The notes under the pieces were generated by a model. The model was not told where the DNA came from. It ran no database searches and worked only from the letters and a program-made list of their open reading frames with translations. A program made the translations under genes and the position numbers. Positions 1-64,000 of a stretch of DNA of 64,000 nucleotides are shown piece by piece (the first letter of the stretch is position 1; every line of letters starts with the position of its first letter). The DNA is from Octopus vulgaris (Eukaryota). Location: NCBI GenBank assembly GCA_951406725.2, contig OX597830.1:26784001-26848000 (forward strand), given 5' to 3'.

Positions 1-265
1 TTTTGACCAGCAGATTTAGAAAATAATTTTTTGTAACTAAACATATATACGACGGGATTCTTTCAGTTTCCGTCTACCAAATCCACTCACAAGGCTTTGG
101 TTGGCTCGAGGCTATAGTAGAGGACACTTGCCTAAGGTGCCACGCAGTGGGACTGAACCCGGAACCACGTTGTTCGTTAGCAAGCTACTTACCAGGTTTT
201 AACAATAAAAAGGGGGTAATTGTTCAATTTGGTGATATAATAAAAAAGTAAATAATAATAATAAA

Positions 266-428
266 GGCGTAAGAGCTGCTGTGTGGTAAGTAGCTTGCTA
301 ACGAACAACGTGGTTCCGGGTTCAGTCCCACTGCGTGGCACCTTAGGAAAGTGTCCTCTACTATAGCCTCGAGCCGACCAAAGCCTTGTGAGTGGATTTG
401 GTAGACGGAAACTGAAAGAATCCCGTCG

Positions 429-461
<33 letters not shown>

Positions 462-690
462 GTATGTATGTATGTATGTGTGTGTATGTGCTTGTGTGTC
501 TGTGTTTGTCCCCCCAACATCGCTTGGCAACCTATGCTGATATGTTTACGTCCCCGTAACTTAGCGGTTCGGCAAATGAGATCAATAGAATAAGTACTAG
601 GCTTACAAAGAATAAGTCCTGGGGTCGATTTGGTCGACTAAAGGCGGTGCTCCATCATGGCCACAGTCAACTGACTGAAACAAGTAAAAT
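266..690 (+). mobile_element. tRNA-derived SINE family A (internal TA/TG microsatellite)
   Basis: A-box/B-box head (GTGTGGTAAG...GGTTCAGTCCC), body, internal microsatellite, tail ending GACTGAAACAAGTAAAA. More than 10 copies in the window. Confidence 0.85.
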
Positions 691-699
691 AGCAAGGGG

Positions 700-735
700 G
701 AGATAAGTAGTAAAAGCGGCAAAGGGACATTGGGT

Positions 736-788
<53 letters not shown>

Positions 789-1157
789 AGAGAGAGAGAG
801 AGAGAGAGAGTCTCAAGGAATTGTTTTTTGGGTCAAAGTTCCTGACCACACAGAAGAAACTTTAATTGAGCTGATACAAAGTTGGATTTTGCCTGGGTCT
901 CACACAGTCAGCGATAGATGGTGAGCATATAATAACATTGGTATCCTCAATGGTGGTACCTACACACAAGAGGGTGATTATACACCAACAACATTTTGTT
1001 GATCCTCATGATCAAGACGTCCACACAGAAAATGTGGAAAATATCTGGATGCTGGTGAAACGGAAGTTGAGACGACAGTTTGGGACATTGGACCAATTGT
1101 TTGTTTCATACCTGCATGAGTTTCTCTGGGGTAATTCCACTGAGAAAAAGGAGACAG
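700..1157 (+). pseudogene. Merlin/IS1016-type (DDE_Tnp_IS1595-like) transposase relic
   Basis: Translates across a stop and frameshift as KGHWV..(AG)n..VKVPDHTEETLIELIQSWILPGSHTVSDRW*AY..HQQHFVDP..VHTENVENIWMLVKRKLRRQFG..SYLHEFLW, the typical Merlin DDE C-terminal motifs. Confidence 0.85.
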
Positions 1158-1716
1158 GGATCTTTTCCTTTTGAACGGCAGTTTTCAACACAATTTCTAG
1201 TTAACTAAACACTTTTAAACTTCGTATACTGGTAGAATGTGTTAAAATAAAACATTTTTTTCTCTTGGCTTTCTTGACAAAACTGTAATTTGTAAGTTTA
1301 ACGTAGTTTAATTTTTCGAATTTTAACCAATCCTATCGCCTCTGTTGAGCTAAAATCATTTGCTGCGTCTAAAACAGACAACATCCTGTCACTAACCCTA
1401 ACTCTAACTCTAACTCTAAATTTTAGCCTTTCGTTTTTTTTTTCTTAATTGTTAAATTAATTTAAGGATAACAATTAAGAAAAAAAAAAACGAAAGCAAT
1501 GGAAAATAATTTTAATTTAACAATTAAGAAAAAAAAAACGAAAGGCTAAAACGAAAGCAAAAACTCAAAACAAAAACAAAACGAATAATTTTAGACACAC
1601 GCGTAACAATTAAATTAATTTAACAATTAAGAAAAAAAAACCGAAAGGCTAAAATTTAGGGTTAGGGAAAGGGTTAGTGACAGGATGTTGTCTCAGTTTT
1701 AGACGTAGCAAATGAT

Positions 1717-3015
1717 TGTAGCAATATCGTCACACTCATTGCTATCTTCTCTGTTTAAGAAGAGTATTAAGAATAATCTCGTTCGAGATTACAAACATCT
1801 TCGACTAGTTTAACATTGTTGTAAACTCTAATTCGATTGGCTGATATGTGGTCTCTACTACGTTCGCGCCGCTGGTTGTCACGTGACGCGATTTGCCTCC
1901 GCTTATTTTCGCGCCATTGTTCCAAGCAGCCAATCACAGCTTTCCATTTCTGAAGTTCATTTTGAACCATATAAACCTTATATAAAGAAGGGTTCTCAGA
2001 CAAATATTCGTCTTAGGTTTTAAGTCCTTCTCAGGGCGAACCTCTGACCACACAAAGTTCGTCTTAGGTTTTTAGTTCTTTTCAGAGCTAAACCTCTGAC
2101 CACACAGAGTTCGTCTTAGGTTTTTAGTTCTTTTCAGAGCTAAACCTCTGACCACAAAGCTCGTCTTTGGTTCTAGTTCTTCTCAGAGCTAAACCTCTGA
2201 CCACACAGAGCATACTCGACCATGTTCCAGTTCGAAAGGCAGGCGACCACCATTAATACAAGATGTTACAGATACCTCTCATACTGTTAGTGTGAAAATA
2301 TCACCATGAAAAGAACGGTTACAAGATATCTATAACCAGAGAAAAATAACTAAGCAGAATATATAATGAAGACGCAGCAAAAACCAAGCGACAGACACAA
2401 CTCATCGCCAAACATCGTCTCTATCTACTAAGGTTTAATTTGTACACAAGACAACTACAGATTCAACTATAGCGGTTAGGTGAAAATCTCACCACGGGAA
2501 AAACGGCTACAGTTAACACATCTGGAAGTATATTCATATCAAGAGGAAGATAAACACAACAAGTGATTCAATTAATCTCAACTACGAGACGCAACATCTT
2601 GATATGGAACTGTTATCCTCCGTGTACCTCATAAACGGTAAATCAATTATCTGTCTTGAGTTCTAGTTCTTCTAAGAACTACCTTAAGCCATCTGCTACT
2701 ACCTGTTGCTAGGCTGATACCAACAACATGAACTGTGAACCAAATTCCATTGTTATTTCTCTGGTCAGTACCTTTTATGCCTCACGAACACACAGACACA
2801 AAACATGCTAACGCTTACGAACTCTTAAAATCCACATGATTGTAAAATACGTAAAATAAATAATATTTATCTACCGACAGAAGACTTGTGTCAATTCACT
2901 TATGTACTATTGTCGTTTGTATGTAGTTTATGGCTTTGAATAATTCGTTATGAGTAGAACCGCGTGCAATCGTATTTACTACACGATATGACCAAGCGTG
3001 ATCCTATTTCTTACA
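1717..3015 (+). mobile_element. Solo LTR (1299 bp), Ty3/gypsy-like
   Basis: TGTA...TACA termini, 4-bp TSD TGAT (1713-1716, 3016-3019). Excising it restores the MITE right arm. Contains CCAAT, CACGTG, TATAAA (about 1970-1986) and AATAAA (about 2855). Confidence 0.85.
2007..2210 (+). repeat. About 51-bp tandem repeat x4 inside the solo LTR
   Basis: Unit TTCGTCTTAGGTTTTTAGTTCTTTTCAGAGCTAAACCTCTGACCACACAGAG occurs four times just downstream of the TATA-like box. Confidence 0.9.
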
Positions 3016-3285
3016 TGATTTTAGCTAAATAGAGGGCATAGGATTGGCTAAAATTCGAAAAATTAAACTACGTTAAATTTACAAATTACAATTTTCTCAA
3101 GAAAGCCAAGAGAAAAAAATGTTTTATTTTGACACATTCTACCAGTGTACGAAGTTCAAAAGTGTTTAGTTAACTAGAAATTGTGTTGAAAACTGCCGTT
3201 CAAAAGGAAAAGATCCGGAGACAGTCTTTATGCTGTATAAAAAGCTGCTTCTTTTACTACTTATCTCTCCTTAATTTTATATACT

Positions 3286-3513
3286 GGCGAGCTGACAGAA
3301 TCGTTAGCACGCCGGGCAAAATGCTCAGCAGTATTTCATCTGTCGTTACGTTCTGGGTTCAAACACCGCCGAGGTCGACTTTGCCTTTCATCCTTTCGGG
3401 GTCGATAAATAAAGTACCAGTTGCGCACTGGGGTCGATGTAGTTGACTTAATCCCTTTGTCTGTCTTTGTTTGTCCCCTCTATGTTTAGCCCCTTGTGGG
3501 CAATAAAGAAATA
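3286..3513 (+). mobile_element. tRNA-derived SINE family B (Meta-domain-like core), monomer
   Basis: Head GGCGAGCTG(A/G)CAGAA, core GCCTTTCATCCTTTCGGGGTCGATAAA. 13-bp TSD AATTTTATATACT (3273-3285, 3514-3526). Confidence 0.9.
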
Positions 3514-3781
3514 AATTTTATATACTTTTCTAAAAATAGCTAAACTGAACAATTATCAAAAAGAGACGTAGTTGGTGGTGGTGGTGGTGGTGGGGCTCGA
3601 TTCGTTCGACTGAAACCCATCAAGCTGGTTTTCCCCGCATCGGCGCCGTCAAATGACTGAAACAAGTGCAATATAAATGATGAGACAAATAAAGTAAATA
3701 AATGTATTAAAAACCCAGAACTCTTTGTAAACGGTGATAAAGGAGTAGTCTCCAGAAGTTGAATTTAGAGTTACCTCCCTT

Positions 3782-3835
3782 AACATTTACATTATTTTGC
3801 GCAAGCAGACCAGATCGGACCGACTCCGCTGTTAT
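3782..3835 (+). CDS. MSRA: MSRA putative exon 1 (5' UTR plus the first two bases, AT, of the start codon; 5' boundary unknown)
   Basis: Strong donor AT|GTAAGT at 3834-3841 in a CpG-retaining unique stretch. The exon 2 acceptor (20575) contributes a single G before the open frame TTT CCT AAC, so the junction makes an in-frame ATG. No transcript evidence. Confidence 0.55.
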
Positions 3836-4338
3836 GTAAGTACGGCCGCATTTTTACATTATCATCTTTTTGGATTATCATTTCTGTTTACTGTACTATT
3901 TTTAACACTCAACTAAATACAGAAGTACCCTCAGATTTTCTCAATTTTATAATACTTTTTTATAATACAATTTTTGGCAATTTGTTTTAAAACAACGGTG
4001 TCATTAAGACTTGCTCGATCGCAATGTCATTATTTTGACACCAACTAAACTATCCCGGCTGTGATCTTCATCAGAAATAGTGTGTCTTAGACAAAATTAT
4101 CTAGTCTCGTCGCATATCACTAAGACAATCGGATGGTGTGTGAGTGTATATGTTTGTTTTAAGAGGGATTTTTTGTTGTTATTTTTAGTATATAGATGTT
4201 GCCATTCGATGAGTTATTTTACACTTACTACACCGCAATAAACCACCGGCCAAGGATTGCGACCTATTTAAATGATCGTAAACTTCCTTCTAGAATCAGT
4301 TCATTGAGATGTTTTGTGCTATTGAATATATATATATG

Positions 4339-4385
<47 letters not shown>

Positions 4386-4387
<2 letters not shown>

Positions 4388-4680
4388 CGATGCATGGCTC
4401 AGTGGTTAGAGCATTGAACTGACGATCGTGAGGTTGTGAGTTCGAATCCCGGACCGGGCTGCGTGTTGTGTTCTTGAGCAAGACACTTTATTTCACATTG
4501 CTCCAGTTCACTCAGCTGTAGGTGCCAAGCTGTATCTCCCTCTGCCTCTCCCTTGGATAACACTGGTGACGTGGAGAGGGGAGGCCAGCATTCCATAAAC
4601 AACCTTGCCCGGACTTGTGCCTGGGAGGGTAACATTCTAGGTGCAATCCCATGGTCAGTCATGACCGAAGGGGGTGTCAG
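4386..4680 (+). mobile_element. tRNA-derived SINE family D
   Basis: TGGCTCAGTGG A box, GAGTTCGAATCC B box, CORE/V-like TGTTCTTGAGCAAGACACTT. Related heads at 36913, 37164, 41855 and 63448. Confidence 0.8.
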
Positions 4681-4818
4681 TATATATATATATAATAGGG
4701 TACCTGTATTCTTCAAGAATACAGGTATTGTCAAAGACACATTATTTCTGATAAAGATTGTGGCTGGGACATCCATTTATCTGCCATTTTCTTCTCCTTG
4801 TTTTCCCCTCTCTATATG

Positions 4819-5351
<533 letters not shown>

Positions 5352-5447
5352 ATCAATATAGGGTGGCAAAATTTTTGTAGAATTTTTTTGCCACCAGCGG
5401 CCTAGTGGGAAAAATTTAAATAGTCATAGACCATTTTTAAGTTCAAC

Positions 5448-5674
5448 ATCACAATCAAGGAACAGCCATAATAGGCCATTCACCCACTAGAAATAACAGC
5501 CAAAGCTTCAACCGCAAAAAATAACATTAATTCCGTAAACCAGGAGAAAATTAAAAATTTACAGGGTAAATGTTTTTTAATTTTCTCCTAGTTTACGGAA
5601 TTAATGTTATTTTGCGGTTAAGCTTTGGCTGTTATTTCTAGTGGGTGAATGGCCTATTATGCCGTTCCTTGATT

Positions 5675-5679
<5 letters not shown>
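5448..5679. repeat. Near-perfect palindrome with arms of about 110 bp
   Basis: ATCACAATCAAGGAAC...GGAGAAAATTAAAAA is mirrored by TTTTTAATTTTCTCC...GTTCCTTGATTGTGAT around a short centre. Confidence 0.9.
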
Positions 5680-5772
<93 letters not shown>

Positions 5773-5773
5773 A

Positions 5774-5840
<67 letters not shown>

Positions 5841-5877
5841 GTGTATATATATATATGTATATATATATATGTATATA

Positions 5878-5924
<47 letters not shown>

Positions 5925-6082
5925 GTATATATATATATGTATATGTATATATATATGTATATGTATATATATATATGTATATGTATATATATATGTATAT
6001 ATATATGTATATGTATATATATATGTATATGTATATGTATATATATATGTATATGTATATGTATATGTATATATATATGTAT

Positions 6083-6151
<69 letters not shown>

Positions 6152-6444
6152 GTAGTGGTTCATGCAGGCATAGCGTAGATCCGATCCTCAATAACCAAAT
6201 TTCACCTAACAGTTCAACAGCACTTTTCTCACGGTAGAACAATAGTTTTTCTGTGAGTACCAGCAGTTACATTTGCCAGATGCCTTCACTAAGCAGAATA
6301 ATGTCTTTGCCACTTGACCTTTCTAACCTCTTCTAGGCCACCAAAAGCTAGAATAGAGATAGCAGACCGCCAATGATATCTATTGTTCTCAACAATATAT
6401 CTCTCCTTCTAACTAGTTTGGGTAATTAATAAATACTAAAACAC

Positions 6445-6851
6445 TGTAGGAAAAAGTTAGCTGGCAAAAAAGAGATGACACAGAGGTGACCACAGAAGGC
6501 TTACAGTGAGAATGTCAACTATGATACAGTGTCTTATCACAACACCACTGCTGTTTAAATGTCAGGCACCGTGAAGGTATCATTTTATTGACTGCCTATG
6601 CTTAACATTCACTCTATCTTCGTCTAATTCTTACTTGGGCAGCTAGCAGTTGACCAAACATAAACAGCGACAACATACAAGAAAAGATAACTCTATTGTT
6701 TTTATACGATACACACACTTGCTCGTCGAGGCAAGGCATTATACAAAGTAACGGTAAATAAATATTTCTTTACATCTTCGATCACTGTCCTTGTACCATC
6801 TTGCACACCGGCAACCAACGCCTTAACAACAACCGTTACAATTGGTGACCC
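6445..6851 (+). mobile_element. Probable gypsy-type 5' LTR with primer-binding-site remnant
   Basis: TGTA...TACA (6445-6840) immediately followed by atTGGTGACCC, AATAAA near 6757. No partner LTR or TSD found. Confidence 0.45.
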
Positions 6852-7922
6852 TCAATTTCAATGAAGAACTGACCATTACACACACATATGTGTATATAAT
6901 TGAAGAAAATGGAGTCAAGAAGAAGGAGAACAGTTGGGCATTTATTTATTATTCACTACAGTTGTTTTGATGCAACGTAACACTTCAAGAATACAGGTAT
7001 TTGATTATGCAACTGTTTGTTTGCATGACAAGATCTAGTTACATTTCCTCAGGTGGCATATGAGTGTTGTCTCCATTAGTTTAAAATCACCGACTTCAAG
7101 GCTATCTTCTTTGTTCATCATGGTTTGAATTTAGTAGCAGTTAATAGACCCATGGTGTTTGCTATGAGAGTGCATAATGCTCATTTTGCATTTGCATGAT
7201 TTTGGGTTCTGTTCCACTGCCAGCATTTTAGACAAGTGTTTCCTACTATATATACCAGGTGACCAATGGTGTGTGAGTGAATTTGGTAAATGGAAATTTT
7301 GGAGGCTTGTTGTGTGTCTAGGCGTGGCTATAGGGTAAGAGACTTGCTTCATGGCCTCATACTTTCGGATTCAGTCTTGCTGCAGAGAATCTAGAGCAGG
7401 TGTCATCTACTGTAGCCTCAAGGTAAGCAAATCTTTGAGAATGGATTTAGTAGATGAGAACTGAAAAAAGCCTGTAACAGAATAAATGAGTAAAAGGATA
7501 TGAAGTATTGTTAAAACCAATAAATACATACTAAAAAGTACTCAATACATGAGATTCTGTTTATTTGTATTTGTCAGTTGCACAAAACACAAAGACAGGG
7601 CAGTAATGAAGATTATTCAGCCCCACCCCTCACACAAACACATACACAACACACACACACGTGCACTCATGCACAGAAATTCTGTGTTGGACAGTTTCAA
7701 GTAATCGAACCTTTTAGCGTTCCCTACCTAAATATATTAGGTCATGCATCACAATCAGAGCATGACCGCTAAAGTAATAATACACTCCTTCTTAGCTCTT
7801 AAAGTAAGGTATTTTTAATATGCGTGTCATATTTTTAATATGTGTTTGTGTATATATATATACACACACATATATGTTTAGTTATATTTGTTTATACGTC
7901 TATGTATATAGATTCATGTCTT

Positions 7923-7962
<40 letters not shown>

Positions 7963-8048
7963 AAGCAAATAAGTAACAAGGATTCCAAGTATTAGAGCTG
8001 TACGGATAGTACTGGACTATATATGTATATATATATATATATATATAG

Positions 8049-8092
<44 letters not shown>

Positions 8093-8096
8093 CGCA

Positions 8097-8395
8097 TGAT
8101 CACGTGACCGACCAGACCATCAGATGTTGCTACACATCGCTGGTCACAATGCGTTCGCATTGTTTTAGCCTTCGAATGACGCCACCCCGCTGGCTAAGCG
8201 AGCAGGCCAACAGAAGAAAGAGTGAGAGAAAGTTGTGGAAAGAGTACAGCAGGGATCACCACCCCCTGCTGGAGCCTCGTGGAACTTTTAGGTGTTTTCG
8301 CTCAATAAACACTCACAACGCCTGGTCTGAGAATCGAAACCGCAATCCTACGACCGCGGGTTCGCTGCCCTAACCACTAGGCCATTGCGCCTCCA
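8097..8395 (-). mobile_element. tRNA-derived SINE family C (tail type 1)
   Basis: Reverse complement of the copies at 8706 and 22353. Head GGAGGCGCAATGGCC(C/T)AGTGGTTAGGGCAGCG. Confidence 0.9.
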
Positions 8396-8396
8396 C

Positions 8397-8691
<295 letters not shown>

Positions 8692-8705
8692 CATATATAT
8701 ACATG

Positions 8706-9011
8706 TGGAGGCGCAATGGCCCAGTAGTTAGAGCAGCGGACTTGCAGTCGTAGGATCACGGTTTCGATTCCCAGACTGGGCGTTGTGAGTGTTTATTGAG
8801 CGAAAACACCTAAAGCTCCACGAGGCTCCAGCAGTGGGTGGTGGCGATCCCTGCTGTACTCTTTCGCCACAACTTTCTCTCACTCTTTCTTCTGTTGGCC
8901 TGCTCGCTTAGCCAGTGGGGTGGCGTCATTCGAAGGCTAAAACAATGCTAAGTGCATTGTGACCAGCGATGTGTAGCAACATCTGATAGCCTGGTCGGTC
9001 ATGGTGATCAC
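8706..9011 (+). mobile_element. tRNA-derived SINE family C (tail type 1)
   Basis: A box TGGCCCAGT, B box GGTTTCGATTCC, tail ending GGTCGGTCATGGTGATCAC. Confidence 0.9.
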
Positions 9012-9317
9012 AGTAATATATATATACATATATATATATATATCTATACATATATATATATATATACATATATATGTATGTATATACATACATGCATGCA
9101 TACATACATCATACATATATATACATATATATGTATGTATATACTCATATACATGTATATACATACATACATACATATATATACATATATATGTATGTAT
9201 ATACTCATATACATGTATATACATACATACATACATACATATATATAAATATATATGTATGTGTGTATATACTCATATACATGTATATACATACAAACAC
9301 ATACATACATACATATA

Positions 9318-10588
9318 CAGGGGTTGGACAAAATAATGGAAACACCTTAAAATTTCAAACATATTTATTTTAATATGGGGTAGGACTACCTTTGGCAGTA
9401 ATTACAGCTTGAATTCTACAAGGTATGGACTCATACAAAGTTTGAATTGTTTCCAAAGGAATTTTTGTCCATTCTTCAACTAAAACAGTCTCCAGTTCTT
9501 GTAGTGATGATGTTGGAGGATATCGACTCCTAACTTATTTTTCTAAAATGCACCGTAAATGTTCAATAATTTTGAGATCTGGGGACTGCCGCAGCTAGAG
9601 ATGTTCAACTTCATTAGAGTGTTCCTTGTGCCATTCAGTAACAAATTTAGCTGTGTGAATTGGTGCATTATCATCCTGAAAGATTGCATTTCCCTCCAGA
9701 AACAGTTTTGCAACCTTAGGATGAATTTGATCAGATAAAACGTTTAAATTGTTTTGACTATTAATTTTGCTATGAAGGGAAAGTGTTAGGCTGGTGGATT
9801 TCCAAGATATAGCCCCTCAGATCATCACAGATTCACCTCCATGTTTAACAGTTGGAAGAAGGTAGCCTGGGTCAAATGCTTCTTTTGGCTGTCTCCACAC
9901 ATATATACGGCCAATGGTCGGAAATAAGGTAAAGGATGACTCGTCCAAGAAAATAACATTCTTTCACTGCTCTAGGGACAAATTCTGTATGTTTTTATTC
10001 CACTCTAAATGCTTTGCAACGTTTGTTTTTGAAAGTAGTGGTTTTCTGATTGTAGCCCTCCCATGAAATCCAGCTTTGTGCAGCTCCCAGTAAACAGTTT
10101 TTGTGGAAACTGGGTTCTCAAGGTGGTCATTAAGCTCTGCAGTAATTTTTGGAGCTGTACTTTTGTGATCCTTCCTAACAATTTGCGTAAGAGTCCAACT
10201 TTCTCTATCTGAAAGTTTTTGTTTCCTTCCAATGTTTTGTTTCAATGAGGAGGTTTTTCCCTCTTTCTCAAAGGCTGTCATTACTTTCAAGACAGTACTT
10301 CTTGATACAGCAAACATTTCAGCTGTTTTCATTACACTAGCACCTGCCATACGATCACCGACAATTTGACCTCTTTGAAAGTCTGATAGATCTGTCATTT
10401 TAATGAATTTTACTTACCTGTTTCTGATGATATCTGCAAAGAAACTGCAATTTTAGCAAAACATATAAAGCAACACTAATGATAAATCAAAAAAACATAA
10501 AAATAAACAAGCTTTTCACCGTTTTATAGATATTTCAAAATTATGATGGTATGATGCTAGGTGTTTCCATTATTTTGTCCAACCCCTG
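9318..10588 (-). mobile_element. Full-length Tc1/mariner element with a decayed transposase
   Basis: Perfect 30-bp TIRs CAGGGGTTGGACAAAATAATGGAAACACCT with TA TSDs. Minus-strand ORF from 10398 (MTDLSDFQRGQIVG..HTH..RKPLLS), continuing through stops and frameshifts into FQDDNAPIH. Confidence 0.95.
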
Positions 10589-11310
10589 TATATGTGTGTG
10601 TGTGTATCATCATCATCATCATCGTCATTTAACATCAGCTTGATGATGATGATGATATACACACACACGTGCGCGCGCACACACACACACACACACATAC
10701 ACACACGCATATTATACATATGTGTGTGTGTACATATATATTTTGCTTTTATAAATATTCTTATTCGCTTGTTTTACTTTCAAACCATTGAATTTCTGAA
10801 ACTTAGGTTTATATTTCTTAAATTCTATTTTATTTCATATTTGAATCTGTTTTCATGTTGCCATATTTTTAAATTTGTGATTTGATTGAGTTTCAAGTTA
10901 TTTTGTGATTGTGGAATCCAATTTTTAAAATCAAAGTTGCCTCTTTCTCTTCCTCCCTTTCTCTTTACTTCTTTCTTTCTTTCTTTCTCCAGCTTCCTCC
11001 CTCCCTCCTTCCTTCACTACCTCTCCCTCTTCTTCCTGCTCCACACTATTTACATAACATTTTTCTTCTTCTTTCTAATGTTATATCTACAATACTGTAA
11101 AAAATGGTACTAATGTTACTTTACTCACCTCAACATCTCACGCAAACACACATACACACACACACACTTTTTTCAATTGTACACTTGTCTGTATCTTATC
11201 TACACTTACAGACTATTTAGACCATTGGTTCACAACCATTTTAATATCCAGACCAGATCCAAAACCTGGGTGTTTTTAGAGGCCTGCAACCTTTTTAATA
11301 TCTGGGCCAG

Positions 11311-11717
11311 ACGAGCAGCAAGCTGGCAGAAACGTTAGCACACTGGGTGAAATGCTTAGCGGTATTTCGTCTGTCTTCGCAATCTGAGTTCCAATTCCGC
11401 TGAGGTTGACTTTGCCTTTCATCCTTTTGGGGTCGATAAATTAAGTACCAGTTACGCACTGGGTTCGATGTAATTGACTTAATCCGTTTTTCTGTCCTTG
11501 TTTGTCCCCTCTGTGTTTAGCCCCTTGTGGGTAGTAAAGAATTAGGTATTTCGTCTGTCTTCATATTCTGAGTTCAAATTCCGACTTTGAGGTTGACTTT
11601 GCTATTCATCCTTTTGGGGTCAATAAATTAAGTACCAATTGTGTACTGTGGGCGATCTAATCGACTGCCCCCCCCCCCTCCACAAAAATTTTGGGACTTG
11701 TGCATAGAGTAGGAAAG
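11311..11717 (+). mobile_element. SINE family B, dimeric form
   Basis: Head + unit + second unit with an alternative tail. 14-bp TSD AATATCTGGGCCAG (11297-11310, 11718-11731). Confidence 0.9.
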
Positions 11718-14675
11718 AATATCTGGGCCAGGTCTAAAACATGGATGTTTTTAGAGTTCTGCTCCCAAAAAGTATAATACAAGTCAGCTATAGAAAAATA
11801 TATTTTATTTATAGAGTGAAGACTGTCAGGGGCTGCTGGAAAGATGCTTGAGAGCTGCATATGTCCCTGGGAGCTGCAGTTGAGAACTTTTTATTCACAT
11901 GTGTGTATGTATATGTGTTTATATATATCTGTGTATGTGTGTCCATATCTTTAAATAGCTTTTTTAGGGGGTTGAAAGACAGCTCTGGTAACAGGCGAGA
12001 GAAAGGGTGGGAATTATCTTCATGTTGTAGTGATAGGGGCCAGGATATTGGGCTTGCTGAAGACATCCCCACCTATGACTAAGCTGTGACAGTAAGGCCA
12101 GGACCTTAATCAAATCTTGCAAAATATATAACATACCCTGCTTCAAAACCAATGTGGGTGCCCTCTATGTGCTCTGCTTGACCAGTTTAAACATGGTTTC
12201 AAGTTCTGGTACAAGGCCAGCAATTTTAAAGGAGAGGTAAGTTGATTACATTGACCCCAGTGTTCAGTTGGTACTTATTTTATTGATCCTGAAAAGGTGA
12301 AAGGCAAAGTTGACCTTGGCAGAATTTGAACCCAAAATGTGCAGACAGATGAAATGCTACTAAGCACTTTGTCTGGTGTGCTAACAATTCCACCAGCTCA
12401 CCACCTCAAATGGCAACAAATTCTGCCTCAAAATCACACTTTGCTGCTTTACAAAAAGATACATTAGATAGTGTGGCGCTGGCTCATTGCATGTTGGATG
12501 GTCATGGTTGGATTGCTTTTGATAATATATCTGCTCAATCTATACTGTACTGGGGCTAAACAGCAATAACTTACATCATTTATGTCATTCACTGTCTCTT
12601 TCCATGTTACTCTAGATTACATCCCACATATCTATTATATAAAATCTGTCTGTCAGTCTGTGTGTCTTCTAGGATCTTGGGCATCCTCCATCTGATTGCG
12701 CTCAAATTTGATATGTAGATACCGATGGTATCATGGCATGTATATGTCTTGATAAAATTACAAAAATTGATTCTAGGTGAGAATGTGATCGATAAAGCCT
12801 GCCAAGCTTACTATTTAAACTATGTTTATGTCCTCCCAGTCAACAGCCTTATCATTACCGGTACTTTAAACTCTTCGGTTGCATATTTGTGAGAATAAAA
12901 TCGTTTTTCTTTGGAATAGAAAAAAAGTCTATCGTTATTTCTTCTTTTGCTGGTGTCTCAAATTTAGGTTAAATCAGTGTTTCTCAAAGGGGACGGTCAG
13001 ACAAGTTGTTTTGAGAAAATTTGGTTTAAATGTTTGACAACTCAGCACTGTCCATTGGACGGGAGGCGTTTTGCTCGTACACTATATAATTATAAGTTGT
13101 ATTGTTATCGGTTTTGTTGGGGTTCCTATTCTCCCCTGTCTCATAAAACATAACGAAACAAGTGTAAAATATTCCATTTTATGTTGCTGGGGTTAAGTGT
13201 CCCTGAAGCATACAGATCATGTACACATATAATGTAGAAAATGAACCCCAAATACTCAGAGTGAAAGGTCACCTAGAAATGATATGAAGGACCACATTAG
13301 ACATGGCAAGAAGTATAGAATTTTTATTTTAGTTTTGGCTCTAAAGAATATAGTAGAGAGAGAGGTGGGTTTATGCTAGATGTGGAATAATAAAGGAACA
13401 GGGTCAGATTTGTTGCTGCATTATTTAAACAGGGGCTAAAATACAATGTCAGCTTTGCATTTCCAAGGCTGACTTTGTGTTCTTTTCAGGGTTGATAAAA
13501 TAAAGTCCCAATCTAGGACTGGGGTCAATGTAATTGACTTGTTCTCTGCCTTCAAAACTGCTGGCCATGTGCCAAAATCAGAAAAGATTATTTAAGTGTG
13601 GGTTGGAGTAATTTGGAAGCAGCTAGATAGAAAGATGAAGATAATAGCGATGAGAGCTCAAAGCATACCTTCAAGTTTTAAGAAGGTGAATGGTAGAGAG
13701 AATGGGGGACAACAGATCAGGAAAGATAGGTAAAGGTTGCAAGAGTGTATGAGGAGAGGGAGAGATGGTTAGAGATGACAGTGAGGGGTGAATATGGTGA
13801 ATGGTGAACGAGGGTGTGCATGTGTGTGTCATTATTCAGTTTTAATTCATTGAAGCATCAAACTCCCATGAGGAAGCACTTTCAGGGGTTCTCGCACAGA
13901 AGCAATTTCTGATGGTTTTCAGTACATGAGGAAGTCCAAAGGTGGTGGAAATGGCATTGCTTGTTTGTCCAGGTTGCCTGCATAACATGTGGTCAATATT
14001 CCTTAAATCCCTAGCTGTTGCAGTCTTGGAGGTCCCACAATCGGATCAGTTCTTCCTTGGTGCTTGTGTGGCTAAATAACTCATATTCATGTCAATAAAT
14101 GTTATAATGTTATGGTTTTCTGTTAAATATATACTCAATGTATGCTTAATGTGCATCATCACCCTTCATTTTCTGAAAAAACAGATGTCTAGACGGGCTA
14201 TTTTCATTCAAAAGCTATTAGCGTGGTTCACCCAAAAACTGAAGAATCTGAAATAAAAAAGAAAGGATGTTACATGGAATAATGAAGACATAACAATGGT
14301 ATTGTCATAGTGTGCAGACCAGCTTGGAAAAGTTTTATCAAAATCGATTGATAGATGTCCGAGAAATCCTAAATTTCACTCCTAAGCTATTAGTGTGGTT
14401 CTGTGTGTGTGTGTTTAATCTTTTATTTGTTTCAGTCATTGGACTGCAGCCATGCTGGGGCACCATGATCAAGTTGGTCGCTGTACTTATGCTTTCAGTC
14501 TCCTTTGCTTGACAGCTTAGTTACGAGGATGTAAACAAACCAACACTAGTTGTCAAGTGGTGGGGGAAAGACAGACACATACACACATATACATATGTAT
14601 TTATTTACATATATGTATGGATCACCACCATGTCACGCACATGGTTGTGATGCATGTTCCTGGTGTACCTCACTC

Positions 14676-14676
<1 letters not shown>

Positions 14677-14707
<31 letters not shown>

Positions 14708-14896
14708 TAATAATGATAATAATAATAATAATGATAATAATAATAATGATGATGATGATGATAATGATGATAATAATAATGATAATAATGATGATAATAA
14801 TAATGATAATAATAATAATACTAATAATAATAATGATGATGATGATGATAATGATGATTATGATGATAATAATGATACTACTACTACTACTACTGA

Positions 14897-14928
<32 letters not shown>

Positions 14929-14950
14929 ATAATAATAATAATAATAATAA
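14677..14950. repeat. Compound (AAT)/(GAT)/(ACT) trinucleotide microsatellite
   Basis: Directly visible. Confidence 0.97.
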
Positions 14951-15345
14951 CTTTCTAGTTTTGATACAAGGGCAGCAATTTTAAGGAGTGTGATAAGTCG
15001 ATTACATTGACCCCAGAGTTCAACTGGTACTTATTTTATTGACCCTGAAAGTATTGAAAGACAAAGTCAACCCTAGCAGGATTTGAACTCGGAACGAACT
15101 GTAAGAAATGCCACTAAGCATTTCATCCAGTGTAACAATGATACTGCCAAATCACAGCCTTGATTATTTCTGATTTAGGTACCAAGGTCAGCTGTTTTGA
15201 GAGGAGGGGAAAAGTTGATTACATTGACCCCCTCCCCCAATGTTCATTTGGTACTTATTTTATTGACACCAAAAGTATGAAAGGCAAAGTTGTCCTTGGC
15301 AGAATTTGAAATCAGAATGTAAAGAGTTAGAATTGAAGCCATTAA

Positions 15346-15548
15346 CCCTTTTGTTACCAACCCGGCTGAAACTGTTTCTGGCTCTGTAGTACAAATGTCT
15401 TGTTTTCATAAGTTTTGAATTAAAATCTTCCACCAAGCCTTAGTCAGTAGCTGAACGATAACTAAGTTATTTTACTAAATTCTTTGTTATATTTAAAGTA
15501 ATTGAAAGAAACACAGATCATCTCAAAATAAATACAGCAATGAAAGGT
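15346..15548. mobile_element. piggyBac-type MITE
   Basis: TTAA|CCCTTTTGTTAC...GCAATGAAAGGT|TTAA. Same family at 15726, 15952 and 25075. Confidence 0.85.
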
Positions 15549-15725
15549 TTAAAGGCAAAGCGGGTCTTTTCTTAGGATGGAGATAGTTATATTTGACTCT
15601 TCTAATAATAATGATCTTTTTCTACTACAGGTACAAGGCATGAAATTTTATGGGGCGGGGGCTAATAAATTATATCAGTCCCAGTGTTCAACTGGTACTT
15701 ATTTTATGGACCCCAAAAGGATTAA

Positions 15726-16121
15726 CCCTTTCATTACTAACCTGGCTGAAACCGGCTCTGGCTCTCTAGTACAAATGTCTTGTTTTCATAAGTTTTGAAT
15801 TAAAATCTTCCACCAAACCTTGGTCACAATTTATGTTCCTAACAGTAGCTTAATGATAACTAAGTTATTTTACTAAATTCTTTGTTATATTTAAAATTAA
15901 TTGAAAGAAACACAGAGTATCTCAAAATAAATACAGTAATGAAAAAGTTAACCCTTTTGATACTAACCTGACTGAAACCACCTTTGGCCCTGTAATACAA
16001 ATACCTTGTTTCCGTAAGTTTTGAATTAAAATCTTCCACCAAACCTTAGTCACAATTCATGTTCCTAACCCTAGCTGAATGATAACTAAATTATTTTACT
16101 AAATTCTGTGTAACAAAAGGG
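15726..16121. mobile_element. Two head-to-tail piggyBac-type MITEs sharing one TTAA (15726-15947, 15952-16121)
   Basis: TTAA at 15722, 15948 and 16122. CCCTTT...AAAGGG-type termini. The second copy is internally deleted. Confidence 0.85.
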
Positions 16122-16770
16122 TTAAACTTGTTTGTCTAATGCCCTAACAATTCTGCTACCCTACAAAAAAACTTAATAAGAACATTACGTAAGCTTTAGT
16201 TCTCTTACATAACAATAATGATTCTGTTCATACCACTTTCTCTTCCCTCTCCTCACCCCACTCTACTTTGGCAAATATGCTGACCAACGATGATTGTGAC
16301 GAGATAATAAAAATCAACAATGATGATAATAAACAAGAGTGATGATAAAATTACATGTATCATGTATATAAAATTGCTAAGTGTCAGAAAGTGTCATCTG
16401 ATAGCAAAAAGTTGATAGTAAGCAATCCAAGCTGCTTCGTCTGTTTAAGCCGTGGAGGAAAGTTCATTTCACGCTGTATGTCTATTTTATTTTAGTTTCC
16501 TTTACAGTTCCAGCTCTTTGCTTGCATCTTGGGAAGATACACTGTATGTATTGTTTTTACTGTAAATCTGTATTTCTGCCTATCTCTGTTCTGCAATTTC
16601 TCATTTCCAAGTACATACATAGATATGGTTATGTGGTTAATAAGTGGTTTGGTTTCAGTCCCACTGTGAGGAACCTTGGGCTCAAGTGTCTTCTACTATA
16701 TATACAGGGTAACTAAATCCATGTGAGTGTATTTTGTAGATGGAAACTGAAAGAAGCCTGTTTATATCTA

Positions 16771-16874
<104 letters not shown>

Positions 16875-17016
16875 TGTATATATGTATGTATGTATGTGTG
16901 CATATGTGTGTATGTATATGCATTTATGTATACACACACTCACACATACATATACACACATACATACATGTAAGAAAATGAGAAAAGAGAATAAATGATT
17001 ATCATATGAACTTCAT

Positions 17017-17100
17017 TAGGTTACAGCTGTTTCTGCTATAAGATATAGTGGACTCATAATTGAGTGTCTGGGTGACACCTTATAGCTTCATCAGAGCCTA
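17017..17100 (-). ncRNA. Type I hammerhead-ribozyme-like motif (Penelope-type, long stem II)
   Basis: Minus strand reads taggct CTGATGA a GCTATAAG..CTTATAGC a GAAAC AGCT GTA acctaa: intact core, palindromic stem III, bulged stem I. Confidence 0.6.
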
Positions 17101-17404
17101 GAATTTGAAGTGCAATCTATTTGGGAAAAGAATTACATTTTATGCATATACACAGGAAAAAGCATTACCAACAAGAAAGCAAACGTATGTGGGGGATGAG
17201 CAGCCCTTGATTTTCATCTCCCATGTATGTGTTTGCTATGCAGTGAGATAGAAACTCTAACATGTGTGAAGCAAGTTTCTCAATCACACAACTTAACTGG
17301 ATGATCCATGAATTGATATTATAACGAATGGCTGTCTATTGATGGTCTTTTTTTTTTTAAATCAAAATCTAGAATTGCATTGCACTCCATACATCAAATA
17401 TTAC

Positions 17405-17770
17405 TCTACCTACCTTTTAAAAATCATTTGAATTTTGGTCTTTACTGTTTCTCTTTTACTCTTTTATTTGTTTCAGTCATGCTAGAGCATGGCCGAACTG
17501 CTAAGTTACGGAGAAGTAAACACTCCAGCATTGGTTGTCAAGCGATGTTGGGAGACAAAGACAGACACAAACATATACACACGCACACATATGTATATAC
17601 ATATATACAACGGGCTTCTTTCAGTTTCTATCTTCCAAATCCACTCACAAGGCTTTGGTCAGCCCAAGGCTATAGTAGAAGACACTTGCCCAAGGTGCCA
17701 GGCAGTGGGACTGAACCCAGAACTATGTGGTTCGTAAGCAAGCTACTTACCACACAGCCACTCTTACGCC
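17405..17770 (-). mobile_element. SINE family A
   Basis: Reverse complement of the family A consensus, with an internal deletion. Confidence 0.85.
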
Positions 17771-17989
17771 TATTTAAGAATTTTTGTAACTTTGGCCTTC
17801 AAACAGTAAATTTCTTTTGAGTTCTTTCCATTTATTTTAAAACTTTGCTTTTAACAATTCTTTATCCATTACGTTGGCTTTTTCCATCTCATGGCCGACT
17901 GACTAATCTTTGGAAATACAGATTAATCTTTTCTTAATCTTTTAGTCTTCAGATTATTCTCTCAAATGTAATGCTTATTTATTCACATT

Positions 17990-18162
17990 CATCATCGTCG
18001 TTTAACGTCCGCCTTCCATGCTGGCATGGGTTGGATGGTTTGACATGAGCTGGCCAGGTTTGAGCCTAAACCAGACTTCTGTGTCTGTTTTGGCATGGTT
18101 TTTACAGTTGGATGCCCTTCCTAACACCAACCACCCAGCAGAGAGGACACACAGTAATGTCA
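17990..18162 (-). mobile_element. SINE family E 3' part (GAT-repeat tail)
   Basis: GGAAGGGCATCCAACTG...CCATGCCAGCATGGAAGGCGGACGTTAAACGACGATGATG. Related pieces at 32755, 34010, 39400-39812 and 42392. Confidence 0.75.
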
Positions 18163-18240
18163 TTCCCATGCGGGGAATCGAACTTGGGCCACCTAGATGA
18201 AAGCCAGGAATCCTAACCACTAACCACTAGACCACATTGA
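18163..18240 (-). pseudogene. tRNA-Glu(TTC)-derived pseudogene
   Basis: GTGGTCTAGTGGT(TAGTGGT)TAGGATTCCTGGCTTTCATCTAGGTGGCCCAAGTTCGATTCCCCGCATGGGAA closely follows metazoan tRNA-Glu. It has a 7-nt D-loop duplication and a damaged 5' acceptor strand. Confidence 0.8.
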
Positions 18241-18367
18241 TGATGTGTGCCTGCTTAGAAATTCTTATGTTATTCTTTCTTTCTTTCTTACATCTGCATT
18301 TGCTACTAGAATTTATAAATTTGTTTTTTATTCCATTATTATTTGCATCATAGGTATTCATATTATT

Positions 18368-18446
<79 letters not shown>

Positions 18447-18479
18447 TTATTATGGGGAAAGTATTTAATTTTATCCTTA

Positions 18480-19140
18480 TACTCTGCAGTTTTTAGGGCC
18501 GTATTATACTTATCCTTGTGCTTATCAAAAATCTTTTCATTTGAGGATAGATTTCAGTTTGTTTTGCTTATAATTCTTAAAAGGGCTCTTTTTATTTGTT
18601 GAGGATGGTTACTAAAATTATTTATATACCTTAAGTTGGAGTTCTATTTCTTATACCGTTCATGCAGTCTGGTGTTCAAGTTGCAGTTTATGCCTGAGTA
18701 GTTGAGTAATTTTCGTTTTCTATGGTTATAGAGAGACCAAATCTACTGAAGGACTTAGTAGTTTCTTTAATAATTCTAGGCATCTATTCAAGTGATTTCT
18801 AACTATAAAGAGTGCATCATCCCTATAGAGACCTCCTCTTAATTCTGAGAATTGTTTGTTTATGTTGTCTTAAAGGCAGATTCCTACTAAGTCAGTCACT
18901 TCTGCTGAATCTGCTGAGCCCATTGTGTTATCAAATAGATTAGGTGCATCATTTCTTGCCCATAGTTTGTTGTCAAATTCGATAACAGATTTTTGGGCCG
19001 TAAATACAATATTTATTTTCCTCATGCTTAAACTAGTGAATTTCCTGCCAAAAATAAGAGCACTGTTTGAAATAGTAGGGTTAATTGAAGAGTAATAGTT
19101 TTATATGTCTATTTGTAAGAATTTCATCCAATTTTTTTCA
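18480..19140 (-). mobile_element. Penelope-like element reverse transcriptase relic
   Basis: Translates as ..LFDNTMGSADSAEVTDLVGICL*..GGLYRDDALF.. and, after a frameshift, YINNFSNHPQQIK..LSSNEKIFDKHK..YNTALK. These are the RT core and thumb motifs of PLEs. Confidence 0.85.
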
Positions 19141-19741
19141 TTAATAATATACTCATATATTAAACTAATTCCTTTTATAATGCTATATCTACTAAATAGT
19201 GATTAGCATCTAACCTCTAACCCCTGTAACATGGACCAAACCATTAAACCCAACACATAACATACTACCCTCACTATTTCCCCCAGTACGATTGAAACAT
19301 GATGTGAACTGCAGCCTGTGGAAATTCCTCCTGAGTGTGACTTCACCTCCTTACCACAGGATGGAATACCATGGATTATATTAACACCTTAATTAAAGTC
19401 CTTACCTTTCCTTACTATGTCTATCACATTATTTTATTTTATTTTATTTTACCCTACTCTATCTTTTAACTGACTTTCACACATGTTAGTTCCCTAACAT
19501 TTGGACCCTCTGAAGAAGCCTAGGGGCACATCCATTATCCAAAACCTGTCCAATGTCTGTTCAACCCTGTATATCACTGACGGGATGAAGATAACATGGA
19601 AGTTTTTTTGCCTCATGGTAGAAACGACTGCAAGGCATTAGTACCTGTACACTCATCTATTATTATTCATTTGTTTCAATATATATATATGTGTGTGTGT
19701 GTGTATATATATATATGTGTATATATATATATATGTATATA

Positions 19742-19811
<70 letters not shown>

Positions 19812-20082
19812 TTTGAGGGAATATAAATCCAAACTTACAGGGGAAAAAAATTCAATTTAGAAATACTAAATCAAATTTCATACAATATAATATATATATA
19901 TATAAAAAATTAGAAAAAAACCCCCACCTTTTATCAATTCAAAATGAACAATTAAATTACACCATCTAGAAAATTACATATAATAGAAGTATTAAAATTA
20001 AAATAATAAAATATCAATGATTAAGTAAATTGCAAAAAAAATAAAATAAAAACGTATATAATTGGTAGAATAACAATTGGTA

Positions 20083-20127
<45 letters not shown>

Positions 20128-20574
20128 TATATAAATTCTATAATCATGAGTATAGTTATAATTAGGGTTCAGCAAAATTTGCTTCACCACATACTGAAAT
20201 TTAGAAATAGCAGTTAAACTACTATTTCACTAATTAATTAATTTTACCCTTTATTATTATTGATATTATATATATATATATATATATTCTGCAAAAGGTT
20301 ATCCTAGATAACCATATCCAAATATTTATTTGGTTAATACTATTCGTACACCCTTGTGCACACCTCAACATTGTCATTACATTATTAGCAATGAGATATT
20401 CAATCCCCTGAAGACAACAGATTCCATAATAAAATAAGTTTGGGAATCAATTGTGTAGAGTCTTGTTTGTTAGTTCAGTTGTCGTTAATTAAATAAAGAT
20501 AATGACAAAGAGCTGAGGCTGTTTTGTCTTTTCCTGCTTTGTTGTAAATAGTTCTTTTGTTTCTCTTCTACCAG

Positions 20575-20705
20575 GTTTCCTAACGCCAGGACCCTCCTTT
20601 TGCCACTTTATTCCTTACTTCTACCTATTCAGCGCAGTGGATTTACTCTCACCTCAGTCATGGGACAAGCTATGACAATTATCTCAAAAGAAGATGCATT
20701 ACCAG
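20575..20705 (+). CDS. MSRA: MSRA exon 2: (M)FPNARTLLLPLYSLLLPIQRSGFTLTSVMGQAMTIISKEDALP(G)
   Basis: Polypyrimidine tract + CAG acceptor at 20572-20574, donor G|GTCAAA at 20706. IISKEDALPG matches the conserved MsrA N-terminal ALPGR segment and is phase-compatible with exon 3. In-frame ATG at 20660. Confidence 0.85.
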
Positions 20706-22320
20706 GTCAAATTTTATGCCATTTTTTTTTTTTCAAAACAATAACATTTCTCATTCTAACCCTTCAACTTCAAATAAGAGAGCATTTACATGGTTGACAT
20801 GTCTGTTGGAAATTGTGGCCAAATTTTATTCAAATCTTTATCTACCATCTAAAATACAAGAGTTATTGTATGATAACTCCTCTGTATGATAAATTATATT
20901 GTATAAAAGATACAAAGAGGTTTTGTCAGGGTGACTCAAATAAATAGGTATGCACTCTGAATGCTCAAATTGGTATGTCACTAAAATTCTGGTTTGAACT
21001 GCACTTGAACATGTGATTTTGTGACTGCCTTTCTAAAGTGGCTAGAAGTGGCTTCCCCTTGAGCCACTAGGTAACTACTAAGGCAGAAAGGAAAAGGAAA
21101 ACAGTTTGGCAGTCCTTGCCAAACTGTTTGCTGCCTTTTTTCTTTTCTGTTTTAAATTATATTGCATAAAGTGACATAAATTTGGATTCAGGCAGTAGCA
21201 TCAATAAGAGCTTCATATTGTTGAAATAATTTCAGAAAACAAGTTATTTATATTTTGAGTTTTTCATTACAATTGTTTTGAGGATCTTAACAGAACTAAC
21301 CATCTTATCAAATGAAAATATCATATCAAAATGTAAAAAGCACAGGTTGAAAATATTGCTCTTATATGTGGGTGGGCTGGAACTTTCATTGGCTGAATTA
21401 TACTCAAAGTACAAATAATGACAAAAGTGATAAATATTATCATTTTGGACAGTGTGAATCCAAATATACAAAACGATAAGTATGAACTGGAGATAGTTGA
21501 AAATCCTTTAATTGTAGGGCTATTCACTGAGGGTTGAGCTGAAGCTAAACAACGTACGGGTGGGGGCAAAAACAAAAAGATAATTTTGTCACATCGAAAA
21601 ACATGACTGTAAAAGGTGCAATAACTGCCAGATATCATAATTCATTGCATGCAATAATGTTTATATATAAATGAATCCTTAGAGATTGTCCGAGGTTTCA
21701 GGTTTTTGTCATTTTCTGTCTAAAACATTTTGCATTTGAATCATCAAGGATTATGAGCTACAGGCATTATAGGATTAAGATTAAGATTAATCGTTTTCTT
21801 GTTATTGCTTTCATATTAAGAGATTAAAAATTATTTATCTCTACACTACACTCTGTTTGTTTGATCTTTAGTTGTCATCAAGTTTTTAGACTGGGATTGA
21901 ATCAGGACAGATGTACTGTGTGTGTGTGAGAGAGAGAGGGAGAGAGAGGGAAGAGAGAGAGGGAGAGAGAGAGCGAGAGAGAGAATGTACCGTAAGCGAC
22001 CACAGAGAATGAGGCAGTGAGAAAGGGAAGACTATGAATTAAACTGTATTAGTAGGGTAGAGGGGAGACATGGAGAGAAGAGGTAGATTGTTTTTTTTCT
22101 TTATTGGTTCATATTGATAAATGTCCCATGTAGATTTTGATACATATATGGATATAATGAGTGTTTGTGTGTGTATTTATAAGCAAATATGAGAGTGATA
22201 GTACTATCAAAATACCGTCACTAGTGGCAGTGAATATCAGCTGTACTGGTAAAATTAATAATATATTTATATATATATATACATACATATACATACATAC
22301 ATACATACACACATACATGC

Positions 22321-22352
<32 letters not shown>

Positions 22353-22353
<1 letters not shown>

Positions 22354-22637
22354 GAGGTGCAATGGCCCAGTGGTTAGGGCAGCGGACTCGCGGTCGTAGA
22401 ATCGCGGTTTCGATTCCCAGACCGGGCGTTGTGAGTGCTTATTGAGCGAAAACACCTAAAAGCTCCACGAGGCTCCAGCAGGGGGTGGTGATCACTGCTG
22501 TACTCTTTCACCACTCTTTCTCTTGCTCTTTCTTCTGTTGGCCTGCTCGCTTAGCCAGCGGGGTGGCGTCATTCGAAGGCTAAAACAATGCGAATGCGAT
22601 GTGTAACTACATCTGATGGACTGGTCGGTCACGTGAT
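22353..22637 (+). mobile_element. SINE family C (tail type 1)
   Basis: Same head and tail as 8706-9011. Confidence 0.9.
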
Positions 22638-22864
22638 ATATATATATATACATACAAAGGTACTGTGTGAGCACCTGCATCACTAAAAGTAGAAGTCAAA
22701 AATACTTCTGTGCCATGGAAGAGTCACAAAATTAATACAAGTGTGATAGAAAAGAATTCCAGTGAACAATAAAATTGTCTTGCCTTTGTTAGGTCAGCAA
22801 AAATAATGCTGGTTAGTTTGATATCTTTGCCCCTTATATACTTATATATATGTATCTATATATC

Positions 22865-22904
<40 letters not shown>

Positions 22905-22936
22905 CTATATATCATTTATATATATATATCATTTAT

Positions 22937-23230
22937 TTAAAGGTCACAATACATATATTAAAGCGCTACTAATAGTTTTGTATGTTGAGAAAACTCAAGC
23001 ACATTCTTCAGATGCAAACCACATATCATAACAAACTAAAGAAATTGAATTATAGAAGAGATGTGAAAAACTAAGGAGGCAGCATATAGAAAATGCAGAC
23101 AGTTTTTTCATGTTTCTTCTATTACTCAATTTCTTTCGTTATATGTGGTTTGCGTTTGAAGAGTATGTTTGAGTTCTCTCAACATATGAAACTATTAATA
23201 GCACTTTAATACATGTGTTGTGACCTTTAT
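22937..23230. repeat. Diverged inverted repeat (arms about 135 bp), each arm carrying a decayed hammerhead-like core
   Basis: AAAGGTCACAATACATATATTAAAG.. is mirrored by ..CTTTAATACATGTGTTGTGACCTTT. The two-arm consensus contains CTGAAGA-hairpin-GAAAC. Confidence 0.8.
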
Positions 23231-23427
23231 ATAAATTATATTTATCTCTCACCAGATGGAGTACTTTTTTTGTTGAATTTTCTATCATGGAGCAGTATAT
23301 TATATATATATACTCACAGGTGTGTGTATATATATATATATATATTCACAGGTGTATATATATATATATATTCAGTGGTGTATATATATATATATATATA
23401 TATATCATCATCATCATCATCATCATC

Positions 23428-23463
<36 letters not shown>

Positions 23464-23949
23464 TATATCCTCTGATCTGCTTTTAACTCATTTTGAATAT
23501 ATATATATACACGTTAAATTAATAATCATTATAACCCATGCTAGCATGGAAAACGGACGCTAAACGATGATGATGATGATGATGATATATAATTATTAAT
23601 TTTATATATAAATTGCTTTTTTCCATTCTGACACCAGATAATTGTCATTAACATGACTTTTATCCTTTTTTCATGAATATATAAATGTATGTATGTATAT
23701 ATATACATATATATACACACACATACACACACACACATACACACACAACTGCATGCATACATGCAACACATACACATACACACACACATGAGGAGCTTCC
23801 TTCAGTTTTAGTCTATGAAATCCACTCACAAGGCTTTGGTCAGCTGAAGGCAATTGTACAAGACACTTGCCCAAGGTGCCATGCAGTGGAACTGAACCTG
23901 GGAGTATGTGGTTGGAAAGCAAACTTCTTACCACACAGCCACACCTGCA

Positions 23950-23990
<41 letters not shown>

Positions 23991-24419
23991 CTGTTTGTTT
24001 ATATAATCAAAAAAAAAAAAAACCGAAGAAAAAGCATAAGAAGCAAAAAACAACACTGCGAGGACATGGTACTTGCAAAGTATAAACAGACACTCAGGGA
24101 AGAAAGAAAAAAGTTGTTTTACATTTCGAGGAAAGCTCTTCTTCAGAAACAGGAGACAGAGGAAAGTCCAAGAGAAAAGGAAGATGGAGGGAAAAAAATT
24201 GTCAACATCCCACATGTAATGATATACAGGGTATTCAAAATGTCTCAATGCAGTAACTATTTTATTGCGAAATAAATATTTATAAGATGGCATAAGGCTA
24301 CAAAAGAATATATTAGACTTTACAAGATTTTAAAAAACTTTATAAGAAGTGTTGAAAATGTCATCCTTCATTTTCAATACAAAAGTTGACACGTCTACAC
24401 ATGTTTTGAAATACATCTT

Positions 24420-25820
24420 GTAGCGGACTAGATTATGGTTGTAACGAGGGTTGTTATATTGTCTATGGTCGATGTGGTTTGGGTTAAATTTATTTTTACT
24501 ATTGTAGCATGGTTGGAGGGAGAAGTTATGTCGTCTAGTTAGGTTGTGTTTAATTGAATGATTGAAGTAACCATATTGAGGGTTAAGTCTTGGAGGTAAA
24601 TTCTTCCATTGATTGTGAGATGATGGGGGTGTATTTGTAGGTATTGGTTCCCAAAAGTTTAGGTTGGTCTGGAGGTTTCGATGGAACCTTTGATTTGTAT
24701 GTGGGATGCCTTGAGGATTACGCGCAGATTTTCTATTATGGACTCAATTCCTGATCGTTGTTTGAAAGTTATTTGGGGTGTAAGCGTGGTTAAGTCAGTG
24801 GAGTTGTGTCCCTTAGATCGTCTGTAGTTTTGTGTTAGATAAGCGTGGGATCATTTCTGTGTATATTTTTGGTTTATTTTTCTTCAGGAAGGGGTTATCC
24901 GATGTGTTTTCTATGTTGAACTGTGTTTCGTAATTAAAAACAGGAATTGGTTTGTCTTTCCCAGTTTAAAAACACTTTCCAAGCTTTGACCATCTGAATG
25001 TTTCTTGAATTCGTTGCAGATTTCCTCATCGATGATTTTAAATTTCTGTTCATTGCTTTGTGCTCTAAGCTTAACCTTTTTGTTACCAACCCGGCTGAAA
25101 CTGGCTCTGGTTCTGAATACAAATGTCATGTTTTCATATGTTTTGAATTGAAATCTTCCACCAAATCTTAGTCACAATTTATGTTCCTAACACACTAGCT
25201 TAATGATAAATAAATTATTTCACTAAATTCTTTCTTATATTTAAAGTAATTGAAAGAAATACAGAGTATCTCAAAATAAATACAGTAACGAAAGGGTTAA
25301 GGAGTTCTATTTCTGTCTTCATTTTTTCCAGTGTTAGTTTCTCCCTTAATTGTCTTTGCAGGTCCTGCTCATTTGGAATACGTTTAATTTGGAATTTATG
25401 AGGCAAAATTATCGGTGTAGAATTTAACCAGCATTCATAAATTTCTGCCTTGTGGTTGTTTTTAATCATATTCCAGAACGAAAATCTTCTGGCTTTAAGT
25501 TTTTCATTCCATATGTGGATAATGCTGTTTTTAATAGATAGTGTAAGCATGGAGGTGGCTCTATCTTGTGTATCATCTGTAGATGGATTTTCATTTAAAT
25601 AATTATTATGAGATAAAGAATGAAGAGTGGTGCAGAATTCAGACAAATGTTGATTGAGTTGTTCCAGAGATTGTTCTTTCTCTTCTTTTTCTTTTGCCTC
25701 TTGTGTAAAGTGAGTGAGTTAATCGATCTTGCTAATTAGAAGTCTCAAATTCGTGTTGGTCTCTTTTAGTTCCTTAAGAGTCTCTTCATTGAGAGTTTTA
25801 ACTGTAGAGTTTGGTGTTTG
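24420..25820 (-). mobile_element. Decayed coding relic, probably the N-terminal ORF region of a retroelement
   Basis: Non-repetitive reading frame (IWNEKLKARRFSFWNMIKNNHKAEIYECWL..EIELL|KLRAQSNEQKFKIIDEEI) is rejoined when the MITE at 25075-25296 is removed. Stops and frameshifts elsewhere. Family assignment is inference. Confidence 0.5.
25075..25296. mobile_element. piggyBac-type MITE
   Basis: TTAA TSDs at 25071-25074 and 25297-25300. Its removal restores the flanking reading frame. Confidence 0.9.
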
Positions 25821-25825
25821 TGGCA

Positions 25826-25862
<37 letters not shown>

Positions 25863-25965
25863 GTGTGTGTATAAATTAGAAAAAACACCTTTTATCAATT
25901 CAATAAATTGAATTTTTCCCTGCAAGTTTGGAATAATTTTCCCTTATATTATTACTATATGTGTG

Positions 25966-26062
<97 letters not shown>

Positions 26063-26084
26063 GATATATATATGTATATACATG

Positions 26085-26118
<34 letters not shown>

Positions 26119-26152
26119 TAGATATAGATATATACATGTATATACATGTATG

Positions 26153-26183
<31 letters not shown>

Positions 26184-26437
26184 GTGTATGTATGTATATA
26201 TATATATATGTATATATGTATGTATATATGTATTTATATATATATGTATGTATATATATATGTATGTATGTATGTGTGTGTGTGTGTGTATATGTATGTG
26301 TATATATGTATAGGGAGAGAGTAAAAAAAGCAACGGTGTAAGGATGTGATACATGTAAAGTATTAGCAGACACTCAGGGAAGAAAGAAAGATGTATATAT
26401 ATATATATATATATTAAATTAATAATCATTATATATG

Positions 26438-26488
<51 letters not shown>

Positions 26489-26537
26489 ATATATATATGT
26501 ATATATATATATATTAAATTTATAATCATTATATATG

Positions 26538-26576
<39 letters not shown>

Positions 26577-27339
26577 ATAATTTCCTTAAATCCTTAAAAA
26601 TGTTTCAGCCTGAAGGCTGCGGTCATGCTGGGGCACCACCGTTGAATGAGCTACACTAGTATGTGAATCCACCTCTGATACGTGGCACTTAGTCAACAAG
26701 GGAGTTCGATGCTGCTGCCCGCATCTGTGTCTCCTGCCGAGAGGTAGGTTCATCTGGGACCCCGGACAAGAAGAGGTCCAAAACAAACCCACATCCACAC
26801 CATGCATCTAGGGAGGATGTTGAAGAGCTGTGGTCCTCTGAAACCCAAGCTGTTGCAGTATCTGTTCCTGTATTTTGATGGTGATGTTGGAATCTTTGGC
26901 TCCATGCAGTGGCACCCCGTTCTGTGGTTGGGGTAACTTTGAATGCCAAAGTTCGGGACAAGACCCTCAAGGATTTTCCAGATATATATATGCTTATTTT
27001 AAGGTACAAAGTCGAATTAATTCAGTATGGCGGAGATAAGTCTTGGTTTGACACACACACACACATATATATATATATAATAATAATAAAATTTGGGAGT
27101 ATGGCTCCAAACTTACAGGGAAAATTAGATTTAGGATTAAATCAAATTTCTCAGTATAAATATATAAAATATGAATTAGAGATAAAACTACTATTAGGCA
27201 ACTCAAACAGTGATAGACATAAACCAATACATAAATAACAAATAATATAAATATAATAAAATTTTTTTTTTTTGAGTTGCCTAATAGTGGTTTTATCTCT
27301 AATTTCATGTATATATATGTATATATATATATTGTAGAA

Positions 27340-27920
27340 ATATGTTATAAAAAGAAAATATAAAATACACGTGGAAATGTAAAGGTAAAATATGAAAAAT
27401 CAACGAAAATGCACATTGTAAATTTAAAAAAAGGGCTTTTTATGAAAGGTAACGACAAATATATACATTTAGATGGACTGAGGAAGTCATAAAAGTCATT
27501 ATTATGACATGATTATAAAGTCAGAAAACAAAGCATACCATGGTTTCTGCAAAGCTATTCATTGCTTCGTATACACCGGCTAATACATGGTGTCAGGTCT
27601 AATAGTTCCTGAGAAAAAAGATTATTTGTAAGGGAGGTAAATAGTTCTGGATTATTTGTAAGGGAGGTAAGTAGTTCTGATTTAAAAATGTGAATGGTGT
27701 AGGGAGTGTATAGGGGTTAGTGTTTTAAATTGAAGGGTTAGTGGTGTTCTGTATTGAGTTGTGTGTTCATATTTAGTTGGGGAGATATTTATTGATGAAA
27801 AATGCCTCTTTATTCAATCTTTGTTGCATTGTGGTGTTCTGTGAACATTGATAGAAGGGGAAGATTTGGAAATTGGGATTAAGATTCCTGGCACACCTTT
27901 CTATGTGTTCACTCACCTTT
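27340..27920 (-). mobile_element. Penelope-like element 3' end (GIY-YIG C-terminus plus pLTR-like tail)
   Basis: VSEHIERCA..FQIFPFYQC..RLNKEAFFINKYLPN resembles the PLE endonuclease C-terminus (H..C..R...E.FFI..P.LN). A hammerhead-like GAAACCATGGTA lies downstream. Confidence 0.65.
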
Positions 27921-28902
27921 AACTGTATTGTGGGTGGCGGATTTGCTCCACAAGGAGAAACCACAATTAGATATATATTTCTTTATTGCCCACAAGGGGT
28001 TAAACACAGAGGAGACAAACAAGGACAGACAAAGGGATTAAATCAATTACATCAACCCCAGTGCGTAACTGGTACTTATTTAATCGACCCCCCCCCCACC
28101 AAAACATAGAAATATGTTATAAAAAGAAAATATAAAATACAAAGAAAATATAAAATACACGTGGAAATGTAAAGGTAAAATATGAAAAATCACTCACCTT
28201 TAACTGTATTGTGGGTGGCGGATTTGCTCCACAAGGAGAAACCACAATTAGATATATATTTCTTTATTGCCCACAAGGGGTTAAACACAGAGGAGACAAA
28301 CAAGGACAGACAAAGGGATTAAATCAATTACATCAACCCCAGTGCGTAACTGGTACTTATTTAATCGACCCCCCCCCCCACCAAAAGGATGAAAGGCAAA
28401 GTCGACCTTAGCGGAATTTGAACTCAGAATGTAATGGCAGATGAATAGACCCAACCACAACCAATATATAAACAGTGGCAGACTGGCCAGGTTGTCAGCT
28501 TGCCTGATGGCAAGTGGGCCCCTGTGCCAATAGAATCCATATATGGGAACCTATGTTAGTATCTAAGGGGCACATCCCCTCAAGTTCGAGAATTTTTTAT
28601 TCACTCCCAGAAGAATGCATTGATTATTTCAGCCTGGCTGTGTTTGTAGACAGTTGAAAAGATTACTTTTAACAAAAAGAATTAAAAAAATAAAATAAAA
28701 TAAATGATAGCATCATAGATGCAGGTGGCCTCCCTTAGTTTCCTGGCAAACTAATATTTTTAGACCCAGTCTACCACTGGGTATAAGGACAGACACATAT
28801 AAAAAAAAATTTTTAAACAATTTTATACATATTATCATTTTTAAAAAATACTTTCCATGACCTAAATCATTTTTCAATATACATATATACACAATAAACA
28901 AA

Positions 28903-29310
28903 GGCGTAGGAGTGGCTGTGTGGTAAGTAGCTTGCTTATCAACCACGTGGTTCCGGGTTCAGTCCCACTGCGTGGCACTTTGGGCAAGTGTCTTCTACTA
29001 TAGTCTCGGGGCGACCAAACCCTTGTGAGTGGATTTGGTAGACGGAAACTAAAAGAAGCTCGTTGTATATATGCATATATATGTGTGTGTGTGTGTGTGT
29101 TTTTGTTTGTGTGTCTGTGTTTGTCTCCCCAACATCGCTTGACAACCGATGCTGGTGTGTTTACATCCCCCATAACTTAGCGGTTCGGCAAAAGAGACCG
29201 ATAGAATAAGTACTAGGCTTACAAAGAATAAGTCCTGGGGTCGATTTGCTCTACTAAAGGTGGTGCTCCAGCATGACCACAGTCAAATGACTGAAACAAG
29301 TAAAAGAGTA
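28903..29310 (+). mobile_element. SINE family A, full length
   Basis: Complete head, internal microsatellite and tail. Confidence 0.9.
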
Positions 29311-29339
29311 TATATGCCTGCACACACAAACACACACAA

Positions 29340-29370
<31 letters not shown>

Positions 29371-30086
29371 AACATACACACATGTATAAAAAAGAAAATA
29401 TTGCACAAACACACACATACAAAAGAAAACATCATAAAAGCACACACACAACTCTACACACACACACACACGCACACAAACACACACATACACAAAAATG
29501 AAAACATCACAAAAACAAACATACACACAGCTGGTGGCCACACACATACTCACAGGTGGAGACACTCAAAAGAATACATCCAGCCCAAACAAAAATCCTA
29601 ATTCTTTTACTCAACAAAAATAAATTTTTCACAACATATTCACCCATCAAATCACAGCTGGTCATTTTTCAAAACATATTGAAAGCACACTCAACACAAT
29701 ACACACACACACACACACCCACACACACACACACAGAGGCACAGGAGGACATAAAACCCATTCAACAAAGGCTTTTTAGCCACTCCTTTGACAGGAACAC
29801 TCAAAGATTTCTTTTAGATTAGACAACAGACACCCCTGCTTTCACTCTCTAACACTTTGAATTCTACACCCAATCTCAAAACATGTTCTTCACCACCAGA
29901 CAGAAGACAGACTGTTTTTACTTCAAATTTTTATAATTTTTATAAAATTTTTTGTAATATTTGATAAGATGAAATACATCAAAACCTATAATATTAATAT
30001 TTTTCTTTATATAATCTTTTAGTAAATTCCCTCTTAAACTGAAATGTCTTAGACTTAATTCTGAGATATTTCCACCTCCATCTTGA

Positions 30087-30122
<36 letters not shown>

Positions 30123-30256
30123 TGTATGTATGTGTGTGTGTATATTATATATATATATATTATATATGTGTATATATATATGTGTGTGTGTGTGTATAGA
30201 TATGTGCATATATGTATGTGTATATATGTATATATGTATGTGTGTATATATGTATG

Positions 30257-30288
<32 letters not shown>

Positions 30289-30303
30289 TATGTACATATA
30301 TAC

Positions 30304-30350
<47 letters not shown>

Positions 30351-30784
30351 TTCAATACACAAACAATGAAAGAAAAAAATGGAAACCAAGACAAGTAACA
30401 TAAAGAACGATCCTTCATCAGTTGCTAGCTGCCTGTCTACTCCTCGTTAGATGGCAATGAGGATAAAATAGCGAATACTGGAGAAATATTTTCTTTGAAA
30501 AGAGTAAAGATAGAAGAGTGAGGTAGAATACATTCAGTCCTTAGGACAGTCCTGAAGGAAAAGGAAGAAGATCATGTGAGGAAAAGAAAGATGGATGATG
30601 GTCACATGTGAGCAATGAGAGCAAGAAAAAGGGAGAGGGAGAGAGAGAGAGAGACATAGAAAGCAGTGAAGGGTAGAAAAAGATAAGGGAGTAAACAGTA
30701 TAGAGTAGAGTCATATCAAAAAGATATGGATGCGTGGCATTCAATCAAATAATAATATAAGTAATATATATGTGCATATATATA

Positions 30785-30829
<45 letters not shown>

Positions 30830-31244
30830 GTATGGGTGCAGGATGTCACCAACAATAAACAACATGAAATGCAAAAACAAATGAGTTCAATACGCAAACA
30901 ACAAAAGAAACAAATGGAAAACAGGACAAGTTACATAAAGAACGACCCTGTCATCAGTTGTCAGCTGTCTATCTACTCCTCATTTCGAGCATTGAACGGC
31001 AGTATGAGTCTTCGAAGACAGTTGCTCCCATAAGTACCAAAATAAATTTTGGATTTATGGAGGGTCAAAGTTGGGAACAAAAACAGGACAGTGGAGACAT
31101 ACAAGGAAACTGAACTAAATCAAGCATGGAGGGTTGTTAGGCCAGAACGAGGGTAAATTAGGAAATGGTGGAGAAATATTTTCTTGGAAAAATGAAAAGA
31201 TAGAAGAGAGAGGTAGAATACATCCAGTCCTTAGAATGTCCTGG

Positions 31245-31698
31245 TGTAGGGCTTAAGGCCCAAGTCATCATTCACAGCTGGTCTGATGGTCAAGTTTAGA
31301 AACCAGCTTCCTCATGGATGTGGTCCATTGAAACTTTGGATCATGAGGGTGTTGATGAAGTCTTGATTCTGCTTTTTGTTGTCCCCACTGCTGCCAGACT
31401 TCCTCTGAATGCTGTTGCCCATGTCCATTCTCTTCTCGACTTTATAAACTGTACCTAAGAACACTCCAACTATGCTTGAGATCCTCTTCAGATTGACTTG
31501 TGCATGGACTAAATCACATACTCTTTGGCATTTGTCTTCCTGCGCAGTCATATTCTTAAATTTTTGCTGCAAAAAAATGTTTATTATTAACTGACAATGT
31601 ATTCTTTGTTCTGCATTAGGTTTCATAACATTTGGTGTAGTGGTTGTTGGGAAATATTAGTCTAACTTTTAAGGCAAGTTTTGCTTCCCCACTCTATA
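31245..31698 (-). mobile_element. Tc1/IS630-like transposon 5' fragment
   Basis: HTH-like frame KCQRVCDLVHAQVNLKRISSIVGVFLGTVYKVEKRM..IQRKSGSSG.NKK. Ends at a TA. Confidence 0.6.
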
Positions 31699-31775
31699 AC
31701 ACACACACACACACACACACACATGATATACAATGTGATATATTGCTAATGTATACCTGTATGTTCTGTCCACAG

Positions 31776-31871
31776 GAAGAGCTGATAAAATGGATGTTTT
31801 GTCAACACATGCTGTCCATAAAAGGACCATAGTCGAGCCATTTCCAGAACATCTTGAGAATGCAATGTTTG
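31776..31871 (+). CDS. MSRA: MSRA exon 3: (G)RADKMDVLSTHAVHKRTIVEPFPEHLENAMF(G)
   Basis: CACAG acceptor, G|GTAAGC donor, phase 1/1. Matches the MsrA segment H.V...T..PFP.....A.FG. Confidence 0.93.
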
Positions 31872-32053
31872 GTAAGCTCCAGAATATCTCTTCAGAATAT
31901 CAATAATAATAATGCAGTTTTGCCATCTACACTACACTGAACACAATATATACACACTGTCAGTCTACACCCAGTACAACATCTACAGACAGTCACTGTA
32001 CACCAAATGCAACACGAGAAAGTGATTCAGAAAACGATAATAATGATAATATA

Positions 32054-32312
32054 CTTTACATTATAAATAATTTTGACATTTTTTTTATTTTGCCTAAAAT
32101 ATTCTTTACATTATAAATAATTTTGACATTTTTTTTATTTTGCCTAAAATATTCTTTACATTATAAATAATTTTGACATTTTTTTTATTTTGCCTAAAAT
32201 ATTCTTTACATTATAAATAATTTTGATATTTTTTTTATTTTGCCTAAAATATTCTTTACATTATAAATAATTTTGACATTTTAAAAAATTTTGCCTAAAT
32301 ATTCTTTACATT
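32054..32312. repeat. 50-bp minisatellite x5 in MSRA intron 3
   Basis: CTTTACA recurs at 32054, 32104, 32154, 32204, 32254 and 32304. Confidence 0.97.
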
Positions 32313-32684
32313 CTGTTGTTTATTTGCCATTTATTTACGAGTATTATAAATTTTATAAGTAAAATATTTTTCTGGGAATGAATTACAATTTATAACATTG
32401 CTACTAGCGGAAATTATCACTCTGCTTTATGAGTTTTCATTTACGAGTAGTCTCCAAGAACAAATTAACTCATATATCAAGGCGCTATTGTATATCTTTT
32501 AATGTACATAATATAAAGATATGAGCTACCAATGGTTTCATGCTTTGGAGACACGGGTCTAGACAATTTTTCATAACATGCCTTGTGTCTTCAAGCATCT
32601 TTAGGCTCGTATCTTTATAATCTGTGCATTAAATGATATTTATCTCTCATGTGTGTGTAATGCAGAATGAAATCTTTGTTTCAG

Positions 32685-32749
32685 GTATGGGTTGTTTCTG
32701 GGGTGCTGAGAAAAGGTTCTGGAATGTGCCTGGTGTTTTTTCTACACAA
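32685..32749 (+). CDS. MSRA: MSRA exon 4 with the catalytic motif: (G)[21 protein letters not shown]
   Basis: TTTCAG acceptor, GTAAGT donor. GCFWG active-site motif with Cys encoded by TGT. Confidence 0.97.
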
Positions 32750-33037
32750 GTAAGTCATTGTTTAACATCCACTTTACCGTGCTTGCATGGGTCAGATGGA
32801 ATTTATTGAAGTACATTTCTTATACATAGACAGACGCCTTTCTTGTTGCCAAGCATTGCCTGTTACCAAGCAAGGTAATATTTTCTCATCACTAGACATG
32901 TTTTTCACAGAAAACTGGAGATGAATAACCTCACTTGTATGATGATGCTCGTTTGCAACCATCATGTGATGTCTAGATAATGAAACACACACACACACAG
33001 ACGCACACACACACAGACGCACACACACACACATACA

Positions 33038-33079
<42 letters not shown>

Positions 33080-33177
33080 CTCTCTCTCTCTCTCTTTTGC
33101 AAGATTCTTTATATGAGTTTGTGTGTTGAAGCATATTCTGTTGTGTCTGGGGAGAGTCATTTTCTTTTTGTGCCTAA

Positions 33178-33320
33178 TGATTTAACACACTCACCGGTAA
33201 AATTTCCACTTATTTCTTATTTTTATTTTCCTATCGAAAAGGTTATAAGATGCAAAGAAAATTTTAGGAAAATAAAAATAAGAAATAAGTGGAAATTTTA
33301 CCTGTGAGTGTGTTAAATCA
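33178..33320. repeat. Palindrome with arms of about 56 bp
   Basis: TGATTTAACACACTCAC..TTTTCCTA / TAGGAAAA..GTGAGTGTGTTAAATCA. Confidence 0.9.
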
Positions 33321-34870
33321 TGAGTGCATTTTGTTATACTGAATGAGATTAATTTAGAAATCAAGCTAGGTATAATTTTCTGGAGGATATGAATAGCTTA
33401 TATAATGAAGTGTAAGTGAAAGACCCCCCCCCAAAAAAAAAACTTCTCTTTATGTATTATTATTATTATTATTATATAAGGGGCAATAACTCATGTTTTG
33501 AACAATTGAATTTATCTTTATCTTTAATATATAACAATATATACAATTAATAGTAATTTATATATCCATCCATCCATCTCTCTATCTATCTATAAATAAA
33601 TAAATAAATAAATATATAAAAAAGGAACTTTAGGTTAAAATATATTTGTGATATATTTTGAGAGGCAAATTCACTGCAGTTACTGTGGAGAAAAAAATCT
33701 CTTTTGTGGTAAAAGGTGTAAAAACACCATATCTGCCCATTTGCTCAGTGGTTCCCAATATCAGATTCCCAGATACATGTTTCTGGTTGTTTAGTCTTCC
33801 TCATTGGGAAATACGGAAGAGAGATAACTCTGGGCAGATTCAAATCCGTACCTTTATCTAAACATGGTCAACATCAGTGAGTGAGTTGTGCCAATGGACT
33901 GCCTGGTCAGAATTAAAAAAAAAAAAAACAGTATCAGCACCGAGCAATGATTAGGAATAGGTCAGTTGAAATATTTTTCTAAAGGCAAATTCACTGCTGT
34001 TACTCTTTTTAGGAAGGACATCCAGCTGTAGAAATTTTGCCAGATCAGATTGGAGCCTGGTGCAGCCTCTGGCTCACCAGTCCTCAGTCAAATCGTCCAA
34101 CCCATGCGAGCACGGAAAGCAGACGTTAAATGATGATGATGATGATGATGATGATGAAAGGCTTCTTTCAGTTTCTGTCTACCAAATCTACTCACAAGGC
34201 TTTGGACAGCCCAAGGCTATAGCAGAAGACACTGCCATCCATTGGGACTGAACCCAGAATCATGTGGTTGGAAAGCAAGCTTCTTACCACACAGCCATGC
34301 CTGTGCCTATATATACCTATGCATACATACATAAAAACTTATATCATACTTGTATTTTAGTTACACACACATACACATACACACATACATACACACACAC
34401 ACACATCCTAGAACTAGGTATGAATTATCAACGGAAAGGATTGAAAATTTATCACAGATTTTGTACAATTAAAGGGACAATTAAAGGAGATATATTAAAG
34501 GGATAATTAAAGGAGATATATTCTTTCACCCTTATCCTTGTCTGACCAATAACTTACAAGGCATTACGGGGGCCAAAGCAAAACATATACAAGACCAGTT
34601 TCAAGTCAGTGTTAAAGTAAATGTGTGCAAACACACGCACACAGCAGCAACAGCACCACCACCACCACCATCACCATTTTACCATCCGCTTTCCATGCTT
34701 ACATGGGTTGGGCGAACAATGAGATTGAAATAGGTACTTGAAGTACTTATTCAAAGTACTTATTCAAAGTACTTAAAAAGCCATTATGGCTACAGTTCAT
34801 TGACTGAAACCATTAAATGAATAATAGAAATACACATACATTTATATATGTATTCATATACTCATATGTT

Positions 34871-34927
<57 letters not shown>

Positions 34928-35067
34928 ACGGATTTGAAACTTATTTTATTATGTAAGCACACATATATATTCAAATACTCATATAATTTTCTCTCTCTCT
35001 CTCTTACTAAAAACACACACATGCATATATATGTGTGTGTGTGCATGTGTATATGTGTATGTTTGTA

Positions 35068-35115
<48 letters not shown>

Positions 35116-35116
<1 letters not shown>

Positions 35117-35341
35117 GGCGAGCTGGCAGAAACGTTAGCATGCCGGGCGAAATGCGTAGCCGTATTTCATCTGCCGTTATGTTCTGAGTTCAAATTCCAC
35201 CGAGGTCGACTTTGCCTTTCATCCTTTCGGGGTCGATAAATTAAGTACCAGTTGCACACTGGGGTCGATGTAATCGACTTAATCCCTTTGTCTGTCCTTG
35301 TTTGTCCTCTCTGTGTTTAGCCCCTTGTGGATAGTAAAGAA

Positions 35342-35344
<3 letters not shown>
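35116..35344 (+). mobile_element. SINE family B monomer
   Basis: Full head and unit with CpGs largely intact. Confidence 0.88.
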
Positions 35345-35377
<33 letters not shown>

Positions 35378-36136
35378 GTATATATATATATATATATATA
35401 TACACGCAAAAATTCTATGATTATGAGTATAATTATAATTAGGGTTTAGCAAAATTTGCTTCACCACATACCGAAATTTAGAAATAGCAGTTAAACTACT
35501 CTTTTACTACCATAAGAAAATCTCCCAGACAGCACTTTTCTTATGGTAGTAAAAGAGATTGATTTTGCTTTTCATCATTTTAGATCGATAAAATATGTAC
35601 CACTTGAGGACTGGAGGTTGATGTAATCAACTACCCACCCCCGATCCCCCAAAATTTCAAGCCTTGTGGCTATGGTAGAAAGAAAATTATTATTATTATA
35701 TTTTATATCCTGCCACAGATTGATGTAAATAAATTGTGTGGCAGAGGTTTAACCAATGTGTTCACATGGTGTACTTCTCAAGACTACCAGAACTCTCTCT
35801 CTACTACTGATCTCTACTCTTTATAAGAGTTCGACCAGTCCATTCTCCAATCTGCCAGGGGTGTCAATGACTCTTGCCACAACATTATTCTTAGTGGTAT
35901 TTCTTCCAGCTTACTGCTGGCTTAAATGCTAAAATTTCAAACTATTATTCTGTTATTTACATTATTTACACTTGACGGATATTTGTCCTCATCTTATTTA
36001 TTCTTAACACAATGCTTCGGCTTATATACCCTCCAACCTTCATCAGGCGTCGTGAAATTTCAAATTTGGGTTCTCATTCCTAAGGTATTTTTTGTCGGCG
36101 GCGTCGGCAGCGTCAGTGTTAGCATTGTCATCATCG

Positions 36137-36188
<52 letters not shown>

Positions 36189-36348
36189 CATTATTATTCA
36201 GGTTACTACCTGGAATCGAACTTAGAATCTTGGGGTTAGTAGCCTGCGCTCTTAACCACCACACCAAATGTAAATAATGTAAATAATTCCTCATATCTTA
36301 AATATAGAACTGTATTATTCTAAAACGAAGCAAAATTTTCTCCGACAG

Positions 36349-36477
36349 GTTGGATATTCTGGGGGCCATACAGAGAACCCAACATATAAAGAAGTGTGTT
36401 CAGGGAAAACAAGTCACGCGGAAGTTGTACGTATGCAGTTCAACCCTAGTGAGGTGAAATACGTGGAACTACTCAAG
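36349..36477 (+). CDS. MSRA: MSRA exon 5: [43 protein letters not shown]
   Basis: GACAG acceptor, AAG|GTCAGT donor, 43 codons in phase 0/0. VGY.GG...NPTY.EVC.G.T.HAEVV is the MsrA signature. Confidence 0.97.
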
Positions 36478-36912
36478 GTCAGTAATTTGGGTTGGATCTT
36501 TCTTTCTCTCTTCCTTTCTTTTTTTTTTGGTGCCATATCCACAATGGTGATCATGTCCAGCCACAATTCACTATTCTTTTTCTGTAATAGTTCCTGATGT
36601 TTAATGCCCCTTTCTTTCAACCTGTTTGTCAAGATTGATAGCCATATCATCCTACTTACTTTTTCTTCCCCTGCTTCTTTTGCCTTCAATCCTTCCAGTC
36701 ATTGATAAATTCTTCAGGCCTTCTTTCCTCATCACACAACCAAGAAATTCAGTTGTTTGGCCCTTACCTTATGAAGCGGTTTCTTATTTACCACAGCTGG
36801 GATCATCACTTCATTAATATCTGACTCCTCTTTCTCTTACTTTTCCATCTCCTCCTCCTCCTCCCCAAATCTCTTTCCTTTTTTTTTTTTGCTTTTCATT
36901 ATTGTCATTATT

Positions 36913-37400
36913 GTGGAGGCATGTGGCTTAGTGGTTAGGGTGTCAGCATCATGATCATAAGATTGTGGTTTTGATTCCTGGACCGGGCGACGTGTTATGT
37001 TCTTGAGCAAAACACTTCATTTCACTTTGCTCCAGTCCACTCAGCTGGCAAAAATGAGTAACGCTGCAATGGACTGGCGTCCTGTTCAGCTGGGGAACAC
37101 ATATGCCATAGAAACCAGGAAACCGGGTCCATGAGACTGTCTAGGCTTTAAAAGGGCGCATTTTGTGGAGGCGCATGGCTTAGTGGTTAGGGTGTCAGCA
37201 TCAGGATCGTAAGATTGTGGTTTCGATTCCTGGACTGGGCGATGCATTGTGATCTTGAGCAAAACACTTCATTTCACATTGCTCCAGTCCACTCAGCTGG
37301 CAAAAGTGAGTAACGCTGCGATGGACTGGCGTCCTTTCCAGCTGTGAGACACATACGCCATAGAAACCAGGAAACCGGAGGCTTTAAAAGGGCGCGTTTA
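36913..37400 (+). mobile_element. Tandem dimer of SINE family D
   Basis: Two head-to-tail copies of about 250 bp bracketed by one TSD, TATTGTCATTATT. Confidence 0.85.
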
Positions 37401-37431
37401 TTTTTTATCTATTGTCATTATTAGCTCTTTG

Positions 37432-37652
37432 TTTAAGGCGGTGAGCTGGCAGAATCGTTAGCACGCTGGATAAAATACTTAGTATTTCACCCATCACTAT
37501 GTTCTGAGTTCAAATTTTGCTGAGGTCAACTTTGCCTTTCATCCTTTCGGGGCTGATGAAATAAGTACCAGTAAAACACTGGGGCCGATGTAATCAACTA
37601 GTCCCCTCCCACCAAAATTTCAGGCCTTGTGCCTATAGCAGAGAGGAAAAGG
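37432..37652 (+). mobile_element. SINE family B monomer with the alternative tail
   Basis: 15-bp TSD ATTATTAGCTCTTTG (37417-37431, 37653-37667). Confidence 0.88.
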
Positions 37653-37829
37653 ATTATTAGCTCTTTGCTCTCCATGAGAAGGCACAAGGTTTAATGGCTA
37701 GGGGTATTCAGATCACAATCGTAAGGTTGTGAGTTTGATTCCCAACATCGTGTTCTGTCTTTGAGCAAGACACTTTATTTCTCATTGCTTTAGAATTCAA
37801 ATTACTGTTAAATGTAATGCTTATTTATT

Positions 37830-38510
37830 CATGTGCTCAAGTATGTTTGTGGGCTAGAGGCTGAAGTGTGAATATGGTTCTGCAACAGAGGAAGGTACAC
37901 TAGTGTGCCTGTGATCCAGAGGCTGAAGTATGAGCATGGCTCTGGGCCAGGAACTGGTGCACAGATTTGTGTGGGCCAGAGTCTGAAGTATGAACATAGC
38001 TCTGAGTCAGGGGCTGGTGTGCAAGTGTGCTTGTGTGCAAGAGGCTGAAATATTGGCATGGCTCTGGGCCTGGGGCTAGTGCTCATGTGTGCTTGGAAAC
38101 TAGAGGCTGAAGTACGAACATGGTTGTGCAACAGAGAAAGATACGCAAGTGTGCTTGTGATGCAGAAGATGCTGAAATATGAGCATGGCTCCGGCATGTT
38201 TATACTAGTACATGAGCACACTTGTGGGACTGAGGCTGGATTGTGAGTGTGCCAGTGAGCTTGGGGACTGGTGTACTCAGATTCTAATCTCTGACTCATG
38301 GGCAAACTTATACTCCAACTTGTGGCCCACAAGCATGAGCTTGAGGATGCCTTTCGACTAAAGAGTGACAATGAACATTGTCTGTGTGACAGTAGTTGGA
38401 GTGTGAGCATTCCTGTAAGACAAAGGCTTGTATATGTGTATGACTGTAGGCCAGAGACTTGTGTATGGCAAACCTGTGGGGGCCTGAAGCTGGAGCACAT
38501 GGCCATGGTA
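37830..38510. repeat. Degenerate minisatellite with a unit of about 62 bp
   Basis: GGCTGAAGTATGAGCATGGCTCTG-like motif near 37858, 37921, 37981, 38043, 38105 and 38171, and again near 38483. Confidence 0.75.
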
Positions 38511-40808
38511 CAGAAGGTGGATTCTGAGTACACCTTCAGTGAGCACAGCAACGTGTATAGAGGAATGATAAACATTACTGAACAATATTTAAATAACCCT
38601 AACAAGTCTCAGGGAGACAACTCGAAATTTTACAGAACAATGCAAAACAGGTTTTGAAATTACGTGATTCACAGCTCCCTTTTTATTATAAATATAAATT
38701 AGAAACGTAATAAGGGTAAAAAATAATCTGATTTTTGGTAGATAAGGAGACAACTTGAAATAAGTTTCAGCTTTATTGCTTTCCTTGGCAAAATATAATC
38801 ATTCATTTGCTTATCAGATTTATAAACATACAGAAATGTATGCATATATCAGGTATTTGATGTGCTGGGAGAATGCCTCAAATTTTATAAGTTCAGCTAT
38901 ATTAATTTAAAAATATAATCCAAAATTCACCTTACAGATAGTGTATCCTAGCAACAAACTATTACAACAGCAGCCAAACTATTTCTTGTTTGCTGAAAGA
39001 AACTTGACGTCTGCATTAAAACAGAATATTTAAAAGGCCAGTGATAACAAATGAGAAGCAGTTTATTTAGTTCTCAACTACAGTAAACTTATAAAAATAA
39101 CCACCACTTAAAACCTCTTAACTTTTTCTTCTTTAACTAGTTTCAAACATCGTTAAAAACATTAGCATTAACCCTCTCAGATCTGGGCTCCTGTGTCTGA
39201 CTTTATCCACCACTTGGTCTCCTGAGCAAGAAAATAAATAGCTGCATATAAATAGCTACAAGCAAAGTAGTCACCAAAGGGTATCAGGAAAATAACAGTA
39301 ATAGGTCTCTCAACTACCATAGGGGTTCATTGCAGACAAACTAATGCACAGAATCACAAATAGAAAAAATAGATAAGCCGACAAATAATGTGAGCTCATG
39401 GCTGTTTCCTGCACCAGTTTTGCATAGCCCCAGCCCATCGTAAGTACCTTGGATTGCTGTGCTTACCTTGGATCGTAGGGTGACCTGCTGTGCTTGAGGA
39501 GACCTATTGAGTCAAGTACATCAACATCAAAATAAATATCAAATGGAAATTGTAGTTGTGATACCTGTGCCGGTGGCACGTAAAAAGCACCAACCGATCA
39601 TGGCCGCTGCAGCCTCCCCTGGCACCTGTGCTGGTGGCACGTAAAAAGCACCCACTACACTCATGGAGTGGTTGGCGTTAGGAAGGGCATCTAGCTGTAG
39701 AAACACTGCTAGATCAGACTGGAGCCTGGTGCAGCCTCCTGGCTTCCCAAACCCCGGTCGAACTGTCCAACCCATGCTAGCACGGAAAACGGACGTTAGA
39801 CGATGATGATGAAGCCTATTTTCAGCAATTGTATTTGTTCTCTTGAATTGTTATTTCCCTCATCACTTTCACTTTCAACATTCTCATTGCCTGCATAAGT
39901 GCAAATATCAATAATTTCTTCAGCTGCAAAGAGTCCAGGCCTTGCTCATTTACAAGATGAAGTGCTGGGTTCATCAACCGCTCGTTTCATTGCAAAATTG
40001 TCTTCTTTTTTTTTTTAAATGAAAAACAAAAATAAACAGCAACTGTGGCGAACACCTTTAACAATGAGTCATAAACACACTTGACTAAAAAGCTGGAAAG
40101 TGACCAATTGTCAATTTTTAGTAATTTACCTTCTTTTTCTGTGTGAGTTGTTCATTATCTCTTTGCTGGGAACCCAGTAGAGGTTTCGTTTATGCTATTC
40201 TTGTATACCAGGATCATAGCATAATAGGGTTAAAGTTAGTTATCTCTGGTCTTTTCTGATCTATTTTATATGTGCACTCTCTGGTCTATATTTATCCTTC
40301 TGGGTTCCTACTTCACACTATCAGCATATAATGTTAAATATATTAACACTTAATTATCCCTTCATCTTCTCTGGTTTGCATTTATCATTCAGGGTACCTA
40401 CCCTCACATTAACTCTTAATAATATTCTGGGAAGTACCAAAGAAAGATAACTCTGGGCCAACTTAAAACTGCAACTTTAACTAAAAAGGAGTCTCCTCCT
40501 CCTCCTCCTCCTCCTCCTCTTCTTCTTCTTCTTCTTCTTCTTCTTCTTCTTCTCCTCCTCCTCCTCCTCCCCCTCCTCCTCCCCCTTCTCCTTCTTCTTC
40601 TTGCCAAGTGTCTTCCTCACACCTAGGGCAAAGAAACTCATTGTATACATTGGTAGGCCATTAAAATAAAGACACCAGATTGTTCGCTTACAAAGTCATG
40701 TGACAGAATAAAATATGGGGAAAAAAGACAAAGAAAAAATCAAAGACATTCCTGTTAAGACAATCTTTTGCACATCCTGCTTGATTATTATTATTATCAT
40801 CATCATCA

Positions 40809-40851
<43 letters not shown>

Positions 40852-40892
40852 CATTATTATTATTATTATTATTTTTGTTATCATTATTACAG

Positions 40893-41192
40893 ATATTCTG
40901 GGAGAGTCACAACCCAACCCAGGGAATGCGACAAGGAAATGACATTGGTACCACATATCGGTCAGCCATCTATTGCTATGGTGAGCAGCAGCTGAAGGAA
41001 GCACAAGAGACAAAAGAAAAGTATGAGGCAGCTCTAAAAGAAAAAGGCTTCCCAGCTATAACCACTGAAATACGTCCAGCAACACAGTTTTACTATGCCG
41101 AAGATTACCACCAGCAATACCTGCATAAAAACCCCTCAGGTTATTGTGGCCTGGGGGGTACAGGTGTCTCTTGTCCACGAGAAGAACTGTGA
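40893..41192 (+). CDS. MSRA: MSRA exon 6 (terminal): [27 protein letters not shown]...[34 protein letters not shown]
   Basis: TACAG acceptor. Contains the [18 protein letters not shown] and AEDYHQQYL motifs and both resolving cysteines ([13 protein letters not shown]). TGA stop at 41190-41192. Confidence 0.97.
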
Positions 41193-41555
41193 AGCCACTA
41201 GAGATAGCTGAGATGTTCTTTTATAGGTTGTAATCTGGAAGATATTGTGAGCTCATACTTTCACATATGCACACACATACATACATGCATACTAGTGTGA
41301 ACATGCTATCTTTAAGATAGCATGTTTTACATTGGTTTGACATCATTGTATCTGATATTCCTATGATGTATATACATAATTATACATATGGCATGCATAT
41401 GAAAAGAACACTGGCAAGAAATGCAACATGGCAACATGAAGGAAGCTCAAAGGTCAACCGTGGAAAACATAAAATAGACATATCCAATGAATTGCAATTA
41501 TGTTGAAAGAATGTGCATTTATAAAGCAATGAAAAATAACTAGCTAAATATTGCT

Positions 41556-41561
41556 AATAAA
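41556..41561 (+). promoter_or_regulatory. Candidate MSRA polyadenylation signal AATAAA
   Basis: Canonical hexamer about 365 nt after the stop codon, followed by T-rich sequence. Not verified. Confidence 0.35.
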
Positions 41562-41854
41562 TTTTATATATACACACATACATTTTGATTGATTTTCAAT
41601 ACAGTTAGTTTTGTTTACCAAACATAATATCATTGTAAATACTGTTATCCTATTTACATTTATGTGTAGTGGAAAATTAAGCCAATCTCATTCACATTAT
41701 TATCACTCTTTTGATGCAAACCATATGAAAGGAGTGCATTGTTTGTTTATATATAACATTCAGTTATATAATCAGATAATGTTACATACGAAATGAAAGT
41801 GAAGCAAAGCAAGCTGAAATATAGATATTTAATAGCAATATAATCTTAGTATAG

Positions 41855-42195
41855 TGAAGGTACATGGCTTAGTGGTTAGGGGATTCGACTCATAATCACA
41901 AGGTCATGAGTTCAATTCCTAGTGACATGTTGTGTCCTTGAGCTAGAAATTTTATTTCACGTTACTCTAGTCTGCTCAGCTGCCAAAAGTGAGTAGTACC
42001 TGTATTTCAAAGGACCAACTTTGTCATACTCTGTGTCATGCTGAATCTCCCTGAGAACTACGTTAAGGGTACATTAAGAACTACGTTAAGGGTCTGTGTA
42101 GTGCTCAGCTATATGCATGTTCCTTTCATGCGTAGGCTGTTCCATTGATCAGTTCAACTGGAACCCTTGTCATTGTAACTGACAGAGTGCCAGTT
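41855..42195 (+). mobile_element. SINE with a family D head and tail type 2
   Basis: Head as at 36913. Tail (GCTGAATCTCCCTGAGAACTACGTTAAGGG..GGAACCC) as in 47276 and 48964. Confidence 0.75.
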
Positions 42196-42391
42196 ATTAA
42201 ATTTAGTATTACTTATGGTGAAAAAATATTATAAGTATAGTTACCATTGTTAAAGCAATGAACATACTTATACAAGTATTCCCCAGCCCAACTTTGTTTC
42301 CTCATGATTTCCAGAAAAAAATGGATATTTTTTAACGAAATCATTTACAAGTATGCTTCAGATGGTGTGGATTCCGACTATATCAGAGTTT

Positions 42392-42871
42392 CATCATCAT
42401 CTTCATCATTTAGTGTCCGTTCTCCATGCTAGCATGGGTTGGACGGTTCAACTGGGGTCTGTGAAGCTGGAAGGCTTCATCAGGCCCAGTCAGATCTGGC
42501 AGTGTTTCTACGGCTGGATGCCCTTCCTAACGCCAACCACTCCGTGAGTGTAGTGGGTGCTTTTTATGTGCCACCCGCACAGGTGCCAGTCAGAGCTGGC
42601 AAACGGCCACGAACGGATGGTGCTTTTACGTGTCACCGGCACGGGGCCAGGCGAGGCTGACAACGGACACGAACGGATGGTGCTTTTACGTGCCACCAAC
42701 ACGGGGGCCAGACAGAGCTGGCAAACGGCCACGAAACGGATGGTGCTTTTACGTGTCACCGGCATGGGGGCCAGGCGAGGCTGGCAACGGACACGAACGG
42801 ATGGTGATTTTACATGCCACCGACACGGGGGCCAGACAGGGCTGGCAAACGGCCACGAACGGATGGTGCTT
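42392..42871 (-). mobile_element. SINE family E with an internal 60-62-bp tandem array x5
   Basis: CAT-repeat end at 42392. Unit GAACGGATGGTGCTTTTACGTG.. repeats over 42597-42871. Confidence 0.8.
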
Positions 42872-43503
42872 AATAAAAAAAAAATTCAGGTGTGGGGAGA
42901 TGAGTTTCAAAAAATTCACACGAGTTGGCTTTATTTCCTCATAACTTACCGAAAAATGAGTATTTTTAAATGAGCGTAAATTATGGCATGAAATGAAAAA
43001 TGATGAGCACGCACACATACGTAGGGATACAATTCTCTTTGAAAATTTAAGTTTGCTTTTGTATATATATATATGTGATGTGTGTCAGTATGTATATGTG
43101 CGAACCCACCAGTTTCTTTTCTATATGAAATTCCAGTATAATATATAAAATACATATATATATATTTATGTGTGTCTGTTTTATCCCCCAATATCGCTTG
43201 ACAACCGATGCTGGTGTGTTTGCATTCCTGTAACTTAGCAGTTTGGCAAAAGACACCATTTAAGGCGGTGCTCCAGTTGAAACAAATAAATAAATATATT
43301 CTTTTGTTTTAGTCGTTTGATTGTGGCCATGCTGGAGCACCGCCTTTTAATCGAAGAAATCGATCCCAGGACTTATTATTTCTAAGCCTGGTATTTATTC
43401 TATTGCTATTTTTGCCGAACCGCTAAGTTGCAGGGACGTCAACATACCAACATCAGTTGTCTAGCGATGGTGGAGGACAAACACACATAAATATAATATA
43501 ATA

Positions 43504-43548
<45 letters not shown>

Positions 43549-43551
<3 letters not shown>

Positions 43552-43960
43552 CGCAGGAGTGGCTGTGTGGTAAGTAGCTTGCTAACCAACCACATGGTTC
43601 CGGGTTCAGTCCCACTGCGTGGCATCTTGGGCAAGTGTCTTCTGCTATAGCCCCGGGCCGACCAATGCCTTGTGAGTGGATTTTGGTAGACGGAAACTGA
43701 AAGAAGCCTGTCGTATATATGTATATATATGTATGTGTATGTGTTTGTGTGTCTGTGTTTGTCCCCCTAGCATTGCTTGACAACCGATGCTGGTGTGTTT
43801 ACGTCCCCGTCACTTAGCGGTTCGGCAAAAGAGACCGATAGAATAAGTACTGGGCTTACAAAGAATAAGTCCCGGGGTCGAGTTGCTCGACTAAAGGCGG
43901 TGCTCCAGCATGGCCGCAGTCAAATGACTGAAACATGTAAAAGAGTAAAAGAGAGTAAGA
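43549..43960 (+). mobile_element. SINE family A, full length
   Basis: Near-consensus copy. Nearly identical copies at 45600-46000 (-) and 61116-61532 (+). Confidence 0.9.
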
Positions 43961-44003
<43 letters not shown>

Positions 44004-44210
44004 GTTAATCCAAACAAGAAAACACAAAAAAACAAAAAACACAACAACGCGAGGACGTGGAACAAATAAAGTATTATTGGACTCTCAGGAAAGAAGGGAA
44101 GAAGGAGGGTTTAACGTTTCGAGCAGAGCTCTTCGTCGGAAACATATGAGAAGGAAAGATCCCGAGAAGGGAAGACAGAGGAAAAAAAATCGCCAACGGT
44201 ACTCACGAGG

Positions 44211-44246
<36 letters not shown>

Positions 44247-44532
44247 AGTTTGATCGAGATAATCTTTTGTGGGCATTTGACGTCTATATTCATGTTGACT
44301 GTCCACTTTTCGTGTTCAGTCCTAATTGGTATATATATATATATATATATATGATAGATCGTTAGCCACTACACACATTTTTTTTTCTCTCCTTGTTTTT
44401 TCTGTGTCCCTTTCTGTGGAAGAGCGTAGGCTCGAAATGTAAAAGACTCTTCCTATTCCTGAGCGTTATACTAATACATCTGTTTGTTTTGTACATCACC
44501 TGTCTTCATCTTTTGTTTTTTTCGTAAACTCT

Positions 44533-44570
<38 letters not shown>

Positions 44571-44593
44571 GACGGGCTTCTGTCTACCAAATC

Positions 44594-44631
<38 letters not shown>

Positions 44632-45599
44632 ATGGATGTGATGAGTTTTCGTCAGGATGACTCGAACTAATATGTATGTGCTCTGAGTGCTCAAATAGGT
44701 GTGTCATCAAAATTCCAGTTTGGAAAGCAGTTGAAGTTGTGATTATGTGGTTGTCTTGTTCAAAACGGCTAAAAGTGGCTTCCCTTTGAGTCAGTAGGTA
44801 TAGATTAGAGTAGTGAGGAAAGGGAAAAAAATTAAGCAAGGCATGACAAGGACATTTAATTTAATTTAATTCAATCTAATTTAGCTACATAACGAATGGT
44901 AAAAAAAAAATAGTCTCTGACAGCTGTTTCTGGGATATCCCTGCTATTAGAGCATCGTATTTCAAAATTTTTCGAGGTGATAGCCCCAGCAAGGCCTCTG
45001 TTTAATGATTGCAACAAATAAAATGAAAATAAAAACGAAATATTTAAGAAGTTTTGACCAGGCTAGGCGCCAACAAATGTGAAAAAGAAAAAAAAACCCC
45101 GAAAAATATAAGCATGGGGCTTTTGTCCACTTTCACACTTTAAGTAGGGGCTTTTGTCCGTACCCTTGTTCAGCACCCCCAGCTATCAAGATAGCACCCC
45201 CAATTGCAATCGTCTGGCTACGTGGCTGTGTGAGAATGATAGGTAGATAAATAGATAAGGGCATTATATTAGATATATATACATTGGCGGGGGGGTGTAT
45301 CAAAGGGATTAAACCGACTGATGGATTAAGCCTATCCCCTAATGCATGTATAAAAACATGCAAGCCTACGGGTAAAATATCTTTGTTGACATTCAGCTTG
45401 CTAGAAGTAACAACCAAATCTCCCTCACATTACACTATTCTGTTACAAAAACAGGAGACACTAGATCAATGTGTTTGAAAAAAAATACATAGTCATATCC
45501 AGAAGGCTTTTGATCATAGGTCTGCTTTATCATTGTTAACCCAGGGTTAAACAGCAACTAAACCATAAATGCATATGTACACATAAACATACACATATA

Positions 45600-45807
45600 C
45601 TCTTACTCTTTTACTTGCTTCAGTCATTTGACTGCGGCCATGCTGGAGCACCGCCTTTAGTTGAGCACATCGACCCCGGGACTTATTCTTTGTAAGCCCA
45701 GTACTTATTCTATCGGTCTCTTTTTGCTGAACCGCTAAGTGACGGGGACGTAAACACACCAGCATCGGTTGTCAAGCAATGCTAGGGGGACAAACACAGA
45801 CACACAA

Positions 45808-45846
<39 letters not shown>

Positions 45847-46000
45847 ACGGGCTTCTTTCAGTTTCCGTCTACCAAATCCACTCACAAGGCTTTGGTCGGC
45901 CCGAGGCTATAGTAGAAGACACTTGCCCAAGATGCCACGCAGTGGGACTGAACCCTGAACCATGTGGTTGGTTAGCAAGCTACTTACCACACAGCCACTC
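45600..46000 (-). mobile_element. SINE family A
   Basis: Reverse complement of 43549-43960. Confidence 0.9.
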
Positions 46001-46183
46001 ACACAATTAATATACAAACGTATCACATTTTGCTATATGTACCATGTTAAACATGCTCCTACACACACACGCAAGCACATCTACACATAGATACATTTAT
46101 ACACACTAATATTATTTACGTATTTATACGCTCACATCCTGTTACGCCTAACATTCCGTCTTATGTATTTCGTGAATATTAGC

Positions 46184-47103
46184 GGTATTTCGTCTGCCGT
46201 TACATTCTGAGTTCAAATTCCGCCGAGGTCGACTTTGCCTTTTATCCTTTCGGGGTCGATAAATAAAGTACCAGTTTCGCACTGGGGTCGATGTAATCGA
46301 CTTAATCCCTTTGTCTGTATTTGTTTGTCCTCTTTGTGTTTAGCCCCATGTGGGTAATAAAGAAATAGGTATTTCGTCTGCCACTACGTTCTGAGTTCAA
46401 ATTCCGCCGTGGTCGACTTTGCCTTTCATCCTTTCGGGGTCGATAAATAAAGTACCAGTTTCGCACCGGGGTCGATGTAATCGACTTAATACCTATGTCT
46501 GTCCTTGTTTGTCCCCTCTATGTTTAGCCCCTTGTGGGTAATAAAGAAATAGGTATTTCGTCTGTCGTTACGTTCTGAGTTCAAATTCCGCCGAGGTCGA
46601 CTTTGCCTTTCATCCTTTCGGGGTCGATAAATTAAGAACCAGTTACGCACTGGGGTCGATGTAATCGACTTAATACCTATGTCTGTCTTTGTTTGTCCCC
46701 TCTATGTTTAGCCCCTTGTGGGTAATAAAGAAATAGGTATTTCGTCTGTCGTTACGTTCTGAGTTCAAATTCCGCCGAGGTCGACTTTGCCTTTCATCAT
46801 TTCGGGGTCGATAAATAAAGTACCAGTTACGCACCGGGGTCGATGTAATCGACTTAATACCTATGTCTGTCCTTGTTTGTCCCCTCTATGTTTAGCCCCT
46901 TGTGGGTAATAAAGAAATAGGTATTTCGTCTGTCGTTACGTTCTGAGTTCAAATTCCGCAGAGGTCGACTTTGCTTTTCATCCTTTCGGGGTCGATAAAT
47001 AAAGTACCAGTTTCGCACTGGGGTCGATGTAATTGACTTAATCTATTTGTCTGTATTTGTTTGTCCTCTTTGTGTTTAGCCCCTTGTGGGCAGTAAAGAA
47101 ATA
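46184..47103 (+). repeat. Tandem array of 5 x 184-bp SINE family B units
   Basis: GGTATTTCGTCTG starts at 46184, 46368, 46552, 46736 and 46920. Confidence 0.97.
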
Positions 47104-47275
47104 TATATATTCACACATACACACACGTTCATAAAAATTAATAATCAAACCCATATAGAGATTTTGCTGTTGCATTCCCCAGTCATAGGTACTATATACA
47201 CATGTGCACTGAAATGCATACATTTGTACATATTCAGACATACTCATATGCCTGAACGATGTATATGTAGGAATG

Positions 47276-47661
47276 GGAGGCGCAATGGCCCAGTGGTTAG
47301 GGCAGCGGACTCGCGGTCATAGGATCGCGGTTTCGATTCCCAGACCGGGCGTTGTGAGTGTTTATTGAGCGAAAACACCTAAAGCTCCACGAGGCTCCGG
47401 CAGGGGATGGTGGTGATCCCTGCTGTACTCTTTCACCACAACTTTCTCTCACTCTTACTTCCTGTTTCTGTTGTACCTGTATTTCAAAGGGCCGTCCTTG
47501 TCACACACTGTGTCACGCTGAATATCCCCGAGAACTACGTTAAGGGTACACGTGTCTGTGGAGTGCTCAGCCACTTACACGTTAATTTCACGAACAGGCT
47601 GTTCCGTTGATTCGGATCAACTGGAACCCTCGTCGTCGTAACCGACGGAGTGCTTCCATCC
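47276..47661 (+). mobile_element. SINE family C head with tail type 2
   Basis: TSD ATATGTAGGAAT on both sides. Near-identical copy at 48964. Confidence 0.9.
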
Positions 47662-48267
47662 ATATGTAGGAATAACTTCAAAAGTTTCTACGTATGCATC
47701 GTCCGAGCGTACCAGCAGATGGTTTTTACGCCATTTTACCGGCTATTCAATTTACCTCCGGTTCGTGATGTTCTTAAGCTACTGGAATGGTGAAAGCTCG
47801 TTGTCTGTCGCTCTTGAATGGGATTTTGGCTGAGTTGTCTCGCCTGTCCATGACTTGCAGGTGTTTTAACACCAGGCGCTTTGAGAGTATCATTTCCAAC
47901 GCGTCAAATTGCAGCCGACCTGTGAAGAAGCAAAGCACATTCTTTGTGTCTGTACGTTCGATAATGTTCATACATGCATACATACACACACACACACACG
48001 CGCACACACACACTCAGTCACTCACATATATAATATCTTTTATTTTTTACTTGTTTCAGTCATTAGACTGCGGCTATGCTGGAGCACCGTCTCAACAAAT
48101 TTTTAGTCAAATGAATCGATCCCACTACTTTCTCCAAAGCCTGGTACTTATTCTATCGATCTCTCTTACCAAACTGCTACATTACCAAGACGTAAACCCA
48201 CCATCACCGGTTGTCAAGCAGTGGTGGAATGGCAAACACACACATATCAAAAAAGAAATACAATTAC

Positions 48268-48453
48268 TCTTTTACTTGTTTCAGTCATTTGACTGTGGCC
48301 ATGCTGGAGCATCGTCTTTAGTCGATCGAGCAAATTTACCCCAGGACTTATTCTTTGTAACCCTAGTACTTATTCTATCAGTCTCTTTTGCCGAACCGCT
48401 AAGTTACGGAGACGTAAACACACCAGCATCGGTTGTCAAGCGATGTTGGGGGA

Positions 48454-48512
<59 letters not shown>

Positions 48513-48665
48513 CCGAGGAGCTTCTTTCAGCTTCCGTCCATTCACAATGCTTTAGTCGGCCCGAGGCTATAGTAGAAGACACTTGACCAAGGTGTCACGC
48601 AGTGGGACTGAACCCAGAACCATGTGGCTGGTAAGCAAGCTACTTACCACACAGCCACTCCTACA
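48268..48665 (-). mobile_element. SINE family A
   Basis: Reverse complement of the family A consensus, with internal (CA)n. Confidence 0.85.
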
Positions 48666-48963
48666 CAATCTAAAAATTTGTTTCCATTATATATAACATA
48701 AAATATACTATAAAAAATATATAATATAACATAACAAAGTTTGAAAAAACAAATGTAAAGCTAACAATATTTTTCGACTCATATACACTAGGGAATTTAT
48801 TAAAAATCACCATATACGTATACGAGCCTCTTCAGGGCCTTGGTTCAAAAAATAGACGAAATTCCTTGTAAGGGCTACCAAATTGCAAAAATACTGATTC
48901 AAAATATACCTGCGTTTAGAAGCGTGAGCGTTAACAATTCAAATACACTTTACATAGAATAAG

Positions 48964-49348
48964 TGGAGGCGCAATGGCCCAGTGGTTAGGGCAGCGGACT
49001 CGCGGTCATAGGATCGCGGTTTCGATTCCCAGACCGGGCGTTGTGAGTGTTTATTGAGCGAAAACACCTAAAAGCTCCACGAGGCTCCGGCAGGGGATGG
49101 TGGTGATCCCTGCTGTACTCTTTCACCACAACCTTCTCTCACTCTTACTTCCTGTTTCTGTTGTACCTGCATTTCAAGGGGCCGGCCTTGTAACTCTCTG
49201 TGTCATGCTGAATATCCCCGAGAACTACGTTAAGGGTACACGTGTCTGTGGAGTGCTCAGCCACTTACACGTTAATTTCACGAGCAGGCTGTTCCGTTGA
49301 TTCGGATCAACCGGAACCCTCGTCGTCGTAACCGACGGAGTGCTTCCA
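48964..49348 (+). mobile_element. SINE family C head with tail type 2
   Basis: TSD ACATAGAATAA. Confidence 0.9.
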
Positions 49349-49611
49349 CATAGAATAAAAAGAACAATAAAAATTCAAATGGATAAAATAATTACGTAAA
49401 GAAAATTTAAAACGGTCAGAAGATGTTCTTATGGATCTCCAATAATATTTATCGAAAAATATTTAATCGAAAATAATCACTGGCCGTTTTATAATATAAT
49501 ATCGATACTTATATAAGATGGAATATATTAAAACATTTATGGTGGAGTAGGAAATATATTTAATTTAAAATTACTATTGGCGTAGGAGTGGCTGTGAGGT
49601 AAGTAGCTTGC

Positions 49612-50485
49612 GGTGGTCGATTGGGAAGGGTCAAAAGCGATTTTGACCCTGTGGACCCCATCGGCCGCAACAGATCTAAGCTTCGGGAGGCGAGGGAGAG
49701 TCTCCGGACAAAGCGGAAGAGCTCCACTCTCCCGAAGTCAGGAAGAAAAGAAAAAAAGAAGGAAGAAGAACGGATCATCTCAGCGGGGAGATGATGTGCC
49801 ATCTGCATGTCCCGAAGTTGTGCCACCCACGGTGGAAGAAACCACCCCCACCCTTAAAGATGATCAGTTAATTATCATTTTCTATAAGGGCGGGGAAGTG
49901 GAAAAAATAGTAGAAGAACATAAAGAGACAGTAGATATGCCCTTCACACGGGATCCCAAATGGCCTCCGCAGATAGCTGTGGAGGTCATAAGATTTCCCT
50001 TGTGGGAAAGGCTTAAAGGATTTGGGGAGGAGTGTCGCATATGGCCGGGTGGCCCTTTCACGACTGACATGTCCTACATGAGTGAGGCATGGGAAATGGC
50101 GGGATACAGGAACTCAAGCGGCACTGAAGATAATGATGACTATATCGATGGATATATCGAAGAGTAGGAGGTGAAAGACCCTCGTTATAGGGTTTGAAAC
50201 TTCATCTTATTGTATTATTTGTAGTGATTTATAACCTTAATTGTGTGTTTAAAAAAAAACCCTGTTAAGTAAGAGGTTTTAGTGTCTCCTTCTTGTAAGA
50301 GGTTTGAAACCTCATATTGATTTTTAAAAAAAGAAAATATGCTTTCGAGAAAAATCCAATCGGCGGGTGTTGGGTTTCGTCTCTCATTTATTCATTCTAT
50401 TTCATTTTCATTCATTAATGTGTTTGTTCAGCCCGCAAAGCTACACACTCTGTGTACTGTCTATGATGACAAATTTTATGAAATA
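49612..50485 (+). mobile_element. 874-bp 5'-truncated retro-insertion carrying an open 184-codon frame, inserted in a SINE A head
   Basis: 11-bp TSD AAGTAGCTTGC (49601-49611, 50486-50496). The SINE A head starts at 49579 and resumes after the insert. ORF 49613-50167, and the insert ends in AAATAAA. Confidence 0.85.
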
Positions 50486-50621
50486 AAGTAGCTTGCTTAC
50501 CAACCACATGGTTCCGGGTTCAGTCCCTCTGCGTGGCACCTTGGGCAAGTGTCTTCTACTATAGCCTCGGGCCGACCAGAGCCTTGTGTGTGGATTTAGT
50601 AGATGGAAACTGAAAGAAGTC

Positions 50622-50723
<102 letters not shown>

Positions 50724-52676
50724 ACGTTTGTATGTGTCTGTGTTTGTCCCGCCAACATGGCTTGACGACCGATGCTGGTGTGTTTACGTCCCCGTAACTT
50801 AGCGGTTCGGCAAAGGAGTTATTGTTTTTCCCTTTCCCGGTCAATAAATAAAGCATCACTCCAGATCAGTAAATTAAAGGGATTGTTAAGATGTCGGATG
50901 AAATGTCCTGTGGAATGTACTCCAGCTGTTTTAGTCCCGTGGTGTTGCGTGGTGGGCTTAATCCATTCTCTAATTTAACATCACTACCTCTCCTACCTCA
51001 TCCACGGATGCCTCTTATTAATGTGGAGGTTATTGCTTCAAGTATTCGAGCAATATCTTTGGAATGATAATAACTCACCCGCTAATTTACAACAGTCTCG
51101 GAACCGCTTAAAAATATACTGTATTTGATGATATATATGACATTAAAAAAATCTCATACCGGACCCTATACACGAAGTTAGATATAGTGTCGAAAGTTTT
51201 AGTTAGATCTACAAAAGTGAGAAAAAGGTTTCGGTTGTGCTCAAGTGCCTTTTCCTGCAGCTGCCTTTGACTAAAAATTATGTCCACTGTGCCTCTACAA
51301 GCCCGAAATCCAAACTAATATTAAGGCCACACTAAGCTGTCAAGGGCATCATTTAGTCTGTTTAAGATAACCTTTCCAAGGATCTTCCCGATAACACACA
51401 AAAGGAGATACCTTTATGTCGTCACATTCACATTTTTTGCCTTCGTGATTATAAAGATAGACAATAGAAGCATCTTTGATCTCCAGTGGGACCAATCTTG
51501 ATCTCCCATAATTTTTAATGCACTAAAAGCACATTTCCCTGAACATGCGCTGCTGAAATTAAAAGTGCGTCTCACATGTCTGTGCATCTTTTATACCATC
51601 GGATAGGGTAATACAATAAGAGCTGCTATTTCCCCTTCGACTAAGCTGTAAAAATATAAGTAATTACATCCGTCTTAGCGAAGCTAGGAGTATTGCTTTC
51701 AGTGGTGTTTGCTTGTTTGTCCGTGGATAAGATATCTAAAGAACTGCCGGATGGTTTCGGCTGAAACTTCCAGGAATGTTTGACCTCGTGACTGGCACGA
51801 ACAGATTAGATTTTGGGATCGATCAGGTACCGGAAATGATTCTGGTTTATTTTTCGTGTTTTTTTTACTTAATTTTTGAGAGCGTTCGGGTTCATTTTTA
51901 GTATTATCGTTTGTGAGAGCAGTTGAGTTTATTTAAGATATTCTATTTTAAAAATCATCTCCAGCTGATCGTTGATAGGACGTTGGTGTTGCCTTGGTGG
52001 AGGTTTGCGCTCTTCGAATGTTCTTGTTTAAATTATGTTTATTTTACTGACATTTTGTCTCATGTAACTTAATACTTGAGAGATAAAATATATACAAGAG
52101 TCATTAGCAAAGATTAATGAAAGATCATGTATGAAGTAATTTCCGTCAGAGAACAAGGATTAAAAAATTTTTGGTGTTTCTGTGTGTGTTTCCGCTGTAT
52201 ATCTTATGTCATCGAGTACGATAGTATGTTAAGGGCTTCTATTTTATCTCGCACTAAGCAGTAAAAAATATGAGTAATTTAAAGTATGTCCATTTTATTA
52301 ACTGATTATTTTATGTAACAAAATACTTGAGAGATAAAATGTACATGAGAGTGATTCTGAAAGGTATTGAAAGGTAATGTATGAGATAATTTCGGCCAGA
52401 GAATTAGTATTTATCAATTTTGAATATTTGCGTATAAACTGCCACTGTACTTAGCATTCTCTCAACTTCTATAAAATTAATTCCAGTGAGATTATATATT
52501 TTCAGGGTACCGTAGATTACATCCAATGTGTCCTCATCAAGCACAAAGAAGTAGCGTGTGATCTGAGCGGGCTTTGGCTGATATCTTTGGGCACATGAAA
52601 AACCATCAACATTACTCTATTTGTAAGTCCGTAGCAATAAGAGTTATACGTTTTGATATACATCAATATTTGATGT

Positions 52677-52771
<95 letters not shown>

Positions 52772-52899
52772 ATATGTATGTATATATATATATATATATA
52801 CACACACATCTGATGGATTCTCTTGTGAACAACAAATAATGGTTTAGTAAAATAAGCGGTCTATGGACACGAATGTGTCTCTTGAGGTCTGCTGGTGCC

Positions 52900-53560
52900 T
52901 TGCAAACATTTTGGCAAAGGGAACAAGTTGAGGACTCAGTTTGCTCGAGTGATTGTGGATAATTTACTGTGTTTTCTTGAGTGAACGACTGGGCCTGCTC
53001 TGCTTCGTGTCACAAAACTATAACGACAGGCAAGGTTTCCATTTAGAAGAACAGCATTTTGCTAGCGTGCCTTCATGTTTGCCTGAAATTGGTCTCGATA
53101 CTCGAACTGAGGAGAAACAAGACTGGCGCCAGGTTCTGCATTCTGATGCTTTGTTTTCCCAGGAAGAAAAGAGAACGTTGCATCGCTTCAGATTATCTTT
53201 TAGTTTGTCTTTGAAGCGCAAGAGTGACCTTCCAACTGACCTTCCTGTTGGGAATTAGCCAAAGGGAAGTTGCTTCGAAATTCTGACATCACTTATAGGT
53301 GAGAAATGACCTGACCATCTAAGGTGTATTTTGATGAGGATGGTTTCAATACCTGATATATTGCATTATTTTAGCACCTCACTGTTATGAATATAGTCAC
53401 TCAGTTTTATGTTGGAGATATTACACAAGTATCGCATATGAAAAGCGTCAAGTTGGTTGATGTGCTTTCGGTACAAAGTCCAAGATTCAGCACCATAAAT
53501 TAATGATGTCAAAACCACCGACTGATATACATCAACTTTCACTTTCAACGTAGCTGTTCC
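52900..53560 (-). mobile_element. RTE-clade LINE 3' relic
   Basis: KVDVYQSVVLTSLIYGAESWTLYRKHINQLDAFHMR..NSEVL..LRWSGH..RFKDKLKDNLK..W, the post-RT region typical of RTE/BovB elements. Confidence 0.9.
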
Positions 53561-53877
53561 ATAGCCTTGTGCCTTGTTTCGTCTCCATGTCTGTTTCATT
53601 CGCCTTAGTTGGGATTGACATGTATTCCTGGCCTTTTTAACCTTGCGTTTTGTGGCATTATTTTTGTTTGACATCCATTGACAGTGGCACTTATGCACAT
53701 TGTCCAAAAGAGGAAAATGTCTGGATCATTTGAGACGAACCAATCTTGGTGCTTTCTCTTAGCATACCCGAGTGCTTCACAAGGTGACTCAAATACAGCA
53801 TTTTAAAAAGCAGACCACGTTGATTCACTATATACATGTATATATACGTACATGTATGTATATATCAAATGCGCGCG

Positions 53878-53918
<41 letters not shown>

Positions 53919-54933
53919 TAATAACATGCCCATGAAGCTGTGAAAATTAATCCCAACATTACGTCCTCGTAACTTAGCGGTTCAGCAAAAGGGTACAATG
54001 GGATAAGTACTAGGCTTCAAAAAATAAGTCCTGGGGGCGATTTGTTCGAATAAAACTCCTCAAGGCGGTGCTCCAGGATGGTCACAGTCTAATGACTGAA
54101 GCAAATAAAAAATAAAAGAATATATATATATATATTCGCCATGCTTGACCGCTAAATCCACAAGATTTTAAAAATTCTTTCTCTATTTCTTTCCTTATAT
54201 TCCTTTGTGTTTAAGAGCGTAGGCTCGAAACGTAAAAAACTTTCTCTCTTTCCCGAGCGTCAAACTAATACACCTGCTTGTTGTTCGTACACCTGTCTTT
54301 GTCTTTGTCCTTTCAGCGCGATCGGATGAACAATACTCGAGATATAAACGAAAAAAAAAACCCAGACAGACAGAACGGGATTATATATTAGATGAGCCAA
54401 TGAGGGAGACTTCTACATGGTAGCCAGACATGGTAGAAATAACTGCCAAATCTCCCTCAAAATCACACCTTACTGTCTTATGTATGTATATATGTATGTA
54501 TTAACAGTTCTTAGGCTTTTTGCATTTGACGACTGTTGCTTTAAGTTAGATAATCATATTGAGCACTCTATGTATTGAGAGAGGGGGACTGAGAGAGGAA
54601 AGAACTGAGACAGCATAGCGACAGTTTTGGTTGACTGTCATCCTGTACTTTCCTTGTTGCCAGCGAAATGGTATTTGCCGGCTGTCTGAGCAACTCGTTG
54701 CTTTTAATGAACAGTATGACGTAAGAAATAGGAAGAAAAGATTACAAAAATAGCGACAATTTTGAAAATCTTTTTAGATTACAGAACGCCCCGCTCTCTC
54801 ATGTATCCATGTTTAAAATTTCAGCGTGATCGGATGAACAATACTCGAGTTATAAGCGCACAAACAGACAGACAGAACGGGATTTATATATTAGACGAGA
54901 ATACAACGATCGCCCATGTCCAATTTATATAAG

Positions 54934-55338
54934 ACTAGCAGTATCGCCCGGCGTTGCTCGGGTTTGTAAGGGAAATAACTATACAGCATTTCTAGAGAGT
55001 TATAGCAAACAAATAGCAAAAAAATAGCAAAAAAATAGCAAAAAATGGAAAAAATATGATGGTAATTTTTTTTAAATCGTTGACTCATCGTAGACATTTT
55101 TAGAGAGTTACTTCCCTTAAAAAAAATATGCATGAAAATGGAAAAAAATGATGGTAAATTATTTTTAAAATCGTAGACTCATCGTAGACGCGCGCTAATA
55201 CCCAGAAGGGCTCGATATGAATCACGACTATAAGATACCCGGTTTTGGTTAAACTGCACCGCAAAATGTGGGAGTAGTTAGGAATCTAAATCGAAGGGGA
55301 CAGACACTCACACAACTACAGTTTTATTTATATAGATA
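54934..55338. mobile_element. Helitron/Helentron-like non-autonomous element
   Basis: One end ACTAG..CCCGGCGTTGCTCGGG (terminal hairpin), the other TTTTATTTATATAGAT. Similar ends near 12630, 54390, 54890 and 55985. Classification is inference. Confidence 0.45.
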
Positions 55339-55996
55339 TGCCTTTAGACAATGTAGAACATAAATAGTTGCATAAATATTTTTCATTAGTTTTCCCACAT
55401 TGATTTTAGTCTACAATTCCTATAAGCTCAAAAATGCATATGAGCTTGCTGGTATTCGAACTTTAGATCAAGCAATTTTAACTTGTGCAGGCTAAGTGAC
55501 TTAATAAGTATCCAAACATACATGTAACCTTGAGATAGAAATCGATTGACATCTTTTGACATGAAGCAGCTTGCATACATTGCTAACTTCTCGCTGCATT
55601 AATCCTTCTGCGCTTTTACGCTCAGCTTTGAGCAAAATAGTAAAAAAAATTGAATCCTAATTTTTTCTTCCTCCTTGTACTGAAAGTTTTGAAAAGCGAA
55701 CCCTCCACACTATATGTAGAAAAAATCGCTCTATTTCACAAAATTGGTTTGATCAAAATCGCCCAAAGCACGGCTAAATGGCAGGCGCAATCACCTTTGA
55801 ATGGGGAATTCCTTTAGAAAAAGTTTTAATCGATTTTCTCGGTAACTGTGGGGGCTAGGAAAAAATACAAACGGCAGCACAATGTATGGACCCGTTTACA
55901 CCTGTGAGCCATTTTTCACGCGAATCCACCCAGCTGTGAACCTCAAGAGAAGAAAGGATACGAGACTACAACAATTTATATTATAGATATGCATAT

Positions 55997-56056
<60 letters not shown>

Positions 56057-56124
56057 GTGTTAGTGTGTGTGTATATGTATGTATATGTATATATGTGTGT
56101 GTGTTCTTTTCTTTTATTTCTTTA

Positions 56125-56348
56125 TTCTTTTACTCGTTCAGTCATTTGACTGCGGCCATACCAGAGCACCACCTTTGGTCGAACAAATCGATCCCAGGAC
56201 TTACTCTTTGTAAGCCTACTACTTATTCTATCGGTCTCTTTTGCCGAACTGCTAAGTTACGAGGACGTAAATACACCAACATCGGTTGTCAAGCGATGGT
56301 GGGGGACAAACACAGACACACGCACACACAAACACACATATACACAAA

Positions 56349-56384
<36 letters not shown>

Positions 56385-56541
56385 CACACTCACACATCTA
56401 CGACGGGCTTCTTTCAGTTTCCGTCTACCAAATCCACTCACAAGGCTTTGGTCGGCCCAAGGCTATAGTAGTAGATACTTGCCCAAGGTTCCACGCAGTA
56501 GGACTGAACCCGGAACCATGTGGTTGATAAGTAAGCTACTT
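56125..56541 (-). mobile_element. SINE family A (5'-truncated)
   Basis: Reverse complement of the family A consensus. Confidence 0.85.
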
Positions 56542-56542
56542 T

Positions 56543-57100
56543 ATGTGTATGTATGTATGTATGTATGTATGTATGTATGTATGTATGTATGTATGTATGT
56601 TTGTGTGTGTGTATGTATGTATGTGTGTATGTATGTATGTATGTATGTATGTTTGTGTGTGTGTATGTATGTATGTGTGTATGTATGTATGTATGTATGT
56701 ATGTTTGTGTGTGTGTATGTATGTATGTGTGTATGTATGTATGTATGTATGTATGTATGTATGTTTGTGTGTGTGTATGTATGTATGTGTGTATGTATGT
56801 ATGTATGTATGTTTGTGTGTGTGTATGTATGTATGTGTGTATGTATGTATGTATGTATGTATGTATGTTTGTGTGTGTGTATGTATGTATGTGTGTATGT
56901 ATGTATGTATGTGTATGTATGTATGTTTGTGTGTGTGTGTATGTATGTATGTGTGTATGTATGTATGTATGTTTGTGTGTGTGTATGTATGTATGTGTGT
57001 ATGTATGTATGTATGTATGTATGTACGTATGTATGTATGTATGTATGTATGTATGTATGTATGTATGTATGTATGTATGTATGTATGTTTGTGTGTGTGT
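56543..57100. repeat. (GTAT)n/(GT)n compound microsatellite with a higher-order period of about 50 bp
   Basis: Recurrent GTTTGTGTGTGTGTATGTATGTATGTGTGTAT blocks. Confidence 0.95.
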
Positions 57101-58065
57101 CTATATATTTGTAGGACTTACTGCTAACTGCACTATTACACGCATCATAATAGCAAATACCTTTGCTGCTACAAAAGACACCACCGCCGCCGTCAACACC
57201 ACCACCACCACTACCTGCGCTGCCTTAATCAAACACCTCTTACCACCCCTCAATCATAACCACCACTACCACCATGACAATCACTGCTATCAACAGCAGC
57301 TACACCACCTCCTCCTCCTACTGTAACACGTTACACCGGCACCACGCCTTCATGACTACAAACACATTTATCTCTATTATCGCGCTGACGAGCACCGTCT
57401 CCACTCCTCCCCCACCTCAACATCCGTCTTCGCCACCACCCCCTAACATTACATATCCACTGCTATCATAACACCCCAACCAAAAATCTTCGCTTTCATT
57501 TAAACCCGACACTCACCACCTCTCCTTGCATCAAAAAAATTGGATATCACGTTGTTAATTCGATCTGATCAACACCAAAATAATGTCAACAAGTCTTCCC
57601 TATTTCGGTTTTTTCCCATTCTCATTGATAGTTTGAAGTTTCTCGTAGTCATCTTGTATTGTCATTTGTTTAAACCTGCTTATCTAGCTCTGCCTTGCAT
57701 GTCGTGCTATCGTGTCAGCTCAGTGTACAACAAAGATGACCAATAAAAAGAATATGACAACATAACGGCAAAAATCTTAAGTTCCTTTATAAATTACGAA
57801 TGCTTGATTAAACGGAAAAGACGGTTGCTTTTCGTGTTAGTTATGGGTCCCCCCCTTTTGTTCTTTCTCCTTCTCTCTCTCTTTTTATTAACAATTTTGA
57901 CCCATCGCGATCTAGATTTGAAACTAAACATATATTTCAAATATGAATTAGAAGCGGTTTTTAGGTATATTAACAAAATCGAACACGCATACACAATGTA
58001 TGTGTGCTGTTAGTTCGTGGGTCGGCTGCGGTTTTTAGGTATAAGAGAATATATTCTCTATACAA

Positions 58066-58455
58066 GGCGGCGAGCTGCCAGAAACGTTAGCACGTCGGGC
58101 GAAATGCTTAGCGGATTCTCGTCCGCCGCTACGTTCTGAGTTCAAATTCCGCCGAGGTCGATTTTGCCTTTCATCCTTTCGGGGTCGATAAATTAAGTAC
58201 CAGTTACGCACTGGGGTAGATATAATCGACTTAATCTATTTGTCTGTCCTTGTTTGTCCCTTCTGTGTTTAGCCCCTTGTGGATAGTAAAGAAATAGGTA
58301 TTTCGTCTGTCTTTACGTTCTGAGTTCAAATTGTGCCGAGGTCGACTTTGCCTTTCATCCTTTCGGGGTCGATAAATTAAGTACCAAGGGGTTTATCTAA
58401 TTGACTGGCCCCCTCCCCAAAAATTGCGGGCCTTGTGCCTAGAGTAGAAAAGAAT
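58066..58455 (+). mobile_element. SINE family B, dimeric form
   Basis: Same architecture as 11311-11717. Imperfect TSD ATATTC(T/C)CTAT(A/G)C. Confidence 0.9.
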
Positions 58456-58592
58456 ATATTCCCTATGCGCCTGGTGTAAAAAATACCTGAAAGTAAGTCA
58501 TAGTCAAGCTCAACAGCTCACATTAGGTCCCTTCTCTGAATGACAGACATCAATGTTTCGTCATTGCTTTGACCTACGAGTATCAATGCCGC

Positions 58593-58829
58593 ATACCTAT
58601 TTCTTTATTACCCACAAGGGGCTAAACACAGAGGGGACAAACAAGGTCAGACATAGGTATTAAGTCGATTACATCGACCCCAGTGGGTAACTGGTACTTA
58701 ATTTATCGACCCCGAAAGGATGAAAGGCAAAGTCGACCTCGGCGGAATTTGAACTCACAACGTAACGGCAGACGAAATACGGCCATGCATTTCGCCCCGG
58801 CGTGCTAACGTTTCTGCCAGCTCGCCGCC
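58593..58829 (-). mobile_element. SINE family B
   Basis: Reverse complement copy. Ends just past the unit junction (AAAGAAATAGGTAT). Confidence 0.9.
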
Positions 58830-60344
58830 TTCTGCTGCCAGCCATGCCGACGCCTCAGAGGATATGCTTAATGGTTTAAACACCATCTGCTGGCATGTCT
58901 CATCGTTTCATACCACCGAAAAAATTCAAATATTAATCAGAAGCAACTCAAGGTATGTAAACAAAAGCAAAAACGTATACACATAAACATATATTTGTCT
59001 TTTTATTTCTTTCATGATGAAGTCGTTCGTGAAATACAGTATATCCTGGTTGTTATAATCCTACTTGAGTCTCTCTAGCGGCGTAACTAGAGTACATACC
59101 ACATAGGGCAGCCGTTGAGTTTGCCGCTTTGTTTATACAGCAAACCCAAAAGTGTCACCCCACGAAAGCGTCAACTGGAGCGGATTGCTCCTCCTACTCC
59201 CTCTCGTCCGCTGACCACCTGCGCCCCACTTCACCGATCCCCACCATCCACGCTACTTAATGTATCTTTCTCCAGTTCTGAAGACAGTGCCCATTTCTTC
59301 CAGCGAAAGAGAATGAAGGGGAGAGAGAGAGAGAGAAAGAAGGAGAGAGAGCGCTTTCATTGGCCCTTAGGATTAACTCTGTCAAATACTTTGGTAAGAT
59401 CAACGAAAATCACGAATAAATTGTCCTGGCCTTTTCCCGAAGTTGACAAAGACTGGAAACTGTACTAGCTGTCTGTTCCAAGTTCTATAGAAAACCATAT
59501 AGACTTTCTCGGACGAGAATCTGTTTAGAAAGGCGCTCATTGAATCGTTTCAGCAGCATCTTGGCAATAATTTATCAGGTTAGGTATAACCCATACCTGA
59601 CAACATAGCATCCAGCATTATTTATCACGTGGTCAAGTGATCGACAACTAAAACTGTTCCTCAACTGATTTGTCATTTGGAAGGAGTGTGGTGACCATTC
59701 TACAGGACCAAAAACAAGACAGATCACAATAAGGATGAGGTTTTATAAGCCATTAAGTAGCAGTGACAGAGTAGCCTCATTGGAAAAAGATCTTATCTCA
59801 AGTCAACTGATATTCTGTTTCAAAGCTGGTCTCTTAGACAGTTTTATTGTCCTACTCATCATGGTCCCTATGCCAACGGATTAGCAGAATTAAGGAACGG
59901 AAAATGGAGATGGTTAATCACAAACCAACTTCATTTTAATTTATTCTCTTGCAAATGTCCCTCAAACAGACAACAATCCACTCCCGCAAGAAGTCTATCA
60001 GTGAAAGGAAAGTAACGACAGGAGCAGGTAGAGGATATTAGTGGAAGCTCTCAGTCATAAGCCCACATGATAGTAACAAAGATGTGATGGTCGCTGCGGA
60101 CTGGGAGGATTATGGTCCACATCAGTTTTGCCCTTTTGACGAAGTAACCCTTTGCATGTAGGACTTATTTCTTTTAATCAGAGGAAAGAGATAGATAAGT
60201 TTCTTTTAACAAGTCTTGAGTTACTTTGTTCCTAACTACTATCAACATGGCATCCAAGTTTAATGACCGAAAATAAAGCCAATGAAATCAACAACAACAA
60301 CAACGTCAAGAAAACAAACTTTTGGTAGAAGGTAGCACATTATA

Positions 60345-61100
60345 ATGAACATTGCATCATGGGATATTCGTACCCTACAGCATGGTACAAACGTACTTGA
60401 ATGTCGAATAGCTAAAGAAGCAACACGACTAGATATTGATATTGCAGTTTTGAGTGCAACAAGACTTGCTGTGTCTAGTTTTCTAGAAAATGGCTATATT
60501 TTCTTATTTCTTTATTGCCCACATGGAGCTAAACATAGAGGGGACAAACAAGGACAGACAAAGGGATTAAGTCGATTACATCGACCCCAGTGCGTAACTG
60601 GTACTTAATTTATCGACCCCGAAAGGATGAAAGGCAAAGTCGACCTCGGTGGAGTTTGAACTCAGAATGTAAACACAGACGAAATACTGCTAAGCATTTG
60701 CCCGTCGTGCTAACGTTTCTGCCAGCTCGCCGCCTGGCTATATTCTCTACTAGATAGAATGGGAGGGTGACTGACCTCGCCAACATGGGACTAACATTAT
60801 TACCTGGAAGACATGCATTCAATAAATTGTGGAGCTACCCCATGGCTTCAGCCCAAGAATAATATCTTTATGTATCAATCTTGTAGGAATAATGGCACAT
60901 GCACTATTAATGTGTATGTACCAATTCAGGTAGCAGATAGCACAGATAAAAAAACAGTTTCTATGATGACGGTGACCAAACCCTTGGTAATGTGCCATCT
61001 ACTGACCACTTTTACTTCATTTTCGATGGTTTCAACACCAGAGTTGGGTCAAATCGTATTGCATAGAACAAAATGACAAGCAGTCATGATGTTTGAAAAA
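60345..61100 (+). mobile_element. LINE (RTE-like) AP-endonuclease relic interrupted by a SINE B
   Basis: MNIASWDIRTL..IAKEATRLDIDIAVLSATRL..ENGYIF, later INVYVP..DSTDK. SINE B (-) at about 60505-60734 with TSD TGGCTATATT. Confidence 0.7.
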
Positions 61101-61115
61101 AAAAAATGCAAATGA

Positions 61116-61286
61116 GGCGCAGGAGTGGCTGTGTGGTAAGTAGCTTGCTAACCAACCACATGGTTCCGGGTTCAGTCCCACTGCGTGGCACCATGGGCAA
61201 GTGTCTTCTGCTATAGCCCCGGGCCGACCAATGCCTTGTGAGTGGATTTGGTAGACGGAAACTGAAAGAAGCCTGTCGTATATATG

Positions 61287-61323
<37 letters not shown>

Positions 61324-61532
61324 TTGTGTGTCTGTGTTTGTCCCCCTAGCATTGCTTGACAACTGATGCTGGTGTGTTTATGTCCCCGTCACTTAGCGGT
61401 TCGGCAAAAGAGACCGATAGAATAAGTACTGGGCTTACAAAGAATATGTCCCGGGGTCGATTTGCTCGACTAAAGGCGGTGCTCCAACATGGCCGCATTC
61501 AAATGACTGAAACAAGTAAAAGATAAAAGAGT
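61116..61532 (+). mobile_element. SINE family A, full length
   Basis: Near-consensus copy. Confidence 0.9.
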
Positions 61533-62952
61533 ATCTACCCATCTGTGCTTCATGTCACATCATTATCACTAACACACTGTTTCAACAGAAATGACACACA
61601 TCTTAGAGCCACCTGTGCTTTATGACACCTTGCCATCACCAACACATTAGTTCAACAGAGAAACAAATATACAAAACAACCTGGCAACATGCATGCGGTA
61701 AATATAGGACACCACCTTTATTACATGATTGTTGATAGTCAATCGATCAAACTGACTCGAGCCTTCTCTGCCCCACTCCTTGGATCAAATAATAAATTAC
61801 TGTGGTTGTAACCGTATTATTTACATTCGACAAAAGCAAGTACTAATTACTTAAGTTGAAATTCAGTTCCGAGCTAAATCTACAAGAACTTTAAAAACAC
61901 TTTGATAACTTTGATAACATACATATCATACATAGATGTCAAACTTCAACTTCAGACCAAACTGGGTATAACACTTGAAAAACGTCAAGATACGAATAGT
62001 CCCTCAGTTGCTAATGACTTCTGGTTCCTATTGAGAAATACAAACAATCAACGCATCTCACAAATCCTGGGATTTACTAAGCATAAACATCCAGGTTAAT
62101 CTGATGAGAATAATTCCCTCACTTCCAACGTACTTAATGACTTACATTTACTTCAAAAGTCATGGATGGAGGGTAGACAAACCTGAAGCAGACCTGGAGA
62201 AGAAAGGGCATGTCATTATGAGGATGCGAATGGTGACAAAAGGATGTACATACAAACATTACATATATACATTACATACATACGCACGTATATACTTACA
62301 AACATAAAAACATGAATACATACATACAAACATACATACATTCATACATACATTGAGAAATCTGCAGGTACTCTATCCAGATTACAAGTTCAGGTATATA
62401 CCTGTAATTTTTGGGGCCCTGGGATATGTAACACACTACCTAAATACCAATCTTGAGAAATTAAGCTTCTCAAAATAAGAAAGGAGAAAGCTTATTTGAA
62501 GATTACAGATCCAATCCATCACTGGAACTGTGAAGATCTGTAAAACTTTCCAGAAGTTTATCATTTAAATATATATATGAGCATGTCTAGATATGCAACC
62601 ATATGCATGAGAATACAAACATAAAACAAAACATATAAATCTGCACACATACATAATACATACATACATAAATACATACATACATACATACATACATACA
62701 TACATACATACATACATACATACATACATACATACATGCGTACATACATACATACATACATACATACATACATACATACATGTGAACAAAATACACTGTT
62801 GTTGATGCTGAAATTCCAATAAAGGCGCCTTGGATCTAGGTTAGAGACTGGCTCTTTCTCTATTGGCAAGAAATCTTGAAATAAAAACTGAACAATGACA
62901 TACATACATACATACGTACATACATACATACATACATACATACATACATACA

Positions 62953-62984
<32 letters not shown>

Positions 62985-63107
62985 CATGAAGTGGTATGGA
63001 TAGACGATTTAAATAAATAAAGGTTCATTCAACACCTTTTAGCAGAGTACATATATTGATTAAATATTATTCTTTGATTTTCTTGATAACATACATATCA
63101 TACATAG

Positions 63108-63151
<44 letters not shown>

Positions 63152-63273
63152 AACCTAGAAAAACGATCCCTTTCACAAAATATTCAAATGCCTCTTAAGT
63201 CTCCTTTCATAATTTCCTCTGTGTATTTTGGTTTTTCATCTTCATTGCATTTTCTTTTTTCTTTTACAAATTC

Positions 63274-63991
63274 TCCGTTTGTTTTTTCTGTTTCTTTTCA
63301 ACCCCATTCGATCTAATGACGTTTCGATAAACTCTGAAGTCTCTAAAGTGTAACACACCAAATTAGGAAAATACAACCGTTTCTGATTTTGATATTATAT
63401 TCTTTGTTGTATTATGTTTTTTTCCTCCCATCTTCATGTATTGTCAGTGAAGACGCGTGGCCAAGTGGTGTTGTACTCACACCTAAGGTGGTGCACTTAC
63501 AATCGCGGGACCATGGTTTCGATTCTTAGACCAGGTCGTATGTTATGTTCTTGAGCAAAACGCTTCATTTCACATTAGTCTTCTACATTTAGCTGTCAAT
63601 AAGTAACCCGGTGGGAATATTGTAGGATGGACGAATTTCATGGAAAACTTGAGAAAGCGGGCAACCGACTCCATAAGCCTTTGGAATATATATATATATA
63701 TCGCTAGTCTGTTCACTATGTTTAATCCTTTAATTCTTTATTAATGAGAAAACAAAAATAAATGCAAAATATTTTTGCATTAGGTGTGAGTACAACATCA
63801 CTTGGCCACGCGCCTTCACTGACAATACATGAAGATGGGCGGAAAAAACATAATACAACAAAGAATATAATATCAAAATCAGAAACGGTTGTATTTTCCT
63901 AATTTGGTGTGTTACACTTTAGAGGCTTCAGAGTTTATCGAAACATCATTAGATCGAATGGGGTTGAAAAGAAACAGAGAAAACAAACGGA
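63274..63991. repeat. Local inverted duplication (arms 63274-63486 and 63780-63991)
   Basis: Arms of about 212 bp with only a few mismatches, around a spacer of about 293 bp. Confidence 0.95.
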
Positions 63992-64000
63992 AAAAAAATT

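Follow-up and report, generated by a model that had tools for sequence, protein, structure and literature searches.

In a 64,000-nt stretch of the Octopus vulgaris genome (positions 26,784,001 to 26,848,000 of contig OX597830.1, assembly GCA_951406725.2; hereafter, the window), the minus-strand motif near position 17,017 is in all likelihood a fossil hammerhead of the kind found in Penelope-like elements (PLEs), lying in a probably non-autonomous repeat (family A) mobilised by Penelope. The 17017 copy is probably a fossil without a host role, and most likely inert.

The hammerhead motif in the window

A type I hammerhead core was found on the minus strand between 17094 and 17022 (17018..17098 for the whole motif), as originally predicted: CTGATGA at 17094-17088 is followed by an unpaired A at 17087, and GAAAC-AGCT-GTA at 17033-17022, whose first three bases (17033-17031) complete the core, is preceded by an unpaired A at 17034. 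The conserved positions (C3-A9, G12-A14, A15.1-U16.1 and H17) are complete both in the window copy, where all 11 core bases are intact, and in the family majority. Stem III is an 8-nt palindrome (17023..17030, minus strand) with a predicted intermolecular duplex of -11.1 kcal/mol, and the predicted cut site lies between 17022 and 17021 on the same strand. Stem I (17098-17095 with 17021-17018, minus strand) is present where its flanks had been pointed out, yet it is imperfect in this copy, in which GGCT stands opposite ACCT with a C.C mismatch at the second pair; the family majority has AGCT and pairs.

The expanded stem II (17035..17086, minus strand) comprises 12 bp starting from G10.1-C11.1, rather than the 8 bp suggested earlier, followed by an internal loop and an inner hairpin, the interior being 28 nt long with a single hairpin. 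The expansion thus stood, but folding predicts a rod interrupted by an internal loop, without branches. Similarly, an A is found on either side of the stem (17087 and 17034), but both are unpaired and flank a normal G10.1-C11.1 pair, instead of replacing a G-C closure by an A.A pair.

Within the window, the 17017 site alone matched a loose descriptor that requires the core, a stem II of 6 bp and a stem III of 2 bp; 14 of 300 shuffled sequences also contained a match (mean 0.05). No matches to Rfam were obtained over the whole window at gathering scores, nor to any of its hammerhead families up to an E value of 10 in 16950-19700. These two results are what a chance match would have in its favour, and its likelihood is negligible: it is refuted by five unrelated families in which core, stems and palindrome have stayed in register, where a PLE hammerhead is expected to lie. 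This family evidence for the motif is much stronger than the shuffle test. A pattern scan of metagenomes gave 18 matches, none with a paired stem II when judged by eye, and these were treated as chance.

Copies, ends and targets of the family A repeat

The genome search for family A gave 1,849 first-look candidates, 40 of which were scored, resulting in 43 matches with identities of 80-89% (self excluded). The repeat is ~340-430 nt long. A 30-mer from its 3' half had 101 exact matches in the genome (control, 0) and was exact in 1 of 50 copies picked independently of it, from which a family of roughly thousands of copies is estimated. An alignment built from 120 loci contained 83 unique copies spanning the motif, which diverged from the majority by 5-44% (median 13.6%; window copy, 9%), and all 11 core bases were kept in 22 of them. 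The copies are old and their decay is neutral-looking.

Counted from C3, alignment ends piled up at +125 to +129 (39) and at +210 to +219 (46), that is, at two fixed 3' ends about 85-90 nt apart, while starts clustered at about -210 to -220 (28), next to a TA/TG microsatellite; the counts for both ends were enriched by the choice of queries. The targets were TA repeats and microsatellite or AT-rich flanks, as judged by eye with no enrichment test. Inverted partners were present at 28 of 108 unique loci and at 6 of 30 in a further sample, mostly with one arm reaching ~+127 and the other ~+212. At the window locus, the main arm (16971..17198, minus strand) is 5'-truncated at -104 and extends to +126 from C3, the first of the two fixed 3' ends, beyond which lies a TA-rich microsatellite, and a short inverted piece (17198..17237, plus strand; -120 to -81) is joined to it head-to-head.

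Retrozymes form a size class of 170-400 nt. It is quite unlikely that family A is a tandem retrozyme spread via circular RNA released by two successive cuts: its size fits that class (220-390 bp in the retrozyme literature), but no head-to-tail copies were seen in the 108 loci or in the 30 further ones, which are a small part of the family, and no copy joined the tail end to the 5' start. An apparent tandem copy at one locus (L016) was rejected, being inverted.

No ORF was found in the family A repeat, and neither RT nor GIY-YIG sequences could be linked to it in searches from its 5' end, its tail and its tail end or by tblastn with PLE fragments. An ORF with RT and GIY-YIG, the criterion used for an autonomous PLE, was found with family C (see below) and not with family A. 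Two candidate partners were rejected: the RT fragment lying 1.2 kb away from the motif belongs with family B, and the PLE fragment at locus L007 is a neighbour. A possible, though doubtful, alternative is that family A belongs to an autonomous PLE as its 3' end (pseudo-LTR), the fixed 5' end being a TA-rich break inside the parent. Families C and D do form ends of this kind, the family A 5' end does border a TA/TG microsatellite, and the ~140 loci examined are few among thousands. Against this, all 28 copies reaching the 5' end had nothing in common upstream except the microsatellite, and none of 60 tail-selected loci continued into a shared ORF when inspected by eye. The family A tail (e.g. 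L042:1947-2045) was also seen to end on a short ATG-started frame placed after a pyrimidine-rich AG, which could be a relic of the ORF start of a parent or of a splice acceptor.

Variation of core and stems among family A copies

The extra positions flanking stem II were A in 79 of the 83 copies (after A9) and in 69 of them (before G12), and the G10.1-C11.1 pair was kept in 57 of 82. For the covariation analysis 12 gappy or very divergent rows were dropped, and in the remaining 71 of 83 rows 1,243 of 1,403 stem cells were paired, compared with 1,238 after shuffling. Covariation among genomic copies, whose absence had been proposed as part of a refutation, did not exceed chance (10 compensatory double changes vs. 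7.2 shuffled); as a refutation this is weak, because dead copies decay neutrally. Clustering of 99 copies resulted in four groups, each with the inner hairpin, and pairing was kept in four of the five outer stem II differences between subfamily majorities, all of them one-sided wobbles. Core conservation was slightly higher than that of the comparison (0.872 vs. 0.833, p 0.048), but given that the copies were picked by similarity it was not taken as a sign of selection.

At core positions 4-5, TG was found in 43, CG in 11 and CA in 9 of 71 copies, while a control CpG gave 13 CG, 25 TG and 25 CA; CA at these positions was far above its level in other TG columns (p 1.4e-4), and one cluster had CG in 4, TG in 4 and CA in 2 of its 10 copies. 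These frequencies suggest that a U4C master may have given rise to some of the family (perhaps a third), in which case some of the "perfect" cores may be products of CpG decay. U4C is a known natural hammerhead variant with lowered activity (PMC3088659). CG at positions 4-5 was also observed in 4 of 25 copies of family D and 3 of 20 of family F.

Copy 5' ends at the predicted cut were weakly, indeed barely, enriched: 5' junctions of tail-bearing arms fell at +71 to +79 in 6 of the 47 parsed (~3 expected, p 0.08; 60 loci examined). Since the copies run through the cut site, most of them would have been made from uncut RNA.

Predicted folds

In the unconstrained monomer fold, part of the core is paired. 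With the core held unpaired, cofolding of two family A majority copies gave a double hammerhead joined by an intermolecular stem III of 8 bp (-70.7 kcal/mol vs. -61.8 kcal/mol for two monomers), and three helices around the core, with the ends in helix I, are predicted for the majority sequence as a dimer. For the window copy the dimer was predicted at -57.9 vs. -47.4 kcal/mol, with stem I shifted.

Other hammerhead families in the window

The same design had been proposed for sites at 6954, 19505, 27530, 32520 and 48757. Four of these are decayed members of separate families with long stem II and unrelated stem sequences, and the exception is 27530, with 8 nt between its core halves (counted here from A9 to G12). 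Family B (19506..19636, plus strand; 312 candidates) has 105 nt between core halves, its window copy lacking U16.1; family D (32523..32608, minus strand; 291 candidates) has 59 nt and lies in an MSRA intron, antisense, with G5A in the window copy; family E (48757..48841, minus strand; 86 candidates) has 53 nt; and family F (6954..7056, minus strand; 709 candidates) has 77 nt, with G12A in the window copy. Together with family A (54 nt), the five families span 53-105 nt. The two unpaired bases at the stem II junction, which had been extended to these sites, were found as A.A at 19505 (as in family A) and as an unpaired A and C (A.C) at 6954, while the junction is a direct G-C pair at 48757 and a direct U-A pair at 32520, the latter replaced by U.U in 5 of 25 family D copies.

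Families B, C and D adjoin PLE coding ends or an inverted RT. Beside family B, on the opposite strand, lies a broken RT fragment (18302..19160, minus strand) interrupted by a trinucleotide repeat, which we take from its motifs to be of Penelope type; the piece of it that was tested had no match in Pfam. Such an inverted RT fragment adjoins family B in the window and in three other loci of 25. In about 20 of 30 loci, as judged by eye, family D comes after an endonuclease-like C-terminus, and this endonuclease fragment had no match in Pfam. Stem I of family B was CCCU/AGGG in 5 of 25 copies, CUCU/AGGG in 4 and CUCU/AGAG in 4, that is, with double changes, which were also found in family C.

Family C, the 27530 site, is a small hammerhead-like motif (27529..27569, minus strand; 1,096 candidates) with an A3-U8 core, a 7-bp stem I, a 2-bp stem II and a CAUG palindrome. 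It follows an ORF with RT and GIY-YIG and, in the window, the end of a GIY-YIG ORF (27937-27830). Among 48 copies found, 39 were parsed, of which 33 had the core AUGAAUA and 5 had U at the expected G12, as one subfamily does; in stem I, the two strands changed together (18 copies with A-U, 4 with G-C and 2 with a further variant). A protein search from family C reached close copies only, and no C3-G8 relative.

Ordinary minimal hammerhead-like repeats occur at 24146 and 44139 (minus strand) and at 44414 and 54207 (plus strand), two of them deviating from the consensus at core positions 6-7. A broken ORF on the minus strand (24330-25880), with an open piece of 167 aa at 25215-25718 that had no match in Pfam, ends upstream of the 24146 hammerhead and is possibly the start of another retroelement. 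Other features of the window include a tandem array with 184-nt spacing (46184-47219), whose unit is also dispersed through the window, near-identical inverted stretches ~500 nt apart (63383, minus strand, and 63882, plus strand), and a 149-aa open frame (9964-10413, minus strand) resembling a fragment of a Tc1-type transposase.

Position relative to MSRA

The coding span of MSRA, with five exons, occupies 20576..41192 on the plus strand, its last exon being 95% identical to an Octopus bimaculoides protein. The sites at 17017, 19505, 6954 and 48757 lie outside this span. The best cores inside the gene had been described as antisense to it, which holds for 24146, 27530 and 32520, but the 17017 copy is not within the coding span; as just three hammerheads lie inside, no strand bias was called.

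It is highly improbable that the host has retained the window copy to serve as a regulatory ribozyme close to MSRA. Its 11 core bases are all intact, which is true of 22 of the 83 copies, the first coding exon found for MSRA lies ~3.5 kb downstream of it, and the motif was unchanged in contigs of other samples covering the site. Contigs of two runs whose RNA nature is a guess (DNA is possible and the strand is not given) cover the motif at a depth of ~3. Nevertheless, the copy is 9% diverged from the majority, has a stem I mismatch and no adjoining partner ribozyme, and is antisense to MSRA and outside its coding span, and 13-27% of family A copies are intact by chance or through the selection of copies.

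Discussion

The explanation that we hold with high confidence is that of a decayed type I hammerhead in a short repeat, likely copied by PLE enzymes, whose ancestor would have cut after GUA weakly, and likely only as a dimer or bound to PLE protein. The motif matches the minimal PLE hammerhead except for the size limit of stem II. The coding ends and inverted RT next to families B, C and D support this explanation, as do the wide dispersal of family A, its inverted partners with two 3' ends, the cofolded dimer, and the pair-keeping changes in stem II between subfamilies of A and in stem I of B and C, while the absence of an autonomous partner for family A in the searches described, the chance-level covariation, the weak 5'-end enrichment and the pairing of the core in the monomer fold count against it. 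For family A itself, cleavage, dimer dependence and any role of the long arm are putative. The repeat would be non-autonomous, as suggested by the lack of an ORF, and reverse transcription of its RNA would have begun internally, at two positions 3' of the ribozyme. The long stem II would be a tolerated, pairing-constrained arm; a neutral arm is plausible in view of the large inserts that stem II accepts in engineered hammerheads (PMC2777235).

The sites had originally been proposed to represent a structurally conserved, sequence-diverse ribozyme class. The PLE type, the palindromic stem III and the expanded stem II hold in five families, but a separate class is an overstatement, as the core is a known one. 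A further reading, which we regard as rather improbable, is that octopus PLEs carry a distinct hammerhead subclass, preserved in five or more unrelated families, in which a structured stem II module of 50-105 nt docks an element protein or gates cutting; combined with attenuated cores (U4C, A3-U8, unpaired bases beside stem II), it would make cleavage depend on assembly of the ribonucleoprotein. Motifs of this type, missed by Rfam and by published descriptors, may be widespread. Families of a single genome with widely differing stem II lengths, junctions (none, A.A, A.C, U-A) and cores offer a natural panel for core tolerance, and the same panel could show if cutting or mobilisation depends on the long arm. 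Current searches undercount animal hammerheads.

Comparison with known systems

The closest known relatives are the minimal type I hammerheads of metazoan PLEs (Cervera and De la Pena 2014, PMC4209133), which are described as having one extra base behind A9, a G10.1-C11.1 pair that is conserved, at most 7-8 bp in helix II and a palindromic helix III; their monomers are inactive and their dimers weak. Family A shares with them the topology, the CUGANGA/GAAA core, the extra base, the G10.1-C11.1 pair, a short stem I, a palindromic stem III (including AGCU with a GUA site) and the prevalence of solo truncated copies. The 2014 descriptor of the same work allows "a possible extra N11", a stem II of 3-7 bp and a loop of 3-10 nt; family A has the extra bases and G10.1-C11.1 but exceeds these limits on stem II and loop, and in our re-implementation the descriptor matched only 24146 within the window. 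The A.A junction is not new, since extra bases on both sides are allowed by that descriptor and AGAAA is present in 1 of its 56 aligned examples (a Cotesia row, as assigned by row order). Family A and its counterparts differ from those hammerheads in having 53-105 nt between core halves vs. up to about 23 nt in the 56 examples (by our count; 26 allowed by the descriptor), an arm two to four times longer than in published examples. Rfam and the 2014 descriptor miss motifs with this spacing. They also differ from the published hammerheads in the two extra bases, the rule in families A, B and F vs. 1 of 56, and in the probable U4C lineage of family A and the A3-U8 core of family C.

In the literature consulted, no description of PLE or octopus hammerheads with a long stem II, or of an A3-U8 core, was found, although Lunse et al. 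2017 and Arkhipova et al. 2017 may cover some variants; the main text of the octopus repeat annotation (PMC13282606), as far as available, contains neither "hammerhead" nor "ribozyme". A spacing of 53-105 nt between core halves in five families looks unreported.

Animal non-LTR retrozymes (PMC7229834; bioRxiv 10.64898/2026.07.22.740005) are likewise short, apparently non-coding, hammerhead-bearing and likely PLE-mobilised. In contrast to them, family A has fixed ends rather than a permuted unit, no tandem copies in the loci examined and no recognisable canonical contact between loops 1 and 2.

As regards mobilisation, the Anolis Poseidon PLE (Frangieh et al. 2024, PMC11167929) has an ORF that starts in stem II, whereas family A has a long stem II and no ORF was found in it, and PLE tails are typically 30-40 bp (bioRxiv 10.1101/2021.04.23.441226), compared with about 85-90 nt in family A. 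Poseidon nonetheless shares AT-rich targets with family A and has two internal reverse-transcription starts that leave a tail and copies made from uncut RNA, as is likely for family A; the tail matches two internal starts in vitro, hammerhead cleavage is protein-assisted and unprocessed RNA is the main substrate (PMC11167929). PLEs have been described with truncated partners in inverted orientation, a tail on one side and insertion into microsatellites (bioRxiv 10.1101/2021.04.23.441226).
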